Source of the DNA: Candidatus Buchananbacteria bacterium
Lineage (GTDB): Bacteria; Patescibacteriota; Patescibacteriia; 2-01-FULL-39-33
Length of the DNA stretch: 55,488 bases
Reading direction: 5' to 3'
NCBI GenBank assembly: GCA_903863425.1
Contig: CAIPBY010000086.1
Location: forward strand, 1 to 55,488
Shown: positions 1 through 55,488 of the stretch, piece by piece
How positions within the stretch are numbered: the stretch's first letter is position 1
How the letters are laid out: each line of letters begins with the position of its first letter
The notes under the pieces: generated by a model
Seen by the model: only the letters and a program-made list of their open reading frames with translations
Told to the model about the DNA's origin: nothing
Database searches by the model: none
Position numbers and translations under genes: made by a program

Positions 1-828
1 AATATTTGATTTATTACTGGATAAAAAATTATTCTTTGACACTACAGATCGTCCCAACTTTCTTTCGATCTGCTTTCTGGCGCTTCCGGCAATCTGACCG
101 GCGACTCTGGCATCCTCTTTCAATAAGGGCACTCCACGGGAATCATTCTTGCGATGAATCTCGGTCGTGGTCTGCTCTCCCAGCATAGCTAAAATCAATT
201 CCAAATCATCCATGTGATCGCGCAAATTCTCTCGCTTCAATCCCTTATGCTTTTTGTATTCTGCCGGTATCAAGCCAAAGGTGGCTTTGGATATTTCCGC
301 GGTCAGAATTTCATAATCTCTTTGTAATTCGGCTCCTCGCTTATCCCATTCATCTGTCAATTCGTTGCGGACAGCGATTCCCCGCATTCTTTTCTCAATC
401 CAGCTGTCGGGATAACCCTTTAATTTATAAAGTATTTTGGCGCGCTTTGAGGCCAACTCAGGATCTTCAATTTCTTGTATCCGCTCATAACCGACACGAG
501 CCAGCCAGCGTTTGAATGGTTCGGCCTTAGGCGAAGGGATGGACTGAATAATACGAAACATGCCCTCAGTGTTGGCACAGTCAGTTTCACGCATTTTGCC
601 GTCAGGGGCAAGTAATTTCAACTGTCGACAAATTGTCGACGGTTCAAAATTTTCTTCTTCTTTTACGCGAATTTTCATTTTATACCAATAATCTCTAGGA
701 TCTACACTGTCCGTCAATACACTTACCACATCCACAACCGAAAACCACCATTCTTTGTTATAAATAGTCTTTCTGATTGATTTGCCCTTGAATAAGGCAA
801 GGTGATTGTGGTCGATTATTTTTTTCAT
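1..828 (-). CDS. Bro-N domain / DinD-like (DNA-damage-inducible protein D family) protein; the 3' end runs off the window
   Basis: Absent from the ORF track because it has no stop codon in the window. My translation starts at the ATG on the complement of 826-828: MKKIIDHNHLALFKGKSIRKTIYNKEWWFSVVDVVSVLTDS...WIEKRMRGIAVRNELTDEWDKRG...HKGLKRENLRDHMDDLELILAMLGEQTT... It stays open in frame to nt 1 (276 codons). The N-terminal part looks like Bro-N, and the C-terminal half resembles E. coli DinD as I recall it. Confidence 0.7.
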   Translation of the reverse strand, partial: MKKIIDHNHLALFKGKSIRKTIYNKEWWFSVVDVVSVLTDSVDPRDYWYKMKIRVKEEENFEPSTICRQLKLLAPDGKMRETDCANTEGMFRIIQSIPSPKAEPFKRWLARVGYERIQEIEDPELASKRAKILYKLKGYPDSWIEKRMRGIAVRNELTDEWDKRGAELQRDYEILTAEISKATFGLIPAEYKKHKGLKRENLRDHMDDLELILAMLGEQTTTEIHRKNDSRGVPLLKEDARVAGQIAGSARKQIERKLGRSVVSKNNFLSSNKSNI

Positions 829-840
829 TTTACGGTTACA

Positions 841-951
841 CTAAACCCTTCCGCCCTACGGGCACCTTCCCTTTCGTAAAGGGGAGGAAACGCGATACTG
901 CCCCTCCCCGCATTTCTCCCTCCCTTTACGAAAGGGAGGGTTGGGGAGGGT
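841..951. repeat. Composite palindromic intergenic element with two near-identical hairpins
   Basis: CCTTCCCTTTCGTAAAGGGGAGG and CCCTCCCTTTACGAAAGGGAGGG are both 10-bp-stem hairpins. They are bracketed by TAAACCCT...AGGGTTTA. The element lies between the convergent ends of the DinD-like gene and the giant ORF. Confidence 0.7.
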
Positions 952-3900
952 TTAAGACTTCCCAAACAACTTTCCGATTGAAGTGAACAAATTATTTATC
1001 CAAGTGCCTATGGCAATTTCAACTTTATCAATAACATTCAATTGCTTTTGTTCGGAGGCGCCGGCGACACGAGGTTGGGATTGTTGGCTTGCGATTGATT
1101 TTGTAGCTGATTGATTACTTTTCGCGGAAGAAGCAGTCCAAGTGAAGTGCCAGCCATATTTTCCGACCTTGCTCTCATCACTATCTAATATAAGGGGTCT
1201 AGGATCATCAGTAGGAGTAATGGCGTACCACTTATTTGCACCCTTTTCTCTAACTTTAAGATAAAAAAGGTTATTTATGTAAAATATTTGATCATTACGA
1301 GCTACGGAGCCATTTTTATTAAAAATTCCAAATTCAGCCTCACTCCCTTCATTATCACAATTTAAAATCCAATGTCCTTGAGTGGCACTACCGTCTTTAT
1401 TAATTTTCATATTTACTCCTCTGCCACCACAACTGAGAATAAAAGTTTTACCATTAGTGCCAACAGTATCTCCATCATTAGAAGATCCAACAACATGACC
1501 GATCGTAAATTGGTCATAAACATCAGTCTGAGTCCGACCATCTTTGGCACACAATGATTTATCTTTATTTCCTGGATTTATATCCTTACACCAATTAATA
1601 CTACTATCGGGAGTAACCACGCCATGACCATCTAATTGTAAAGCCACAGTATCCCCAACTAAGACCGGACAAGCTGAATTAGTAGCCCAAGTATCACCAT
1701 TGCCTCTGCAACATACTCCAGATGGAGTGCAGGTCTTAGCCACATCTTTGGTATCATTTCTATTACCAACCGGGAGACTACCGCTAGCATCGCAAGTTCC
1801 GCAAAAGACATTTCCCCCTGTACATGTATACCCGTCATTTACACTACAATCAGTGGCACCACAAGATCCAGGATTTGTTTTTTGCCAAGTCGGTTTATTG
1901 GCAATTTTGGTACAATCAACGGTACCTCCACCACCACCTCCGCAAACTCCGGCAGTACAAGTTGGAGTAGGATCTGTGCAACCATTATCGCTTACGCAAG
2001 TCAAAGTACCACCACAACCGTCATCAAGTCCTGTGTCACAAATATTCTGATAATCCGTAGCACATGTCTTGAGATTAGGACAATTTTTGAGTGTACATTT
2101 ATTCGCGCCAGAACCATCACTACCGGCATGTCCATAACAGTTTGAATCACCATTAACTCCCTTATCACAAATTTCCTGTGGCGTATTCGTGACATTATCT
2201 CCACAAAAACTATAAGCCTGCGAATTCTTAGTACAACTAATAGGTTTACAATAATTAAATGTATCGCCAGCAAAACCCTTGGCATCGTCGTATTTATATG
2301 GACTATCAGTATTTATTAATAAACAAACAAACGGATTACCTCCAGTTAGCCAATTAGTACTATCAGTCCCGCAATCACACTTCTCATTATTAGGAGCATC
2401 AGATTGAAGGATACCATCTCCGCAAGAACCGGCGGCACACTTATTGTCGCAGGTGTTGGTAATATATAGACCGCTGGTATTTTCTACGCAGGTATTGGAA
2501 GGACCGGTGCAACCATAATGCTTAACCGGACATTTCTTTTTGCAAGAACCGCCCTCAGAATAACAGTAAACTGATGTAACACCATCGCTACTACATATTT
2601 CCCTATGGTTGGTACAATTTGTCGAAACGCTACACGATTCTACTGTAAGTTTTTTACAGTCACCAGTACACATGGCGCCTCCATCACATTCCTCATAAAC
2701 ACCGGCCGAATTTGGCGTATCTGTCTGGCCATCCCCGCAAAAATGATCTGGCAGAGGATGTATTCCATTATCCTCGCATTGTACATCACAACTAGGTGGA
2801 TTTTGCGAGCAATCTGGAGTTGATGGTTTTATATGAGCATTATCGCCACAAGGATTTGTATTATTTACGCAACTATTATCTGTATATGTACCGCATTTCC
2901 CTATCCAATGATCAACGATTTTACAACTATTACTGCAATGATCATTATCCACAGCATTACCGTCATCACATTCTTCACCACCATCTCCATCTCTATTACT
3001 ATCTCCGCAATATCTATAAGCTATATTATCTGTAAAGCCACTGCAGGTACTATTGCAACTACTATATTTCTGGCCTTTCTTGCTGTTATCATATAATGCG
3101 TTTGGAGTAGACGGTGGTGTACCATTGCCATTATAAGTCACGCAAGGTTTCGCCATCATTGATAACTCATTCTGATTCTGAAGCGTTATACTCCCCCATG
3201 TGCTTCCACAATCGCATTTCTCGCCGAATCTTGCCATAGTATCTGGCCTGTCTAGGCCTTCCACTTTGCCGTTACCGCAAGTCATGGGTTGGCAAGTCTC
3301 TTGGCAGGTGCGAGCGGTCTCAGACCGAACAGAATCGCAAGCAACTTCCGTGTAAAAATCATATAAACCTGAATTGCCTGATCTGCTGGCGGGCGCATAT
3401 ATTATTTCACAAGTATTAGTTAAATTCGCGCACCTGCCTTGTCCCGGATTTTCCGCTCCCTCTGTACAATCACGTTGTATCGGCGGGTCTCCTCCTATGC
3501 ATTTACCCTGGCAAACGCCAGTCGTCTTAGAACAATTGCCATCGGGTGTTTGACCGAGTAGTAAACAACTTGGCGTAAGGTCGCTACAATTTGTTGCTGT
3601 ACCATCACCACATGTGACGAAGCTTACCTGCTGGCACTGATGGTCACTGCCGGGAAGCTCGCAACAGCTAGGGAGACCGCAGGTAGGAACCAGAGGATTA
3701 CCCCTCTTAAATTCACATGTCTCAGGAGGAGTGAAAATCCCATCTCCGCAGACAACCTGGGGATCTTCTCCTTGGCAAGCAAATCCAGTTGTGCATTGAC
3801 AGCTAGCCGAACAACCGCTGTTGCCTTCTCCATTTTGCTTTCCCTTGCAAGTTCTTATATCGCCTGTACCGCAATCACATTCCTCGTGCGGTCCTTTAAT

Positions 3901-6900
3901 TCCATCACCGCAGACATTGAGATCCTGGCAGGTGCTAAATTTAAAATCTGCCCCCAGATTAAATACGGCAGGAGTAGGGGTGGATTCACAGCTGAGACCG
4001 GAACCGAAACCGCATCCGCAATCTATCCAGCAGGATTTGCAATCTTCGGGGGATCCGTTGATAACCGCTTTATGTTGAGCGGCAAAGTTATTAGCAATAA
4101 GAGAATAAACTCCATTAGCAGGCGGGTTTTGCAAACCATCATTGCAATATCCATCACCGCAATTTATATCAGCTCTATTGAAAGCTTCAGGATGATACCC
4201 GCCAAAAGGATTATATCTCATCAAATTCACACTCTCCCAAGTCGGTCTCCATTTATCTCCATTGGCATCAAATTCTCCATGGGCAAATAAACCATATCCC
4301 GTGCCATTCATCAGGGCGCTATAGAAATAAACCGAGGAACTGGATTGTATAGAGCTGAACATAGTCGAGCTGGCCACATTCCAGCAAGTGCCCGAATCGA
4401 ATGGCGAGACACAGCCGAATAACCTGTTTATCGGATCAACCGGCAAGCCGAAGCCCAGAAGCTTGGATAAATTATCCTGCCAAGACGGCCAAACACTGAA
4501 AGTTCTATTGGGAATATAAGTGCCGGAAGAAAGATTAGGATAATAATTGGAGCAAGTGCCTCCGCCGTAGCAATCATGGCCGTCATTGCACAATCTGTAC
4601 TGATCATTACTGCATCTCTTCTTATTATAAAAACTATTCAATAAATAATTCACATCCTGGATGTCGGAGAGACGCTTGGTATCGCGAGTCAAGCTGGCCT
4701 TGGAAGAACTGCAGTAGCCCGCGCCCAAGCTATGGCAATCGGAATCACTCAAGCATGGAGGCTGGAAGCCATTACTACAAACAGAAGATTTAGCAGATAT
4801 CAGGACGCAAGTGCCCAAGTCCTGCTTCAAAGCCGGCTGATCGTTGTATTTCCAATCACAATCGGAATTAACTTTGCAAGCATATTTGATGGCGCCACTG
4901 CACAAACCGATGCTTTCGTCCAATCCGCCATTGGCTTTGGTGCCGGCATTGAAACGCCAATTATTCACCATTTGATTGCAGATACTGACGGCATTGGCAT
5001 TAGCGCCCTCGCTATATGACATCAAGAAAATATCACCGAAAATATTGCCTGCAATAGATTCAGTTGGCGTAGTAGTATTTATGTCCGTGGCATTGGCATA
5101 AACCGTTCGCCCGACACTGATGGCATCATAATCGTCTATGGATAATCCCTGGACGCCGGAAGCTCCATTGAAAGTATTGCTATACCAATAATACGGCGAA
5201 TAATGATTGTTGTTGGTCATCACCCTGATGCCGATGGCATCACTGTTGTAGGAATAAAGCTTGAGGTTATAAATAGTTAAATTGGAATCAACTGGTGGTG
5301 CATAACAATCATTAGTCCAATGCATAATTATCTTGTGCGGGCCGTTGGTCAAATCAAATGAAGCGGTGCGAGTGGTCTGAGGGTCATCGGGATTAGTCGC
5401 TATCGGAGTAATCGTATCAATTAAATTACTTTCTGATGTAGTAGCATCCACATATACCTCTACGTTGTGATAAACCTTATTGTCGGTAGTCGTGCAATTA
5501 CCCAGACCACTTCCAGTTAATGGATAAGTTATATTACTGTCATTAGAAGTTTCCAAAGTTAAATTGTACTGTCCAGCCGTGGTAGTGCCAAGATTGAAGG
5601 TAACTTCAGAACCAATAGCAGCATCCCAGTCTCCGTACTGAACTAATCCTCCAAGAGTACTGCTAAATTGGACTTTATATTTATTAGTTGATGCCGTATA
5701 AAATATAGCCTCACTCCCCAACAAAAATTGAACCGGAAATTGGTTATTGGAAATAAACAAGAAATCCTTCACTTTGCGGTCGCAAGTCTTCTCAAATTCA
5801 TTATTGGCTGAATAATTTATGCCATCAAATGATTTATAACTCTTCTGGCCATCCCACAAAATTATATTATTGCCTTCAACATAACCCACATCTGGGTTGA
5901 AGTTGGCGGGCAAGCCGTTAATGACAGTAGGACGATCGACAGCCACCCAACCAGGATTATTCTGATATAATTTACCGCTTCTATCCCACATCTGAGCATC
6001 TATTCCAGCATCTATTCCAGTTTTATAATAAGCGACCGCAGGAACAACTTTATTCGCAGACATATCTTTAACAATGTCTACTAATGCCCAGCTGGTCCCG
6101 CTAGGATAATGCGTGCCCTTACCGAATGCATCCCATAAACTAATTATACCCCCTGCTCCTGGATGATAATACCCGCCATAAGGTCTAAATCCTTTGGGCA
6201 GTCCTTTGGATATTGTAGCTGTATTTTTTGTCCACCTCTCATTAGCGCCAACAGCATGAGAATACTCATACATATTCCCATCATAATCCCAAAGCTGAAC
6301 TACTTTATTTGTGTCATCATAATACCCTACGGTCGGACCGAAATTCGGTGGCAAGCCCTTCTCGGCCAAAGCGCCTCGAGAAACCAGAAGCCAGCCCGTA
6401 TTACTGCTCGCATAAACCACACCACTAGCATTCCAAAGATAAGTCGTAGAAGACGCGCCGTCGTAATACCCTACTCTAGGTGTGAAATCATTGGGAAGAT
6501 TAGGACAAGTCGAAGTGCCCAAGCCGGATACGGCCGCTTTCCAACTGCTGGAAGCGTTATTGTACGAGCCGATGGCTGGCAGATCATCCGCGGTATAGAG
6601 CTGACAGCTTCCACCCGAACAATCCGCATTGGTTTTGCAAGCACTGCCACCGTTGGTACCACCCACACAGACATCCATGGTCCCGGCATCACGGCAATAC
6701 CAAGTTTCGAAGTTAGTATTCACGCATCCGCCATAAGCGCAATTGTCGGCAGAATCCGAGAACAGAGGATTCCTCGTGCCCGGCCAAGGATTCTTGCAGA
6801 ACATGATTCTAATATCCACGGTGGTGCTGGCTCGAGATGATATATTGTCGCCAATTCCGCTTCTAATTCCGTTATTAGCATTTATATATAATTGAGAGCG

Positions 6901-9900
6901 CCCCTGATTAACTCCGCCGGTAATCCAACTGCCTCCGTTGTAGAAAGTAGACGAACTGAATTCTGCCCTAGCCGTTCCCACATTATATGGAACAGACACC
7001 AGAGAGAAATTACTGAAATTAGCTCTGACTAAATAATTCTTGGGGGCGGAGGTATAAGCCCAAGCTCGATACAAATGCTGGTTGCCATCCCTGAATCCGG
7101 AAGGAGTGCTGGTTATCTGATAATTGGGATTCCAAGGAGCCGAAACATCATCATCATAAGCATCATTGGGAGTGTCTAAGCCACAATTCTCTCCTTTGCA
7201 GAAGAAAGCATCTACATTTTTGACTTCGCCTTTGGGCCAAGCGTTGACATCGACATTTTTGATAGAGCAAGTACTGGTCGTAGTCTTGTAGTCATAATCC
7301 CTCGGCTCGGAATAAGTCCTAATAGCTTGGGTCGTAGTTGCCACCATGCCGGAGATATCATCCTGCGCATACAAGACGACCACTCGATAAGGCGTGCCTG
7401 TGGCCCAATCATCACTGCGGGTATAATTTATGACTCTTCTATCGCCAGGATCAGGATAAGCAATGATACGGTTGTTCGGCGTAGTGCTATCAATAGTCGT
7501 AGTGGCCTCATAATTGCCCAGATCAATTGAATGAAGCTTTACAGAATCATACTGCTCGTTGGAAATTCTGCACCAATAATTCTCAGCAATAGCAAATCTG
7601 ATGCCCAAGAAATCTCTAAGTACAATTTTCACTTTTCTGACTATTTTTTGGAAAAACGAGAAAGAAGTGAAAGAGTCGGTGGTGGTATTGCATAAACTTG
7701 CATTCGGATTTGAACTGCTGACAGCGCCTTTGTAAATGTTTACCGTCGAGGAACTGATGGAATTCTCCAGCGAGATCTGCCAAATTCCATTGGGGCAAGG
7801 ATTAATGTTAATTTTTGCCGGCTCGCAGATTTCAGGATTCTGAGCCACATTAAATGTCCAGGAATAATAATTATTCTGACCGTTTTCAATGACGCCATTA
7901 CCGCAAGTGGGCGAAGCAGATCCTTCCCACAGACAACCATTTACTCCGCTTTCCGTTCCCTTGCAACCGTCACCGCTAACCACCTTTCCATCATCGCATT
8001 GCTCCCCTTTCTCCACCTTGCCATTACCACAAACCGGGACACTAGGCTGTGAACCAGTAAGTAGGTTTGTACCATTCAAGCATTTTCCGGTATTACAGCT
8101 GCCACTTAAACAATCTGAATTAGTACCGCAAGTGACAATATTGCAAAAATCGGAATTATCGGAAGTCGAAGAGCAAACACCAATTCCTTTGCCAAAATTA
8201 GAAGCATGATCTACTCCTCTCTGCCAAAGGCAAGTATTGGAATCACATTTATTGCTTGTATTTAAGGCTGAAGTGCCAAAATCACACTCCTCGCCTTTTT
8301 CTAAGCAAAGCCCGTTGATACACTTACCTTTATTGCAATCACTGTCTTTCGTGCAAGTTCCGCCGTTTCCGCAAAGCGAACCGTATTTATTCTTATTTGA
8401 TCCTTCAAATAAACAATTTGAACTGCAACTATCACCATTTACAATATTGCCATCATCACATTCCTCACCTGGTTCAACTTTGCCATTTCCGCAAGAAGCG
8501 AGATTCTTATTGCCTTTATTGTGACAATTAACATCACAATAGGTCGTGCCTATGGTTGAGGTAGTGCATTCTTCAAATCTGGTTCCGCATAAACTAATAT
8601 CGTTTAATTTACAGGTAGTAGCACTGCAAACTCCAGATAAAGTATTCCACGGATAAGTGCTGGATTCACAAGCTTCACCGGCAGTATTATTTGATAACTT
8701 AAAATTCAAATCGGTCAAACCATCGCCCGCCCAAGAAACAACTCCGCCGACTCCGCCTTGAACCGTCACTCGATACTTGCCTGCTAATAGTCCAGAAGTA
8801 GTGGCAACCATTAAATTGGAAAACTTAGGGTTAGGGTTATTGGTATATTCAAATGTATTAAGGCTAACTGGATAAAGTCCTCTAAGAGCTACGCTTGAAA
8901 GAGAGGCAGACCTATTACAATCTGGGTTATCACACTTCCATAGATTTATATTCTTCTGTAAAATCATTGAAGTACTCGATGCCTGATCGCTGAAATATAA
9001 TTTAACATCCGGATTACTGCAACTGGTGTCATTCGGAAAATGAGCATCAATGCTGAAATTACCCGTGCCAACCTTCAATTGTCCGGAACTGGACACATCC
9101 TGGCCATTGTATCCGTTTGTCTCCGTTCCGTCAGGGCTACTACTTAATGCTCTGGCTTTGATATTGACTATCGGGCCTTCGGCAATACCCCAAACCATCA
9201 CTTGATTGATAAGAGGATTGGCGTATGAAGCGCAAGGAGTGCTGGTAGCACTCTCATTGCAAATATCGGCAACTTTAATGCTTGTGCCTCCATAATTAGA
9301 ATCGAGAGAATTGCCCAAATTAGCTGCGTCATCAGACAAATTAAATAATGAGCGCCAATTCCATTTGAAAGAATTCGGATTCAAGACGGTGCCGATATTG
9401 TTGGATATGCCGGAATTATCCATGTTGCAATTATAAGGTATGGCCGTGTATTTCTCGCCGAGAGGCACAAAAGGCATATAATAATTATACGGGGAGACAT
9501 TGATATACTGTATTTTGCACAAACTGCTTCCTGTCTTGAAGTACCAATAGTAATCGGGCGGATCAATCTGGTCGGGGAAATTAGTAAAATCAGTATTATA
9601 AATTCCTTGGGGCAATTCAACTGAAGATCCCGGGGTTGTACTAGCTGAATGCACTCCCTCATTATAGGCGGGAACGAGGGAATCATTACCCAAGACAATG
9701 ACGCGATACCAGATATTGGGAACTAATTTTTGTCCGCTCGGAGGATAAGCAAAAAATCCTTCGGGAGTATTGGAGGCATTGGGATCTTGCTCCAAATCAA
9801 TCATACTCACCTCGGGGTGGCTGTAAGAGAATATTTCCACTGGCCAATTTTCTTGAGTTATGCATTCTCCTCCGGTTATAGGAGAAGAGGTGGCGCTTGA

Positions 9901-12900
9901 GGTGGCACTAGTACATTTTTGAATAATAATATTGGGATGAGTGGTAGTGGGAAGACTTCCAGGCATTAAAGAAGGATCATACATATCCAAATTAAACCTG
10001 CCCAACACTGCCGCATTCAAGCAGACATCAGTCGCTTCCTTCCAAGGACTAGGACTAGGCGTGGTGCTGGCATTGCAAACACGCTCTTCCAAGATATAAG
10101 GATCGGTGAAGTTGTTTTTTACTACACAAGTAGCCGACTTGCCCGAAACTACCAAAGTAGAGTTGATAGTGGTTGTCTGCAAGCCGTCATAAATAGTCTC
10201 ACCTTTGGCCGTGCTGGTTTGCTGAGGATCTTTAAAAGAATCTGTACCGGGAATAAATTTTCCTAATACTGCGTCCCATTTATTATCATCATTATTAGTA
10301 ATATCCTCCCTATTTCCAGCCGGCTGAGATACGCTCCAATTCCAATTATAATCCCACGGATTGAGCATTAAGCAGACATTATCCTTGCTATCAAGGTCAG
10401 CGTTATTTTGATTTTCATCGCCATAATATCCTCCTCTAGTAGGATTCGGTGTACAAGTCGGACAACCCTCTTTGCACTTGAAGTTAGGATCTTCGTCGGA
10501 TCTAGTCTGGAAATTCCAGCAATAAGCAATGGTACTAGAATCAGCAGTAAAAGCTCCGACAGCGCAATTTCTATTAACCAAAGCCGGGAAATAATTTGGG
10601 TAGCCTCTCTTGAGCCATTGCCCTCCATTGCTCTTTATCGAGTCCGTGAGAATCACTTTGTATACAGTAGAGGACTCTAAATCTCCCACGCCGATTTTCA
10701 ATTGTTTACAGCCACCATCAACCGAAACACAATCCTCCGGAACCAAACTAGAAATAGTGGTCGTCTGCCAGGTCGAGACGCTACCGGCATTTTGATCCAA
10801 TTCCATATTATAAATAACCAAATTCGAATCCCAAATCATGTTTTGGGTCGTTGCATCCTTATAGCCACAGTCATTCACCCATTTGAGAATGAGATCATGA
10901 GCACCCGCCTGTATATTGAATGATCCGGAAGTAGAAGTGGCCTTATTATCTGGCATAACAGCCTGAGCGGAAATGCTTCCAACTTTATTTGTAAGATTAT
11001 CCACATAAATATCTATGTCATGATAGACTTTTTTATTACCATCATCACCTCGATAGCATTGATCAGGGGCAAACTGGCCAAAATTCGGTATATTACTATT
11101 AACACAATTAGAAATATCCCCTGTCCCGCAAGTACTGACGGTATTGGAGGTCTTCAGGGACAGTTTATATTCGCCATCCACAGTCGTAGTCACATGATAG
11201 GTGACATAATTATCCGGGCGACTTTCGTTAAAATCTGTAAGCTCTTTAATTGCATTCCCCTCTTTTGAAATCATTTTTGCGTCAGCCGGAAAAGTTCCTG
11301 CGCTACCATTGTCCGTCCAAGACGATTGCCAATCTTGAGTGCTTGTTGTCCCCCTATACACTCTGACCGAGCCGGTTGCCGTGCTAGTCGTAAATGAACT
11401 CGGGAGCATATACTGGCTGAATCTAACGGAGATAATGGCGTTGGCGCAAGCCCAAGGATTCAATACTCCGGGATGAGAAATATTCGACCAACCCTCGCTA
11501 GCTGAAGGAGTAGAACTAGGCAGATACCAAGGACTCGGACTAGGCAGTCGATCATTGGGATCACAGCTCGGATCACGGTTGCAATCCTCGATAACATGAG
11601 GCGCATCACCGGGAAGATTGGCTTGCATGGTAAAAGCCCAAGAGAAGATGGCTTGAGTGGCTTGAGTCGCCGGAGTGTAGCAGGCGTCAGAGACAACTTG
11701 ACACTCGGTCCAACGACCGCTACGACAATATTGCTTGCTGGGGCAATTGCCCTCATCAGAACAACTCTTTTCTTCGCCTTCCGTAGTACAAGTGGGAGGA
11801 GCCACGCAAGTACAAGCCGGATATAAAAAGGATAATTCATTTATTCTTAAATTATTACCAGAAATAGCGCCTGAATCATTGGACGTACCAAGAGTCGTTT
11901 TATTAAAAGTAACCACTGAACCGTCAGCTTTCCTGCCAATAGAAGCGGGAGGAACGACGCCACTGGCATAAGTAATAGTATCAACAGCCGAAAAATCATC
12001 TTTGACTAATTTAATTTTGCCATTCTGTAAAGGCAAGAAAGAATTGCCGAGAACTTTCTGATCAATTATTTTATAATCTTGCGAAGCAATTGTCCCGCTA
12101 AGAAATTTGGTATTGTATAGACTCGAAATCTCTGCCTCCGTAAGCGCTTTGTTAAAAATCCTGACATCATCAAGTTTGCCATCCAGTCTCCAAAATGGAT
12201 CACACCATGACCCATCTGTAGGGCAAAGAATATTATCACCGATTATGCCACCAAGAGCAAAATTTAAGCCATGCTGATTATTAATTAAATAATTTACTGG
12301 CAAAGGAAGCGTACCGGCCAACTCTCCATCAACATAAATCTTAATGGTATGAGGCGAAGTAGTTTCATCATAAACCCCGGCCAAATGAAACCAACGATGA
12401 TTGGCTGAATCACTATAAAGATAACGCTCCCGCGAGATGACGGCTTGCTTTTGATATGGATCGTTTTTACCAAAAACCATAAAACTAAATCTTTCATCTG
12501 GTCGATAAACCAAGCCAATAATATATCCGCTCCCTCGGCTGATTAATGAATACTCTCTGCCTGCTGTTGAGGTAGTCGGAAAAAACCAAGTGGAAAAAGT
12601 AAAACTGTAATCTGTCGAGGTAACAACACCAGCAACATCACCTTTTACATAAGCTGGCACAAACGATTTAGCCGGAGTATTTAAATCTGGCTTGAATTGC
12701 AAGCAAAAGCCGAACTTGCCATCGGCCTTAAAATCAGGGTTATTCGCTTGAGTAATAACAAGGCTGGAACTTGCCGGCGCGTTAGGAGCTGAATTAGCCA
12801 GTGAATTATTATCAAAGGCATAATGCATGACCAAATTATCGGTTTTAGCTGGAGTGTTGGAAGAGACCAAGCCATAGTTCGATAAATCAATGCTTGCCGA

Positions 12901-15141
12901 AGATCCATTATACAATTCCACCCATTGATCGGTTGAACCTTCTATGTTGCAAGTCAACCCGCTATTGCACCCCCGAGGATCGCAAACGCCCCAGACATCA
13001 TAACCGCAACTTTGATTACCACCGCCCCAAGTTGTCACCTTGAAGCCCCAGGCATAGAGAGTTTGAGTCGCCTGAGCCGTAAAAGGATTGGGAGCACAGC
13101 CAGGATCGCCTGACCTGGGAGCGCAAGCATTCCAATCATCTCCAGTGGCATTGCATTTTCTTTCATAACCGCAAGTACCGACTGGATCACAAACGGCCGT
13201 GGTACTAACTGTTCCCGGCTCGCAAGTTTTGTCAGTGCTTCCCTTCTGGCAAGTGCAAGAACTAGGATTACAGATCAATCCTAAAGTAGAACTGCAGACG
13301 CTATTTGCGACATCACAAGTTCTGCTATATCCTCCGCAGAAAGAACCATCTGATCCATCACTGAGGGTAAATCTAAATTTATTGCTATAATTCTCGCCAT
13401 CATAAATACGGATATCAGCCATATTGCCAGCCACGCTGGAATCAGGAATCACATCCGTTACGGTAGTGGAAGAAATCCAATTAGAGGCCGTACTGGTGAC
13501 AGTAGTACTCACCCAAGTCGCATCATCTGACATCTGGCCATTAACCCACTTGGCGTTTTTAAACGCGCCCAAATCCCAAATCACGCTGGAAGTGCTAGGG
13601 CTGGATCTTAAAAATTTATTGCCTATTATATTTGTAGACGAAGGAGCAACGCCATTTCGAGGCACAGCGTTGCAAATTCCCGGTCTTTGTATATTGTTAA
13701 TCTGGAAACCGACTTGGTTATCACTGTTTAGAGAATTATGACTAACCATGACCTTATAATTGGTGGAAGAATCTCTGACCACCTCGGAATCATTGGTATT
13801 ATTAGAAATATCAGAAACAACGTTAGGAACCTCAACAATAATTTGATTATCATCCCAAACCACAGGACAAGGCGAACCGGGAGGAAACGCCTGCGTACTG
13901 CTTTGAGCATTACCACTCTCCCAAAAATTCACACTGCCGAGAGCGGATGATGTGCCGAATCCCCTACCCAAAATAGTGATATAATTTCCGACAGCGCCAT
14001 TGGGAAGCTCAGTTGTGCCGACATTGGTAGTCGGAGAAATAGAGTCTATATGCGGAGGCCAAGCACAAGTACAAGTATTATTATCGCAAACCCCATTACT
14101 GCACTGAGCATTATCAGGTGAACAAGTGCCTCCACTCAAATTATTATTGCAGGACTCGCCTGGACAACTACCACATTCACCACCACAATCCTTGCCAGTT
14201 TCGCCAATATCTTGAATATTATTAAAACAATGCCTGGCACGAATAATGGTTTTAATAGGATTCGAATCTATCAGCGTTCCCAAGCCGCCAAGAGTGGCTT
14301 GAATTTTTAGGGTGGAAGTGGTGCCAGTAGCGAGTCCCGAAGTATCCCAAAGATAAGAAGCATTATTGATCTCCGGGACATTAGTTGGAGCATCTTGAAA
14401 TTGCCCCAATAAAGGCCAAGGATTAACGGGAGCGGTAGATGTTGTCCATAATAATTCCATTTTCGAAATAGTACCTCCTACATTCTTGGCATAACCACCG
14501 ACTTGCAAAGTGGAGGTGCTCTGAGGAACACCAATAGTACGATTATCATTCCAATTTACCCGAATACTCCACGGCCTGCTTAAATCACTGCCATTATCAC
14601 TAAATTTATTGATATAAGTGGACTGGTGACTGGCAGGAGAGCAGGTGTTTTCCCAATCACCCCAAACGCCATTTATACATCTTTGCACTCCGCAATTTCT
14701 TAAATTTTGCTGACCAGCAGTACATGGCTGACCGGGAATATTACCTCCCCCGCCTAATCCAAGCGCCTTCATGATAAATGAAGCGATGGCAAATGAAGCC
14801 ATAATTATAATCAAACCAATTACCCCGGCTATCAAAATTTTCTTAGCCTTGTCCACTTTTTGGGTATCGCCATTCGATATCATCCAAGTCCAACCGCCGT
14901 ACAAAATAATCAAAACTGCCAATACACCCAGAAGCCCTAGAAATATTCTCACAATATTACCTATGAGTGTAGGCAAAGGGGTATTACTGAGCCCAGCCGA
15001 GGCGCCGAAAGTGGCCAAATTACTGGTGGCAGTCTGGGCGAGAACAAAATTAACATTAAAAACAAAAACCAGAGCAACAATAAATATTGCCAGGATAACT
15101 AAGCTTGATTTATTTTTCTTATCCTTTCCTTTCCAAAACAT
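952..15141 (-). CDS. Giant (4729 aa) secreted or surface multidomain protein with an N-terminal VirB2/TrbC-pilin-like membrane anchor; putative adhesin
   Basis: A single uninterrupted 14190-nt ORF. The N-terminus has a signal/TM segment followed by ..[65 protein letters not shown] (two TM helices). Recognisable motifs: IPT/TIG-like ([19 protein letters not shown]), lamin-tail-like ([20 protein letters not shown]), LamG-like ([24 protein letters not shown]), and repeated [27 protein letters not shown]-type Cys-rich repeats (DUF4215/Myxococcus-type). Confidence 0.85.
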   Translation of the reverse strand: [4729 protein letters not shown]

Positions 15142-15167
15142 TTAGATAATTATCTAATCACTTTATT

Positions 15168-18100
15168 TTAATTGCTTGACATCGAAAGTGGCGTGCCAGT
15201 TACAACACAAGTGCCGAAACAGCATCCTGTTGATCCGCTGATATCTCCGGTAAGTGTGGATGTCGGATGGTCTTTGGTAATAATCCAGCTTCCGTATTTA
15301 TGGGTACTAGACACACTCGCATTATAATAAATCACAGCGCATCTATCTGTCGGCGAACAAATTTTCGCCCCCTCTACCTCCAGGCAATTCTCATGAGCAT
15401 AAGAAGCCGGATTGGTGGAGCTGACATTGTAAATTACGCTTGAACTGGCATCAGTCATACACCCTTGAGTTTCATTAGAGCCGTTTTTCTGGTAATTGCA
15501 ATTATTGCTGGAAGTCGCACCCATTGTAGAGGCGAAAGCTTCATCACCGGCATACCTCGGTCCGTTGCCGGGCAAGAAGCAATTCTGAGTGATGGATTGC
15601 ACGCCCGAACCGACCAAAGGCCCATATTGGACGGATTGATCGAAGTTATTATGGTTTATTACGGCCTGAGTTTGCTCGGCCCAGCCATTAGTCTCACCAC
15701 TTATATTGCTTGATCCAACCCAATACCCCACCGGATTCGCGCCGGGAGTAATGGTTTGCAAAGCCACGAATCTCTGCGCCCAAGAGGCTGTCGTTCTGTC
15801 GCCAGCTGGATCATAACCCCAGCCCGGCTTAAGCGTATCGGCGGCCATAATCCGATCAAAAGTGATTTTTACCTGATCCATAGGCGTCTGACCCTCGTCC
15901 GAGCCATATTTCTGGTCGCCGTAAGGCTCAATTTTGCTTATAAGCGGAGATTGCGAATCGATCAACGAAGAAACATAAAAGCTCCACTGGAAATTATCTC
16001 CAGTAGTGGCGACAGAAGTAGACCAAGGCCCTTTAGCCAGGCCGGCTAATTCCGGCCAAGAAGCTATGTTTGCAGATGACAAGATAGGCAACAAGAATGG
16101 ATTACTTCCAGGACCATCAGCAATACCTAGATTCTGTTTATAAAATTCATTATCATCATAATAATAATTATAATTGCCATTAAACGAGTTATTGGACATA
16201 TCGGCAATACCGCTGGTATAATCAGCTGTCTTGGGATAATAAACAGTCTGCCCGTTTACTAATTTACTGCACTTTGTATCCGCACTGCATCCGCCTCCGA
16301 AACTGCCGGCTACCTCCTTATCTCCATTTACACACCAAGAATCGCTAGTGCCAACACAAGTCTTGAGTGTAGCCGCCTTTATCTCTACTTCAAATTTAGT
16401 CGAGGTAGGAAACGCGCCGGGAGTAGAAGTGCTCCAGCAATAAATCGTATCTCCACAGCTATTTTTCCCGCAAGGTATAGTGCCTATCAAATCAACGGTT
16501 CTGTACTGGTTGGAAAAGGTAGTGGAAGCCGTGGTGGTCTCTATTGACGACACTATGCCATCACCATTTTTATCCATTCTCACAATTATATTATTTGTGA
16601 TAGAAAGAGGATTTATGGCCTTGCTGAAAGTAATTTGGAATTTGGTATTATTGGGCGAATCTTGTGGATCTGGTGTAGAATCATTTCTAATCACGCCGTA
16701 AACGGTATTTGTGCCTCCGGTCACGCTTTCAGTGGTACTTGCATTACCCGTCCAACGAACAATCCTGATGCTATTGCCTTGTTCTCCAACCTCTTTGGCT
16801 CGAATAATTACCGAGGTATTGGGAGTAGTCGTGGCCTCTGCATTTACAATCAAGCTATTAGAATTTATAGCAGTAGCCAAATACTGCGTGGATGATATGG
16901 CGCTAGTTCCCGCCTTAACTGTGATATAGGAAGGAATATCTCTCGGAATAGCTTCATTATCGCTCACAAACATGTATTTTTGTTCGATAGCGCCATTTTG
17001 GATGATATATCTATCTCCTATAACCGGACTATAAACCGTGAAACTCCATCGTGAACTTCTAGGGAAAGGAGCGCCGGTACCAGGAATATTGCTATTGCCA
17101 TCGGCCGTTGTTCGAGACTCTGCGATAAGCCCATTAAGATCCAAAGAATTGGAAGAAACACTCAATGGAAGACAACTAGATCTTACTATACTACCATCTT
17201 TACATACTCCATCAATTTTATAAGTTACACCCAAATAATCTTTCGCATTATTATTATTATTAAAAGTAACATAGGTGCCATCCGGGGATACGGTAAAATC
17301 TATAGTAGTGCTGGCTGGCGTATCTGAAGCCACCGCAAATCCAGAGGGGCTACGCACATAAGCTTTGAAACCACCCTCTACTGCTGTAGCAGGCGTCATC
17401 TCCGCAATCAAGGGATGGCTTTTATCCACATAAAAATGAAAGCTACCGCCTCTATCCCAAATTTTTACAGGAACATTGGGAATCACCGCAGAACCGAAAA
17501 GTGAGGTGACCACTCCCGTCGCTTTCACGGAAACGGTATTGTAATCGTCTGCGTGATCATCCGGCGGAGGAATAATTTCGGAAGCCACCACATAGGGCGG
17601 ATTCAAGTCCAGCTTGCCATTGGTTTCAAACGACCAAGAGTATTCTCCGCCTCCGAAGACAGACTCTGTTTTTCCTAATTTAGTAATTTCCGGACCAAGC
17701 CAAACTTGGAAATATCTGTCTTTGCCATCGGCCGGACCTAAATTGCTATTCGGCGTGAAGACATAAGTTCTATTGTCTGCAGTACTCGAGACTGTGGTAG
17801 AGGCGAAATGATCAACATTAAAGTCAGAGCCGGACATACACCCGCCAGTAGAAGACGCCTCGCAAATATGAATAGTGCTGGTACGAATATACCCATTATC
17901 TTTATAAATCGTACTGCTAGCCACCGGCTCTTTGAAAGTGACAATAATAAGCGTATCAATACTGACATCTTTCTGCTGTGGCGCCGGATAAACGCTCTCA
18001 ATCGGGCCTCGGCCGATATTTGATCGCCATGGATCGTCATGACAGCCCGGGCAAGATGGCGGTGGATTGGGATTATTTCCCTTTCCGCCAAGCCAACCCA

Positions 18101-18509
18101 TGATAAAGGTGGCAATAGCAAAAGAAAGCATCATAATGATTAATCCAATAATAGCATTGGTAATGATTTTCTTGGCCTTGTCCACCTTGGTCGGATCACC
18201 CTCAGCCGTCATCCAAATCCAACCGGCATAAATGATAATCAAAACCAGCACTACGCCGATCATGCCCAGGAAAATCCGAACTAAATTTCCGACAAAAGTG
18301 ACTAAATCGACATTAGGAAGTCCGGAAGCGGTGCCAAAAGCGGTAAGATTGCTATTAATATTGCTGTTTTGAGCCAAAACTGGAGAAGTCGCGCCAGCGC
18401 CGATAATAAAAGATAAAAGCAAAAAGACAGCCAGAAAAGAAACCCAAAAAGCTTTGGATTTTTTCTTGGCTGACGACCTTTGCATGGGTGAAAGCCGTTC
18501 CTTGAACAT
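15168..18509 (-). CDS. Large (1113 aa) surface protein with the same pilin-like N-terminal anchor and Ig-like (Big_5/SbsA-type) segments
   Basis: The ORF lies 26 nt upstream of the giant ORF on the same strand. Its N-terminus ..[65 protein letters not shown] is closely paralogous to the giant protein's N-terminus. Segments such as [26 protein letters not shown] look like bacterial Ig-like domains. Confidence 0.8.
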   Translation of the reverse strand: [1113 protein letters not shown]

Positions 18510-18575
18510 AGTGTTATGAGGTTAAGTATTTGTCCTTAATTATAACATAAAGAGCGACGGAGGTGCAAGAACTTT

Positions 18576-19037
18576 TTAAACAGATTTATTTAATTCTTCT
18601 TTCAGAATTTTGGAAACCATTTGTCCGTCTGCCGTTCCCTCTGATTTGGCCATGACCGCGCCCATCACTTTGCCGAATTCAGACGGATTGACTGTCCCCA
18701 TTTCCGAGATAACCCCCTTAACTAATTCTCTTACTTTCTCCTCGGATAATTGCTGAGGCAGATACTTTTCTAAGATAACAACCTCTTCTTTTTCCTTTTG
18801 TGCCAAATCCGCTCTTCCGCCAGACTCATATGACTCCGCCGAATCTTTCCTTTTCTTGACTTCTGACTTGATGACAATGATAGCCTCTTCATCGGACAAT
18901 GTTTCTTCCTTGGACATCTTCTTCTCTATCTGCTTATTGGCGATAGAAGCCTTGAGCATTCGCAGAGTTGAAATTTCCAATTCCCGTTTGGCCTTGTAGG
19001 CTTCCAAAAAATCCGCATTTATTTGCTGTTGGAGCAT
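18576..19037 (-). CDS. yqeY: GatB/YqeY domain protein
   Basis: 153 aa. MLQQQINADFLEAYKAKRELEISTLRMLKASIANKQIEKK...ESGGRADLAQKEKEEVVILEKYLPQQLSEE is typical of the YqeY family. Confidence 0.8.
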   Translation of the reverse strand: MLQQQINADFLEAYKAKRELEISTLRMLKASIANKQIEKKMSKEETLSDEEAIIVIKSEVKKRKDSAESYESGGRADLAQKEKEEVVILEKYLPQQLSEEKVRELVKGVISEMGTVNPSEFGKVMGAVMAKSEGTADGQMVSKILKEELNKSV

Positions 19038-19111
19038 AAAATTATTTTAATTATTAAAAAAACCTTCATAGCATTGCCAACTTCCAAACGAAATTGGCAA
19101 TATATAAAGGT

Positions 19112-19345
19112 TTATCTTCTTGTCGGTTCTTCAATCAACTTTCCTATCTTCTTCAAATATTCTCGTTTATTGTTTATTTCCGATCTTCGAGCCGCACCGG
19201 CGCGTACTCTGGTCTTGTTCTTTTTGGATTCAAAAAAACGAATTTTCCGGCTTTGAATTAATCGTCCGCTTTGCTGGACTTTCTTGCTGAATCTTCTCAT
19301 CAAAGCTTCAAAAGTTTCTCCTTTTTTCCTTTTTACTTCAGCCAC
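19112..19345 (-). CDS. rpsU: 30S ribosomal protein S21
   Basis: 77 aa and basic. VKRKKGETFEALMRRFSKKVQQSGRLIQSRKIRFFESKKNKTR matches the S21 pattern. Confidence 0.85.
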   Translation of the reverse strand: MAEVKRKKGETFEALMRRFSKKVQQSGRLIQSRKIRFFESKKNKTRVRAGAARRSEINNKREYLKKIGKLIEEPTRR

Positions 19346-19392
19346 GTGAATTCACCTCTCTTTCTATGATTTATGTTAATAAATTTATGCGT

Positions 19393-19508
19393 CGTCATCC
19401 CGGGCTTGACCCGGGATCCAGGTTAATCCATACGCGATATAATTAACGCAATGAATCTAGCCTGGATCCCGGATATTTTGATGATTACATCAAAATTCCG
19501 GGATGACG
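19393..19508. repeat. Composite palindromic element (nested hairpins) between hisS and rpsU
   Basis: The outer arms CGTCATCCCGG / CCGGGATGACG enclose CCCGGGCTTGACCCGGG, GGATCCAGG...CCTGGATCC and ATTTTGATGATTACATCAAAAT hairpins. Confidence 0.7.
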
Positions 19509-19539
19509 AGATAAAAAAACTTAATGTATACTCAATCTT

Positions 19540-27759: not shown

Positions 27760-28863
27760 ATGACTCCGACAGATAAACCACACGCCAAATATTTCTTGGC
27801 TTTGGCCAAAGTCAAGATCATAGGCCCTGTCAGATTCCAGAAAATCTGGAATTTTTTTGGCAATTTGGAAGAGGCCTGGAGTGCCAAGCAAGTTGATTTC
27901 CAAAGTGCCGGACTAGAAGAAGATGTCGTCCAAAAAATTATTGAAACCAGAGATAAAATAGATCTTAATTCTGAAATGGAAAAACTAGCTAATGATGGAA
28001 TTAATTTCACTACTGTCTTTGATGACAATTATCCCAAACTTTTGAAAGAAATTTACAATCCCCCATTCATCTTATTCTACCGAGGAAATATTTCCCGTCT
28101 ATACGATTCTTGCCTGGGCGTGGTGGGAGCACGCAAGAATTCTTCTTACGGCGAGCAAGTCACTCGTGAAATAGTTTCCGAGTTAACTCGGCAGAAAATC
28201 ACTATTGTCTCCGGCCTGGCGCTAGGAATAGACGCTTTAGCTCACCAAGCTTGCTTGCAGGCGGGAGGAGTCACTGTGGCAGTACTAGGTTCATCGCTAG
28301 ACTGGCCTAATATCGGCCCGTCAACCAATAAACAGCTTGCCAGAGACATTCTGGAGCAAGGCGGATGCCTGGTCTCCGAATATGCGCCCGTATTTCCCGC
28401 TTCCAAAATAACTTTTCCTTTACGAAATAGAATTATTTCCGGGCTTTCTCTGGGTGTATTAATTATTGAAGCGGCTCAAAGTTCAGGCACCCTTATCACT
28501 GGCAAATTCGCCTTAGAGCAGAACCGCGATGTCTTCGCTGTGCCTGGAAATATTTATAATCTTACTTCTGTCGGCACTAATAATTTAATTAAATTGGGCG
28601 CGAAGCTAGTGACTAGCGCTTCGGATATTTTGGAAGAATTAAATCTGCGACAAATAAGTGAAATTAGCGAACAAATTATAGAAATTCCTACGACTGATGA
28701 GGAAAAATTCATCCTGCAATACCTATCTCAAGAGCCAACCCACATTGACAAAATCAGCCAATTATGTAAAATTAGAATCAGTGTGCTTTCCAGCAAATTA
28801 ATGCTCATGGAAATGAACGGGCTAATTAAAGACGCTGGTGCTCAAAATTATATTAAAAAATAG
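27760..28863 (+). CDS. dprA: DNA processing protein DprA
   Basis: GARKNSSYGE, SGLALGIDALAHQACLQAGGVTVAVLGSSLD, FPLRNRIISGLS and SGTLITGKFALEQNRDVFAVPG. Confidence 0.9.
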   Translation: MTPTDKPHAKYFLALAKVKIIGPVRFQKIWNFFGNLEEAWSAKQVDFQSAGLEEDVVQKIIETRDKIDLNSEMEKLANDGINFTTVFDDNYPKLLKEIYNPPFILFYRGNISRLYDSCLGVVGARKNSSYGEQVTREIVSELTRQKITIVSGLALGIDALAHQACLQAGGVTVAVLGSSLDWPNIGPSTNKQLARDILEQGGCLVSEYAPVFPASKITFPLRNRIISGLSLGVLIIEAAQSSGTLITGKFALEQNRDVFAVPGNIYNLTSVGTNNLIKLGAKLVTSASDILEELNLRQISEISEQIIEIPTTDEEKFILQYLSQEPTHIDKISQLCKIRISVLSSKLMLMEMNGLIKDAGAQNYIKK

Positions 28864-28888
28864 AAGCAAAATAACACTAAATTATAAT

Positions 28889-31066
28889 ATGGCCAAAAAA
28901 TTATTAATCGTCGAGTCACCTGCCAAAGCCAAAACCATTTCTAAATATTTGGATAATGAGTATGATGTCCGAGCTTCCGTGGGCCATATTCGTGATCTGC
29001 CCAAATCCAACAAGAACGCTATTGATATCGAAGGCGGATTTATTCCTCATTATGAAATTTCTCCTGGCAAAGAACGAGTAGTTTCCGAATTGCGATCTAT
29101 GGCCAAGAAAGCTACTGAGGTCTTACTTGCTACTGATCCTGACCGCGAAGGAGAAGCCATTGCTTGGCACATCAAAGAAGCTATCGGTCTTCACAGTCCC
29201 AAACGGATAGTATTTCACGAAATTACCAAGGAAGCGGTTCAAGAAGCCATTAAGCATCCTAGGCAAATTGATGAAAATTTGAAAGAAGCCCAAGAAGCTA
29301 GACGAGTCCTGGATAGATTATTCGGCTATGACTTAAGCGGTTTGATTTGGCAGAAAGTTCGATACGGATTATCTGCCGGACGAGTGCAATCACCGGCACT
29401 GAGAATTCTTGTGGAAAAAGAAAAGGAAATTCGAGCTTTCCAGCCCGAAGACTACTTTGTGATTGAAGCTGATTTCGAAACTATCCGCGGTGACAAAACC
29501 AGATTCACTTGCAGTATTGAACCCAAGACCGCAGAAGAAACTGCCAAAATTGTCGAAGGCGCCAAATCAGCCAAGTGGATTGCAAGTAAAGTCGAAGAAA
29601 GCCAAGCCAGCAGGAAAGCGCGAGCGCCGTTTACCACTTCTACTTTACAGCAAGCCGCTTCGTCACGCTTAGGCTACTCCCCTTCAATTACTATGCGTCT
29701 TGCTCAGAAATTATATGAAGCCGGACACATTACTTATATGAGAACCGACTCGACCAACCTCTCCGAACAAGCTACCAATGAGATTCATACTCTAGTAATT
29801 TCGCAGTATGGCAAAGAGTATTCCAAGCCTCAAAAATTTGCCACCAAAAGTAAAAACGCCCAAGAGGCTCATGAAGCCATCAGACCAACCCACTTCTCCA
29901 AATCTGAGGCTGGCTCTAGTGAACAGGAGAAAAAGCTCTACAAGCTAATCTGGCAACGCACCATGGCCTGCCAAATGTCTGATGCCAAGGTTTTGAAGAC
30001 TAAGGCCGTTGCTTCTGCTGATAACCTGCCTGATTTCTCAGCTGATGGCTCACGAATATTATTTGAAGGCTGGCTCAAAGCCGATCCTAGGTCACGAGGC
30101 GAGGAGAAAGAATTGCCGGAGATTAAAGAAGGCGAGAAATTAAAATTAGATAATGTTGAATCTGAAGCTAAACAAACCACGCCACCCAATAGATATAGTG
30201 AAGCTGGACTGGTCAAGGAGTTAGAGAAACGAGGCATTGGCCGTCCGTCAACTTATGCCAGCATTATCAAAACCATTCAAGATAGAGGCTATGCCGTAAA
30301 AGAGAATAAGGCGCTTGGAGCGACAGAAGTGGGCGAAGTAGTCAGCGATTTCTTGTCACAGAACTTCGGAGAATATATTTCTGATACCTACACTGCCGAA
30401 TTAGAAGATAAATTGGATGATATTGCTTTGGGAAAAGGGACATATCTCAAAACCCTGAAGGATTTCTACGGCCCTTTCCATGAAGAAATTAAAAGCAAGA
30501 AATCCATTCCCAAAATTACTGATTTGGGTGCTGCTCCAGAGGGCACCAAATGCCCTGTTTGTGACGGCCCGATGATCATCAAATTGGGACGAGGCGGAAA
30601 ATTCTATTCTTGCGCCAAATTCCCGGATTGCCAAGGAGCCATGGCCATGGACGGAAAAGTCCTAGAAGCACCCAAGGCCACCGGAGAGAAATGCCCCAAG
30701 TGTGGCAAAGGCGACCTGATTGAACGCGAGGGCAAATATGGTAAATTCATTGCCTGCAATAATTATCCCAAATGCCGATATATCAAAAAAGACGAAGTAG
30801 CTGAAGCCGAAAGGCAGAAAGCCTCAGATACTGGCGTGCAATGCACGGAATGCAAAAAGGGTACTATGATCGAGAAACGAGGGCGCTTTGGAGTGTTCTA
30901 TGGTTGCTCTAATTATCCTGATTGCAAAAACCTAATTAAGACCAAACCAACCGGCAAATTCTGTCCCCTCTGTGGCAAACTAATGATGGAAGGCACCAAG
31001 ACTATTCCGGAAAGATGCAGTGATAAAAACTGTCCAAATCACAATCCACAGAAGTTAAATAAATAA
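28889..31066 (+). CDS. topA: DNA topoisomerase I with four C-terminal Cys4 zinc ribbons
   Basis: MAKKLLIVESPAKAKTISKYL (Toprim), DPDREGEAIAWH, and ITYMRTDS (the catalytic Tyr region). The C-terminus has CPVCDG..CAKFPDC, CPKCGKG..CNNYPKC, CTECKKG..CSNYPDC and CPLCG..CSDKNC. The start was moved from the track's upstream ATG (28838) to the conserved MAKKL. Confidence 0.9.
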   Translation: MAKKLLIVESPAKAKTISKYLDNEYDVRASVGHIRDLPKSNKNAIDIEGGFIPHYEISPGKERVVSELRSMAKKATEVLLATDPDREGEAIAWHIKEAIGLHSPKRIVFHEITKEAVQEAIKHPRQIDENLKEAQEARRVLDRLFGYDLSGLIWQKVRYGLSAGRVQSPALRILVEKEKEIRAFQPEDYFVIEADFETIRGDKTRFTCSIEPKTAEETAKIVEGAKSAKWIASKVEESQASRKARAPFTTSTLQQAASSRLGYSPSITMRLAQKLYEAGHITYMRTDSTNLSEQATNEIHTLVISQYGKEYSKPQKFATKSKNAQEAHEAIRPTHFSKSEAGSSEQEKKLYKLIWQRTMACQMSDAKVLKTKAVASADNLPDFSADGSRILFEGWLKADPRSRGEEKELPEIKEGEKLKLDNVESEAKQTTPPNRYSEAGLVKELEKRGIGRPSTYASIIKTIQDRGYAVKENKALGATEVGEVVSDFLSQNFGEYISDTYTAELEDKLDDIALGKGTYLKTLKDFYGPFHEEIKSKKSIPKITDLGAAPEGTKCPVCDGPMIIKLGRGGKFYSCAKFPDCQGAMAMDGKVLEAPKATGEKCPKCGKGDLIEREGKYGKFIACNNYPKCRYIKKDEVAEAERQKASDTGVQCTECKKGTMIEKRGRFGVFYGCSNYPDCKNLIKTKPTGKFCPLCGKLMMEGTKTIPERCSDKNCPNHNPQKLNK

Positions 31067-31071
31067 TTGCT

Positions 31072-31112
31072 TGCTACGTAACACCTGTCCGCCTCTGGCG
31101 GATGTTACGTAA
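31072..31112. repeat. Palindromic element, family B copy 2
   Basis: GCTACGTAACA-CCTGTCCGCCTCTGGCGGA-TGTTACGTAAC. The core is identical to copy 1. A G-C to A-T compensatory change in the stem preserves pairing. Confidence 0.8.
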
Positions 31113-31150
31113 CAAAAAAACATCCCACTCGTTTGAGCGGGATGTTTTTT
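31113..31150. terminator. Bidirectional intrinsic terminator between convergent topA and the 478-aa ORF
   Basis: AAAAAAA-CATCCCACTCG..GAGCGGGATG-TTTTTTT. Confidence 0.75.
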
Positions 31151-31162
31151 TATAAAGATTAA

Positions 31163-32599
31163 TTATTTATTTAAATCGGCAAGACATGCATCTTTCGTAC
31201 TAAAAGTTTTTAAGCCATAATACATATAAGCACCACAGAATTGCCTATAGCCACAAGAAATGGTGTTATTATCATGCCAATAAAGGTCAGAACAATCGGA
31301 ACAAACAAATTCACAATTTGGACCAGTGCGAGAAACAACCAAGCCCGTGCCGGGACAGGTATACATATCTTGAGCGCAAACCGATATCGGTATTGCCAAA
31401 GATAAATTTAAATAATTATTAAGAATCGGTTCTTGAGCTATAATCTGGGGGCCCCTACTTTGATAAAAAGGTAATGTAGTTGAAGATATATTAATTACAT
31501 ATTTAGCCTTAAAATTATTAGCAACGAAACCAGTCGAGGTAACTAATCTCATTTTTAAATCATTTGATATATAATAAATATTATCTAAATCGCCCTGGTA
31601 ATGTATTAAAGAACCAGCCAATGATTGAGCTAATGTAGAACTACTTATAGTGCCAGACTTAGTATAATTTGCTTCGTATTTAGGATCGATATAGGATACT
31701 CGCGATGACAAATTTTTTCCATACAAGGCGGTCAAAAAGTTAGAATCGCTAAATCTTATTAGAACTAATCTATTAGCACTATCAATCGAGACCTGATAAG
31801 TACTAGAACTATTAGTAAACCTAATTAATTTGGTTCCTGGACGCATAGTCAAATTAGAGCCAAAACTAATCGCATTAAAATCAGATTGCGAAATCATCTT
31901 AACTGTTGTTGTATTAAAACCCCAACTATCAAATATATCCATTGTTGAGCTACCTGTACTAGTAGGAATTAGATGCTTTTGAAAATCTGAACCATAAAAA
32001 TAAATTCCTTGGTTATTGACGGTCTGAATAAGATCGCCCACCCTGGGGTTGAAAGATATTTTGATACAACTCCCATTACTGCAACCATACGGACAAACGC
32101 CTTGCAATGCATAAGTGCTTGTGGGACTGCTGGTGTTATAAAGATAAAGCCGAGCCGTACGCATACTGCCATTACTTACAGTTTTAGTGCAATATCTTTC
32201 CATTAAACCACAACCCGCGTCACTGCAAGAAGTAGTGGCCTTTCCACCCATAGTGCAATAATCAGCATTAGCCTCTATTTGATTCTGTGTTGAAGATGGT
32301 ATGGCAATCTTATAATCCGTACGAGTATCATAAGTATAGCCCTTTATCTTTGGTGAGGGATTTGAACTGACAACCGGATATTGAGTACTAACATCGTAAT
32401 CATAACACACGGCTACCGTTGGCATGGTGGGCACCCCAGACATTTTAATCACTCCCGCCATATTACTGACGAAACTGGCGCCGAAAGCCGCCAACAGCGC
32501 TACTGCGCAAATCGCAGATACCGCGACAACCATTCCAGTGGCAGGATTGGCTTGAGTTTGCACCTGCAACGGAATTTCATTTATTTTGCCTCTAGGCAT
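31163..32599 (-). CDS. Hypothetical membrane-anchored, Cys-containing extracytoplasmic protein
   Basis: A 478-aa ORF with a single N-terminal TM segment (GMVVAVSAICAVALLAAFGASFV). The N- and C-terminal portions are Cys-rich. I recognise no family. Confidence 0.6.
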   Translation of the reverse strand: MPRGKINEIPLQVQTQANPATGMVVAVSAICAVALLAAFGASFVSNMAGVIKMSGVPTMPTVAVCYDYDVSTQYPVVSSNPSPKIKGYTYDTRTDYKIAIPSSTQNQIEANADYCTMGGKATTSCSDAGCGLMERYCTKTVSNGSMRTARLYLYNTSSPTSTYALQGVCPYGCSNGSCIKISFNPRVGDLIQTVNNQGIYFYGSDFQKHLIPTSTGSSTMDIFDSWGFNTTTVKMISQSDFNAISFGSNLTMRPGTKLIRFTNSSSTYQVSIDSANRLVLIRFSDSNFLTALYGKNLSSRVSYIDPKYEANYTKSGTISSSTLAQSLAGSLIHYQGDLDNIYYISNDLKMRLVTSTGFVANNFKAKYVINISSTTLPFYQSRGPQIIAQEPILNNYLNLSLAIPISVCAQDMYTCPGTGLVVSRTGPNCEFVCSDCSDLYWHDNNTISCGYRQFCGAYMYYGLKTFSTKDACLADLNK

Positions 32600-32700
32600 A
32601 ATAATTTAATTTAGTTTATAAAAATATATGTAAAGTTTTTGGAATTAACTATATTATACCACATACCAATATATATTATCCACATAACTTACTAACATAA

Positions 32701-33570
32701 TTATATTATCTTCTTCACTATCTCCCTAAATTCCTCATCCGAGAAAAACTTAATAGTTATGGTTCCCGCCTTTCCGGATCTTCTAACTTCCACTTTTGTC
32801 TCGAGCGCTCTCTGTAAATTCTCTTCCGCTTCTCTCGCTTCCGGATCACTATGCAAAGGCCTAATTTTTTTCTTAATTACAATTTCTCGGCCAGCTCTTT
32901 CTGTCTCGCCTGAAGTCAATTTATCCTCCAAAATCTTTTTCAATAATTCCAGCTGGTCTTCTTCAGGAAGTCCGGCCAACACCCTGGCATGAGAATCACT
33001 TATCTTGCCATCACGAATCGCTTGATGCACTTCTTCTCGAGCCGTAAGAATTCTAATGGTATTGGTAACCGCTGGACGGCTCTTGCCCACTTTCTTGGCT
33101 AATTGATCTTGAGTTAAATTAAATTCGTCAATTAATTTAGAATAAGCAGCAGCCACTTCCAGAACATTTAAATCTTCTCTTTGTAAATTCTCAATCAGCG
33201 CTATTTCCATCTTCTTCTGCTCGCTCATATCTCGCACAATCGCCGGAACTGTCTTCAGGCCCAAAGCCTTGGCACTACGCCATCTTCTCTCACCAGCAAT
33301 GAGTTGCCAAGAATCAGAGCCTTCCTTGGTTACTATAATTGGTTGGATAATGCCATATTCTTTGATCGATTCCATTAATTCCTGAAGTTTGTCTTCACTA
33401 AATGTTTTCCTGGGCTGATGCGGATTAGGGGTAATTTTTTCAACCGGAATTTCACTTACCATTTCCCTTTTGCCAGTTAAATTATCAATAACCATGCCAT
33501 CATCGAGGATAACCGGGTTTAATTTTCTGTTTGGTATCAGCGAGCCTAGCCCGCGTCCAAGTCCTGACAT
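32701..33570 (-). CDS. parB: Chromosome partitioning protein ParB/Spo0J
   Basis: NPHQPRKTF, GIIQPIIV, IAGERRWRSAKALGL, and the HTH LTQDQLAKKVGKSRPAVTNTIRIL. Confidence 0.9.
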   Translation of the reverse strand: MSGLGRGLGSLIPNRKLNPVILDDGMVIDNLTGKREMVSEIPVEKITPNPHQPRKTFSEDKLQELMESIKEYGIIQPIIVTKEGSDSWQLIAGERRWRSAKALGLKTVPAIVRDMSEQKKMEIALIENLQREDLNVLEVAAAYSKLIDEFNLTQDQLAKKVGKSRPAVTNTIRILTAREEVHQAIRDGKISDSHARVLAGLPEEDQLELLKKILEDKLTSGETERAGREIVIKKKIRPLHSDPEAREAEENLQRALETKVEVRRSGKAGTITIKFFSDEEFREIVKKII

Positions 33571-33574
33571 AGTA

Positions 33575-34339
33575 TTATGAGGTTAAATAAATAAATTCTC
33601 GAGCTAGCCGTTCATAAGCTCTGGCACCCTTGGATTTCGGGTCATAACCAAGAATGGTTTTGCCATGACTTGGCGCTTCAGAAAGACGAATACTTCGAGG
33701 TATGACTGAACGAAAAATCTTATTGGGGAAATATTTGTATAATTCACGGAGTACATCATTGGCCAGCTTGAAACGGCTATCATACATAGTAAGCACGGCT
33801 CCCAAGATATCTAATTCCGGCTTAATATTTTCTTGAATCAAACCGATAGTGCCGAGCAATTGCCCCAATCCTTCGAGAGCAAAATATTCCGCTTGCACCG
33901 GAATGAGAATTTGATCGCAGGCGACTAAGCCGTTTATAGTAAGAAGGCCCAATGACGGCGGACAATCAATAATTATATAATCAAAGTCATTTCTAATATC
34001 CAACAAATTATCATGAAGGCGGAATTCCCTCCTATCCATATTGACCAGCTCCACGTTGGCGCCAGCAAGCGACATGGTCGAAGGAGCTAATTTATAGAAA
34101 TCATGAGCCGTGTCGAGGATAATCTCACGAAAGGATACCGGACTAGTAAGCACTTCATAAATCCCCTTTTCTAAATCTTCTCGTCCGATTCCCAAGCCGG
34201 AAGTGGCATTGCTCTGCGGATCAAGATCCACTAGTAAAACAAACTTGCCTAATTTACTTAGGTAAGCCGCTAAATTAATTGACGTAGTAGTTTTACCTAC
34301 TCCGCCCTTCTGATTTACCACCGAAATTATCTTTCCCAT
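33575..34339 (-). CDS. parA: Chromosome partitioning ATPase ParA/Soj
   Basis: The deviant Walker A motif NQKGGVGKTTTSINLAAYL, plus VLLVDLDPQSNAT and IIIDCPPSLG. Confidence 0.9.
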   Translation of the reverse strand: MGKIISVVNQKGGVGKTTTSINLAAYLSKLGKFVLLVDLDPQSNATSGLGIGREDLEKGIYEVLTSPVSFREIILDTAHDFYKLAPSTMSLAGANVELVNMDRREFRLHDNLLDIRNDFDYIIIDCPPSLGLLTINGLVACDQILIPVQAEYFALEGLGQLLGTIGLIQENIKPELDILGAVLTMYDSRFKLANDVLRELYKYFPNKIFRSVIPRSIRLSEAPSHGKTILGYDPKSKGARAYERLAREFIYLTS

Positions 34340-34461
34340 AGTGGTTATATTATAACAAAATTTTTAATTTAAAACAATTTAGAACCTGCCCAAAACTTGC
34401 CAAAATCCGATTCTTTTGCTAAAATATAAAAAGCTAAAATATAAGCGATAAATAAAAGTAT

Positions 34462-34534
34462 CGCGGGGTAGAGCAGTTGGCAGCTCGGCGGGCCCATAAC
34501 CCGCAGGTCGCCGGTTCGAGTCCGGCCCCCGCAA
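34462..34534 (+). tRNA. Initiator tRNA-fMet (CAU)
   Basis: CGCGGGG-TA-GAGC-AGTTGGCA-GCTC-G-GCGGG-CCCATAA-CCCGC-AGGTC-GCCGG-TTCGAGT-CCGGC-CCCCGCA-A. It has the C1-A72 mismatch and three G-C pairs at the base of the anticodon stem, both initiator hallmarks. Position 33 reads C rather than U. No CCA is encoded. Confidence 0.85.
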
Positions 34535-34545
34535 CAAATTAATTT

Positions 34546-34680
34546 GGCAGGGTAGCTCAGTGGGTCAATGCGACCACAGGAAAGCATTGACAGGGCAGGA
34601 GCGAAGCTAGTCCGGTAATCCGGACGACGCTGAGAGTAGACAAATGTAATCATTTGGCTCTGCCCAGGAAGAGCAGAGGA
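34546..34680 (+). pseudogene. 5' fragment (positions 1-31) of the downstream tRNA-Met, interrupted in the D loop by a 107-nt structured insert; possibly an independent ncRNA
   Basis: 34546-34563 (GGCAGGGTAGCTCAGTGG) and 34671-34680 (GAGCAGAGGA) are identical to the tRNA at 34707. The 34564-34670 insert folds on paper into GTCAATGC..GCATTGAC, GGGCAG..CTGCCC, GTCCGG-TAAT-CCGGAC and CAAATG-TAAT-CATTTG. No anticodon 3' strand or T arm follows. Confidence 0.5.
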
Positions 34681-34706
34681 TTTAAAAATTAGAAAGTAAA
34701 ATATAT

Positions 34707-34778
<72 letters not shown>

Positions 34779-34791
34779 CTGGGTGTAATCA

Positions 34792-34873
34792 GCCCGAGTG
34801 ATGAAATTGGTAAACATGCACGACTCAAAATCGTGTGCCGAAAGGCTTGAGAGTTCGAGTCTCTCCTCGGGCA
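34792..34873 (+). tRNA. tRNA-Leu (CAA), class II with a long variable arm
   Basis: GCCCGAG-TG-..-CACGA-CTCAAAA-TCGTG-TGCCGAAAGGCT-..GAGAG-TTCGAGT-CTCTC-CTCGGGC-A. Confidence 0.85.
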
Positions 34874-34874
34874 C

Positions 34875-34904
34875 AAAAAATATGGCTAATGGCCATATTT
34901 TTTA
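34875..34904. terminator. Bidirectional intrinsic terminator
   Basis: AAAAAATATGGC-TAAT-GGCCATATTTTTT, between tRNA-Leu (+) and the LAGLIDADG ORF (-). Confidence 0.7.
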
Positions 34905-34905
34905 A

Positions 34906-35484
34906 TTAACTCTTATTAATTCCCACGAGTTCAATAAAATCTTTTGCATTTTTTGTGATTCTAATCGTATACTTATCCTTCCTATTCAATTGTCTATGAA
35001 TTTGTATATTGGGTTTAAACCCGATTTCTTTAATCATTTCTACAACATCTTTATGTAAATTTGGTATTATGGTGACAAAATTTACCATTACATATTTCCT
35101 GTCAAAATAAATTGAGCCGTCAGTTTCAAATAATCCCCTAAGACATTTTAAAGTAAAATCCTCTTCAAATTTTATCCAATCCGGCACTGAAACCTTTTGA
35201 TTATATTTTGAGCCGTCATTGGCCTTCCATCCCAGATATTCTTCTAGTTTATTGGAATAGCAACTGATATCCACACAATTATCTCCTCTATTTATGATTG
35301 AGATCTTATTCTTGGGTAAAATAATTTTTAATGAAGATATAATATTTTTTATAATATTCTCATATTTCTTGTCGCAAGTTATTCTAAGTCTAACTGCCCG
35401 ACCATTGGGGTTAGAAAGATTACCATCTCCCAAGGCAATCCCAATAATATAAGCTAGATGATTTTTATGCCCTCCTAATGACAT
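34906..35484 (-). CDS. Free-standing double-motif LAGLIDADG homing endonuclease
   Basis: 192 aa. Motif 1 is LAYIIGIALGDGNL and motif 2 is LRGLFETDGSIY. Confidence 0.8.
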   Translation of the reverse strand: MSLGGHKNHLAYIIGIALGDGNLSNPNGRAVRLRITCDKKYENIIKNIISSLKIILPKNKISIINRGDNCVDISCYSNKLEEYLGWKANDGSKYNQKVSVPDWIKFEEDFTLKCLRGLFETDGSIYFDRKYVMVNFVTIIPNLHKDVVEMIKEIGFKPNIQIHRQLNRKDKYTIRITKNAKDFIELVGINKS

Positions 35485-35689
35485 ATTTTATGAGATTATT
35501 TTATCTAAATTCTAAGGTTTAAATTATTAAACTAATTAATTTAATTATAAATTAGCTTAATTATAATATTTTTTACCATAAAAATAAACACCTACCACTA
35601 AAAACAGATCTTGTTCAACTTCTCAAATTTTGCTATTATATATATAATTGTATCCCAATTACTTACTAATACGACTTACCACTTAAAAC

Positions 35690-36187
35690 ATGTTTATAAC
35701 CATTCACGCCGCCGCCGCCACTCTCATTGGCGCTCAAACCGATAATGCGGCTATTGCTTTCGGACTAGGCGTGGTCTCCCATTTTATTCTGGATATGATT
35801 CCTCACGGAGACATGGAACTAGGCAAGAGATTCTTCGGACTCAAAATCAGTAACTTACGAGAAGAAAATAAACTAAAAACCATGGCCCTCTATGGCAGTA
35901 TGGATGCCTGCACCATGGTCTTGCTTCTCGTTTTTTTATTCAAAAATTTTGATTTCGCCAGATCTGATGGTGTTTCTTGGGCGATCATCGGCGGAATTTT
36001 GCCTGACTTTCTGGTCGGATTCTATCAGCTGACCAAATTCAAATACATAAAATGGATTTATAAATTCCACCACTGGAATCATTTTTTAATCCTGAATAAA
36101 TTGAAAAAAGATCTGCCGATCAAGTATGGTATTATTATGCAAGCCACAGTTCTTGTCGCCATTGTTTGCCTATTATATTTCTCTTAA
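35690..36187 (+). CDS. Small polytopic membrane protein, possibly a YdjM-like membrane-bound metal-dependent hydrolase
   Basis: 165 aa and hydrophobic, with a VSHFILDMIPHGD motif. The family assignment is tentative. Confidence 0.4.
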   Translation: MFITIHAAAATLIGAQTDNAAIAFGLGVVSHFILDMIPHGDMELGKRFFGLKISNLREENKLKTMALYGSMDACTMVLLLVFLFKNFDFARSDGVSWAIIGGILPDFLVGFYQLTKFKYIKWIYKFHHWNHFLILNKLKKDLPIKYGIIMQATVLVAIVCLLYFS

Positions 36188-36317
36188 CTCCTACAAAGCT
36201 CCTACGAATTACGAATTCTCCTACAAATTACAAATCTATTACAAATATACGAATATCCATAAAAGATATTCGTATATTTATTTGTATATTCGGTATTGAT
36301 TCATAAATTTGTAGGAG
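36188..36317. repeat. Palindromic intergenic element, family A copy 2
   Basis: CTCCTACAAATTACAAATCTATTACAAATATAC...ATTTGTATATTCGGTATTGATTCATAAATTTGTAGGAG matches the reverse complement of copy 1 in both arms. The left arm is partly reiterated (CTCCTACAAAG / CTCCTACGAATTACGAATT / CTCCTACAAATTAC). Confidence 0.75.
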
Positions 36318-36320
36318 TTT

Positions 36321-37622
36321 TTATTTTTTGTTCTTTTTAATAGACAAATACGCTTCGAGTGTTTCCTTGGCACAAGTAGCCCAATCCATATCTTTCACCC
36401 TCTCCCGACAATTAGTGCGGAACATCTCTCGAAGTCCATCATCTGTAATCATTTGATTCAAGGCATCTGTTATTTCTGATTCACTTTCCGGATTTATCAA
36501 AATCCCACATTCTTTACCCACTAATTCCGGCATTGAACTAATATTGGAAGAAATGACTGGAACATTCATACCCAAAGCCTCCAAAACGGGTAGCCCAAAT
36601 CCTTCATACAAAGAAGGAAAAACAAATGTAAAGGCATTTTTTATGAGCGCGTACTTTTCCTCGCTAGTAACATATCCTAAATATTTCACAGGGTTGTGCT
36701 GTCTTCTCTCCACGAATTTCCTTCGTTCCCCTTCTCGCTTCCTCTGTTCTTCATTCCTGGCATCCAAACCGCTTCTTCTCTCTTCACCACTGCGTTTTTT
36801 ATCCACTCCCAAAATACTGGCATTGGCATTGGCGATGGTGGCATATACCTCTTTATCACTCCAACCTTTAGCACCCGCCAAAATCAATTGGAAATCTTTG
36901 GCCGACGAATCATAAGTCATGAGCAGATTCCTGAAAGCTTTAATCAATCTTACCAGATTTTTCCTGGGCTCAATTGTACCGACGTAAAGAAAATAATTAC
37001 CGCTGATGCCGTATTTGAGTTTTATTTTATCAAAATCAGCATGCGCTGACTTGGCAATTCCGTGCGGATCCAATCCTTCATAAATCACTTCAATCTTTTC
37101 TTCCGGAATGCCGAAATTTTCGATGATATCCGACTTGGTGCTCTTGGAAACGGCAATAATTTTGCTCGCCTTAATTAAAGATTTGGGCACCAATATTTTG
37201 GTCGAGAAAATCTGCCGGCTAAGGAATTTCTTGGGGAAGAATTCCGGATATTTATAAATGGCCAAGTCATGAACCGTGAGAATTGTCGCTCCATTATAGA
37301 ACAACGGAATGACATTGGCTGGACAATGCAATAAATCCAACTTCTCCCGATTAAGAAACGAACCGATGAGCATCTGAGAATAAACAATAGGAAGATATTT
37401 TTTGTACTGATAAAAAGGGAATTTCCTGACAGTCACATTGTCTTGTTCAAATTCTTTAAAATTTTTAAATTTATTATCAAAAAACAAAACATATTGATTC
37501 TCCTTATCGAGAGAAAGCAAATTTTTTACCAAAAAATAAGTATAATGACCCACTCCGGCCAGCTCTCCGCCCTTGGTGTTGAGAATTGTCCTGCAATCAA
37601 TGCCTATTTTCATATTAATCAA
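36321..37622 (-). CDS. GT-B fold glycosyltransferase (GT4 family) with an internal Arg/Glu-rich insert
   Basis: KIGIDCRTI..GGELAGVGHYT at the N-terminus. The C-terminal PSLYEGFGLPVLEALGMNVPVISSN is an EX7E-type motif. An alternative start gives MKIGID at 37613. Confidence 0.85.
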   Translation of the reverse strand: MINMKIGIDCRTILNTKGGELAGVGHYTYFLVKNLLSLDKENQYVLFFDNKFKNFKEFEQDNVTVRKFPFYQYKKYLPIVYSQMLIGSFLNREKLDLLHCPANVIPLFYNGATILTVHDLAIYKYPEFFPKKFLSRQIFSTKILVPKSLIKASKIIAVSKSTKSDIIENFGIPEEKIEVIYEGLDPHGIAKSAHADFDKIKLKYGISGNYFLYVGTIEPRKNLVRLIKAFRNLLMTYDSSAKDFQLILAGAKGWSDKEVYATIANANASILGVDKKRSGEERRSGLDARNEEQRKREGERRKFVERRQHNPVKYLGYVTSEEKYALIKNAFTFVFPSLYEGFGLPVLEALGMNVPVISSNISSMPELVGKECGILINPESESEITDALNQMITDDGLREMFRTNCRERVKDMDWATCAKETLEAYLSIKKNKK

Positions 37623-38871
37623 TTAATAGTTGCCTAAATTTATCTTCATCCTTGAAAGGCCCAATTATGGCCATATTGGATTTACTGAAATTAATTATAT
37701 CACGAGCCACGGCAATTACCTCATCCAAAGTTACAGCCATAATTTTTTCTACTTTTTCAGATGGCTCCATAATTTTCCCAGTGGTGAGTTCTTGCACGCC
37801 ATACCAAATAGAAATTGCCGCCGTGTCTTCGAGATCAATCGCCATCTTGCCGGCGATATGATCTTTGGCTCTCTGCAGTTCTTCTTCGCTTATCTCCGGG
37901 AATTTATTCAATTCTTCTTTGATTAATTTAATAGCTGGCTCAATCCTCGCTTTGTCTAGCCCAGCTTGAATATGAAAAGATCCCGTATCCTCAAAATTAC
38001 TTATTCCGGAATGGATGAAATAAGCTAAACCTTCACGCTCTCTTATGCTCAAAAACAATCTAGAACTCATATAACCTCCCAGAACCACTGAGAGTAATTG
38101 TAAGGCGTGTATTTGGGGATGGCCGTAAGGAAGGCCTGGGAAACCAAGCACCAATTGCACTTGCTCTGTTTCCTTGAATTTCACAACCGCTTGAGGATTG
38201 TCTTGAGCTATCTTTATCCCTTCAAATTTATTAATTTCTTCTCCTGACGAAAAACAGAATTTCTCCTCGATCTCTTGCAAGTGATTATCTTGATAATTTC
38301 CAGAAATAGAAATGACAATATTCTTGCCATTATATAATTTATGCTTGTAATCCGATAATTCAGAATTACTCAATCCCCTTACCGTCTCCTTGGTGCCGGC
38401 GATAGCGCGAGACAAAGGATTATTTTGAAACAATATGCGTTCATACATTTCCTCGACAGACATGAGAGGATTATCCTCATACATATTTATTTCTTCCACA
38501 ATCACTCCTTTTTCCTTCTCCACTTCCGCTCCTTCTATCTTGGAATTAAGCAGCATATCAGAAAGCATGTCTATGGCTAATGAAAAATGCCTAGCATCAG
38601 CCTTGATATAGTAAGCCGTATAATCTTTACCCGTAAAAGCATTATACTCAGCACCTACGCCATCAAGCTCTTTGGACAAGTCAAACGTAGTCGGCCTTCT
38701 CTCCGTTCCCTTAAACATCATATGCTCCACAAAATGCGAGGCGCCGTTTAATTTCTCATTTTCATATCTTGAACCGGCCCTGATCAAAACCAAAATATTC
38801 GCCGTCTGGGTTTCTTTGAGTGGCGAAGTGATTAATCTGACATTATTTGGTAAAACTTTTTTTGAATGCAT
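37615..38871 (-). CDS. M16 family (pitrilysin-like) zinc peptidase
   Basis: The inverted zinc motif HFVEHMMFKGT, plus an M16 C-terminal-domain-like remainder. Confidence 0.85.
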   Translation of the reverse strand: MHSKKVLPNNVRLITSPLKETQTANILVLIRAGSRYENEKLNGASHFVEHMMFKGTERRPTTFDLSKELDGVGAEYNAFTGKDYTAYYIKADARHFSLAIDMLSDMLLNSKIEGAEVEKEKGVIVEEINMYEDNPLMSVEEMYERILFQNNPLSRAIAGTKETVRGLSNSELSDYKHKLYNGKNIVISISGNYQDNHLQEIEEKFCFSSGEEINKFEGIKIAQDNPQAVVKFKETEQVQLVLGFPGLPYGHPQIHALQLLSVVLGGYMSSRLFLSIREREGLAYFIHSGISNFEDTGSFHIQAGLDKARIEPAIKLIKEELNKFPEISEEELQRAKDHIAGKMAIDLEDTAAISIWYGVQELTTGKIMEPSEKVEKIMAVTLDEVIAVARDIINFSKSNMAIIGPFKDEDKFRQLLID

Positions 38872-38875
38872 TAAA

Positions 38876-40249
38876 TTAATTTATATTTTTCTTGAAATAT
38901 TCTCCCAGTTCCTCAATCTTCATCCTCTCCTGCTTCATAGTATCCCTATCACGCACTGTCACGGCCTTATCCTCGAGAGAGTCGAAATCCACAGTAACGC
39001 AATATGGCGTTCCAATCTCATCCTGCCTTCTATATCTCTTGCCCACATTGCCATTGTCATCAAACTCGCACATGAAATCCAACTTAAGCAAATCAAAAAT
39101 CTCTTTGGCCTTCTTGACCAACTCCGGTTTGTTTTTCATCAGCGGAAAAATAGCAACTTTAATTGGCGCAATCGCTTTGGGCAAATGCATGACAACCCTA
39201 ATATCATCGCCATCAAGCTTTTCCTCCTCATAAGCCGCACACAAAGCAACCAAAACACTTCTATCCACGCCAAAGGTCGGCTCAAGTACATGTGGAATAT
39301 ACTTTTTGTTTTCAGAATCCGTATAATTCAAATCTTGACCGGAAAATTTAGCGTGTTGAGTAAGATCAAAGTCCCCTCGATGCGCCAAGCCGTACAGCTC
39401 GCTCCAACCAAACGGAAAATTATATTCAATATCAACTGTCTTCCTAGAATAATGTGATAACTTTTCCTTGGAATGTTCCCTTAACTTAATATCTTTCTTC
39501 TTGGCGCCAAGAGCAAAGACAAATTCTTGCTGTTGCTCTAGCCAAGAGTCAAATAGCTTCTGCCACTTCTCGTCGGGTGAGATGAAATATTCTATTTCCA
39601 TCTGTTCAAATTCTCGCAGACGGAAAATAAAGTTACCGGCCACGATTTCATTCCTGAAAGCTTTGCCGATTTGAGCAATGCCGAATGGAATCTTGACCCT
39701 CATAGAATCAACCACATTTTTGAAATCAGCAAAAATCGCTCCGGCTGTTTCTGGTCGCAAATATACCGGCTCATCGATGCCATTCATCTCTGTCTTAAAC
39801 ATCATATTTAAATATCTGACTTCAGTCCAATTAGATTTCCCGCAATTCGGACACTTTATTTTTTCCGCAACCAAAATCTTATTCATACCCTCCAAATCAC
39901 CTTCCAAGTCCTTGCCCGTAATCTCAGTTATCATATTATCAGCGCGAAACCTTTTCTTACATTCCCTACAATCCACCATAACATCATTAAATCCTGATAA
40001 ATGCCCGGAAGCTTCCCACAATTTCGGATGAAGCAGAATTGGTCCATCCATACCCACCATATCCTCTCTTTCTTGGACGAATTTCTTCCACCACAGCTTC
40101 TTGATATTGTTTTTCAATTCCGTGCCATATGGACCGTAAGAATAGGCATTGGCGAAACCACCATAAATCTCGCAAGCAGGAAAAATATAACCCCTTCTCT
40201 TACACAAAGAAACTATTTTTTGCATTAGATCACTGGTGTTTTCCTTCAT
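38876..40249 (-). CDS. glyQS: Glycyl-tRNA synthetase (dimeric alpha2 type)
   Basis: RGYIFPACEIYGGFANAYSYGPYG, LRPETAGAIF, FRNEI..GNFIFRLREFEQMEIEYF, and the anticodon-binding C-terminus. Confidence 0.9.
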   Translation of the reverse strand: MKENTSDLMQKIVSLCKRRGYIFPACEIYGGFANAYSYGPYGTELKNNIKKLWWKKFVQEREDMVGMDGPILLHPKLWEASGHLSGFNDVMVDCRECKKRFRADNMITEITGKDLEGDLEGMNKILVAEKIKCPNCGKSNWTEVRYLNMMFKTEMNGIDEPVYLRPETAGAIFADFKNVVDSMRVKIPFGIAQIGKAFRNEIVAGNFIFRLREFEQMEIEYFISPDEKWQKLFDSWLEQQQEFVFALGAKKKDIKLREHSKEKLSHYSRKTVDIEYNFPFGWSELYGLAHRGDFDLTQHAKFSGQDLNYTDSENKKYIPHVLEPTFGVDRSVLVALCAAYEEEKLDGDDIRVVMHLPKAIAPIKVAIFPLMKNKPELVKKAKEIFDLLKLDFMCEFDDNGNVGKRYRRQDEIGTPYCVTVDFDSLEDKAVTVRDRDTMKQERMKIEELGEYFKKNIN

Positions 40250-40316
40250 ATTTAGCTAATATTTATCTAATTAAATTTATCTCATCTTAACTTATAAATC
40301 ACTCTTTGGCAAGACG

Positions 40317-40613
40317 TTATTTCAGCCTTCTAACCCACTTCTGTAAGCGCTTCAAGCTCTCCCTGGATTGCCCTATTTCATGATCAATTAAATTTATAAT
40401 ATTTTTCTTGTGTTCATTAATCCAAACTTCGCTAGTATACCAAATATCACCAACCTTGAAAGCCTTTAACTTTCCCTTGGTAGCCATATTGAGTAAATAT
40501 TTAAAATTAAATAAAAATTTTTCCGGCGTTTTTTCCAAAGGAAAATATCCTTCGCCTAAATAAAAATCATCATCTTTATGATCAAATAACATTGCCTCAA
40601 AATTATTAATCAT
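40317..40613 (-). CDS. Hypothetical small protein (possible excisionase-type HTH)
   Basis: A 98-aa ORF. KGKLKAFKVGDIWYTSEVWI resembles the HTH_17 '..AFKIGGRW..' pattern. The evidence is weak. Confidence 0.35.
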   Translation of the reverse strand: MINNFEAMLFDHKDDDFYLGEGYFPLEKTPEKFLFNFKYLLNMATKGKLKAFKVGDIWYTSEVWINEHKKNIINLIDHEIGQSRESLKRLQKWVRRLK

Positions 40614-40694
40614 CTTAAACTAATTATATCACAATTTAATAAAATAAAAACAAAAGGGCAGACACATAGGTCTGCCCCTACAAATACAAAATTG

Positions 40695-41282
40695 CTACTG
40701 TACCGCTTGTGTTGCTGGTGCCGCCTTAGAATCTGTTTTCTGCTTCGTGACATAATCATTTATAGCAGAAACCACCTTGGAATCATTTTTTAATTTTTCT
40801 GTAAGAAGAATCTGATCCCGATTGATAATCATAGCATCGCTTGGGCCATGCAACTCATTGCCCAACTTGACTAAAGTCAATTCTTGTTGCTGTTGTTGAT
40901 CAGCTGCCCCGCCCTGCTGAGTGGTCTGTAGTGGCTTAGAGACGACCTGCAGATAATAAATGTCTGCCAAAGTCAAAGTCTTATCACTTGTACCCTTGAC
41001 CTTTCCAAAATAGACTTGGCCATTAGTTAAAAATATAGCCTGCCAATCACCGGAAACAAAAGCAATATTATCCGAGGAACTGGAATTGACAACTCCAAAC
41101 TTAGCCAATCCATACCAGCCAATAATAATTATAATCACAATTACTAGGATGGTCACAATAGCCTTGAGCCAGCCATTGCCTGACCGTCTCTCTGCTCTAG
41201 CCGGCAGATTAATTCTCTGATCCAATTCTTGCTCCTCATCTGTCATTTCCGACAGCGGATGCCTGTTTTTAAGATACGCCAT
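40695..41282 (-). CDS. Hypothetical single-pass membrane protein
   Basis: 195 aa, with the TM segment WLKAIVTILVIVIIIIIGWYGLA. I recognise no family. Confidence 0.5.
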   Translation of the reverse strand: MAYLKNRHPLSEMTDEEQELDQRINLPARAERRSGNGWLKAIVTILVIVIIIIIGWYGLAKFGVVNSSSSDNIAFVSGDWQAIFLTNGQVYFGKVKGTSDKTLTLADIYYLQVVSKPLQTTQQGGAADQQQQQELTLVKLGNELHGPSDAMIINRDQILLTEKLKNDSKVVSAINDYVTKQKTDSKAAPATQAVQ

Positions 41283-41336
41283 TGTATTTTTCTCCTTATT
41301 TTTCTACGCAAGGTAGAAATATATTATTAATTATAT

Positions 41337-42374
41337 TTATTCTTTTTTGAAATCCACAAAATCAGAAACTGCCACACTGATGGCTGTAGCTACCGGAATG
41401 GCAATTAATATTCCCAATATTCCTGCCATGGTTCCGCCAATTAACATAGCTATAATTACAACAACCGGATTTAGTCCCACTGCCCTCTTCATGACCATAG
41501 GAACAATAAACAAATTCTCTGCTTGCTGAATTATAATATAAAGCCCGATAACTAGCAATCCCAAATACGGAGCTTGAGTAAAACCGACAAAAACAGCAGG
41601 GATTGCTCCCAAGAAAGGACCGAGGTATGGAATAAACTCAGTCACACCGGCAAAAACTGCCAAAACTAAGGCGTATTTAACCCCCAAAAGCGAGAGCCCC
41701 AACCAACTCATGGAAAATATTATCAGGCACAAAATCAATTGTCCCCTTATCCAAAGTCCCAGCTTCTCTTGTATTCTATTGATTAAATTAGTAGAATAAG
41801 GCTGGTATTTAACAGGAATAAATACTCTCACGCTCCTTTTGACAAATTGATCATCAGCAGAAAAATAGAAAGTCAAAACCAGTAACATAAAAATAGAGAA
41901 TAATCCGCCCAAGAATGAGAATAACTGCCCAAAGAATCCTCCAGCCAACTGGCTCAGATTTGCTTGTAAAGAGTTGAGCGCATTAGAAATATTATCGCCA
42001 AGCCCTTGAGCATTGAAAAAGGCGCGAAAAGTATTCATCTCACTAGTAGCCTTACCCCAAAAACTCGGAAAATCCTGAATGAGGCCGTTCATTTCTGTGG
42101 CTATCGGTGGTATAATCAGATAGACAGCGCCAGCAATAACTAAAAACAAAAGTGCATAAATACACAAGATACTTACGACCCGAGGAATCCTGAACTTCTG
42201 CATCCAACCCACCCAAGGATTAATGGCCGATGATAGAATTAAAGAAACAAAAATAAGAAGCACAATATCGCGGATAAAAAACAAGAAAAATATCGCGACA
42301 ATTATAAATAATATCTTCAGAAGAGTAGCAGAAGAAACATCGATGGTAACTTTCTTTGACACGCCTTGAGCCAT
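41337..42374 (-). CDS. AI-2E family transporter (PerM-like permease)
   Basis: 345 aa and polytopic. The ITEFIPYLGPFLGAIPAV-type motif (here VTEFIPYLGPFLGAIPAVFVG) is characteristic. Confidence 0.8.
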   Translation of the reverse strand: MAQGVSKKVTIDVSSATLLKILFIIVAIFFLFFIRDIVLLIFVSLILSSAINPWVGWMQKFRIPRVVSILCIYALLFLVIAGAVYLIIPPIATEMNGLIQDFPSFWGKATSEMNTFRAFFNAQGLGDNISNALNSLQANLSQLAGGFFGQLFSFLGGLFSIFMLLVLTFYFSADDQFVKRSVRVFIPVKYQPYSTNLINRIQEKLGLWIRGQLILCLIIFSMSWLGLSLLGVKYALVLAVFAGVTEFIPYLGPFLGAIPAVFVGFTQAPYLGLLVIGLYIIIQQAENLFIVPMVMKRAVGLNPVVVIIAMLIGGTMAGILGILIAIPVATAISVAVSDFVDFKKE

Positions 42375-42445
42375 AAATAAAAATTAATTTATATTACCTT
42401 AATTATACAAGATCGGCTGTATAGCGTCAACACAAATAAATCAAA

Positions 42446-42904
42446 ATGAATAAAAAAATATTAGCCAAAAACACCGAAGGATTATTCAACTATGAAATAA
42501 TGGATAAGCTTACTGCTGGCATCGTGCTTTCCGGACCGGAAGTAAAGTCCATAAAAAACTCCCGCCTCAGCCTGAAAGGCTCTTACATTAGGATTGACCA
42601 CGACAGCGAGGCCTGGCTTATAAATTGCCATGTCGCTCCCTACGGGCCGGCCAAAAACGTCCAAATGGGCTACGATCCCCAGAAACCGCGCAAACTTCTG
42701 CTTCGCAAAAAAGAGATCAGTTCACTTATTGGCAAATCCAAGCAAAAAGGCTTGACAATTATCCCAACTTCTGTATATAATAACAAAGGACTTATCAAGG
42801 TAGAAATTGCCTTAGTTAAGGGAAAAACCAAGGTTGATAAGCGTGAATCCATCAAAAAACGCGAAGTTGACCGACAGATAAAAAGAACCTTAAAACAGAG
42901 ATAA
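42446..42904 (+). CDS. smpB: SsrA-binding protein SmpB
   Basis: NYEIMDKLTAGIVLSGPEVKSIK, NCHVAPY, RKLLLRKKEI and the basic C-terminal tail. Confidence 0.9.
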   Translation: MNKKILAKNTEGLFNYEIMDKLTAGIVLSGPEVKSIKNSRLSLKGSYIRIDHDSEAWLINCHVAPYGPAKNVQMGYDPQKPRKLLLRKKEISSLIGKSKQKGLTIIPTSVYNNKGLIKVEIALVKGKTKVDKRESIKKREVDRQIKRTLKQR

Positions 42905-42929
42905 ACTCTACTAAATTACACCAAAATTT

Positions 42930-43317
42930 GGGGATGTATGTTTTGATAGAGAGCCAATTATAAAATGGCAAGCCGAGCTTGATAATATCTCGTTAAACCA
43001 TTATCAACTATATAAGTGCCAAAAACTTATTGGCAAAGGTAACATCCGCTTTTAGTGGATTAGCTTTTGCTCCTGCTATTGCCTAATTTAGGCCAAAATA
43101 GCCATCGCCCCATCCATTTCTCATAAGTGGTAAGCGGTGTTATATTATGAGAATCGACAAGGATCATGCCCTTTGAAACTTGTTTAAACTTAAAGGGATA
43201 GGCTTATATTATTTTGCTCTTTTCTCAAATATAAGCTAAAATATTATAAAAGAGCGAAAGCTTGTGAACCTATTTATAGTTTCTTTCTAGACAGGAGCTC
43301 ATTACTCCTCATCTCCA
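42930..43317 (+). ncRNA. ssrA: tmRNA (ssrA)
   Basis: It starts 26 nt after the smpB stop. The 5' GGGGATG pairs with the 3' CATCTCC, including the G3-U70 wobble. There is a T-arm-like AGGAG-CTCATTA-CTCCT. The candidate tag ORF at 43018-43086 is GCC AAA ... GCT ATT GCC TAA (AKNLLAKVTSAFSGLAFAPAIA*). No CCA is encoded. Confidence 0.7.
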
Positions 43318-43324
43318 CGGGCAA

Positions 43325-43470
43325 GTTAAAAGTTATCAAGTTGAAAGTTATAAAGCTTGATAGCCTTAACTCATTAAAATATTTAAGGATATTTAATTAA
43401 TTTAAAAAGCCATGGGGTTATAAAGCTATGGAAATAACTTTATAACTTTATAACTTTTGACTTTATAACT
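43325..43470. repeat. Inverted array of TTATAAAG / CTTTATAA motifs upstream of infC
   Basis: Forward copies (AAGTTATCAAGTTGAAAGTTATAAAGC, GGTTATAAAGC) are followed by reverse copies (AACTTTATAACTTTATAACTTTTGACTTTATAACT). The array ends 4 nt before the infC ATG. Confidence 0.7.
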
Positions 43471-43473
43471 AAG

Positions 43474-44034
43474 ATGCGAAGATCATTTCGAGGAAAGGGT
43501 TCTGTTGCCGTGGATTTAAGCAAGGAACTGCGTATAAACGAAAAAATATTTGCCAAAGAGCTCATGGTCATTGATGAGGCCGGACTTCCGTTGGGACTGC
43601 TGGATAGAGATCGGGCTCTTGAAGAAGCGAATACGAGGGGTTTCGATCTTGTCGAGGTGTCCCCCAAGGCCGTTCCCCCAATTGCCAAGTTCATGGATTT
43701 TGGAAGCTACAAATATCAGAAAGAAAAGCAAGAGAGAAAAAGCAAATCCAAAAACAAAACTGCAACGCTCAAAACAATCAAAATATCCACCCGCATCGGC
43801 CAGCACGATTTGGATATCCGATCATTGCAAGCAGTGAAATTCCTGGCTGATGGCGACAAGGTAAAAATAGAATTAATGCTTCGAGGACGCGAACATCAGC
43901 ATGTTGATTTAGCTCATGACTGCATCAAAAAAATGATTGCCGACATTGCTTCAAGAATTACGGATAAACAATTGAAAACCGAGCAAGATGTCAGCAGATT
44001 GGGAAGCAAGTTATCGGCCGTGATTTCATTGTAG
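43474..44034 (+). CDS. infC: Translation initiation factor IF-3
   Basis: RINEKIFAKELMVIDEAGLPLGLLDRDRALEEANTRGFDLVEVSPKAVPPIAKFMDFGSYKYQ plus the C-domain. The start codon is uncertain because infC often uses a non-ATG start. Confidence 0.85.
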   Translation: MRRSFRGKGSVAVDLSKELRINEKIFAKELMVIDEAGLPLGLLDRDRALEEANTRGFDLVEVSPKAVPPIAKFMDFGSYKYQKEKQERKSKSKNKTATLKTIKISTRIGQHDLDIRSLQAVKFLADGDKVKIELMLRGREHQHVDLAHDCIKKMIADIASRITDKQLKTEQDVSRLGSKLSAVISL

Positions 44035-44175
44035 GGGGATTACCCCATATTAGCTCCTCGGCTCGGAAATGCAAAAGATTACTTTTTCACTTCTCTCGCT
44101 CTACGTCGCTAATAATAAAAAATAATTAATATAATATAAAGGGCGAACAAAACCGCCTCTTGATAACTAAAATTT

Positions 44176-44373
44176 ATGCCAAAGATTAAAACCAGACAGG
44201 CTGTCGCCAAAAGATTCAAGGTAACCAAAAATGGAAAGGTTATCAAGAGAACTGCCGGCCAGGATCATTTCAACGCCAGGGAGTCAGGCAATACCAAAAG
44301 ACAGAAAAGACGCGATACTTCTATTGCCAAGGTGGATTGCAAAAATATTAAAATGATGATTCCGTACAATTAA
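44176..44373 (+). CDS. rpmI: 50S ribosomal protein L35
   Basis: MPKIKTRQAVAKRFKVTKNGKVIKRTAGQDHFNA. Confidence 0.9.
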   Translation: MPKIKTRQAVAKRFKVTKNGKVIKRTAGQDHFNARESGNTKRQKRRDTSIAKVDCKNIKMMIPYN

Positions 44374-44476
44374 GTTGAAAGTTCATAAAGTTATAAAGTT
44401 CATAAAGTTAGGATTTTATAAACGACGTGAACAAAAAACTTTTAACTTTATAACTTTACAAACTTTATAAACTAAT
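44374..44476. repeat. Second inverted array of the same TTATAAAG / CTTTATAA motifs, between rpmI and rplT
   Basis: GTTGAAAGTTCATAAAGTTATAAAGTTCATAAAGTT ... AACTTTATAACTTTACAAACTTTATAAAC. It shares GTTGAAAGTT(C)ATAAAG with the infC-upstream array. Confidence 0.7.
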
Positions 44477-44479
44477 ATT

Positions 44480-44824
44480 ATGCCAAGAGTAAAACGAGGA
44501 GTTCAACACGCCAAACGAAGAGCCAATGTTTTGAAAAAGACCAAGGGTTTTGAGGGCGGTAGAAAAAGCAAAATCAAATTAGCCAGAACCGCTGTCAATA
44601 AAGCCGGCGCTTATGCTTATCGCGATCGCAGAGTTAAGAAAAGAACTGCTAGAGCTTTGTGGCAAATACAGATCGGTGCCGCGACCAGAGAGTTGGGTGT
44701 TAGCTACAGCAAATTCATCGACGGACTCAAGAAAGCCAACATTGAATTGGATAGAAAAGTCCTAGCTGAAATGGCTGAGAATCAACCACAAATATTTGCC
44801 AAGATAGTTGAGAAAGTAAAATAA
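44480..44824 (+). CDS. rplT: 50S ribosomal protein L20
   Basis: MPRVKRGVQHAKRRANVLKKTKGFEGGRKSKIKLARTAVNKAGAYAYRDRR. Confidence 0.9.
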   Translation: MPRVKRGVQHAKRRANVLKKTKGFEGGRKSKIKLARTAVNKAGAYAYRDRRVKKRTARALWQIQIGAATRELGVSYSKFIDGLKKANIELDRKVLAEMAENQPQIFAKIVEKVK

Positions 44825-44888
44825 TTCTGTAGTGGTAGGCCTATGTGCCTACCCAAATGGGCAACCACAAGGGTTGCCCCTACAACCT

Positions 44889-44962
44889 GGATCGGTAGAT
44901 CAACTGGTTAGATCGCGTCCCTGTCACGGACGAGGTTGCGGGTTCGAGTCCCGTCCGGTCCG
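44889..44962 (+). tRNA. tRNA-Asp (GUC)
   Basis: GGATCGG-TA-GATC-AACTGGTTA-GATC-G-CGTCC-CTGTCAC-GGACG-AGGTT-GCGGG-TTCGAGT-CCCGT-CCGGTCC-G. No CCA is encoded. Confidence 0.85.
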
Positions 44963-46585
44963 CATAACGGAACAATTAGACGCTAAAGCGTCTTTTTTGT
45001 TTGTATTCATTGATGTTTCTGCGGTTATAGTGGACTGCTTATTGCTATTGTACTCAAAAATGAATCTATGTGGCGAAGTTTCATTATTTGCCAATACTTT
45101 CGCGGTTATTGTCGGGTTATAGTAGATGAACTGAAAAATATCTCTTCTTTGCTCTGGTGATCCATTTTTAAACTTGATATTTAGATTCTTCATAAAATCA
45201 ACATACCGAGTACAAAGGTCAAACCAGCGCTGACTCTGGCTCTCAGTGTCTTCCATTTTCTCTTTAATTATCTTAATTTCTTCTTGGGTCTCCTTTTTTT
45301 GATCTATAAATTCATTATCAGTTAATAGATTGCCGTCTTTATTGTCGGGAGATATTCTTAACCGCAATAAGTTGTCTAATCGTTGCTTACAGCGATTTAA
45401 CTCCGCTTGTTGTTGTTTAATAATGGCTTCCTGTTGCGAGAGTTCTTTTTCGTTTTCGGCAGTTATCTCTTCCATGGCCAACTTATAAAAATCTTCATCC
45501 ATAGTTAGCTCATCCATCTTCTTAGATATTTGCTCCTCCAACTCAGTCTCTCTGATGTAACTTAATCCTGTGCATTTACAACAACGATAGTACGGTAGGC
45601 CTTTTGAAGTAATACCAGAAATATTTCCACCACAAATACCGCATGCAATTAGGTTAGAATATGGATAAAAGCGTTTTTTGCCGACAGGTGTGCTTCTTAA
45701 TCCCAATACTTCTTGCACCCGCTCAAATAGCTCTTTACTAATTATTGGATCATGTCTCGTCTCTGTCGGTGATTCGTAGGGCTCTATAATTCTGCCCGTC
45801 CATCTTATTCCTCCATAATAAAATGGATTAGTCAAAATACGATATAGACTTGATTTAACCATTTTCTTTTCACTTCTACCGCCAGTTAAGCCCCATTTGA
45901 ATGCCTCGCCCCTTAATTTATCAAGCGTATAATGACCAGTGGAGCACTCCTCAAATAATTTCATTATTAACGGGTATAAAAAGGGATCTTTCTCAACTCT
46001 TTTTAATGGCCGTCCTAGATCGCCAAGCGCTACTTGTTTATCTAGCGAGTAAGTCTTGCCAGATATCTTGCCGTTAGGATCAATATTTAAATATCCCCTT
46101 GGAGCAAAATTTGGTATTTCACCTTTATTGAGTTTAGATTGGATATCTCTTTTAACAAACTCCGAAGTATCATCGGAGCTTTTTTTAGACATAGCAAATT
46201 GGAGGGCTAGAATAAACTCTTGTCCTGAATTCTTGGCGTATATTTCATGCGGAGTTCGCACTTCCTTGATGATGCCCTCTTTAAGCATATCCATTATTAG
46301 GCCTGCATCTCTCATATTTCTTGATAAGCGCGAAATATGGTATACCAAAACGGCATTAGCTTTGCCTTGCTCTATAAGCTCAATCAATTCGGCAAACTTG
46401 TCTCTGCCTTGCTTGTATGCTGATTGCGCCTCCTCTAGATCGGCGACAATTTTTAGATCGTGCTGATTGGCAAACTTAATTAGCTCTCTTTTTTGAGAAT
46501 CTAAACTTAAGGTCTGCTTATCCTCACCCTCAGAGGATTTGCGCCTGTAAATAATGTATTTTAATTGTTCTGGCTTATTTTCCAT
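44924..46585 (-). CDS. Large serine recombinase (integrase)
   Basis: MENKPEQLKYIIYRRKSSEGEDKQTLSLDSQ is the resolvase catalytic N-terminus with the Ser nucleophile region. LVYHISRLSRN and the zinc ribbon CGICGG..YYRCCKC precede a coiled-coil. The start is set at 46585; the track's upstream Met at 46630 lies in an inverted-repeat region. The last 13 codons plus the stop are encoded by the antisense of tRNA-Asp. Confidence 0.85.
   Translation of the reverse strand: MENKPEQLKYIIYRRKSSEGEDKQTLSLDSQKRELIKFANQHDLKIVADLEEAQSAYKQGRDKFAELIELIEQGKANAVLVYHISRLSRNMRDAGLIMDMLKEGIIKEVRTPHEIYAKNSGQEFILALQFAMSKKSSDDTSEFVKRDIQSKLNKGEIPNFAPRGYLNIDPNGKISGKTYSLDKQVALGDLGRPLKRVEKDPFLYPLIMKLFEECSTGHYTLDKLRGEAFKWGLTGGRSEKKMVKSSLYRILTNPFYYGGIRWTGRIIEPYESPTETRHDPIISKELFERVQEVLGLRSTPVGKKRFYPYSNLIACGICGGNISGITSKGLPYYRCCKCTGLSYIRETELEEQISKKMDELTMDEDFYKLAMEEITAENEKELSQQEAIIKQQQAELNRCKQRLDNLLRLRISPDNKDGNLLTDNEFIDQKKETQEEIKIIKEKMEDTESQSQRWFDLCTRYVDFMKNLNIKFKNGSPEQRRDIFQFIYYNPTITAKVLANNETSPHRFIFEYNSNKQSTITAETSMNTNKKDALASNCSVMRTGRDSNPQPRP
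44978..44998 (+). terminator. Intrinsic terminator after tRNA-Asp
   Basis: AGACGC-TAAA-GCGTCT followed by TTTTTT. Confidence 0.75.
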
Positions 46586-46732
46586 ATTTTTATAATTCAA
46601 AAAGGGACAACCGAACTGTTGCACACACATTATAAAACAGAGCGTTTTTTAATGAGTCAGTCAGTTGTCCCTTTTTGGGCAATAAAAAAACTCTATTTCT
46701 GAATGTGTGTGCAATTAAATGATACCATAAAT

Positions 46733-46894
46733 TTATCTACTAGTAAAACTGGGCGAGGGGTCGGGATAATTGACTATTTTAATAATTTTAACTAGTCGTG
46801 AGAATATTTCAAATGCTTCCTGTCGTGATAATTTGATTGAGTATTTCTTTTCATACAAATCAATAAATTTTTTCAAGCGTTGTTCATTAACCAT
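46733..46894 (-). CDS. Hypothetical small protein (53 aa)
   Basis: MVNEQRLKKFIDLYEKKYSIKLSRQEAFEIFSRLVKIIKIV... A strong SD-like GGGAGGG lies 6 nt upstream of this ATG. The track's longer version starts further upstream. Confidence 0.5.
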   Translation of the reverse strand: MVNEQRLKKFIDLYEKKYSIKLSRQEAFEIFSRLVKIIKIVNYPDPSPSFTSR

Positions 46895-47067
46895 ATAACC
46901 CTCCCGAATCATGGCGAACAATTTTAGTGAAAAGCGAAACAACCTCAGTGCGACTGAATTTATTAAAATAATATTTTATTGAGATTATTTTGCTGGTCAT
47001 TTATTTATCTAACTTATTAAAGTGTTGGCTCTTGAGGTTGTTTAAAACCCCAAGAGCCAGTAATTAT

Positions 47068-47316
47068 TTATTTCTTCTTGGCCTCAGAGATGATTTTTTT
47101 GCTCTTGTTTAGTTTTTTATTTTTCTTCTCCTCAGAAAGCACTGGACAGCTATCAAGCGAGCAATTGTCATGATCTTTGCATATTTTTTCGCAATAGAAT
47201 GACGACTGCATTTTAACCAAATCAATCAGCAAGTCTATTGCATATTTCTTGGGCATAATTTCGAAATCTTTCTTGAGATCAGCTACGCGAGCCAACCATA
47301 GTTTCTTTGGTTTCAT
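47068..47316 (-). CDS. Hypothetical small Cys-containing, Lys-rich protein (82 aa)
   Basis: ORF only. It contains CEKICKDHDNCSLDSCP. Confidence 0.45.
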   Translation of the reverse strand: MKPKKLWLARVADLKKDFEIMPKKYAIDLLIDLVKMQSSFYCEKICKDHDNCSLDSCPVLSEEKKNKKLNKSKKIISEAKKK

Positions 47317-47507
47317 AGTTTTGTTATTTAGTTAATAATTTAATTTGGTCTTTTCGACCCGACCGCGCGCACCACACCCATGAGATTATGGCTTACTACT
47401 GCTATAGCTAGGGCTAATACTAGGCACTAGTACAAAGTGCATAATTAACTCCTCAACTCTGCACCCCCTAACAATAATGTCTTTACGGCCGCCAATTGTG
47501 CAAAATT

Positions 47508-48317
47508 TCAGCATTTGCTTGTCTGGCAGTGGTGCTGATTTGGCGGTCGTCTAGACACCACTCTCAGGGCATATCCAGTAAAGTAAAATATATCTGGATA
47601 TCTAGCGGCTAGATAGTGTCCGTGCGGTGTTTTACATTCAAAGTACTTGTAAAAATCCTCATGTATTTCTTTACCTATCTGTTTATCTGGCATTATTTCA
47701 TCATTGTGAAATAGCCATTGTCCAAACTTTTCGTTGATTTTAAGGTGCTTATAGAATCTGATATTTTTTTCCTTCTTTGCTTTGGCAACCCTGAGATTAT
47801 CTCTAATAGTCGTCACACATAGATTTAGCGCCTCACTGGCTCGACTTTGGGATATTCTGCCATAGGTTATCCGTCTATATTTTGGCTTCTTCCGCAAGTC
47901 ATTTTCGAAATATATTTTAGTGATGTAGGCGGACAATTTTTTGTTGGATGAAAGATTTTTTAAAAAGATAGTATTGGCTCGCTCGGTTCTTATTATTGTT
48001 CGTCCATAGCGTAATCTATGCTTATTCATAATCCTTATCGCTGAAACTGGAAACATCTTTTGCTTACTGACATATCGGAATAGTCCAGATCTCATTAGCT
48101 TTCTCTTAAACAATTTGAATTGTTTGATTTTAACAACTTTCATTACTTGAGTAGTATCTGCCCAATTGCCCTGATTAGCACATAGCGTTCTTGTTGCCAG
48201 CCACGCTCTTAATCCTAACAATTGATCAAAATGATGCTTACAGAAGTGAAATAGAATGCGAATGGGAATATTAGCAAGTTTCGGCTCACCCCTGTTTTTA
48301 GGTTTTAGATCTTTCAT
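47508..48317 (-). CDS. Hypothetical basic protein with a probable HTH (possible replication or regulatory protein of the element)
   Basis: 269 aa and Arg/Lys-rich. ISQSRASEALNLCVTTIRDNL looks like an HTH. I recognise no family. Confidence 0.45.
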   Translation of the reverse strand: MKDLKPKNRGEPKLANIPIRILFHFCKHHFDQLLGLRAWLATRTLCANQGNWADTTQVMKVVKIKQFKLFKRKLMRSGLFRYVSKQKMFPVSAIRIMNKHRLRYGRTIIRTERANTIFLKNLSSNKKLSAYITKIYFENDLRKKPKYRRITYGRISQSRASEALNLCVTTIRDNLRVAKAKKEKNIRFYKHLKINEKFGQWLFHNDEIMPDKQIGKEIHEDFYKYFECKTPHGHYLAARYPDIFYFTGYALRVVSRRPPNQHHCQTSKC

Positions 48318-48570
48318 AGTATTGATTTAAAATTGATTCATTTATGGCTATTTGCAGTTCTGGGTCGTGAATTTTTATAAAGCTGAGGTACTTGCCATTT
48401 TTTTTAGTTGTTGGGTTCTTAACTACTGGATTTGGGTATGTTTGATTATGCAAAACCGTAAAGCCGATTATTTCTATGGCTTCGTTAATTACGACATTAG
48501 CTGTGGCTTTCAGGCTCGTGGTCGTTTGAGGTGTTAACCTAAATTTAGTTATTTTTATTTGGTGAATCAT
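48298..48570 (-). CDS. SpoVG-like small nucleic-acid-binding protein
   Basis: 90 aa. IKITKFRL..SLKATANVVINEAIEIIGFTVLHNQ...KKNGKYLSFIKIHDPELQIAINESILNQY parallels B. subtilis SpoVG ([29 protein letters not shown]...[27 protein letters not shown]), as recalled from memory. Confidence 0.45.
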   Translation of the reverse strand: MIHQIKITKFRLTPQTTTSLKATANVVINEAIEIIGFTVLHNQTYPNPVVKNPTTKKNGKYLSFIKIHDPELQIAINESILNQYYERSKT

Positions 48571-48661
48571 GTTGAGTGGCTGAAATAAAATGAAAAAACA
48601 AAAAAAGTATCATGTCTTAATGATACCTTTTTGAGCTTTTAAAATATAAGAAATAAGTGTA

Positions 48662-49441
48662 CTACAGTTTTTTCTTCCTTTCTCTAATTATGGTTTTGAT
48701 CCTACGTGTTTCAGCATACCCATAGTTGCTTTTTGAGATAAATGTTTCCTGAACTAGTTTTCCTAGCTTGGCGTCTTCCATGTCTATGTGTGCCTCAATA
48801 AAATCTAGAATTTCTTTTTTTGGTTTAATCCTAATTCTTCCAATTTTACAATTTCGATCTTGGAGTAATTTTAACCTTGGCCTAATTTGTGTTTTATAAT
48901 TTTTTTCTACATAATCGACAATATCCCTTCTAGAGGCGTAAGGGCTGATTCTGATTGAAATAGGGAAATACTCATATGCTGCTTCATCATCTTCCTTTCT
49001 ACATCCCATAGCGCAAATAGTATTTACTGGCTCTCTTGTTGGTTTTCTTGTGGTATTGAATAGTATATATACCAGCATGGGTACAGCCCAATAAGTATAG
49101 TACAATTTATATTCTTTACATATATTTTCTGCTTCATTTTTAAGCGATAATATTAGTGAATGATCGCTTAATGGGAAATCAATCTCTAGACCCTCTTTTG
49201 GTATAGACGAGTAATGAGATATTTTAATCATCTCGGCATAGTTTTCTAAATTTTCTGGCGTATATCCATTGAGGGGTATATTGTATTTTCCCCTAATCCC
49301 AGCTATCTGCTTACTAACTTCATCTAATTTGATTATAGCCAAAAAATAATTCCAAAGTTTCTCAAATCCTTGGCTTTTTCTGGGTCTTATTTTCTTTCGT
49401 TTTAGATCTGGTAGTTTCATTTTTTTAGTCGGTTGGCACAT
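48662..49441 (-). CDS. Hypothetical protein (259 aa)
   Basis: ORF only. An alternative start gives MKLPDLKRKK (49420). It is followed by the hairpin GTATCAT..ATGATAC (48607-48626), which is flanked by A and T runs. Confidence 0.5.
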   Translation of the reverse strand: MCQPTKKMKLPDLKRKKIRPRKSQGFEKLWNYFLAIIKLDEVSKQIAGIRGKYNIPLNGYTPENLENYAEMIKISHYSSIPKEGLEIDFPLSDHSLILSLKNEAENICKEYKLYYTYWAVPMLVYILFNTTRKPTREPVNTICAMGCRKEDDEAAYEYFPISIRISPYASRRDIVDYVEKNYKTQIRPRLKLLQDRNCKIGRIRIKPKKEILDFIEAHIDMEDAKLGKLVQETFISKSNYGYAETRRIKTIIRERKKKL

Positions 49442-49698
49442 GTGGATTTAACTAGTTTTTCCCATCCCACGGCCTTTTTGAAGATTCTAATATGGGTTTC
49501 AGACAAAATTTAACCCCCCTATCTTTTTGGGACAGCACACATAAATAAATTAGTGTTCGCTGGGGTTATTTTTTATCTAAGAATAAACAAAATAATACCA
49601 CTTTATCCTATCAATTTATCTACCACTAAAATATATTATCAAGAATATAATTATATTATACATAAAAATCTGGTATTTAGCCTCTTTTTTAGTATTTA

Positions 49699-49727
49699 TT
49701 GAATTTATTGTCTAGTTTTGATATAGT
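49699..49727 (+). promoter_or_regulatory. Sigma70-like promoter
   Basis: TTGAAT (49699-49704), a 17-nt spacer, then TATAGT (49722-49727). It sits in a long AT-rich divergent intergenic region. Confidence 0.5.
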
Positions 49728-49758
49728 AGGAATACAATAATGACCTAAATTACTAGAT

Positions 49759-49885
49759 TCTAGTGACATGGTCGCAAGTCCAGTTAGACATGAAGAACCC
49801 ATCATGTGTTTTTTGTCTAACTGGCCGTTTCGGGAAACCGAAATGAGTGGCGCAAGTCACTAGACTCACGTGGTGGGCTTTTTGA
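49759..49885 (+). ncRNA. Structured 5' leader or small RNA with mutually exclusive helices and GNRA tetraloops
   Basis: TCTAGTGAC (49759-67) pairs with GTCACTAGA (49856-64). CCAGTTAGACA (49780-90) pairs with TGTCTAACTGG (49813-23). TTTCGG-GAAA-CCGAAA is a hairpin. GTGGC-GCAA-GTCAC competes with the first helix. CCCATCATGTG (49798-808) pairs with CACGTGGTGGG (49868-78), followed by CTTTTT. Confidence 0.45.
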
Positions 49886-49904
49886 TTGTTTAAATTAAAA
49901 AAAT

Positions 49905-50132
49905 ATGAAGTTTATATTTTATTTTTTAGTGAGCTATCTCTTGTATGGTGCTTTTTTGATTGGGCGCGATTTTACTACTAACTGGAGGAATGCTCCTGAA
50001 TATGTGCGAGATCCCAATCCAGTCATGATAATTTATGCCTTAATCCGTAAGCCATTATTGATCAATGGTGTCGCCATGTGCTTGGTAATAGTGGGTGTGA
50101 TTGGGCTTATTCTGTTTTTTATATTCGGTTAA
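49905..50132 (+). CDS. Small two-TM membrane protein (75 aa)
   Basis: MKFIFYFLVSYLLYGAFLIG... and LLINGVAMCLVIVGVIGLILFFIFG. Confidence 0.5.
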   Translation: MKFIFYFLVSYLLYGAFLIGRDFTTNWRNAPEYVRDPNPVMIIYALIRKPLLINGVAMCLVIVGVIGLILFFIFG

Positions 50133-50136
50133 TCAT

Positions 50137-51588
50137 ATGGATAAACCAATGAAAACTCGCCTAACCCCGCCAGAGTGGTTCGTTTTGTTTCTCCGCGACA
50201 AGAAGTACCCGAACGAAGACAAGGGCTCATTAAATAGAGCAGAGTTCCTGGCCTTGAATAACTGGAAACCGAGGAAAGATGAGGAAAAGGAATTCAATCA
50301 ACTCATGAGCCAATGGCAGAATATCTTGTTTGCGGAGATAGGCGCTAAGATGGCATTTTACGGCCTTGAGTGGCAGTGTTTTAAGGCCAGAGACTGGTTG
50401 ATGTATTTCAGCTATAAGGATCAAGAATTTGGTCTATTAAAGAATTATGTGGAGAATCACATAAACTCGTCAACATTTGACCCGCTGGATATTCTACTTA
50501 GAAATAGCTGGATTGAATTTGACCACCTGACATATCTGCTGACTTTTGAATTGATGGATTTGGGACTGCGCAAGGATTTATGGATTTGTGATCGCAATGT
50601 CATGTTAGTAGAGAACTATTTGAGGGATCAAGAAACTGTCGCCGACATATTGATTGTCAATGGCGGCCTCACTGAAGTGGCCAAAGAAAAGATAGCCGAG
50701 GCCATAGTCAACAAAATGCACTGCGGCGCTTATCCCGATTATCGATTTTTTCTGTATTGGTATGACTTCATTATGTTCCCAACCATAGAAATAGGCAGAA
50801 GATTTGTTAAGCGCCATAATGTTTATTGTTTGCCGACAGAGCAGGAGAAGAAAGAGCATAAATGCGCCAGCTCTAAAATACTGGAAGAATTCACCTTAAA
50901 AAGAGCAATAGTTGATCATGTCCAGAAATACAACATTAACTTAAAAGAGCAATTCCAAGATATTGCCAAGGAATTATTGGATGAGGGATTGTTGGAAACT
51001 CTCCCGCTTTTCTGGGGCAATAGCAATCAGATTAAGGGCGATAAAGGAGAACACACCAATTATAGCGGCCAGAAGCTATATGATGAGTGGAAACGTTATA
51101 AAGGCTTGGCCGAAGCTGAATTACAATATTTGGTCAGTGGCGGATCGCTGGAAGTAGGTTATCTGGACAAACGCAAATATTGTTCCTTTGCTAAGGAGGA
51201 AAATAAAGTTGTCTCGGCTAAGAGCTTGTATGAGCTAAAGAGCGATTATGGGCTGGTCAGGGATTTTAAACAACAGATGTCTGATCTGCAATTTCTCGGC
51301 CCTATGATAAGTCTGTGGGACAAGAAGAGTTATGGAAGCAATCGCTTGATTCTTTCGCAGTCGACGGAGACCATCAAAAAGTCAGCCGAGATTCTCGGAG
51401 CCGATTTTAGCGATAAGATCGAAGAAATTAAGGGCTACATTGATGAACTAGATAAGCTCGCAAAAAAAGTTGATGATCAGGCCGATAGCTTGGTTGACTG
51501 CTATGTGGCCAACGGTTGGAATAATACAGCAACAAGAAAATTTTCTATCAGAATTAAATTGTCTTCACTAAAAGATCTACAATTATGA
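50137..51588 (+). CDS. Hypothetical 483-aa protein, no recognisable family
   Basis: The start was moved to MDKPMKTRL (ATG 50137), 4 nt after the upstream stop. It overlaps the SppA start by 4 nt (ATGA). Confidence 0.6.
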   Translation: MDKPMKTRLTPPEWFVLFLRDKKYPNEDKGSLNRAEFLALNNWKPRKDEEKEFNQLMSQWQNILFAEIGAKMAFYGLEWQCFKARDWLMYFSYKDQEFGLLKNYVENHINSSTFDPLDILLRNSWIEFDHLTYLLTFELMDLGLRKDLWICDRNVMLVENYLRDQETVADILIVNGGLTEVAKEKIAEAIVNKMHCGAYPDYRFFLYWYDFIMFPTIEIGRRFVKRHNVYCLPTEQEKKEHKCASSKILEEFTLKRAIVDHVQKYNINLKEQFQDIAKELLDEGLLETLPLFWGNSNQIKGDKGEHTNYSGQKLYDEWKRYKGLAEAELQYLVSGGSLEVGYLDKRKYCSFAKEENKVVSAKSLYELKSDYGLVRDFKQQMSDLQFLGPMISLWDKKSYGSNRLILSQSTETIKKSAEILGADFSDKIEEIKGYIDELDKLAKKVDDQADSLVDCYVANGWNNTATRKFSIRIKLSSLKDLQL

Positions 51589-52412
51589 AATTCTACCTAT
51601 CGTCAAAAATTAAGAAAATAGTCAAAATTACATCTATTGTTATTCTTGCTGTAACAGTAATAATTTTTTGGGTTGTCGTCTCTTGTTTGTTTATTGACGA
51701 GTGGCCAAGTAATAATAAAGATAAGAGTGATTGTAACGTGGCCAACATCAAGTTGTACGGCGATTTATATACCTATGTCAAAGAAACTGATGATTGCAAA
51801 GATTGCGCCTCATCAGAAGAAGTGGTTAATCAGATCAGGGACGCTGAAGCAAATAATGATATTAAAGCAATATTACTTACTATTGATTCTACTGGTGGCA
51901 ACCCTGTGGCGGCCGAAGAAATTGCCAACACCCTAAAACAAGCGAGCAAGCCAACCGTGGCTCTAATAAGAAGTAGCGGTGATTCTGGGGCATATTTTGC
52001 AGCTACTGGCGCTGAGAGAATATTTGCCAGTGACATGTCAGATGTAGGATCAATAGGTATAACTTCTTCGTATGTAGATAATTCTAAAAAGAATCAGAAA
52101 GATGGCCTGACATATAATTCGCTCAGTCTTGGAAAATACAAGGATACTGGCAATCCAGATAAGCCATTAACCGATGAAGAAAAGAAAATGATATTAAATG
52201 ATTTGCAAGTTGGCTATGATATATTTATTAAGAATGTGGCTAATAATAGACACTTAGATATAGAGAAAGTTAAAGCGCTGGCTGATGGCAATAGTATGGA
52301 TGGTCAAAAAGCCTTGGATAATGGCCTCATAGATCAATTAGGTAGTTTGTCGGATGTTGAGACATATTTGGCCAATAAGATCGGCGGAGAGACACTATAC
52401 GTCTGTCGTTAA
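51585..52412 (+). CDS. sppA: Membrane-anchored S49 family signal peptide peptidase (SppA, 36K type)
   Basis: An N-terminal TM segment. IKAILLTIDSTGGNPVAAEEIANTLKQASKPTVALIRSSGDSGAYFAATGAERIFA contains the Ser nucleophile region. SIGITSS, GKYKDTGNPDKPLTDEEKKM and DGQKALDNGLIDQLG also fit. Confidence 0.8.
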   Translation: MKFYLSSKIKKIVKITSIVILAVTVIIFWVVVSCLFIDEWPSNNKDKSDCNVANIKLYGDLYTYVKETDDCKDCASSEEVVNQIRDAEANNDIKAILLTIDSTGGNPVAAEEIANTLKQASKPTVALIRSSGDSGAYFAATGAERIFASDMSDVGSIGITSSYVDNSKKNQKDGLTYNSLSLGKYKDTGNPDKPLTDEEKKMILNDLQVGYDIFIKNVANNRHLDIEKVKALADGNSMDGQKALDNGLIDQLGSLSDVETYLANKIGGETLYVCR

Positions 52413-52540
52413 AACAATAATTGAAACAGCGAGAGCGGACATAGAATCCGCTCTCGCTTTGGCTTTGACTTTTACGCTCAAATATGGCATTATAAAAGCA
52501 ATTTAACTCCCAATAAAATATAATATCAACGAAATAATAT

Positions 52541-53992
52541 ATGTTTGAACAATCATTCAAAAACATCGATAACATCCTCCACACCGACTCTGGCTGTGGC
52601 ACTGAGCTTGATTATGTTGAGCAGACATCCTGGATCCTATTTTTGAAGTATCTGGACGACTTGGAAGAGACCAAAAGGATCGAAGCGGCGTTGGCGGGGA
52701 AGGTCTATGATCATATATTGATGCCAGAATATACCTGGGACAGCTGGGCTTGTCCCAAAGGTAGCGACGGCAAGCTGGATCACAACAAAGCGTTGGATGG
52801 CGATGATTTGAAGGATTTTGTTGATCACAAACTTTTTCCTTATCTTAAGAAGTTTAAAGCGGAGGAACCGAACACTATTGAATATAAAATCGGTGAGATT
52901 TTTTCTGAGCTCAAAAATAAGATCTCTAGCGGTTATAAACTCCGTGAGATTTTAAACATCGTTGACGGCATGCACTTTCGACTGTATGAGGAGAAGCACG
53001 AACTATCACATCTCTACGAGGCCAAAATCAAGAACATGGGTAACGCTGGACGAAACGGCGGAGAGTATTACACACCTCGTCCACTCATTAAAACTATAGT
53101 CAAAGTAGTAGCGCCCAAGATTGGCGACACTATATATGACGGAGCTTGTGGCAGCGCAGGATTTTTGGTTGAGGCTTACAATTATCTCACTCAAAATCAA
53201 TCAGAACTTTCCTCAAGTCAAATGGATACTCTTCAAAATAATACTTTTTATGGCAAGGAGATAAAATCGTTGGCCTACATTATTGGCATTATGAATATGA
53301 TTCTTCATGGTGTTGAAGCGCCGAATATTAGGCACATGAATACCTTGTCGCAAAATATAAATGAAATTCAAGAGAAAGATCGTTACTCAATAATTTTAGC
53401 AAATCCGCCATTTGGCGCTGGTATCGGCCGAGAGATTCAACAGAATTTTCCAATCAAGACTGGTGAGACTGCTTTTCTCTTTCTCCAGCACTTTATCAAA
53501 ATTCTTAAGGCAGGCGGTAAAGCAGGTATCGTCATCAAGAATACTTTCTTATCTAACACCGATAATGCCAGCGTGTCATTGCGCAAACTGCTCTTGGAAA
53601 ATTGTAATCTACATACCGTATTGGACTTGCCAGGTGGCGCATTCCAGGGCGCTGGTGTGAAGACTGTGGTTTTATTTTTTGAGAAGGGCGCGCCGACAGA
53701 GAAGATTTGGTTTTATCAATTAAACCTTGATCGCAATCTTGGCAAAGGCCAGCCACTAAGCGAAGCTGACTTGGCCGAGTTTGTGGAATTACAGAAGACA
53801 AAGACCAATGGCGATAATTCATGGAGTATTGATATTAAAAATATTGACCAGTCAACTTTTGATTTGTCAGTAAAGAATCCTAGTAAGGGTGATGAAGTTG
53901 CTTTGCGTGAGCCGAAGGATATAGTCGAAGAGATAAAAAGATTAAATGAAGAAGCTGAGCAAACTTTGAAGGAAATCAGTAAAATTCTATAA
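52541..53992 (+). CDS. hsdM: Type I restriction-modification system methyltransferase subunit
   Basis: The HsdM N-domain (DYVEQTSWILFLKYLDD), GEYYTPRPL, motif I DGACGSAGFLV and motif IV ILANPPFG. Confidence 0.9.
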   Translation: MFEQSFKNIDNILHTDSGCGTELDYVEQTSWILFLKYLDDLEETKRIEAALAGKVYDHILMPEYTWDSWACPKGSDGKLDHNKALDGDDLKDFVDHKLFPYLKKFKAEEPNTIEYKIGEIFSELKNKISSGYKLREILNIVDGMHFRLYEEKHELSHLYEAKIKNMGNAGRNGGEYYTPRPLIKTIVKVVAPKIGDTIYDGACGSAGFLVEAYNYLTQNQSELSSSQMDTLQNNTFYGKEIKSLAYIIGIMNMILHGVEAPNIRHMNTLSQNINEIQEKDRYSIILANPPFGAGIGREIQQNFPIKTGETAFLFLQHFIKILKAGGKAGIVIKNTFLSNTDNASVSLRKLLLENCNLHTVLDLPGGAFQGAGVKTVVLFFEKGAPTEKIWFYQLNLDRNLGKGQPLSEADLAEFVELQKTKTNGDNSWSIDIKNIDQSTFDLSVKNPSKGDEVALREPKDIVEEIKRLNEEAEQTLKEISKIL

Positions 53993-53996
53993 TGTT

Positions 53997-55460
53997 ATGA
54001 AATTAAAATCCATTAAGATTCTAAATTATAGAAGTGTCGAAGAAGTAATTATTGAGATAGACTCGTTAGATGATCGAAGTTTTACTTATGGACTAATTGG
54101 TATAAATGAAGCAGGAAAAAGTAGTATCCTGAAATCATTGGCTCTTTTAGATGAACACACAGGAATAAAACCCGAAGCGCATGATTTTTATGACAAGACA
54201 AAGCCCATTGAAATAATTTATCTTTATAATCAATCCAAAGAGGAAATAGCAGAAAATAAAAGTATTCTATTAGAAAAATTACCAGAGCTTAAGACTAAAA
54301 TAGAAAATCGTGAGCTTGAAGAGGTTGAGTTAAAGGGTGGCTTTTTAATTACTGATTTACAAAATAAAAAAAGTATTATTTTTTCAAAACTTTCTAGTGA
54401 TCAAAAAGAATTGATCGAAAATACTTTGGCTGATACTGTTTATGCAAATTCGCATTATACTATTTATTGGAAATCTGAGGACAAATATCTTATTTCTAGT
54501 CAGATTAGTTTAGCGAGTTTCTCTGAAGATCCTAGTAATGTTTCTATCCCGTTAAAAAATTGTTTTACTCTTATTGGTCTAGATACAAAAGAAAAGATCA
54601 AAGAAAAAATCATTCAGATTTCCAATGATTCGACAGAGCGAGAATTGCTTCGTGAAGACCTTGGTAAAAAAGTTACTAACTTAATAAAAAAGGTATGGCC
54701 AAACCATCCAGTTGTTATTACTTTTGATATTTCGGGGGATTCTATTAACTTTCACATTAAAGATCCAAATGGTAAACCTCGAACTACCAATCAAAGAAGC
54801 GATGGCTTTAAGCAGTTTGTCTCTTTTCTTCTTAATATTTCTTCTCAAAAAGAGAATAATGAACTATCAGATAGTTTAATTTTATTAGATGAGCCAGAGA
54901 CACACCTACATCCTCAAGCTCAAGAGTATTTTTTAGCAGAATTGATAAAATTAACTCAATCGGAAAATAATATCTGTTTTTTTGCTACCCATTCAAATTA
55001 TATGGTAGATAAAAATATTTTATCTAGAAACTTTAGGGTGGTTAAAGTTGAAAAAGACGGCAAAACCATGATCGAAAGGTTGAATAAAAAAATATCAACC
55101 TATGCCAGTGTTAATTATGAAGTATTTAATATTTCTAGCACTGATTACTTTAATGAATTGTATAGTTGTTTGCACCAAAAATATATTGACGAAGCAATAA
55201 ACGAAGGAGAAGAAAAAGAAAGAAGTTTTATAAAAAATTTTGATAAAGACTATCTACTTCCTAAATCTAAGAAAAAAAATAAGTGGAAACACCTTAATAA
55301 AAAAGGAGAAGAAATTGAAGAAAATATTTCTATTTATTCATATCTGAGACACTTAATTCACCATCCAGAAAGAAGAGAGGCAAATAAATTATTTTCTTTA
55401 GATAAAGATTTGTCTGTGTGTATAGAAGAGATGATTAAAATTAAAGAAGATGAAAAATAA
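53997..55460 (+). CDS. ABC-type (AAA_15/AAA_21, OLD/RecF-like) ATPase inserted in the type I R-M operon; the C-terminal domain may be HEPN-like (PrrC/RloC-style)
   Basis: Walker A GINEAGKSSILKSL, a signature-like RSDGFKQ, Walker B plus D-loop LILLDEPETHLHPQAQ, and an H-loop FFATHS. The C-terminal roughly 130 aa contains YSYLRHLIHHPER (an Rx4H pattern). The ORF starts 5 nt after the hsdM stop and overlaps the hsdS start. Confidence 0.65.
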   Translation: MKLKSIKILNYRSVEEVIIEIDSLDDRSFTYGLIGINEAGKSSILKSLALLDEHTGIKPEAHDFYDKTKPIEIIYLYNQSKEEIAENKSILLEKLPELKTKIENRELEEVELKGGFLITDLQNKKSIIFSKLSSDQKELIENTLADTVYANSHYTIYWKSEDKYLISSQISLASFSEDPSNVSIPLKNCFTLIGLDTKEKIKEKIIQISNDSTERELLREDLGKKVTNLIKKVWPNHPVVITFDISGDSINFHIKDPNGKPRTTNQRSDGFKQFVSFLLNISSQKENNELSDSLILLDEPETHLHPQAQEYFLAELIKLTQSENNICFFATHSNYMVDKNILSRNFRVVKVEKDGKTMIERLNKKISTYASVNYEVFNISSTDYFNELYSCLHQKYIDEAINEGEEKERSFIKNFDKDYLLPKSKKKNKWKHLNKKGEEIEENISIYSYLRHLIHHPERREANKLFSLDKDLSVCIEEMIKIKEDEK

Positions 55461-55488
55461 TTGGCAAACAAAAAAACTTGGTGAAGTC
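55450..55488 (+). CDS. hsdS: Type I R-M specificity subunit, with only the first 13 codons in the window
   Basis: ATG AAA AAT AAT TGG CAA ACA AAA AAA CTT GGT GAA GTC translates to MKNNWQTKKLGEV, the classic HsdS N-terminus (W..xKLGEV). It overlaps the ATPase stop by 11 nt. Confidence 0.6.
   Translation, partial: MKNNWQTKKLGEV

Follow-up and report, generated by a model that had tools for sequence, protein, structure and literature searches.

A partial tRNA-Met copy in a Candidatus Buchananbacteria genome carries one copy of a small structured repeat family associated with tRNA genes

The insert that interrupts a partial tRNA-Met copy at positions 34546 to 34680 of the sequence studied here is one copy of a family of small, structured repeats without a protein gene, referred to below as element E. 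The sequence, called the window throughout, is the whole 55,488-nt contig CAIPBY010000086.1 of the Candidatus Buchananbacteria assembly GCA_903863425.1, read on the forward strand. In our view E is probably, though far from certainly, a mobile but non-autonomous repeat that can be compared with MITEs and with Rickettsia palindromic elements (RPE) and is co-transcribed with the tRNA operon in which it resides. The features of the locus are as follows, where the partial tRNA-Met copy is termed the pseudo-copy.

34397-34425 (+): promoter-like site TTGCCA, 17 nt, TG-n-TAAAAT, with an extended -10 and agreeing with the consensus at 10 of 12 positions
34462-34535 (+): initiator-type tRNA-Met(CAU), first gene of the cluster (ARAGORN; Rfam tRNA model, 58.6 bits)
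34546-34563 (+): pseudo-copy, 5' part of tRNA-Met, comprising the acceptor 5' strand, the D-stem 5' strand and the D loop to G18 G19; GGCAGGGTAGCTCAGTGG
34564-34571 with 34584-34591 (+): hp0, the 5' hairpin of the element, GTCAATGC / GCATTGAC (fold and sequence reading)
34593-34671 (+): three-way-junction core P1-P2-P3 (covariance model R1, covariation, invariant junction bases)
34593-34598 with 34660-34665 (+): P1, GGGCAG with CTGCCC
34610-34625 (+): P2, GTCCGG-TAAT-CCGGAC, extended by AGC at 34605-34607 with GCT at 34629-34631
34641-34656 (+): P3, CAAATG-TAAT-CATTTG, with a UAAU loop
34670-34680 (+): pseudo-copy, tRNA-Met linear positions 20-30, comprising the D-stem 3' strand and the anticodon-stem 5' strand; AGAGCAGAGGA
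34681-34706 (+): AT-rich spacer between the pseudo-copy and the intact tRNA-Met (sequences read by eye)
34707-34779 (+): intact elongator tRNA-Met(CAU) (ARAGORN; Rfam, 69.4 bits)
34792-34874 (+): tRNA-Leu(CAA), last gene of the cluster (ARAGORN; Rfam tRNA model)
34906-35484 (-): free-standing LAGLIDADG endonuclease ORF, 192 aa (PF14528, E value of 3e-10)

Positions 34546-34563 are 100% identical to 34707-34724, according to both direct reading and blastn against the own genome, and 34670-34680 repeat 34726-34736 exactly. The first-pass annotation, made from the sequence alone, had described these segments as repeats of tRNA positions 1-18 and 22-31; the former assignment is exact, while the latter should read linear positions 20-30, which correspond to 21-31 in standard numbering. 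The insert between them spans 34564-34669/70 and measures 106 or 107 nt, depending on whether A34670 is counted in, and its four helices (hp0, P1, P2 and P3), two of which are hairpins capped by the same UAAU loop (P2 and P3), agree with those initially proposed for a 107-nt insert. As was also claimed, the pseudo-copy is followed by no anticodon 3' strand, T arm or acceptor 3' strand, and neither ARAGORN nor the Rfam tRNA model makes a call across 34546-34681. The insert contains no ORF. A spliced tRNA intron was considered and rejected, since the second exon is incomplete and removal of the insert gives no full tRNA. Simple target-site duplication was likewise rejected: the first repeat unit contains E and continues after it with tRNA 21-31, so that the 18- to 22-nt direct repeat of the window does not bracket E, which sits within one copy and not between two. 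The duplicated outer flank at this locus is 4 nt long, 34670-34680 could close the element as a D stem together with 34555-58, and the spacer at 34681-34706 partly resembles, as judged by reading, both the spacer of the copy in the relative G008 and, in G001, the upstream flank of the unoccupied site.

The predicted fold has an energy of -50.8 kcal/mol, compared with -35.4 +/- 3.1 kcal/mol in 200 shuffles (z = -5). Its minimum-energy form, in which the acceptor 5' strand pairs with CUCUGCC, would close the insert as a tRNA-like molecule; this closure was rejected, and we regard the pairing as a coincidence because other copies have P1 as GGGCAG/CTGCCC whatever the tRNA. In the core of the window copy the junctions are GAGCGA (J1/2) and GAGAGU (J2/3), the tail is AGGA and P3 is extended by pairing of A38 G39 with C58 U59; all junction bases of the family are retained. 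One part of the structure has been relocated: the GA-CC-ACA-GG-AAA module that normally caps P3 occupies the hp0 loop (34572-34583), and P3 carries the UAAU loop. The pattern of this cap, GA-CC-N3-5-GG-A, is passed by 101 of 113 aligned copies, and the window copy does not pass it; most of the 12 that fail differ by one base, and three (L142, L143 and L106) have no module. The window copy is alone among the 113 in carrying the module in hp0, and one further case was found outside the alignment (L019 in G026).

When blastn was run against the 1.12-Mb own genome (G000), the center of the insert was found to recur beside other tRNA genes, and the core turned up in many of 60 relatives that were searched, several times per genome. 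A covariance model, R1, was then built from ten hand-aligned compact copies (alignment A2), with the structure written by eye: P1 is the closing helix, P2 a hairpin that varies and P3 a hairpin with a two-pair extension. Together with the 5' hairpin hp0, this three-way junction makes up an element of ~85-110 nt in total. In a search of the own genome, R1 scored positions 34593-34671 at 45.6 bits, with an E value of 6.9e-9.

The structure was evaluated in an alignment of 113 copies (A3), which is fitted to the model and thereby favors the structure, although the margin is very large: 98.3% of helix cells hold standard pairs, double-sided (compensatory) changes occur at 16 of 17 pairs and in 326 cells, none of 500 shuffles reached the observed values, and sliding the partner strand as a control brought pairing down to 26-45%. 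In the same alignment G-U/U-G cells outnumber A-C/C-A cells by 42 to 11; therefore the folded strand is the tRNA-sense strand, be it RNA or single-stranded DNA. The most conserved part of E is not its helices but its unpaired junction and loop bases (82-100%). The consensus junctions are AAGCGA for J1/2, of which two As are conserved in all copies, and GAGnGU for J2/3; the G-A 3' of P2 is conserved at 99%, and the P3 loop, consisting of G-A-C-C, 3 to 5 free bases and G-G-A, at 82-100%. Covarying helices combined with fixed junctions are the mark of a nucleic acid that depends on its three-dimensional shape. Within a single genome the cores differ to the point of being only ~76-85% alike, but nearly every copy remains perfectly paired, and at the tRNA-Asn site copies from different genera show compensatory differences. 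Perfect pairing despite 76-85% likeness, together with the compensatory changes, looks like selection acting on each copy and speaks against a mobile reading; dead copies of a transposon would not usually show it, and it accords with a useful RNA.

Copies of E are found in 28 of the 34 genomes of the same taxonomic family searched with R1, at 1 to 22 copies per genome and with many copies at contig ends, while the remaining six genomes, which are 86-100% complete, are free of it. Outside the family the element is patchy in the class, where 6 of 40 other families have it, and rare in an even, phylum-wide sample (1 of 150 genomes), in which the filters were stricter. Metagenome-assembled genomes (MAGs) with the core carry the names Candidatus Moraniibacteriota, Parcubacteria group, Paceibacterota and Kerfeldbacteria; those of the E-rich family are labeled Moraniibacteriota, Parcubacteria or Paceibacterota. 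The own genome holds six R1 copies, each beside a tRNA gene (Gln-UUG, Arg-UCG, Lys-UUU, Arg-UCU, Gly-GCC and the Met of the window), and remnants reduced to hp0 and AGGCAG precede tRNA-Ala and tRNA-Thr.

In Rfam 15, whose families include tRNA, YrlA, hammerhead, twister, twister-sister, pistol, hatchet, HDV-like and group I/II introns, neither the window copy nor eight canonical copies matched any family at gathering and E-value thresholds. The best overlaps, with YrlA (20 bits, threshold 69) and twister-sister (19.8 bits, threshold 34), both rest on tRNA parts. No match to E was detected in the phage and plasmid collections IMG/VR, INPHARED and PLSDB, full-text searching of the literature returned no description of it, and the element is thus apparently undescribed. 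Among the interpretations offered by the first-pass annotation, that of a small mobile element or an insertion remnant fits best, since the insert is multi-copy and conserved, its site is empty in the closest relative and it belongs to no known RNA family; a unique leftover or a known RNA would have looked different. A tRNA-derived noncoding RNA is not supported, as only the flanks are derived from tRNA and E also occurs far from tRNAs and inside protein genes.

Of the 113 copies, 71 lie at most 300 nt from a tRNA gene, mostly 20-75 nt off, and all 71 are on the strand of that tRNA. Local alignment of their flanks to the neighboring tRNA separates the copies into the following classes.

Class D (17 copies): tRNA(1-19), E, tRNA(21 to ~31), spacer, intact tRNA
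Class V-up (12 copies): tRNA(1-48), E, decaying remainder of the tRNA, then intact tRNA
Class V-down (10 copies): intact tRNA, E without the 5' half of hp0, tRNA(49/50-76)
Class T (35 copies): in the 5' part, intact tRNA (often with a terminator-like hairpin) and an inverted copy of the T arm/acceptor; in the 3' part, core without hp0, extra hairpin, GGCGGAA and a direct copy of tRNA(~57-76)
Fifth class (35 copies): away from tRNAs, bracketed by CCTCCCC...GGGGG and GGAGGGG

The window copy belongs to class D, as it follows G18 G19, the tRNA resumes at position 21 and the intact tRNA-Met lies downstream on the same strand. Class D involves the tRNAs Met, Asn, Gln, Glu and Ile, all of which break at linear 1-18, and the tRNA-Met layout of the window is also found in G008 and G020. 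Across the classes E enters at three points of the tRNA, namely, the D loop after G18 G19, the junction between variable loop and T stem, and the T loop. Its 5' junction is always GG|GUY, and every D, V-up and non-tRNA copy has an hp0 hairpin with GG before it. The repeated tRNA part measures 18, 47, 24-27 or 14-17 nt according to class, with a duplicated outer flank of 0-29 nt; one side of the insertion is therefore exact and the other ragged, since the length of the tRNA part is fixed per class and the outer flank is variable. In class T, the closing helix reproduces the acceptor and T stems, many copies lie behind a terminator-like hairpin, and at some loci only one of the two tRNA 3'-end copies has an encoded CCA. 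Clear terminal inverted repeats are restricted to the non-tRNA subclass, with the ends CTCCCCC...GGGGGAG. An intact copy of the same tRNA always adjoins E, so the cell keeps a working gene; full-length interrupted tRNA copies found elsewhere are degenerating.

Comparison of related genomes indicates that the element comes and goes. In G001, a genome of the same genus, tRNA-fMet, a 16-nt spacer, tRNA-Met and tRNA-Leu follow one another and the insert leaves no trace. The tRNA-Met site is also empty in G004, G005, G006 and G007 and is filled in G008 and G020, which belong to other genera; because occupancy varies within two genera (g1 and g7), several gains or precise losses must have taken place there. 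At least three tRNA loci differ in E between the own genome and G001. Away from tRNAs, G020 has a copy that, compared with G007, amounts to a clean insertion of 130 nt, and at one orthologous site filled in both G020 and G007 the elements are 73% alike and the flanks 85-91%. Clustering of the cores grouped D- and V-class copies neither by class nor by tRNA. In-frame copies of E, read through without a stop, occur in two protein genes: one is antisense in a reverse-transcriptase gene of G008, the other sense in a GT4 glycosyltransferase gene of G007. Patchiness, turnover, remnants and copies in genes are the habits of a selfish repeat, a reading also favored by the six family genomes that are free of E.

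Since a promoter-like site lies upstream (34397-34425), no terminator-like site was found on the + strand from there to the end of tRNA-Leu, and the tRNA-Asn loci offer a parallel, we consider E to be co-transcribed in the tRNA precursor. The parallel consists of class D copies at tRNA-Asn in other genomes, where a near-consensus TTGACA-17-TAATAT promoter precedes the pseudo-copy and the duplicated flank of the intact tRNA is only 12-18 nt long. Judging from these sequence signals, E is very probably part of a tRNA-fMet/tRNA-Met/tRNA-Leu precursor transcript.

On the reading that we prefer, E would be a selfish, non-autonomous mobile element, and the invariant junction and loop bases would be what some machinery, or the nucleic acid itself, recognizes. 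Once E is at a tRNA, the duplicated tRNA segments would let ordinary homologous recombination spread it among relatives, and the same recombination could remove it precisely. As for a mobilizing enzyme, no candidate tracking E emerged in the 34 family genomes among reverse transcriptases, Y1 transposases, IS110-type transposases, RtcB and LAGLIDADG proteins. Reverse transcriptase is encoded in 23 of the 34, including some that are free of copies, is missing from the copy-rich G001, G027, G030, G003 and G006, and is uncorrelated with E; IS200/IS605 Y1 transposases occur in nine genomes other than the own one, the IS110 DEDD transposase (bridge RNA type) in none, and RtcB (PF01139) in one, which is not the own genome. 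That no transposase, recombinase or reverse transcriptase among those looked for tracks E, and that its duplications are not of the simple target-site type, count against a mobile reading.

The neighbors of the tRNA cluster are parB, parA, the LAGLIDADG ORF, an ORF without assigned identity and a GT4 glycosyltransferase gene. The LAGLIDADG gene to which the first-pass annotation drew attention downstream of the cluster is real. However, its suggested link to the insert is not supported: homologues, at 29-34% identity, are found in only 4 of 33 relatives (5 of 34 genomes with the own one) and in none of the genomes with an equivalent tRNA-Met insert, such as G008. The ORF at 34906-35484 is a neighbor outside the element.

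The alternative that survives best, though we think it unlikely, is that E is a small-RNA module of the host, binding a protein or making a tertiary contact, possibly with a kink-junction-like core, and carried on tRNA operons and on tRNA-like scaffolds. The partial tRNA copies would then be handles, not scars, serving for transcription and for subsequent trimming and stabilization by tRNA-processing enzymes, with a D-stem closure or an acceptor/T-stem minihelix mimic as the scaffold. Nearly invariant junction and loop bases beside covarying helices are what such a module would be expected to show, and the acceptor and T stems reproduced by the closing helix of class T are suggestive of the same; the tRNA-linked copies are co-oriented without exception (71 of 71), the strong promoters predicted upstream of the pseudo-copy would place E in the tRNA leader, the loop module of the window copy has moved from P3 to hp0 and is not lost, and no mobilizing enzyme was found among the reverse transcriptases, Y1 and IS110-type transposases looked for. 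However, a host function is difficult to reconcile with a copy number that ranges from 0 to 22, the zero being that of six of the 34 family genomes at 86-100% completeness, with a choice of tRNA that varies between species of one genus, with truncated remnants, with copies in protein genes, of which one runs antisense, and with the many class T copies that stand behind a terminator-like hairpin.

The most novel idea, which we hold to be unlikely, is that E is a new functional structured nucleic acid, either a catalytic or self-inserting RNA directed at the tRNA elbow and variable pockets or a protein-recruiting module that Patescibacteria attach to tRNA-like scaffolds so that it is expressed and processed. 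If so, the near-invariant junction, with its tandem G-A by P2 and its GA-CC...GG-A loop, would serve for catalysis or binding instead of signaling to a transposase.

A related but improbable proposal makes E an RNA-level mobile element, ribozyme- or intron-like, that inserts into the exposed loops of tRNA and returns to the genome via reverse transcription and recombination. The insertion points do fall in loops that are exposed in the folded tRNA (following G19 in the D loop, at the end of the variable loop, and in the T loop), the sense orientation is strict, one junction is precise and the other ragged, V-down copies have a 5'-truncated hp0, and an encoded CCA is present at some loci in one of the two tRNA 3'-end copies. 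Against this, the copy-rich genomes G001, G027, G030, G003 and G006 are without reverse transcriptase, 33 of the 34 genomes lack the RtcB ligase that cleavage and religation would require, no ribozyme or intron model of Rfam matches, and one copy is antisense in an ORF; moreover, E is not spliced out to yield a working tRNA, because the interrupted copies decay.

It is very improbable that an integrase-driven element formerly integrated in tRNA-Met left the locus behind as its attL/attR footprint, with E as leftover cargo or as an arm of the attachment site. Direct repeats of tRNA segments flanking the insert and a regenerated intact gene are reminiscent of tRNA-targeting islands, but no integrase gene lies in the insert or beside the cluster, the unit is only ~160 nt long, the same core is present at non-tRNA sites too and the break falls in the D loop, outside the sublocations known for tyrosine integrases, which Williams (2002) is reported to have placed in the anticodon loop, in the T loop and at the 3' end.

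Chance duplication of the 5' part of the tRNA, decaying around random filler, would suit a truncated pseudo-copy from which no tRNA is possible, but it is refuted and of next to no probability given a filler that matches a covariance model from other genomes (E value of 6.9e-9), occupies the same tRNA position in other genera, folds with z = -5 and shows covariation and a 28/34-genome distribution.

Patescibacteria have strongly reduced genomes of ~1 Mb. About one-fourth of the tRNA genes in the own genome nevertheless carry leftover pieces of themselves with structured inserts. An element whose fold is kept across genera, which sits at three exact tRNA positions and for which no mobilizing enzyme was found would point either to an unknown way of moving DNA or RNA or to an unknown RNA function tied to tRNA transcripts. 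In practical terms, E breaks MAG assemblies, makes false partial tRNAs and inserts peptides into proteins, and because it disturbs assemblies, tRNA calls and proteins in this manner, a covariance model for E would improve the annotation of candidate phyla.

Several known systems share part of this description. Islands and prophages driven by tRNA-targeting tyrosine integrases likewise duplicate a tRNA segment, keep the tRNA intact and have a fixed orientation; unlike them, E is 100-200 nt long without an integrase, breaks the tRNA in the D loop and variable loop, has an inverted copy of the tRNA end in class T and often extends its duplication variably into the flank. The mobile tRNA introns of Thermoproteales, in the account of Fujishima et al. 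(2010) given in PMC10714607, are short, noncoding and spread among tRNA genes, and according to the same account they resemble E in occupying noncanonical tRNA positions, including loops other than the anticodon loop, and differ from it in being removed by the archaeal splicing endonuclease, which leaves the interrupted gene functional. In E, by contrast, the interrupted copy is truncated and decays, its intact counterpart is next to it and the host is bacterial. Theta ribozymes, which are minimal HDV-like ribozymes that adjoin phage tRNA genes and are co-transcribed with them, are also small structured RNAs located preferentially by tRNA genes, as described in PMC10879173, where they directly abut the tRNAs and have an HDV-like fold; E, instead, matches no Rfam ribozyme, lies 20-75 nt from the intact tRNA and is situated inside a pseudo-copy.

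The closest comparison is with the MITE-like small repeats of bacteria, among which are RPE, Correia/NEMIS, RUP and ERIC (PMC2229807). With MITEs proper, E shares many noncoding copies and the occurrence of filled and empty sites in relatives; the window copy has neither terminal inverted repeats nor a short flanking target-site duplication, and no related autonomous element or transposase was identified in the same genomes among the Y1, IS110-type and reverse-transcriptase proteins examined. RPE are fused in frame in protein genes and are also found in tmRNA and RNase P RNA genes (PMC2229807). Like RPE and MITE-like repeats, E is ~100-150 nt long, has no gene of its own, is present in many copies with a strong predicted fold, is patchy between relatives and enters protein genes in frame as well as RNA genes, and for RPE, too, the mobilizing enzyme is not known (PMC2229807). 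E departs from these repeats in its three-way junction with near-invariant unpaired bases and heavy covariation across genera, in having partial tRNA duplications where they have short TA-type target duplications, and in its three exact positions in tRNA copies, always in the sense of the tRNA.

Among the features of the window, a free-standing LAGLIDADG ORF lies directly 3' of the tRNA cluster that carries the local copy of element E, a small structured repeat consisting of a 5' hairpin (hp0) and a three-way junction (P1, P2, and P3). Its absence from the same-genus genome G001 marks this ORF as a separate insertion in the genome of the window. Elsewhere in the window, two tRNA-like genes were detected by the Rfam tRNA model and missed by ARAGORN, and two further RNAs were identified with Rfam.

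34906-35484, minus strand: LAGLIDADG ORF
27376-27470, minus strand: tRNA-like gene 1 (48.3 bits)
27291-27358, minus strand: tRNA-like gene 2 (32.6 bits)
42930-43320, plus strand: tmRNA (100 bits)
49742-49861, plus strand: LOOT RNA (89.9 bits)

In the first tRNA-like gene, the acceptor stem and the D and T arms are normal and CCA is encoded, but a 29-nt segment containing a hairpin takes the place of the 7-nt anticodon loop. The second is without a proper D arm.

Outside the window, the same genome harbors the following tRNA-associated loci.

C75, ~2420-2476: apparent E remnant at tRNA-Ala(CGC)
C100, ~3675-3730: apparent E remnant at tRNA-Thr(UGU)
C11, ~6690-6790, minus strand: partial tRNA-Arg copy with a second insert type
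C13, ~2130-2255, minus strand: partial tRNA-Arg copy with the same insert type
C36, 11297-11722: partial tRNA-Glu copy, GIY-YIG ORF, and intact tRNA-Glu(UUC)

At 56 nt upstream of both tRNA-Ala(CGC) and tRNA-Thr(UGU), the first 12 bases of the respective tRNA are repeated and followed by TCCGCCnnnGGCGGACAGGCAG, which looks like a 3'-truncated remnant of E comprising hp0 and the 5' strand of helix P1. The second insert type, which is different from E, is a long GC-rich hairpin (CCGCCTCG...CGAGGCGG) located in the D loop of the partial tRNA-Arg copies, after position 13; the pseudo-tRNA on C13 features an additional second hairpin in its anticodon loop. On C36, the partial tRNA-Glu copy spans approximately positions 1 to 37 with a GC-rich hairpin insert, and an 84-amino-acid GIY-YIG nuclease ORF (PF01541, E = 7.5e-16) separates it from the downstream intact gene.

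In other genomes of the family, E was also found in or between protein genes, and an ORF was noted at one tRNA-Met pseudo-copy.

L097 (G008, C7, 27940-28810): E in a reverse-transcriptase gene, which is antisense to E
L166, 1757-3013 (G007, C43): E in a GT4 glycosyltransferase gene, sense
L165 (G007, C31, ~61386-61635): tandem pair of E, same strand as dnaK and dnaJ
L039 (G008, C16): ORF of ~130 amino acids between tRNA-fMet and the tRNA-Met pseudo-copy

Within both host genes, E and its G-rich flanks are read through in frame with no stops, adding ~45 to 65 residues, and at L165 the two copies fill the dnaK-dnaJ spacer. The L039 ORF, flanked by AT-rich repeats, appears by eye to resemble the four-helix-bundle "23S rRNA intervening-sequence" proteins.

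Follow-up and report, generated by a model that had tools for sequence, protein, structure and literature searches.

The tRNA-Asp end of this contig is probably the left attachment junction (attL) of a ~16-kb island inserted by a large serine recombinase (LSR), with the phage-type attachment site attP lying within the recombinase's own open reading frame and the C-terminus of the enzyme depending on the integration state. The window that we analysed (55,488 nucleotides) is the entire contig C86 of a Candidatus Buchananbacteria genome of 1.12 Mb in 101 contigs (G000); the far end of the island lies on contig C94 (Table 1). In the mechanism that we propose, the LSR would insert the island at the final bases of the only tRNA-Asp gene that the host has. 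In the free form, attP lies inside the 3′ end of the recombinase gene, which encodes a 566-aa enzyme whose last 24 residues (EKVDEVITFFKEYRGYYYIPKLSN) are specified past the crossover. Integration moves the 24 tail codons 16 kb away to attR and joins codon 542 to tRNA sequence read antisense, such that the integrated gene ends in 11 filler residues and then a stop where the anticodon loop reads TCA. The tRNA-Asp gene, in turn, gains a new terminator, encoded antisense in C-terminal codons of the recombinase.

Table 1. Coordinates of the features at the integrated island; positions are those of the window unless a contig is named.
Feature	Position	Strand	Remarks
Large serine recombinase gene, integrated form	44924..46585	-	553 aa + stop; residues 1-542 element-encoded
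Host tRNA-Asp(GTC) gene	44889-44963	+	ARAGORN; anticodon 44923-44925; B′ side of attL
Part of the recombinase ORF antisense to the host tRNA	44924..44959	-	11 codons TGRDSNPQPRP + TGA at tRNA nt 35-37
attL core CCGCAT (ATGCGG on the recombinase strand)	44960-44965	+	tRNA C71, C72, G73, C + AT
P arm of attL with element-borne rho-independent terminator	44966..45003	+	hairpin + T-run 44978-45003
Small ORF, 69 aa	46733..46942	-	just upstream of the recombinase; no Pfam match
Island, left 10.5 kb	44966..55488	.	other 5.5 kb on C94 (reverse complement), up to attR
Cargo genes	49905..55488	+	Pfam
attR core	C94:23-28		tail codons C94:29-100; tail stop C94:101-103

The recombinase frame is open over 44924..46630 on the minus strand, its likely start being the ATG at 46585 according to the ORF call. 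In the integrated form its C-terminus reads ...KKDALASNCSVMRTGRDSNPQPRP, and its TGA (44924-44926) lies opposite T35-C36-A37, part of the anticodon loop CTGTCAC (44921-44927) of the tRNA-Asp gene, which is preceded by the host genes infC, rpmI and rplT. ARAGORN and the ORF call together bear out the claim of an earlier note on this DNA that the recombinase ORF terminates in the anticodon loop. The note had also described the ORF as running antisense through the terminator and 39 nt of the tRNA; the antisense path stands, but the overlap is 40 nt with the stop included. Similarly, it had ascribed the recombinase C-terminus to tRNA and terminator sequence, which holds for the last 11 residues, but KKDALASNCSVMR is encoded by the element and the terminator is itself element-borne.

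The protein is an LSR, since Pfam detected in it the Resolvase (PF00239, 2.2e-19), Recombinase (PF07508, 4.8e-9) and Zn_ribbon_recom (PF13408, 5.2e-6) domains; these matches are to serine-recombinase domains only, and none is to a tyrosine recombinase domain. Across an alignment of 25 sequences (A1, numbered on the 568-aa form), Y28, R30, S32, R76, R101 and R104 are invariant, as are the zinc-ribbon cysteines C330, C333, C350 and C353. The ORF in the window is intact over its 553 codons, without stops or frameshifts, and all invariant catalytic residues are present. Its matches in the PDB, the A118, SPbeta and TP901-1 integrases, are distant (E ~1e-4). The AlphaFold model of the homologue P0003 (77% identical) contains two long antiparallel helices (364-411 and 423-466, pLDDT ~90), and by homology to it the window protein is predicted to have a coiled-coil insertion in its zinc-ribbon domain.

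Upstream of the recombinase, the 69-aa ORF is conserved along with the enzyme in the homologous loci L002 and L004 (the region of nucleotide homology, 46895-44960 in the window, covers both) and is a candidate for a regulator or directionality factor. Directly upstream of the recombinase start, at 46587-46714, lie two nested imperfect inverted repeats with arms of 28-31 nt that are 81-82% complementary, which may form an operator or regulatory hairpin. In L002, a tyrosine-integrase gene (PF00589, L002:1918-3042) immediately precedes the small ORF and the LSR gene, so the element that encodes the homologue P0002 has two site-specific recombinases.

A database search returned 323 recombinase homologues, which come from Patescibacteria, and the best 120 of the 323 were inspected for their C-terminal ending. 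A tail of the W/M-R-x-x-R-D-S-N-P type, which is an antisense tRNA T-arm, was found in 79 of these 120, and RDSNP-type tails occurred in homologues solely where a tRNA lies antisense. A minority of homologues continue after ...CSVGR with h-[DN]-x-[VI]-[RI]-T-[FY]-[FW] and, further on, Y-I-P-x-L. P0002 (81% identical) and P0003 share homology with the window protein up to ...CSVGR and then read RILNEVRTYF... or EKVDEVITFF..., and their contigs are collinear with the window up to GCGG(A), the reverse complement of the final tRNA bases, with divergence setting in exactly there. Because collinearity breaks at the tRNA end, we conclude that attP is present uninterrupted in these contigs, within the recombinase ORF; such attP-form homologues come from metagenomes. 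No tail common to the homologues irrespective of tRNA context was seen; the attP forms have a different, conserved one.

The free-form tail motif is missing from the window (six-frame search) and is found on C94. A whole-genome search located the tail REKVDEVITFFKEYRGYYYIPKLSN, which matches the P0003 tail with 92% identity, at the start of this contig (26-100), and attR thus carries an in-frame 24-codon tail, EKVDEVITFFKEYRGYYYIPKLSN, followed by a stop. C86 ends in 37 nt that overlap exactly with the reverse complement of C94, the join falls inside an intact two-domain hsdS ORF, and the DNA past the tail stop on C94 is homologous to that following the tail stop of L004, an attP-form contig. 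On the recombinase strand, attL reads ...TGTTCCGTT-ATGCGG-ACCGGACGGGACTCG, the latter part being tRNA, and attR reads GGCGATTTTTTGGGAA-ATGCGG-GAGAAAGTGGACGAAGTT...; as attL and attR have only ATGCGG in common, this hexamer must contain the crossover. The block GCGG is common to attL, attR, the attP of L002 and L004, and the attL and scar of the same-genus genome G001, and a dyad-symmetry scan weakly favours its GG as the crossover dinucleotide (10-11 matches of 24).

When the left part of attL and the right part of attR were joined in silico, they gave a 566-aa ORF (542 + 24), which is the length of P0003, with a reconstructed attP of ...TGTTCCGTTATGCGGGAGAAAGTGGACG.... The reciprocal join of attR-left and attL-right gave a reconstructed attB, tRNA-Asp...CCGCAT-TTCCCAAAAAATCGCC, whose flank TTCCCAAAAAATCGCC resembles the native terminator 3′ of tRNA-Asp in G001 and G013. 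Likewise, the host-side flank of attR, AAAAAATCGCC..., 22 nt long as C94 ends there, matches the native tRNA-Asp terminator of these two genomes. Comparison of the island ends with each other and with relatives thus shows the att anatomy, the state-dependent C-terminus and, as reconstructions, attB and attP. It bears on three points of the earlier note. The att junction, which the note had placed at or very near the 3′ half of the tRNA, does lie at the tRNA, but at its extreme 3′ end (CCGCAT) and not within the 3′ half. Among relatives lacking the island, whose comparison the note had proposed for defining attB, G013 has the tRNA-Asp gene with a native terminator that matches the host flank of attR. 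Finally, the expectation that excision would change the recombinase C-terminus is supported by the attP-form homologues and by the in-frame attR tail. As a separate observation, the detached tail can be read in frame from the ATG that opens the core ATGCGG (C94:23-103), as a 26-codon micro-ORF (MREKVDEVITFFKEYRGYYYIPKLSN), and the core ATG and tail are likewise in frame in G001, G008 and two scars on contig C4.

Searches of the window, C94 and the genome revealed no displaced tRNA fragment, the window contains no direct repeat that would mark the far end, and the whole genome holds one copy of the tRNA-Asp end. The island accordingly differs from Islander-type elements, in which attP carries a tRNA 3′ fragment and a displaced copy marks the far end; here the core has 4 tRNA nt. 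The lack of long direct repeats at the island ends is expected of a serine integrase. A spare inverted attP was also sought, in the window and the genome, and none was found in the island.

The tRNA-Asp(GTC) gene is the sole tRNA-Asp gene among the 41 tRNAs that ARAGORN called in the whole genome, and it is 98% identical to the tRNA-Asp gene of the relative G008. Because just 4 tRNA nt lie in the core, the gene stays intact upon integration. Its terminator, a stem-loop at 44978-44993 followed by a T-run, lies inside the recombinase ORF: the opposite strand of this region encodes the recombinase residues KKDALASNCSV, the hairpin being antisense to the codons for KKDALAS. The hairpin is kept with compensatory changes in relatives that target tRNA-Asp, and a stem of at least 7 followed by a T-run was present in 22 of the 54 loci whose ORF runs antisense into a tRNA (described below), versus 3.4% of control windows inside the same ORFs. 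The terminator is element DNA that replaces the native tRNA-Asp terminator.

We examined how widely this geometry recurs in a family test of 75 related LSR loci taken from one-genome-per-species contigs. At 54 of the 75, the recombinase ORF runs antisense into a tRNA, namely tRNA-Asp (20), Asn (15), Ser (9), Trp (5), Gln (3) or His (2); among the other 21, some reach a contig end, and L068, L079 and L084 have the free-form tail. Given that 79 of the 120 best homologues and 54 of the 75 genome loci share it, the antisense-tRNA ending is not due to chance. As only 3 of 40 distant viral LSRs, which served as a control, run into a tRNA, the ending is specific to this LSR clade. The stop in the anticodon loop was considered as a selected trait in its own right and rejected. 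It falls exactly at tRNA nt 35-37 at 22 loci, all of them with tRNA-Asp or tRNA-Asn, whereas at Trp, Gln, His and Ser targets the ORF ends elsewhere or reads on. Since the Asp or Asn anticodon together with A37 reads TCA or TTA, as in 22 of the 22 exact cases, the stop is a by-product.

All four LSR genes of G000 end in tRNA or tRNA-like antisense sequence. The other three paralogues (C18:6219-8033, C66:5388-6886 and C101:236-1843) have as their targets tRNA-Pro(GGG), tRNA-Gln(CTG) and a T-arm-like sequence without an ARAGORN call; this single 1.1-Mb genome thereby holds four tRNA-reading LSR elements.

It could be argued that the recombinase is a resolvase or invertase lying beside the tRNA by chance and that some other mechanism inserted the island, as the latter lacks a displaced tRNA fragment or long direct repeat. 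We regard this as extremely improbable: missing long repeats are just what a serine integrase predicts, the homology with the attP forms breaks exactly at the tRNA end, the missing tail is present in frame at the other island end, the same geometry recurs in 54 of 75 relatives with six tRNA types, and the domain set is that of a phage-type integrase. From these sequence relationships, we infer that this recombinase itself would move the island, in both reactions.

The island totals ~16.0 kb and includes small ORFs. Its cargo in the window comprises genes for a small membrane protein and a 495-aa protein, an S49 peptidase operon and then a type I restriction-modification (R-M) system, of which hsdM, an embedded AAA_15 ATPase gene and the start of hsdS fall within the window; C94 carries hsdS, hsdR, a 292-aa ORF without a Pfam match and a PD-(D/E)XK nuclease gene. 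The attP-form contig L004 also encodes a homologue of the 495-aa protein, oriented as here with respect to the recombinase gene. Pfam detected no tyrosine integrase in the island (window and C94) and recognised no capsid or conjugation genes there.

The distribution of the element in relatives is sporadic. A 75%-identical orthologue occupies the same rplT-tRNA-Asp site only in another genus (G022) and is absent from the same-genus G001, which has at tRNA-Asp an 830-bp remnant whose end is a tail scar (MRERVDEIIAF...), and after it the host terminator; G013 has tRNA-Asp and its terminator, with neither LSR nor scar. G000 itself contains at least 9 degraded tail scars; five lie on C4, within 8 kb and all facing the same way. 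This sporadic distribution, the G001 remnant and the many degraded scars fit repeated integration and decay. The scars in the genome, the retention of just a scar by G001 and the usefulness of defence cargo to the host could also be taken to mean that the present island is an immobile remnant with a decaying or domesticated recombinase, the tRNA overlap being a frozen scar. We deem this improbable in view of the intact 553-codon ORF with its full set of invariant catalytic residues, and of an intact, in-frame attR tail that shares 92% identity with its counterpart in the attP-form relative.

The scars on C4 (875-10600, L141) comprise five attR-like sequences in the same orientation, each with a GCGG core and EKVDxxITFF or RVIDDVRTYF codons. 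Some are preceded by LSR 3′-end remnants, giving hybrid attP-like junctions. A flank of host type, CCGCATTTTC..AAAAATCGCCTAAATG, recurs two or three times in the region, and a 300-nt stretch is duplicated (4528-4827 and 9546-9845). In its arrangement the region looks like an accretion array of decayed elements, which may lie downstream of the same tRNA-Asp gene; the assembly probably broke off where C94 starts because of the repeated flank.

What the exchange of tails would mean for the enzyme is a separate question from the anatomy, and here our reading is tentative: it is quite possible, if short of probable, that the enzyme of the integrated copy differs in function from that of the free copy owing to the tail swap. 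In the version that we prefer, the full-length enzyme would drive attP x attB recombination, and the tRNA-tailed form would be attenuated or biased towards attL x attR. The conservation of the free-form tail bears on this point. Over its 24 codons, C94 and L004, one close pair, show 7 synonymous against 2 non-synonymous differences (pS 0.51, pN 0.03); by our own binomial estimate with ~19% synonymous sites, the chance of 7 versus 2 is ~2e-4, which argues for purifying selection on the tail peptide, as seen in this one close sequence pair. In addition, the Y-I-P-x-L motif lies 45-66 bp from the core, past a typical 25-bp half-site, and LSRs with no more than 30-40% identity still share the tail motif.

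The same anatomy might, however, be explained by an attP that overlaps a dispensable ORF end in a compact element, with the swap having no functional effect and the tail being kept for folding or stability, as attP P′ arm or as the gene's own terminator, unrelated to the integration state. This account is a serious rival, which we rate only slightly below our preferred reading. The catalytic and DNA-binding domains all lie upstream of the att junction (Pfam, AlphaFold), and C-terminal extensions differ among the serine integrases studied to date. Moreover, the first ~8 tail codons overlap the expected P′ half-site and their GAC-GAN-GT is conserved at the DNA level too, so some of the tail conservation could act on DNA, as the tail partly overlaps the P′ arm of attP. 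In the AlphaFold model of P0003 (mean pLDDT 84.5), the tail docks onto no domain: it has a pLDDT <50, for which reason the structure gives no clue to its role, and an undocked helix (532-554) spans the junction. Harder to reconcile with a swap devoid of effect are the mainly synonymous tail changes, the position of Y-I-P-x-L outside the typical half-site and the retention of the motif in LSRs so divergent.

A stronger form of the functional reading, which we consider unlikely, is that the tail swap constitutes a built-in directionality switch without a separate factor, or that the detached tail acts in trans. As a switch, the 566-aa enzyme, made from the free circle only, would solely integrate, and the 553-aa tRNA-tailed enzyme, made from the integrated copy only, would be competent for excision. 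In trans, the tail would be made as a 26-codon micro-ORF from the ATG of the attR core and would modulate the enzyme. Such a switch, if real, would be a self-encoded state sensor of serine integrases, spread across a large clade of CPR elements.

With phage-type LSRs (Listeria A118/LI, SPbeta SprA, TP901-1, phiC31, Bxb1) the enzyme shares the Resolvase and Recombinase domains and the zinc ribbon with coiled-coil insertion, as well as short att sites without long repeats and the integration of a circular element. It is distant in sequence (E ~1e-4 to solved structures) and differs from them in targeting a tRNA 3′ end, in having attP inside the ORF and in a C-terminus set by the integration state; to our knowledge, the targets of known phage-type LSRs are protein-coding or intergenic, and their attP lies outside the int ORF. 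The closest analogues of this arrangement are tyrosine integrases, those of the myxophage Mx8 (IntP/IntX) and of SSV1. The attB sites of Mx8 are also located at tRNA-Asp genes. In Mx8, attP lies inside the int coding sequence, and on integration the gene becomes recombinant and acquires another 3′ end (PMC6070905, PMC4383910); according to a review, the altered Int stays active with changed properties (PMC6070905). The likeness lies in the attP core within the integrase ORF (566 aa free versus 553 aa integrated here), and by analogy our preferred functional reading, of a recombinant enzyme active with altered properties, may parallel Mx8, a comparison that we offer tentatively. Unlike this LSR, Mx8 Int is a tyrosine recombinase with other chemistry, long arm-type att sites and a much larger C-terminal segment swapped.

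The 'suicidal' integrases of archaeal viruses and plasmids, of the SSV1 type, likewise have attP within the ORF, and their gene is partitioned when the element inserts into a tRNA gene (PMC7253208, PMC4383910). Those are tyrosine enzymes, and neither piece of the gene is active; the present ORF, by contrast, retains 542 of 566 residues and every domain. The tycheposons of Prochlorococcus are cargo elements at tRNA genes, a minority of which have an LSR rather than a tyrosine recombinase (bioRxiv 10.1101/2020.12.28.424599); the consulted portion of that preprint describes partial-tRNA direct repeats at their ends and contains no description of an attP within the ORF or of a tail swap, and the host phylum is another. 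According to the literature, tRNA genes are not among the known targets of serine integrases (PMC4383910), in agreement with the earlier note, to which such targeting by an LSR had seemed unexpected. A full-text literature search found no published LSR that spans its own attP, nor any description of this arrangement for a serine integrase.

Together with its 54 relatives, the locus shows that a whole LSR clade targets tRNA genes, in a geometry by which the enzyme of the free element differs from that of the integrated one. How the C-terminus controls a serine integrase can thus be studied here as a natural experiment. In genome engineering, large DNA is inserted mainly with serine integrases, and the control of their direction, integration versus excision, is an active structural question. 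Island finders that rely on displaced tRNA fragments would miss these elements, which also represent a route for defence cargo (in this case, the type I R-M system and its embedded ATPase) among ultra-small CPR bacteria, in which mobile elements are poorly known.

Some further features were observed around tRNA-Asp genes in this group. The spacer between rplT and tRNA-Asp in the window (44826-44888) is GC-rich and hairpin-forming and has an 84%-identical copy at C97:168-228; it is a small repeated intergenic element. In G008, a genome in which no LSR was found, a perfect palindrome, CCGCATAAATAAAATCACCCC-AAAATTT-GGGGTGATTTTATTTATGCGG, lies just 3′ of tRNA-Asp (L020, contig C27) and is followed by an inverted P′ arm and the tail MRRILNEVRTFFQEKL with its stop; in sequence, this junction resembles a spare inverted attP, or the product of recombination between inverted sites. 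Lastly, in G001 (contig C8, L006/L025), a ~400-nt insert between rplT and tRNA-Asp contains a small ORF that looks GIY-YIG-like by eye and is flanked by partial copies of the 5′ part of tRNA-Asp (GGCTCAATTGGTTA...).

Follow-up and report, generated by a model that had tools for sequence, protein, structure and literature searches.

A LOOT RNA with a covarying long-range helix and a terminator-like U-run heads an operon of a Candidatus Buchananbacteria bacterium: a candidate attenuating leader

The DNA analyzed here, referred to as the window, is a stretch of 55,488 nucleotides from a Candidatus Buchananbacteria bacterium (GenBank assembly GCA_903863425.1, contig CAIPBY010000086.1), and the element under study lies on its forward strand in front of a same-strand operon (Table 1). 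The host assembly comprises 1.12 Mb with 39.6% GC and is 98.8% complete. For a 457-aa housekeeping protein encoded in the window, the best hits share 70-74% identity with it and come mostly from MAGs of Candidatus Falkowbacteria, Magasanikiibacteriota and the Parcubacteria group, which places the host among the Patescibacteria (CPR); the top match (74%) is from a MAG labelled uncultured Gammaproteobacteria, which was taken as mislabelled. The first gene of the operon encodes a small hydrophobic protein without a Pfam or PHROG match. It is followed by the genes for a 483-aa protein, for which neither a Pfam or PHROG family match nor relatives in the genome contigs searched were found, and for an S49 peptidase (Peptidase_S49, E = 2e-34). 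A GC-rich hairpin between the stop codon of the peptidase gene (52412) and the start of hsdM (52541) is probably a two-way terminator that separates this operon from the hsdM operon.

About 3 kb upstream of the element, a large serine recombinase of 568 aa is encoded on the reverse strand (44924-46630) beside a tRNA gene, and it gave a PHROG integrase match (E = 4e-60). A tmRNA gene (42930-43320), the tRNA gene (44889-44962) and the recombinase gene adjoin one another, and this cluster probably marks the integration end of an island that carries the element together with its operon. The island extends past the contig end.

Table 1. Features of the LOOT locus and the operon behind it (positions of the window)
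Feature	Position	Strand	Basis
-35 hexamer TTGAAT	49699-49704	+	Promoter scan
Extended -10 TGaTATAGT	49719-49727	+	TATAGT 49722-49727, TG 49719-49720
Conserved (T)ACAAT box, probable transcription start and RNA 5' end	49733-49738	+	Family alignment
LOOT RNA core, stems P1-P4	49742-49861	+	cmscan against Rfam RF03000
P1	49742-49773	+	Rfam alignment
P2: 11-bp perfect lower stem CCAGUUAGACA/UGUCUAACUGG, weak A-U/G-U upper stem, loop	49780-49824	+	Rfam alignment
Long-range helix, 5' strand CCCAUCAUGUG (P2 apical loop and part of upper stem)	49798-49808	+	Duplex energy, covariation
P3 hairpin, GAAA loop	49826-49845	+	Rfam alignment
P4 hairpin, GCAA (GNRA) loop	49846-49861	+	Rfam alignment
Long-range helix, 3' strand CACGUGGUGGG (3' tail, outside the Rfam model)	49867-49877	+	Duplex energy, covariation
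C + U5 run, terminator-like tract directly after the helix	about 49878-49884	+	Sequence
First gene, 75-aa hydrophobic (membrane) protein	49905-50132	+	ORF, start 43 nt past LOOT core
483-aa protein and S49 (SppA/ClpP-like) peptidase	50137-52412	+	ORFs, Pfam
GC-rich hairpin, perfect 12-13 bp palindrome, closing the LOOT-led operon	52428-52458	+	Terminator scan

An earlier sequence-only reading of this region had described a promoter followed by a riboswitch-like or attenuator-like leader and had proposed a scan against Rfam, with no family named. When the whole window was scanned with cmscan, the core of the leader matched LOOT (RF03000) with 89.9 bits (gathering score 46.4; E = 8e-16) over the full length of the model (positions 1-121 of 121), and no family besides LOOT was reported at this site. 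The flagged element adds a further copy to a catalogued orphan RNA family. Its four-stem architecture is complete, and the cmscan alignment contains two non-standard pairs, both of them in upper P2. The ~150-160 nt that follow the promoter fold at -59.3 kcal/mol as compared with -37.8 ± 3.9 kcal/mol for dinucleotide shuffles (z = -5.55), and none of the 200 shuffles equalled the native sequence.

LOOT originates from the Weinberg/Breaker candidate RNA set (Weinberg et al., 2017; PMC5737381), the main text of which does not discuss the family. It is displayed as a metagenome-based family in the Rfam 14 paper (PMC7779021), its structure was refined in Rfam 15 with two covarying pairs added (PMC11701678), and the CaCoFold paper (PMC7657543) assigns it six helices with about 43 bp. 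These six helices equal P1a, P1b, P2a, P2b, P3 and P4, and consequently the pseudoknot described below is not among them. The type given in Rfam is 'Gene; sRNA'. No function was found to be proposed for LOOT in the literature searched, where its mentions were limited to lists and a figure legend.

LOOT was present in 17 of 41 genomes of relatives, in 37 of 151 class-sampled and in 30 of 151 phylum-sampled genomes, while none of the 14 control genomes contained it; its frequency amounts to ~20-25% of the sampled Patescibacteria genomes. The CPR/Patescibacteria host of the window agrees with the known occurrence of the family in small-genome uncultured bacteria and metagenomes. Four copies were found in the host genome, namely the window copy, one at C83:2451-2578 and two on contig C40. 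The latter are arranged in tandem (2166-2282 and 3537-3643; L003 and L004) with ~1.3 kb between them, each standing before small membrane-protein genes. The second of them (50.7 bits) is without the upper P2 stem and without the pairing between tail and P2 described below (-11.7 kcal/mol), and may have decayed or represent a variant. The scattered occurrence of LOOT, often in several copies, is in line with mobile DNA, mobile islands being the usual location.

For comparison within the family, 46 LOOT loci with their flanks were oriented and aligned with plain MAFFT (alignment A1), which is blind to structure. Stem P1 of the window copy consists of a GACC/GGUC base, a CCUAAA...CAUGG internal loop and the hairpin UUACUAG-AUU-CUAGUGA; the CCUAA and AUGG segments are among the most conserved columns of the family, and the GAAA loop of P3 is invariant or nearly so. 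The canonical 11-nt GAAA tetraloop receptor is a CCUAAG/UAUGG internal loop. The P1 loop of the window copy resembles this receptor, as do the CCUAAC...UAUGG loops of some other copies, the difference being that the closing G.U pair is replaced in LOOT P1. By this likeness, it seems likely that the P3 GAAA loop (49834-49837) docks into the P1 loop (49745-49750 with 49767-49771). The most conserved nucleotides as a whole (tetraloop, receptor-like loop) look structural, unlike a ligand pocket. The isolated P2 hairpin folds at -18.4 kcal/mol, and the P1-P2 linker is A-rich across the family.

Several hairpins had been recognized from the sequence beforehand. The GAAA-capped one corresponds to P3, and the second of two similar GCAA-capped hairpins to P4; the first of these, GTCGCAAGTC (about 49771-49780), is no hairpin in the Rfam alignment, where it runs from the P1 3' strand across the P1-P2 linker into the beginning of P2. 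Two long perfect helices of 9 and 11 bp had been proposed as well. The 9-bp helix exists and is perfect, TCTAGTGAC (49759-49767) pairing with GTCACTAGA (49856-49864) at -15.6 kcal/mol, lower than in any other of the 46 copies. As an alternative pairing of the family it did not hold up: duplex energies of the equivalent segments are at control level (mean -9.5 kcal/mol vs. -9.15 ± 3.1 kcal/mol in cross-locus controls), and the helix was rejected as a family feature. It is peculiar to the window copy, and could still matter there since the minimum-free-energy fold of this copy includes it (-57.1 kcal/mol vs. -53.2 kcal/mol for the Rfam-consistent fold). The competing folds of the window copy differ by no more than ~5 kcal/mol in the thermodynamic models (-57.1, -53.2 and -52.5 kcal/mol), which counts against the attenuating leader proposed below.

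The near-consensus promoter TTGAAT-N17-TATAGT that had been noted in front of the leader was recovered by the promoter scan (9 of 12 consensus matches, 17-nt spacer), and its position is fixed across the LOOT family. In 30 of the 46 loci, the (T)ACAAT box is preceded at a distance of 5-8 nt by a -10-like hexamer, as compared with 11% of shuffled upstream sequences, and in 20 loci a -35-like hexamer (at least 4 of 6 matches) stands at the equivalent spacing, as compared with 3% of the shuffles. A box of the ACAA(T/C) type is found 0-25 nt ahead of P1 in nearly all loci. From the spacing between box and -10 hexamer, transcription of the window copy probably starts at about 49734, and LOOT would probably form the extreme 5' end of its own transcript. 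The conserved sequence between the -10 hexamer and P1 has the form (T)ACAAT-TtAAT; a few loci carry a small extra hairpin between box and P1, with the box remaining on the promoter side. Leader-peptide attenuation was considered and rejected: the sole candidate, the mini-ORF AUG-ACC-UAA (49739-49747), overlaps the start of P1 and is a product of the conserved P1 nucleotides. It is missing from most other copies and probably arose by chance.

The most informative part of our finding is a helix that the Rfam model leaves out. In nearly all 46 loci, P4 is followed directly by a tail with the consensus AGCUGGCGUGGGG and then by a U-rich run (YUUUGUGU or U5-6). This tail complements P2 at its apical loop and upper 3' side, and both partners vary together, with pairs such as CCCCACG/CGUGGGG and CCCCGCG/CGCGGGG, CCCAUCAUCAGG with CCUGGUGGUGGG, and GCUCCUCAUUGAGC with GCUCGUGGGGAGC. 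The 11-bp pairing that had been noticed before the U-tract of the window copy is real and represents the local form of this family-wide helix; the description of it as perfect does not apply, as the CCCAUCAUGUG/CACGUGGUGGG duplex contains two G.U pairs (11 bp, -16.7 kcal/mol). Its strands are 58 nt apart, with the lower P2 3' strand, P3 and P4 in between.

Across the 46 loci, the nine register-stable pairs of the helix are 90.2% paired, whereas sliding the 3' partner by 1-3 columns reduces this value to 43-59%. Compensatory changes were observed at all nine pairs tested (59 cells), and none of 500 shuffles attained any of the four helix measures. Native duplexes between P2 apex and tail have a mean of -25.6 kcal/mol vs. 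-16.8 ± 4.8 kcal/mol for cross-locus pairings. Similar values, together with new pair types, were obtained for 20 held-out loci from other classes that were collected after the hypothesis had been formed (-25.0 vs. -16.0 ± 4.8 kcal/mol). Often the duplex is longer, with an A-rich stretch 5' of the loop as partner of the U-run. Covariation of this kind is equally compatible with an intramolecular and an intermolecular helix, and with a static tertiary pseudoknot as well as a switch. The sequence-only reading had suggested that upstream regions of homologous operons be aligned for covariation; since the 483-aa protein is without relatives in the genome contigs searched, LOOT copies were compared instead, and it is the tail helix that covaries. 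This helix is absent from the descriptions of LOOT in the literature searched.

Behind the helix, 42 of the 46 loci carry a U-rich tract, and in the window copy the CTTTTT tract that had been pointed out is the C + U5 run directly after the 11-bp helix. The helix at 49798-49808/49867-49877 resembles the stem of an intrinsic terminator in that it is stable, GC-rich and ends one nucleotide before the U-run (0-2 nt in an intrinsic terminator). The simple short-loop hairpin of an intrinsic terminator was not found here, the only local hairpin having 5 bp. Throughout the host genome, 26 intrinsic-terminator-like sites were counted vs. 14.5 ± 3.7 expected.

At many loci, the tail has a second possible partner. 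In 28 of the 46 it pairs with a segment 20-45 nt downstream at -12 kcal/mol or below, with the U-rich run in the loop, while only 30% of cross-locus pairings reach this energy; the competitor was assessed by this matched vs. cross-locus duplex test, and the position of its strand varies among loci. In L003, L005, L008, L009, L015, L032 and L034, the second segment can alternatively pair with a third one that is followed by a U-run, which by its pairing potential reads as the classic terminator/antiterminator triplet. No downstream competitor for the tail was found in the window copy (-4.4 kcal/mol); tail helix and upper P2 stem have nucleotides in common, and the only competition in this copy is between the top of P2 and the tail. 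An unbroken U-run of at least five residues is present in 9 of the 12 copies without a competitor, including the window copy, and in 2 of the 28 with one, a contrast (Fisher, 3.7e-5) that is drawn from related and hence not independent copies. This contrast is expected if helix and U-run act as a terminator where no separate terminator is provided.

A further arrangement was observed at ~8-10 of the 46 loci and recurred in the held-out set, in which a repeat of the lower P2 5' strand stands immediately ahead of the start codon of the following gene. By sequence complementarity, the P2 3' strand could mask the start site in these decoy copies. The loci concerned are L012, L016, L017, L020, L025, L026, L042, L046, L127, L128, L136 and L141; the repeat lies 30-55 nt past the LOOT core, includes the preceding A-run and differs in sequence between copies. 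No start-codon decoy was found in the window copy, where CCAGTTAGACA occurs in P2 alone and near-matches are at chance level. The window copy belongs to the simplest class, with the tail helix and an unbroken U-run.

We propose, at a probability slightly better than even (about 0.55), that LOOT is a cis-acting leader whose pseudoknot and U5 run terminate or attenuate transcription into the operon at 49905-52412. A sigma-70-type promoter would give rise to a transcript from near 49734 with LOOT as its 5' leader, and P1 to P4 would fold during transcription. Once made, the tail would form base pairs with P2 at its apical loop and upper part and oust the weak upper P2 stem. The product would be an H-type pseudoknot, with the 11-bp lower P2 as stem 1 and the 11-bp tail helix stacked on top of it as stem 2, the freed upper P2 5' strand as loop 1, and P3 and P4 inside loop 3; a rough distance estimate indicates that this is sterically possible. 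Ending one base before U5, the helix would destabilize the elongation complex in the way a terminator stem does, while failure of the helix to form in time would result in read-through. We infer that termination at the U-run would occur in cis and that the formed helix would be the OFF state. Termination or attenuation would be the default because the tail helix (-16.7 kcal/mol) beats the upper P2 stem that it replaces; read-through would then be brought about by kinetics or by another factor, with a protein, an ion, temperature or polymerase speed as possible candidates.

The proposed mechanism has partial counterparts among known systems. In the ZTP/pfl, fluoride/crcB and preQ1-I riboswitches, one strand of a pseudoknot is also part of the expression platform, and formation of the pseudoknot decides on termination by blocking a separate terminator hairpin. 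As in these riboswitches, the putative sensor domain of LOOT is conserved and the platforms differ among copies. Unlike in these riboswitches, the LOOT pseudoknot helix itself precedes the U-run, the downstream genes are without a common pathway and nothing resembling a conserved pocket-like junction is evident. LOOT has in common with a canonical intrinsic terminator the GC-rich helix with a U-run directly behind it and, 5' of the helix, an A-rich stretch capable of pairing with this run; such a terminator is, however, a simple stem with a 3-8-nt loop, whereas LOOT would form a pseudoknot with the 5' strand ~60 nt upstream inside P2. We know of no proven terminator with its 5' strand ~60 nt upstream across two other hairpins, which makes this arrangement unusual, and to our knowledge an intrinsic terminator built from a pseudoknot is a type undescribed so far. 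The Rfam description of LOOT agrees with the window copy in all four stems, in their conserved loops (CCUAAA/CAUGG in P1, GAAA in P3, GNRA in P4) and in the CPR host. The Rfam model ends at P4, however, and is without the 3' tail, the tail-P2 helix, the U-run, the promoter and the ACAAT box, and it is typed as an sRNA, whereas the context in the window points to a 5' leader.

The genes downstream of LOOT bear on what kind of RNA it is. In 41 of the 46 loci, the LOOT core is followed within 130 nt by the start of an ORF of at least 40 aa on the same strand, and in 33 loci this ORF has at least 100 aa. These genes are diverse and include zinc-ribbon proteins, secreted SNase nucleases, Dam methylases, HsdR_N proteins, peptidases and many small membrane proteins, and no association with one pathway, as would be typical of a riboswitch, was found among them. 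Nor does this variety hint at a shared signal, which speaks against the proposed leader. The suggestion that the leader is an attenuator or riboswitch is supported in part: its potential pairings follow an attenuator-like logic, since the tail helix would compete with upper P2 and in 28 of the 46 loci also with a downstream hairpin; a classic metabolite riboswitch is disfavored because the downstream genes have no common pathway and the conserved nucleotides look structural.

The close placement next to a same-strand gene also ties LOOT to its neighbors, which argues against a stand-alone, trans-acting sRNA of ~150 nt with pseudoknot and U-run as its built-in terminator and with downstream transcription arising by leak-through or independently. 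Such an RNA would be in keeping with the Rfam type, the promoter of its own, the conserved helix and U-run at the 3' end, the compact fold with conserved GNRA loops and the several copies per genome, four of them in this host. For a plain sRNA, however, a second hairpin competing for the terminator strand, which in some of the 28 loci is accompanied by a further canonical terminator, would be redundant, and the P2 strand repeats at the next start codon again link the RNA to the gene. Moreover, no second promoter was evident in the promoter scan between LOOT and the ORF of the window copy. We therefore regard the sRNA as unlikely and favor the cis-acting leader because the co-orientation is fixed, the helices compete and the repeats are matched to the gene.

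LOOT might also act in cis by other means, either by modifying the polymerase for processive antitermination or as a stabilizer or translation tuner of the mRNA, in which case the helix before the U-run would be a structural pseudoknot and no terminator. The put RNA of phage HK022 and EAR are cis-acting antitermination RNAs, and LOOT shares with them that it is a structured, promoter-proximal RNA heading mobile-element operons of varied function. Its elaborate conserved fold and its location on mobile islands, where the upstream neighbors at other loci include serine recombinases and HTH_17 (excisionase/MerR-type) genes, are consistent with a role of this kind, and the start-codon decoys of some copies point to translation control. 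LOOT differs from put and EAR, however, in having a terminator-like end of its own, no sequence or structure similarity to either was found, and Rfam reports LOOT alone. The dependence of U-run length on the absence of a competitor is predicted by a terminator role, not by a purely structural pseudoknot, and these other cis-acting roles appear to us quite unlikely. At several loci, a small HTH_17 gene on the same strand ends ~20 nt before the LOOT promoter region (L016:1284-1478, L017:1255-1476), an arrangement that seems to be associated with the start-codon-decoy type of LOOT.

A feature of the DNA or the mobile element itself without a functional RNA, such as a recombination site, an origin or a packaging signal, would suit the patchy occurrence on mobile islands, the multiple copies per genome and the tandem copies on contig C40, but is highly improbable, as the conserved GNRA loops, the G.U pairs kept on one strand only and the fixed orientation to promoter and downstream gene indicate selection on RNA.

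Returning to the attenuating leader, its variants among loci can be brought under a wider reading, in which LOOT would be the shared sensor domain of a phylum-wide CPR gene switch, in which tail and upper P2 stem compete for the P2 loop, with a pseudoknot that terminates transcription directly, the form that the window copy would represent, frees a downstream terminator or masks a start codon, depending on the copy. We hold this view tentatively and give it somewhat less than an even chance. If it is true, accessory, defense and surface genes of mobile islands would be under one common signal.

For the window alone, the result consists mainly in the membership of the flagged element in a known family. 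LOOT has been an orphan RNA since 2017, and an extended motif that includes the promoter box, the tail helix and the U-run would improve its Rfam model. CPR/Patescibacteria have tiny genomes and few known regulators. If LOOT is indeed a pseudoknot-terminator leader, it would count as one of the first regulatory mechanisms to be put forward for these bacteria, and would explain how the peptidase, nuclease, restriction-modification and surface-protein cargo of their mobile islands is controlled.

Follow-up and report, generated by a model that had tools for sequence, protein, structure and literature searches.

Of all features of the locus described here, the most informative is the identity of its 5' leader, a full-length copy of the orphan RNA motif LOOT (Rfam RF03000) that precedes three compact genes encoding a 75-aa membrane protein, a 483-aa protein and a membrane-anchored S49 (SppA-type) peptidase. 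The locus lies in a window of 55,488 nucleotides, the whole stretch of DNA that was analysed, from a contig of a Candidatus Buchananbacteria genome (CAIPBY010000086.1). Viewed together with related loci, it is best explained, in our tentative view, as a mobile envelope-proteolysis module that would be gated by LOOT and expressed as a single transcription unit.

The three genes are all read from the same strand and are spaced as the preliminary description of this DNA had claimed, with a 4-nt gap between the first and the second and an ATGA overlap between the second and the third (Table 1). Since full-length homologues exist at 35-86% identity, these open reading frames are real and not chance occurrences. 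The ATG chosen as the start of the 483-aa protein (MDKPMKTRL...) agrees with the N-termini of its homologues and is also the gene call on an identical public contig. The operon has, as had likewise been proposed, a promoter-like site of its own, recognized by consensus match, and a structured leader. By hydropathy analysis, the 75-aa protein has two transmembrane segments and the peptidase has one near its N-terminus, whereas the 483-aa protein has none. A G+C-rich hairpin begins 16 nt past the stop codon of the peptidase gene and is likely to represent the end of the transcription unit, upstream of a promoter-like site for hsdM.

Table 1. Positions within the window of the operon, its leader and its flanking features
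Feature	Position	Strand	Basis or remark
tRNA-Asp	44889-44963		start of the island
Promoter-like site, TTGAAT-17-TATAGT with upstream TG (extended -10)	49699..49727	+	consensus match
LOOT RNA (Rfam RF03000), full length, operon 5' leader	49742..49861	+	cmscan
3' tail of LOOT, terminator-like	49862..49888	+	G-rich CGUGGUGGGC at 49869-49878, UUUUU at 49879-49883, then GAUUG
75-aa protein gene	49905..50132	+	ORF list
483-aa protein gene	50137..51588	+	ORF list (frame open from 50101; ATG at 50137)
275-aa S49 (SppA-type) peptidase gene	51585..52412	+	ORF list
G+C-rich hairpin, 12-13 bp	52428..52458	.	8 G-C pairs; resembles a terminator on either strand
hsdM promoter-like site	52465-52493		after the hairpin
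hsdM	52541-53992		directly downstream of the operon

In cmscan, the window copy of LOOT scores 89.9 bits (E 8e-16; gathering score 46.4), covers model positions 1-121 of 121 and possesses all consensus helices; the region folds with a z-score of -7.6. The preliminary description was right that a leader exists but had not identified it as this known orphan RNA motif. The sources for LOOT are the Rfam 14 paper (PMC7779021) and the report of Weinberg et al. 2017 (PMC5737381); the main text of the latter does not discuss the motif, and the literature consulted gives neither a function nor a gene association for it. While Rfam presents LOOT as a metagenome-based motif of the type 'Gene; sRNA', it is found here as the 5' leader of membrane-protein/S49 operons, located upstream of the first membrane-protein gene and on the same strand in all four independent loci for which upstream DNA is present. 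The other three copies score 80.7 bits (locus L013), 69.7 bits (L025/L026) and 75.2 bits (L027). A shared promoter-like motif, again recognized by consensus match, precedes LOOT by 15-30 nt: TGATATAGTA occurs at the matching position in L013 and L027 as well as in the window, and L027 has the same architecture as the window (TTGAGT-17-TATAGT with TG). Among the LOOT copies considered here are one on a contig of a probable Patescibacteria bacterium that also bears housekeeping genes and one on a contig of a Ca. Buchananbacteria metagenome-assembled genome (MAG). A LOOT-derived DNA pattern found no match in IMG/VR. The constant leader position argues for an action of LOOT in cis. As all four loci were reached through homology of the S49 peptidase or the 483-aa protein, this survey does not show general roles of LOOT.

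The peptidase matches PF01343 (E 2e-34; 119.2 bits, cut-off 24.9), exceeds the 155.45 cut-off of TIGR00706 (SppA_dom) with 170.7 bits, and is similar to the SppA entries 3BEZ (E 4e-25) and 3RST (E 7e-22) of the PDB. Its catalytic dyad is conserved: Ser134 (GDSGAY) and Lys186 (GKYKDTG) correspond to Ser409 and Lys209 of the E. coli enzyme, and both residues are invariant in an alignment (A4) of four operon-linked S49 sequences. The hydrophobic segment at residues 8-41 is preceded by lysines, and Cys50 and a C-terminal Cys are conserved; on account of these lysines and cysteines we infer an N-in/C-out topology, by which the catalytic domain is predicted to face outward. B. subtilis SppA has a single N-terminal transmembrane anchor and an outward-facing domain, and its gene is co-transcribed with that of a membrane-protein partner, YteJ/SppI. 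The window operon resembles this arrangement in the Ser/Lys dyad of its MEROPS S49 enzyme, the single N-terminal transmembrane segment and the small membrane protein encoded together with the protease. It differs from SppA operons in that LOOT comes first, the membrane partners are not conserved, and the coupling or fusion to the cytoplasmic 483-aa family has no counterpart there. Moreover, the S49 copies of the window, L015 and L001 share 61-70% identity and form an island-borne clade; the nearest relatives are annotated SppA proteins in Patescibacteria MAGs, but these ordinary sppA genes (about 50% identity) lie outside the clade and occur without either partner. A scan of IMG/VR for the peptidase found nothing, and PADLOC gave no match to it. 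NfeD-SPFH (stomatin) operons likewise combine a membrane-anchored ClpP/S49-like serine protease with a co-transcribed partner; however, the partner in the window is not an SPFH/Band_7 protein (no Pfam match), and the best family of the protease is S49/SppA rather than NfeD, the similarity to NfeD1b_N being weak and under the cut-off (E 9.9e-08).

The 75-aa protein, whose transmembrane segments lie at residues about 1-21 and 45-75, has no family match in Pfam, PHROGs, NCBIfam or PADLOC; its best PADLOC model is a 2TM effector at E 0.053. Unrelated membrane proteins occupy its position in the other loci. A module carries between one and three small membrane proteins, which vary from locus to locus and often bear a zinc ribbon on the cytoplasmic side; a Pfam scan of these accessory proteins returned only sub-threshold matches to zinc-ribbon and SNase families.

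The 483-aa protein is a cytoplasmic, mainly alpha-helical member of an uncharacterised family. The preliminary description had seen no recognisable motif in it, and no significant match was found in Pfam, PHROGs, NCBIfam, PADLOC or the sequences of the PDB; the best profiles (E 0.013-0.023) fall far short of their cut-offs, and the PADLOC model AbiTi (E 0.013) has no passing stretch. Homologues form only four clusters among 5.8 billion, and an exhaustive HMMER search added 75 distant relatives (about 75 clusters in 1.8 billion representatives); the family was found neither in the GTDB genome scan nor in searches of IMG/VR, the INPHARED phages and the PLSDB plasmids. An AlphaFold2 run with the four-sequence alignment was unusable (pLDDT 45) and was replaced by a run with 51 sequences, which yielded a confident model (pLDDT 82.8, pTM 0.80). 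Foldseek searches with this model gave a best E value of 0.33 in the PDB and of 0.089 in BFVD, with TM scores of at most 0.17 and no match below E 0.08, so that the confidently predicted fold is a candidate new one. The family has no invariant acidic, basic or histidine column, which together with the acidic, all-alpha model suggests a non-catalytic role. Net charge is -6 in the window protein, which is basic only in its first 45 residues, and the median pI of the family is 5.3. The noise-level Foldseek matches were to Pol III RPC3, MarR, PadR and JetA; the notion of a DNA mimic or nucleic-acid-binding protein was discarded, given the mild acidity of the protein and the noise level of the winged-helix matches.

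Close homologues of the 483-aa protein, 35-86% identical, are encoded at four independent loci, namely the window, L001, L013 and the P0002 contig; each of them is linked to an S49 gene and has a membrane-protein gene in front. The S49 gene is the next one downstream at three of these loci: its start overlaps the preceding stop codon both in the window and in the P0002 contig, while 21 nt separate the two genes in L001. The S49 gene of L013 instead comes before LOOT and belongs to the ordinary, unlinked type, with 68% identity to L016; its adjacency there could be coincidental. Locus L027 encodes an in-frame fusion in which family residues about 165-300 precede the transmembrane anchor of the S49 peptidase (hmmsearch E 1e-19); the transmembrane segment of the fusion protein lies at 149-178, with the central domain on the cytoplasmic end of the peptidase. 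This fusion could be a deletion product, and it reinforces the pairing of the two proteins.

The association with S49 noted earlier thus holds for every close homologue but not for distant family members, which occur in at least five contexts devoid of S49. There, they are always encoded by the last gene of a cassette that also comprises a ParB_N-methyltransferase, a methyltransferase, an approximately 127-aa HTH-like protein and an approximately 70-aa protein; these cassettes sit in small integrative elements, about 8.5 kb in size, that also encode ImmR/ImmA and a serine recombinase. In most cases the genes of the distant members converge with restriction-modification (R-M) genes of Type III or Type ISP. 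From this distribution one could argue that the 483-aa protein serves integrative elements as a backbone protein, with a regulatory, DNA-handling or anti-restriction task, and that the S49 peptidase and the membrane proteins constitute an envelope module unrelated to it, which shares the LOOT-driven transcript by chance. Such an independent cargo would fit L025, in which LOOT, membrane proteins and S49 form an operon that lacks the 483-aa gene, and would fit the large serine recombinase of the window island, which shares 30-32% identity with those of L011 and L021. The absence of the gene from L025 does indicate that the protein is not essential to the module. Nevertheless, we consider an independent cargo unlikely in view of the S49 linkage retained by all close homologues, the direct succession of the two genes in most of these loci and the fusion in L027; furthermore, no partner of the ParB-methyltransferase cassette was found in the window island.

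The island itself starts at a tRNA-Asp gene together with the large serine recombinase gene. It is mobile and has R-M and OLD/AAA_15-type genes, which supports the location within an island and next to an R-M locus given in the preliminary description: hsdM is located directly downstream of the operon (PF02384, E 2.8e-61; PADLOC MTase_I, E 3.8e-155), and a gene for an OLD/AriA/GajA-like AAA_15 ATPase is nearby. The 259-, 90-, 269- and 82-aa proteins of the island have no homologues in any related locus. The module is rare and resides on integrase- or recombinase-bearing islands, apparently those of Patescibacteria.

These surroundings make an anti-phage function conceivable, and such a function, of the abortive-infection or exclusion type, would constitute a new type of system. 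The 483-aa protein would act as the sensor of infection, the variable small membrane protein would damage or seal the membrane, the peptidase would activate or restrain it, and LOOT would keep the toxic operon silent until it is needed. The neighbours of the 86%-identical homologue (RadC-Dam, an AlwI-type endonuclease, a methyltransferase, an OLD-family protein and a UvrD-like helicase) point in this direction, as do the 1587-aa AAA_11/AAA_12 helicase and the WYL protein that adjoin the L025 module, the R-M genes convergent with the distant family members, and the mobility and great rarity of the module; the changing membrane partners around a conserved core look like swappable effectors. On the other hand, none of the three proteins has a significant match in PADLOC (PADLOC-DB 2.0), and a catalogued defence system was therefore rejected. 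The predicted outward orientation of the peptidase domain would place it away from cytoplasmic phage components, no motif of a sensor, NTPase or nuclease can be recognised in the 483-aa protein, and L013 adjoins dnaB with no defence genes in view. Because integrative islands gather R-M genes anyway, guilt by association is weak here, and we regard an anti-phage role as improbable.

The segment between LOOT and the first gene bears on how the RNA might act. A G-rich stretch followed by a U-run is present after LOOT in all four loci (window, L013, L025 and L027); in the window the tail contains a weak 5-bp hairpin plus UUUUU, while no canonical terminator hairpin was found in the other three. 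With structured RNA between promoter and first gene, and with the G-rich stretch and U-run behind it, this segment is reminiscent of riboswitch and attenuator leaders, from which the LOOT loci differ by the absence of that hairpin from three of the four and by the hypothetical nature of the switching. The G-rich tail is complementary to the apex of the long LOOT hairpin (49798-49806), a pairing that barely exceeds shuffled controls and hence has marginal statistical support. An 8-bp pairing, CUAGUGAC:GUCACUAG, present in the minimum-free-energy fold of the window, was dropped, as inspection of L013 revealed no counterpart.

In accordance with its Rfam type, LOOT might instead be an independent, trans-acting sRNA that ends at the U-run, with its position being incidental or a consequence of shared mobility; the compact, self-contained fold and the G-rich stretch with U-run in every locus are compatible with this. 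However, strand and order are identical throughout, and the next start codon lies merely about 20-85 nt beyond the LOOT tail. In the window, the distance from the U-run to the start codon is about 21 nt, which leaves no space for an additional promoter, and no promoter-like site was found in the corresponding intervals (about 21-27 nt) of the window and L025. Finally, LOOT stays in place while the downstream proteins change, a pattern typical of operon-type leaders. An independent, trans-acting RNA thus seems quite unlikely to us.

The further idea of a prophage or satellite morphogenesis remnant, with the 483-aa protein as a divergent portal and the peptidase as a lambda-C-type head-maturation protease, is largely refuted by profile, fold and context: a gene for a protein of about 480 aa immediately followed by S49 does mimic the order of lambda portal B and protease C, and the peptidase matches phrog_53 ('head maturation protease', E 4.5e-51), but among the 51 family members there is no match to a portal or terminase family of Pfam, nor to any PHROG, the confident model finds no structural match in PDB or BFVD, the family is absent from the viral and plasmid collections named above, the protease is transmembrane-anchored, passes the SppA_dom cut-off and has annotated SppA proteins as its closest relatives, and capsid, scaffold, terminase or tail genes were seen in none of the loci examined, all of which makes this origin, raised as an alternative in the preliminary description, extremely improbable.

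We therefore return to the LOOT-gated envelope-proteolysis module. Transcription would start at the extended -10 promoter, proceed through LOOT and its G-rich/U-run tail into the three genes, and end at the strong hairpin. As a folded cis leader, LOOT might tune the transcription or translation that reaches the genes a short distance downstream, much as an attenuator or riboswitch does. The module comprises LOOT, one to three membrane proteins, usually the 483-aa protein or its S49-fused central domain, and an S49 peptidase of the island-borne clade. Located at the outer face of the membrane like SppA, the peptidase may cut membrane-embedded or exported peptides, and the co-encoded membrane proteins would be its most likely substrates or regulators. 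Docked on the cytoplasmic N-terminus or the transmembrane anchor of the peptidase, the 483-aa protein could serve in the cytoplasm as an adaptor or regulator with no catalytic activity of its own. A bolder proposal, which we deem rather improbable, would assign to LOOT the part of a sensing or regulatory RNA in a hitherto unrecognised class of mobile membrane-proteolysis conflict systems in Patescibacteria, directed at phages, competitors or the host interface. The RNA would then gate expression, the 483-aa protein would couple a cytoplasmic signal to the peptidase, and the swappable membrane proteins would serve as effectors or substrates.

With the data presented here, LOOT, an orphan since 2017, gains a likely host lineage, a consistent gene context and a testable hypothesis for its action as a cis leader. 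Judged from the predicted model, the 483-aa family may represent a new fold, one that is associated with the mobile elements of bacteria about which little is understood. The specialised, island-borne copy of SppA, joined to this family by coupling or fusion, points to an envelope-proteolysis function that belongs to the mobile elements themselves, in bacteria of the CPR for whose lifestyle the biology of the envelope and the host interface is central.

The three-gene operon is real and carries an RNA leader. Its genes appear in the ORF listing of the window at the positions assigned to them in the preliminary description, and reading of the sequence bears out their translational coupling: the first two genes are separated by 4 nt, and the second and third share an ATGA overlap. 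The mechanical ORF start of the 483-aa gene is the TTG at 50101; the ATG used here agrees with the N-termini of the homologues and with the gene call on an identical public contig. Hydropathy analysis finds the two TM segments expected in the 75-aa protein and a single N-terminal segment in the S49 protein, whereas the 483-aa protein has none. The gap upstream of the operon measures 463 nt, and the leader postulated for it can now be named: 15 nt past a promoter-like site lies a full-length copy of LOOT, an orphan structured RNA motif, and this region is much more stably folded than shuffled sequences (z = -7.6). The LOOT RNA is followed by CGUGGUGGGC, then by UUUUU, with the start codon 21 nt beyond. 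The R-M neighbour likewise proved to be present in the form of hsdM, which lies downstream of the operon and is succeeded by an ATPase gene.

Coordinates of the operon, its leader and other features of the window
Feature	Position	Strand	Remarks
Giant ORF, 4729 aa	952-15141	minus	
ORF, 1113 aa	15168-18509		beside the 4729-aa ORF
tRNA-like Rfam match	27291-27358		32.6 bits; adjoining tRNA-Phe
tRNA-like Rfam match	27376-27470		95 nt; 48.3 bits; adjoining tRNA-Phe
tRNA-Asp	44889-44963		start of the island
Large serine recombinase ORF	44924-46630	minus	Resolvase, Recombinase and Zn_ribbon_recom domains
Island ORFs, 82, 269, 90 and 259 aa	46700-49441	minus	between recombinase and LOOT promoter
Promoter-like site	49699-49727		TTGAAT-17-TATAGT with upstream TG
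LOOT RNA, RF03000	49742-49861		89.9 bits against a gathering score of 46.4; E 8e-16
75-aa protein gene	49905-50132	+	ORF list
483-aa protein gene	50137-51588	+	ORF list; ATG start
275-aa S49 gene	51585-52412	+	ORF list
G+C-rich hairpin, 12-13 bp	52428-52458		after S49 stop, ahead of promoter-like site for hsdM
Type I hsdM	52541-53992		downstream of the operon
487-aa ATPase gene	53997-55460		AAA_15/AAA_21; AAA_15/OLD/AriA-like

The third protein is an S49 peptidase, as had been proposed (PF01343, E 2e-34; TIGR00706 SppA_dom, 170.7 bits, above the cut-off), and it matches the SppA structures 3BEZ and 3RST of E. coli and B. subtilis. Its residues Ser134 and Lys186, invariant in all four aligned operon-linked S49 sequences, align with Ser409 and Lys209, the catalytic residues of the E. 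coli enzyme; judged by these residues, it is a catalytically competent SppA-type peptidase. SppA genes related to it are numerous (596 hits below 1e-30), and the named hits derive, with the exception of one attributed to Bacilli, from MAGs of Ca. Buchananbacteria, Parcubacteria, Falkowbacteria, Uhrbacteria and the "Patescibacteria group"; Patescibacteria also account for two of the three GTDB hits. Since its relatives are mostly found there, the host of the operon is probably a Patescibacteria bacterium. The S49 copies of the window and of two related public loci (L015 and L001) form a tighter clade (61-70% identity), while that of a third (L013) groups with an unlinked gene (68% identity). 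S49 genes with about 50% identity have neither a homologue of the 483-aa gene nor LOOT within 10 kb.

The middle protein, described as lacking any recognizable motif, indeed had no significant hit in Pfam, PHROGs, NCBIfam, PADLOC or the PDB sequences. A word-indexed search of 5.8 billion clusters yielded four relatives (100, 86, 83 and 35% identity), and HMMER, run exhaustively with a profile against 1.84 billion representatives, yielded 75 proteins, mostly of 480-620 aa, 45 of which scored below 1e-10. Neither a meaningful Pfam family nor a PHROG was matched by 51 aligned family members, the family profile found nothing among the PDB sequences, and no relatives were present in IMG/VR, the INPHARED phages or the PLSDB plasmids. 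The AlphaFold model built from the 51-sequence alignment (pLDDT 82.8, pTM 0.80) is confident and mostly helical, with two beta-hairpins, and Foldseek found no match to it (best E 0.33 in the PDB and 0.089 in BFVD; TM at most 0.17). The near-invariant residues of the family are Leu, Trp, Tyr, Gly, Ser and Asn; because conserved acidic, basic and histidine columns are absent and the family is mildly acidic (median pI 5.3), we read the 483-aa protein as probably non-catalytic. It represents an uncharacterised family whose predicted fold has no structural match.

The related loci share a conserved mobile module that combines LOOT and an S49 peptidase of the island clade with membrane proteins that vary between loci and, in most cases, with the 483-aa protein or its central domain. 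In the neighbourhood survey called for by the preliminary description, every close homologue of the 483-aa protein proved to be linked to S49, but the distant relatives were without it in the scanned loci. The 86%-identical homologue P0002 resides on an 18.9-kb contig behind genes for an integrase, an AAA_25 protein and a 179-aa product, and overlaps its S49 gene; further on follow RadC-Dam, an AlwI-type endonuclease, a methyltransferase, an OLD-family protein and a UvrD-like helicase. At L001-L003 (35% identity), a secreted Cys-rich protein, a zinc-ribbon TM protein and a 200-aa multi-TM protein accompany the homologue, together with an apparently truncated S49, a tRNA and two integrases. In L013 (43% identity), S49 comes first, then LOOT (80.7 bits), the gene of a small Cys-rich protein with one TM segment, the homologue and dnaB, in this order; in the fragments L012 and L015 (82-85% identity), a 289-aa multi-TM gene precedes the homologue and a 271-aa S49 follows it. 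The gene directly ahead of each close homologue encodes a membrane protein in all sequences read (excluding the 179-aa product of P0002), and no common family was detected among these upstream genes.

Two further loci, both with S49 copies of the tighter clade, were reached through these genes. L025/L026 (66% identity; a Ca. Buchananbacteria MAG) contains two integrases and a module of LOOT (69.7 bits), two zinc-ribbon-TM proteins, S49 and a multi-TM protein; the 483-aa gene is absent. The first of the two zinc-ribbon-TM proteins, encoded in L025 by the first gene after LOOT (6798-7619), has in its outward-facing part a sub-threshold match to the staphylococcal-nuclease (SNase) family PF00565 (E 0.001; 20.0 bits, cut-off 21). 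L027 (65% identity) has LOOT (75.2 bits), two TM proteins and a 415-aa S49 (4647-5894), the first ~130 residues of which are homologous to the central domain of the 483-aa family (residues ~165-300; hmmsearch E 1e-19) and precede a TM anchor at 149-178. This putatively cytoplasmic extension may have arisen by natural domain fusion or by a deletion.

Distant relatives of the 483-aa protein were surveyed in five further contexts (L006/7, L008-10, L011, L021/22 and L023/24), where the family gene is always the last of a cassette (e.g., L021 7348-11488) that comprises a ParB_N-N6_N4 methyltransferase, often a second methyltransferase, a ~127-aa HTH-like protein and a ~70-aa coiled-coil protein. 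These cassettes lie within ~8.5 kb integrative elements with ImmR/ImmA and a serine recombinase, and frequently face R-M genes of the Type III-like or Type ISP kind in convergent orientation; neither S49 nor LOOT was found in the scanned loci L005-L011, L021 and L023. The 483-aa family overall belongs to small integrative elements, and the S49/LOOT association is specific to the subfamily of the window.

LOOT is listed in Rfam as a metagenome-based sRNA, and our literature search found neither a function nor a gene association for it. In all four independent loci with upstream DNA, it precedes the first membrane-protein gene in the same orientation; each of them has TGATATAGTA, or a close variant of it, 15-30 nt ahead of LOOT and a G-rich stretch plus a U-run behind it. 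LOOT is a known orphan motif, for which these loci provide a consistent gene context and a likely host lineage. It contains a conserved GAAA loop as well as a conserved internal loop, CCUAAA...CAUGG in the window (49745-49772, 49834-49837) and CUAAAC...GCAUG at the corresponding positions of L013, L025 and L027, which looks similar to the 11-nt GAAA tetraloop receptor (CCUAAG...UAUGG). In each of the four loci, the 3' tail forms its best duplex with the LOOT core at the apex of the long hairpin; the fractions of shuffled tails pairing as well were 0.022, 0.050, 0.000 and 0.004. The paired segments are CCCAUCAUG with CGUGGUGGG in the window, CCCGUCAUC with GGUGGCGGG in L027, GGCCAUUC with GGGUGGCC in L025, and CCCCACG with CGUGGGG in L013. 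A stricter contiguous-run test was marginal (79, 1080, 196 and 144 of 2000 shuffles), the longest run in L025 being located away from the apex. A canonical terminator hairpin after LOOT is absent in three of the four loci. As a switch, the tail-apex pairing is a marginal lead and not an established result.

The tRNA-Asp gene, its 3' end overlapped by the end of the recombinase gene, forms the left edge of the island; to its left lie the genes for L20, IF3, tmRNA and SmpB. The island extends beyond the end of the window, within which no second copy of the tRNA-Asp 3' end was found and at which the R-M locus is cut off. The 487-aa ATPase, encoded 4 nt after hsdM, matches the PADLOC Old, AriA and GajA models (best 4.4e-27); it may be an insertion in the R-M locus or an associated component of it. 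The four minus-strand island ORFs have no family match except a weak SpoVG-like one for the 90-aa product (E 0.003), and their homologues are absent from every related locus. Elsewhere in the window, the 4729-aa and 1113-aa ORFs would fit the large surface proteins that CPR bacteria commonly have; ARAGORN called neither of the tRNA-like Rfam matches (27291-27565).

LOOT would act in cis on the operon, because the window and L025 leave no space for another promoter before the first gene. Lysines ahead of the TM segment and conserved Cys residues suggest that the peptidase domain faces outward, where it might cleave co-encoded or foreign membrane peptides in the manner of SppA. The 483-aa protein could then be a cytoplasmic adaptor at the N-terminus of the peptidase, as the L027 fusion suggests. 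It is possible that the genes are independent cargo on one transcript, given that L025 lacks the 483-aa gene and the distant relatives lack S49, but the conserved coupling of the two genes and the L027 fusion speak for a functional link between their products. The anti-phage role surmised in the preliminary description lacks direct support. It would fit the setting on the island, the interchangeable membrane partners and the rarity of the system, but the predicted outward orientation of the protease and the absence of a sensor or enzymatic motif argue against it. A prophage remnant is essentially excluded, and the portal or terminase identity of the 483-aa protein is rejected, as there is no Pfam/PHROG, PDB or fold match and there are no relatives in IMG/VR or among the INPHARED phages. 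We therefore regard the S49 peptidase as a new member of a known family, and the combination in which it occurs as a new variant of membrane-peptidase operon.

Follow-up and report, generated by a model that had tools for sequence, protein, structure and literature searches.

What does an ABC-type ATPase do when its gene sits inside a type I restriction-modification (R-M) operon? The question is raised by the end of a 55,488-nt stretch of DNA from Candidatus Buchananbacteria bacterium (contig CAIPBY010000086.1; the whole analyzed stretch is referred to here as "the window"), where a gene for such an ATPase lies between hsdM and hsdS. A sequence-only reading of this locus had proposed that the ATPase may carry a HEPN-like nuclease tail and had likened it to the PrrC and RloC anticodon nucleases.

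The first gene of the locus, hsdM (52541..53992, + strand), encodes a 483-aa type I N6-adenine methyltransferase subunit, with matches to the PADLOC model MTase_I (3.8e-155, full length) and to Pfam N6_Mtase (2.8e-61) and HsdM_N. Its stop codon, TAA, ends at 53992 and is followed by a 4-nt spacer (tgtt) and then by the ATG of the embedded gene at 53997. [quoted passage not shown] It overlaps by 11 nt (55450-55460) an ORF that starts with the ATG at 55450 and of which 13 codons (MKNNWQTKKLGEV...; 55450..55488, + strand) lie inside the window before the window ends. We refer to this truncated ORF as hsdS because a longer ENA contig with an identical ATPase encodes a 386-aa Methylase_S protein at the equivalent position. 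On the longer contig, hsdS is followed by a gene for a 795-aa HsdR (HSDR_N_2, ResIII, and EcoEI_R_C), meaning that HsdS and HsdR are encoded in one type I locus there and that hsdR, rightly reported as absent from the window, lies just beyond its end. The ORFs, Pfam, PADLOC, and the longer contig thus bear out the gene layout of the sequence-only reading, i.e., an OLD/RecF-like AAA_15/AAA_21 ATPase ORF directly after hsdM that runs 11 nt into the start of hsdS. The spacing suggests that hsdM, the ATPase gene, and hsdS may be co-translated as one unit.

Upstream of hsdM, a strong hairpin (52428..52458, found on both strands; 12-13 bp stem with 8 G-C pairs) separates the operon from a gene for an S49 peptidase. 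It has the appearance of a terminator-like boundary, beyond which the R-M transcription unit probably begins. A candidate operon promoter, identified by consensus match only, lies between this hairpin and hsdM (52465..52493, + strand; TTGACT-17-CATTAT, with TG before the −10 element); we give it little weight because promoter-like sites are not enriched over shuffled sequences (15 vs. 10.4 ± 3.9).

Residues 1-361 of the embedded protein (53997..55079, + strand) make up the ABC ATPase head, which carries inserts. The AAA_15 match in Pfam extends over residues 1-337 (1e-22; 81.8 bits, cut-off 32.1), and AAA_21 matches as well (1.4e-16; 61.9 bits, cut-off 27). The Walker A, signature-like, Walker B/D-loop, and H-loop motifs are complete, as had been claimed, and their key residues are invariant among 76 homologues: N37, E38, K41, and S42 of Walker A (G35-I-N-E-A-G-K-S42; 54099..54122, + strand); Q266, R267, S268, and D269 of the ABC signature-like motif (Q266-R-S-D-G270; 54792..54806, + strand); D298-E299 of Walker B (L294-I-L-L-D-E299; 54876..54893, + strand) and the P-E-T-H-L-H-P that follows; and T331, H332, S333, and N334 at the H-loop (T331-H-S333; 54987..54995, + strand). 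Foldseek searches with the full-length model retrieved SMC, Rad50, PtuA, and GajA heads at E values of about 1e-14, with ATPase heads as the sole matches. By sequence, the head matches OLD (6p74), retron Eco8, and PtuA in the PDB, and its best matches across PADLOC and the PDB are Old, AriA, GajA, and PtuA. Motifs and fold together place the protein among the OLD-like ABC ATPases. The label that annotation pipelines presently give to such proteins is only "AAA family ATPase."

Several named systems with related ATPases were considered and rejected. For OLD nuclease, Gabija, Septu, and PARIS, the matches are generic to the ABC head and score far below the curated cut-offs. The retron Eco8 effector scores 47.7 bits against a cut-off of 250, and the restriction system-associated AAA ATPase TIGR04435 scores 31.4 bits against a cut-off of 300. 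MADS was rejected on NCBIfam scores of 21.7 bits for MAD3 (cut-off 420) and 83.6 bits for MAD2 (cut-off 720), together with the presence of classical hsdS and hsdR. Class 1 OLD nucleases and PARIS (AriA/AriB) have an ABC head of the same type, and class 1 OLD also combines ATPase and effector in a single gene. PARIS senses anti-restriction proteins and kills by tRNA cleavage (10.1101/2024.01.29.577857). Unlike in these systems, there is neither a Toprim domain nor a Toprim partner here: in place of the C-terminal Toprim of OLD classes 1-3, we find a different, unclassified domain of 125 aa made up of helices and one hairpin, and there is no Toprim match beyond the ATPase part in Pfam, PADLOC, or NCBIfam.

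This C-terminal domain (residues 362-487, about 125 aa; 55080..55457, + strand) has no match in Pfam, PADLOC, PHROGs, NCBIfam, the PDB, or BFVD; the Pfam search that had been recommended for HEPN, PrrC, Abi, and Toprim came back empty. Its predicted elements are helices at residues 369-375, 382-402, and 412-423, a β-hairpin at 427-445, and helices at 446-455 and 462-486 (pLDDT 82.7 for the isolated domain model). The stretch LRHLIHHPER, singled out in the sequence-only reading, corresponds to residues 450-459 and contains the core motif R451-H-L-I-H455-H456 (55347..55364, + strand), a candidate catalytic Rx4H with the family consensus IRN-x-I-H-H-P-E-N. The bare presence of this pattern says little, because one Rx4-6H is expected by chance (1 found in the window's protein vs. 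1.1 expected from composition); its conservation is the evidence, and this is far beyond chance. Among 150 representatives at 50% identity, R451 is conserved in 99%, N/H452 in 98%, H455 in 77%, H456 in 95%, and the following P in 87%, with further conservation of an E/D (81%), an N (72%), H385 (93%), and Y389 (94%). A conserved R..H pair in homologues, named beforehand as a test of the nuclease proposal, is thus the top conserved feature of the domain. The histidines at positions +4 and +5 co-vary, such that at least one is always present. A conserved polar cluster of this kind looks like an active or ligand site and not like a variable protein-protein interface. The window's protein and its nearest clade have F in place of H385 and C in place of S475 (97% conserved), so it may not be typical of the family in its activity.

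Is the domain a HEPN domain? The motif has the features of one: an Rx4-6H with a polar residue after the arginine, near-invariant across the family. The predicted order of elements (a long helix, a helix, a hairpin insert, a helix ending in R..HH, and a final helix) also fits the published description, in which the motif ends the penultimate helix and an insert lies between the two preceding helices (PMC3710099); here, the core motif is predicted at the end of the penultimate helix, with the β-hairpin between the two helices before it. However, no recognized HEPN family could be matched by profile or structure. None of the Pfam HEPN families matched any of 37 homologous domain sequences, a PDB profile search with the domain found nothing, and Foldseek with the isolated domain model gave best E values of 1.1 (PDB) and 0.5 (BFVD), with HEPN entries absent. 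An hhalign comparison with one HEPN-annotated neighbor sequence (L003 9513-10424), a single sequence and not a family profile, gave an uninformative probability of 0.3%; a homologue search from the same sequence, for building a comparison profile, returned nothing. The proposed HEPN-like tail therefore stands on the conserved motif and the predicted helix order and falls short at the level of detectable homology. In the reading that we favor, the domain is most likely a HEPN-like, metal-independent endoribonuclease that would use R451, N/H452, and H456.

The same predicted structure could be read differently, with the hairpin and helix at 427-455 forming a ββα (His-Me finger-like) or other DNase site that acts on DNA as class 1 OLD nucleases do. 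The predicted β-hairpin directly precedes the helix carrying N452, H455, and H456, the ATPase head is closest to the OLD family nucleases, and one family member carries the NCBI name "ATP-dependent nuclease." However, the hairpin strands are the least conserved stretch of the domain, there is no conserved His/Asp at the end of strand 1 as a His-Me finger needs, and Pfam and Foldseek give no HNH, His-Me, or Toprim match. We rejected the His-Me/HNH version because the hairpin has no conserved catalytic residue, and we regard a DNA-targeting effector in general as very unlikely.

The C-terminal domain defines a large family, with 907 clusters at 50% identity and members in Patescibacteria, Proteobacteria, Bacteroidota, relatives of Leptospira, and Chlorobi; phage and plasmid collections contain no full-length relatives. 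In every match checked, it lies at the C-terminal end and is confined to an OLD-type ATPase, with AAA_15/AAA_21 in all ten domain-scanned matches, including every listed match longer than about 550 aa. R-M operons are the genomic context at 14 of 34 non-redundant loci (41%), mostly in the order M-ATPase-S with genes overlapping or abutting; in more than 10 independent loci from several phyla, the spacing from M to A and from A to S falls between −11 and +10 nt. The R-M enzymes concerned are diverse: their HsdM subunits fall into at least three lineages, and their HsdR subunits into several. Within one ATPase subclade, the HsdM partners come from lineages with 67%, 37%, and 25% mutual identity, yet the M-A-S slot is kept. 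An all-against-all comparison of flanking ORFs at the 34 loci showed that the only recurrent neighbors are HsdM, HsdS, and HsdR; there is therefore no separate effector gene, and a second gene as effector was rejected on this basis.

These observations bear on whether the protein is a nuclease at all. The C-terminal domain could instead be an adaptor or ligand-binding domain, with the ATPase modulating the type I enzyme (in assembly, restriction alleviation, or DNA loading/turnover) and solitary copies modulating an unlinked partner. The domain has no detectable nuclease fold, the spacing suggests translational coupling with M and S and so points to stoichiometric assembly, and the defense ABC ATPases AriA, PtuA, and MAD3, to all of which there are weak matches here, are sensors or scaffolds for separate effectors. 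However, solitary members have no conserved partner gene, and the conserved R, N, H, H, E, and N are typical of catalysis and stay constant whichever HsdM lineage adjoins. Type I R-M enzymes also function without an ATPase subunit of this kind. We consider a purely accessory role quite improbable. A further possibility, which we hold to be improbable, is that the domain has a new effector fold with no relation to HEPN and that the ATPase belongs physically to some type I R-M enzymes as their fourth subunit. Translational coupling of M, A, and S would then load the ATPase onto HsdM2S1, where it would monitor the state of the enzyme (stalling, DNA-mimic inhibition, or loss of HsdS) and convert R-M failure directly into cell arrest. 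This would be a built-in guard that passed between three or more type I lineages without changing its slot.

Context also raises the question of whether the ATPase and the R-M enzyme are functionally connected. At 20 of the 34 loci (~60%), the gene is solitary and without a recurrent neighbor, and solo members are interspersed with R-M-embedded ones in the ATPase tree. A solitary copy occurs in Methylotenera sp. L2L1, for example, and embedded copies in Aestuariivivens sediminis and Nitrosomonas. The family as a whole does not depend on R-M, and guarding can explain only part of what it does, given that ~60% of it lies outside R-M operons. The protein may thus be the same single-gene ATPase-effector defense but functionally independent of R-M, with the slot providing expression and co-transfer (a "genomic sink" or selfish linkage). 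Composition is in keeping with such a hitch-hiker: the ATPase gene is far more AT-rich than hsdM (GC 0.288 vs. 0.41), and GC and GC3 drop abruptly at the M/A junction in the window and at 9 of 10 other loci, which is equally compatible with hitch-hiking and with functional integration. These operons also house further embedded candidates that are unrelated to it (PDC-S18, PDC-S13, SoFic, HNH, and Schlafen), and embedded TgvAB and BrxU act independently of their host systems (PMC11411939; PMC12707154). However, random insertion would give a less regular picture than the exact M-A-S slot, with overlapping stop/start codons, that recurs with at least three HsdM lineages and in several phyla, and 41% is a very high R-M linkage for a gene with no other recurrent neighbor. 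We see functional independence as a serious possibility, albeit on the unlikely side.

The closest analogy is with PrrC, encoded in the EcoprrI locus (type IC R-M) of E. coli. In both cases, the protein joins an ABC-type NTPase at its N-terminus to a small domain at its C-terminus with Arg and His residues, which are essential in PrrC, and a single gene is embedded in a type I hsd operon. There are several differences. The ATPase here is of the OLD type (AAA_15/AAA_21), no Pfam family is detectably related in sequence to the C-terminal domain, the R-M partners come from several HsdM/HsdR lineages and not only type IC, and most family members have no R-M linkage. The gene lies between hsdM and hsdS, whereas prrC lies between hsdS and hsdR. 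PF13166 (AAA_13) gives no match to the full protein at E ≤ 1 and is absent from all of the 120 homologues listed; membership of the PrrC/RloC group was rejected on this basis, in agreement with the sequence-only reading's remark that position and sequence differ from prr. The likeness to PrrC is apt as a way of working, in that an ABC NTPase with a putative nuclease at its C-terminus is encoded within a type I R-M operon, and we keep it as an analogy. The PrrC/RloC nucleases cut the anticodon loop of tRNA and are held inactive unless the R-M enzyme is blocked or DNA damage occurs. RloC is much longer than the 460-490 aa of the present proteins, with a coiled coil and a zinc hook.

RloC and other ABC-HEPN fusions (the APECO1_4465 and ERFG_01251 families; Anantharaman et al. 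2013) share an ABC ATPase with a C-terminal Rx4-6H domain; the comparison is by description only, and the present family may coincide with one of them. Such fusions occur alone, in mobile islands, or in R-M neighborhoods with Fic/DOC or RhuM genes (PMC3710099). Neighbors of this kind are present here too, with Fic at locus L013 and RhuM-Fic at L092. The nesting of a gene within a multi-gene defense operon recalls the embedded HEC/PDC candidates of Payne et al. (2024) and TgvAB in a Vibrio cholerae type I R-M system, and neighbors in related loci match PDC-S18, PDC-S13, and SoFic. ABC ATPases are the commonest embedded family in the Payne et al. set (10.1101/2024.01.29.577857), and there are documented cases of functional defense genes nested within R-M and Hma systems (10.1101/2024.01.29.577857; PMC11411939). 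PADLOC v2.0.0, one of the checks proposed at the outset, has no model spanning the full protein or its C-terminal domain, and the protein therefore appears to be absent from the catalogued embedded candidates.

We favor a reading in which the 487-aa protein is a PrrC-like ABC ATPase sensor with a fused nuclease effector, a self-contained defense module that became inserted among the type I R-M genes and is expressed together with them; we put the probability of this reading at about one in two. That the domain is a nuclease, that it acts on RNA, that the ATPase controls it, and that the protein touches HsdM or HsdS at all are inferences, and the proposed steps are as follows. The OLD-type head, by analogy with its family, would bind and hydrolyze ATP and dimerize, and it would keep the C-terminal domain inactive as long as no signal is received. 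The released domain, as effector, would stop translation, with growth arrest or abortive infection as the outcome. In the lineage that is embedded in R-M operons, the tight coupling of M, A, and S would ensure co-production with the methyltransferase core, and the trigger would most plausibly be failure or inhibition of the R-M enzyme, e.g., by an anti-restriction protein, as for PrrC-EcoprrI or PARIS. PrrC is described as a suicide RNase that stays latent and is set free once restriction is inhibited (PMC3710099; PMC12707154), and we propose the same logic here. For stand-alone relatives, as for RloC, the sensed cue would be a different one.

Both fusions of ABC ATPases to nucleases and R-M-embedded defense genes are already established. 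What is new is the family and the variant and not the principle, with novelty judged by absence from Pfam, PADLOC, NCBIfam, and PHROGs and, for the ABC-HEPN families, by description only. To our knowledge, PrrC is almost the sole "guard" nuclease whose link to a type I restriction enzyme has been worked out. If the favored reading is true, the present family would be a second such case, much more widely distributed (907 clusters at 50% identity) and of broader phylogenetic range, with another ATPase subfamily, another effector domain, and another position in the operon than PrrC. It would also add a domain family to annotation. Since embedded and solitary versions of the same protein coexist naturally, the family would allow a clean test of whether embedding equals functional coupling.

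The hsdM gene (52541–53992), an ORF encoding a 487-aa ATPase (53997–55460), and the 5′ end of hsdS (ATG at 55450, encoding MKNNWQTKKLGEV and running off the end of the window) all lie on the + strand, in that order, in both the ORF list and the raw sequence. A 4-nt spacer (tgtt) separates hsdM from the ATPase ORF, which overlaps the ORF opening at ATG 55450 by 11 nt; the gene order and junctions described in the sequence-only reading are thus borne out. Judged by sequence, the identity of HsdM is unambiguous, with a full-length match to PADLOC MTase_I (3.8e-155) and matches to Pfam N6_Mtase (2.8e-61) and HsdM_N. Other metagenome contigs carry a protein identical to the ATPase. According to the gene list of one of them, 34 kb long, the gene at the equivalent of ATG 55450 encodes a 386-aa Methylase_S and is followed by a gene for a 795-aa HsdR (HSDR_N_2, ResIII, EcoEI_R_C). 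Because the longer contig continues in this way, the operon reads hsdM-ATPase-hsdS-hsdR, with the hsdR gene that had not been visible in the window lying just outside it. A strong hairpin (52428–52458) is located between the upstream S49 peptidase gene and the R-M operon.

Two Pfam families, AAA_15 (81.8 bits) and AAA_21 (61.9 bits), cover residues 1–337 of the ATPase. The Walker A (G35INEAGKS), signature-like (Q266RSDG), Walker B (L294ILLDE, then PETHLHP), and H-loop (T331HS) motifs are all present, as had been claimed, and their key residues are invariant among 76 homologues; the ATPase is intact. An AlphaFold2 model of the full-length protein, built on 76 sequences, has a pLDDT of 93.3 and a pTM of 0.89, and a Foldseek search with it recovers the heads of SMC, Rad50, PtuA, and GajA (E about 1e-14). 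The closest named PADLOC models (Old, AriA, GajA, and PtuA) and the closest PDB entries (the Thermus OLD nuclease, the retron Eco8 OLD protein, and PtuA) match via the ATPase head only. The protein is not an OLD nuclease, because it lacks a Toprim domain, nor is it a member of the PrrC/RloC family, because it has no Pfam AAA_13 match. Membership of PARIS, MADS, and TIGR04435 was likewise rejected, given matches limited to the ATPase head and NCBIfam scores far below the cut-offs.

The C-terminal domain (residues 362–487) has no match in Pfam, where HEPN, PrrC, Abi, and Toprim had been suggested as families to look for, nor in PADLOC, PHROGs, NCBIfam, or a PDB sequence-profile search. In the predicted model, it comprises a short helix (369–375), a long helix (382–402), a helix (412–423), a beta-hairpin (427–445), a helix (446–455) at whose end lies R451-H-L-I-H455-H456-P, and a final long helix (462–486). 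Modeled separately, it has a pLDDT of 82.7 and a pTM of 0.76; the best Foldseek matches have E-values of 1.1 in PDB and 0.5 in BFVD, and HEPN structures are absent from these weak matches. When 1.84 billion representatives were searched with a profile of the domain, 907 clusters matched at E ≤ 1e-3, 331 of them at E ≤ 1e-10. The domain sits at the C-terminal end in all profile matches listed, and all 10 matches scanned for domains, including every listed match longer than about 550 aa, are AAA_15/AAA_21 ATPases with differing inserts. On this evidence, the domain is an appendage dedicated to OLD-type ABC ATPases.

Among 150 representatives, an R/H cluster is conserved as follows: R451 (99%), N (75%) or H (23%) at position 452, I454 (91%), H455 (77%), H456 (95%), P457 (87%), E (64%) or D (17%) at position 458, and N459 (72%). 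Positions 455 and 456 are complementary: proteins with Y456 have H455, and those with N, D, or A at 455 have H456. A second conserved patch lies in the long helix (H385, 93%; E387, 79%; L388, 95%; Y389, 94%), and L472 (95%) and S475 (97%) are also conserved. In place of the near-invariant H385 and S475, the protein of the window and the clade nearest to it (DYFNQLY/DYFNELY) carry F at 385 and C at 475 (codons at 55149–55151 and 55419–55421 in the window), so the chemistry of the window protein may deviate from the family norm; the R451/H456 pair is retained.

The sequence-only reading had proposed a HEPN-like tail. A single Rx4-6H motif occurs in the window ATPase, with 1.1 expected from composition; the evidence for the motif is therefore its conservation rather than its occurrence. 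Set beside the HEPN domain anatomy described in PMC3710099, the family consensus I-R-N-x-I-H-H-P-E-N has the polar residue after R, and, in the predicted model, the motif ends the penultimate helix and an insert lies between the two preceding helices. The R..H motif and the helix order thus fit, but no significant profile or fold match links the domain to HEPN (Pfam, PDB profile, Foldseek of PDB and BFVD). Because of this fit of motif and predicted topology, HEPN-like is our best guess for the domain. The best-supported reading, to which we give a probability of about 0.5, is that the protein is a single-polypeptide sensor-effector defense system, in which an ATP-driven ABC head would control a C-terminal effector that is probably metal-independent and RNase-like. 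That the effector targets DNA instead is very unlikely; the lack of conserved catalytic residues in the beta-hairpin weakens that reading.

The four closest proteins examined (P0001, P0003, P0007, and P0018; 54–100% identity) are all encoded directly after hsdM and before hsdS in type I operons, ordered M-A-S-R or R-M-A-S (A being the ATPase), with HsdRs of differing types (EcoEI_R_C and T1RH-like_C). Three relatives with 47% identity stand alone: one adjoins ribonucleotide reductase in Methylotenera, one an HTH/HEPN pair in a Patescibacteria genome, and one lies in an island with serine recombinases. Beside a solitary member at locus L003, the segment 9513–10703 (− strand) holds an HTH_3 gene and a gene for a membrane-anchored protein that has a C-terminal HEPN-type motif (IRNKAVH), a weak Pfam HEPN match, and no homologues in a word-indexed search; the two genes may form an unrelated toxin-antitoxin-like pair.

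Across 34 non-redundant, full-length loci, taken from one genome per species, R-M genes adjoin the ATPase in 14 (41%). The only recurrent neighbor families are HsdM (13), HsdS (11), and HsdR (9), with no other gene found in more than 3 loci, and hence no separate effector gene; embedding in R-M operons recurs without any other partner. The junctions are tight (−4 to +10 nt for M-to-A and −11 to +2 nt for A-to-S) in over 10 loci, drawn from Patescibacteria, Alphaproteobacteria, Nitrosomonas, Bacteroidota, and one Leptonemataceae genome. An ATPase so placed might serve the R-M enzyme as a non-catalytic accessory subunit, which we consider improbable. Variant arrangements include M-S-A (L023), R-A (L028), and A after a type IIG-like MTase (L045). 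Between hsdM and the ATPase, L013 (2803–5987) has genes for Bro-N (PDC-S13), SoFic, and a PtuB-like HNH protein, and L042 (4742–8121) has a Schlafen/AlbA_2-HATPase_c_4 gene; the L042 ATPase, 706 aa long, contains an insertion of about 220 aa. The distant member P0207 adjoins a type II C5-MTase/HpaII pair, Vsr, and RhuM-Fic (L092, 2130–5760). These operons thus hold more than one candidate defense gene, embedded or appended: after hsdR, the closest related operon has a full-length match to the PADLOC candidate PDC-S18 (L006, 11906–12847; 4.7e-94), and the 34-kb contig encodes a 292-aa unknown protein and then a PDDEXK_1 protein.

In a neighbor-joining tree, embedded members concentrate in one clade, where they make up 13 of 20 members and solitary ones are interspersed; most members of the other clade are solitary, only 2 of 16 being embedded. 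Within the window's subclade, identity of the adjacent HsdMs to the window HsdM is just 67%, 37%, and 25%; it follows that the ATPase has passed from one type I lineage to another, its slot unchanged. In composition, the ATPase gene is foreign to hsdM (GC 0.288 and GC3 0.21 versus 0.41 and 0.44). A drop from M to A is also seen in 9 of 10 other loci (among L006–L040), most extremely in L019 (GC3 0.33 versus 0.72), and hsdS is low too, suggesting more frequent exchange of the A-S segment than of M and R. The GC break and the solitary state of most family loci support a rival reading in which the same module merely hitch-hikes in the R-M operon; we consider it possible but distinctly less probable than the best-supported reading.

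The R-M operon block sits in an island that begins with a 568-aa large serine recombinase (Resolvase, Recombinase, Zn_ribbon_recom; 44924–46630, − strand), encoded at once after infC-rpmI-rplT (43474–46630 for the whole segment). Everything downstream looks like an integrated island of Pfam-less ORFs, the S49 peptidase gene, and the R-M operon. Of the four sizeable Pfam-less ORFs (47508–51588), three lie on the − strand (269, 259, and 90 aa) and one on the + strand (495 aa), the start of which is overlapped by a hydrophobic ORF of 75 aa (49905–50132). Relatives in L005, L010, L020, and L029 are also flanked by serine recombinases. Elsewhere in the window, a giant 4729-aa ORF (952–15141, − strand; N-terminal T4SS_pilin, LTD, Laminin_G_3, DUF4215) and its 1113-aa neighbor (15168–18509, − strand; T4SS_pilin at the start, then Big_5) encode huge, pilin-like surface proteins of the kind that typifies the Patescibacteria (CPR), in agreement with the taxonomy of the closest homologues of the ATPase.

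Under the sensor-effector reading, the embedded ATPase would be co-produced with the methyltransferase core, and its most plausible trigger would be neutralization of the restriction enzyme, following the logic of PrrC and PARIS; catalytic activity, its substrate, ATP control, and any contact with HsdM or HsdS are our inference. A catalogue from 2013 (PMC3710099) lists ABC-ATPase-HEPN fusions in R-M neighborhoods, often beside Fic/DOC or RhuM genes, and the nesting of defense genes in R-M, BREX, DISARM, and Hma operons is well established (10.1101/2024.01.29.577857; PMC11411939). The family would work like both, and differs from PrrC/RloC, OLD, PARIS, MADS, and TIGR04435, to none of which it can be assigned. 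It may already be described under another name, for instance as one of the APECO1_4465 and ERFG_01251 families. Because embedded and solitary versions both occur in nature, the family is readily testable.
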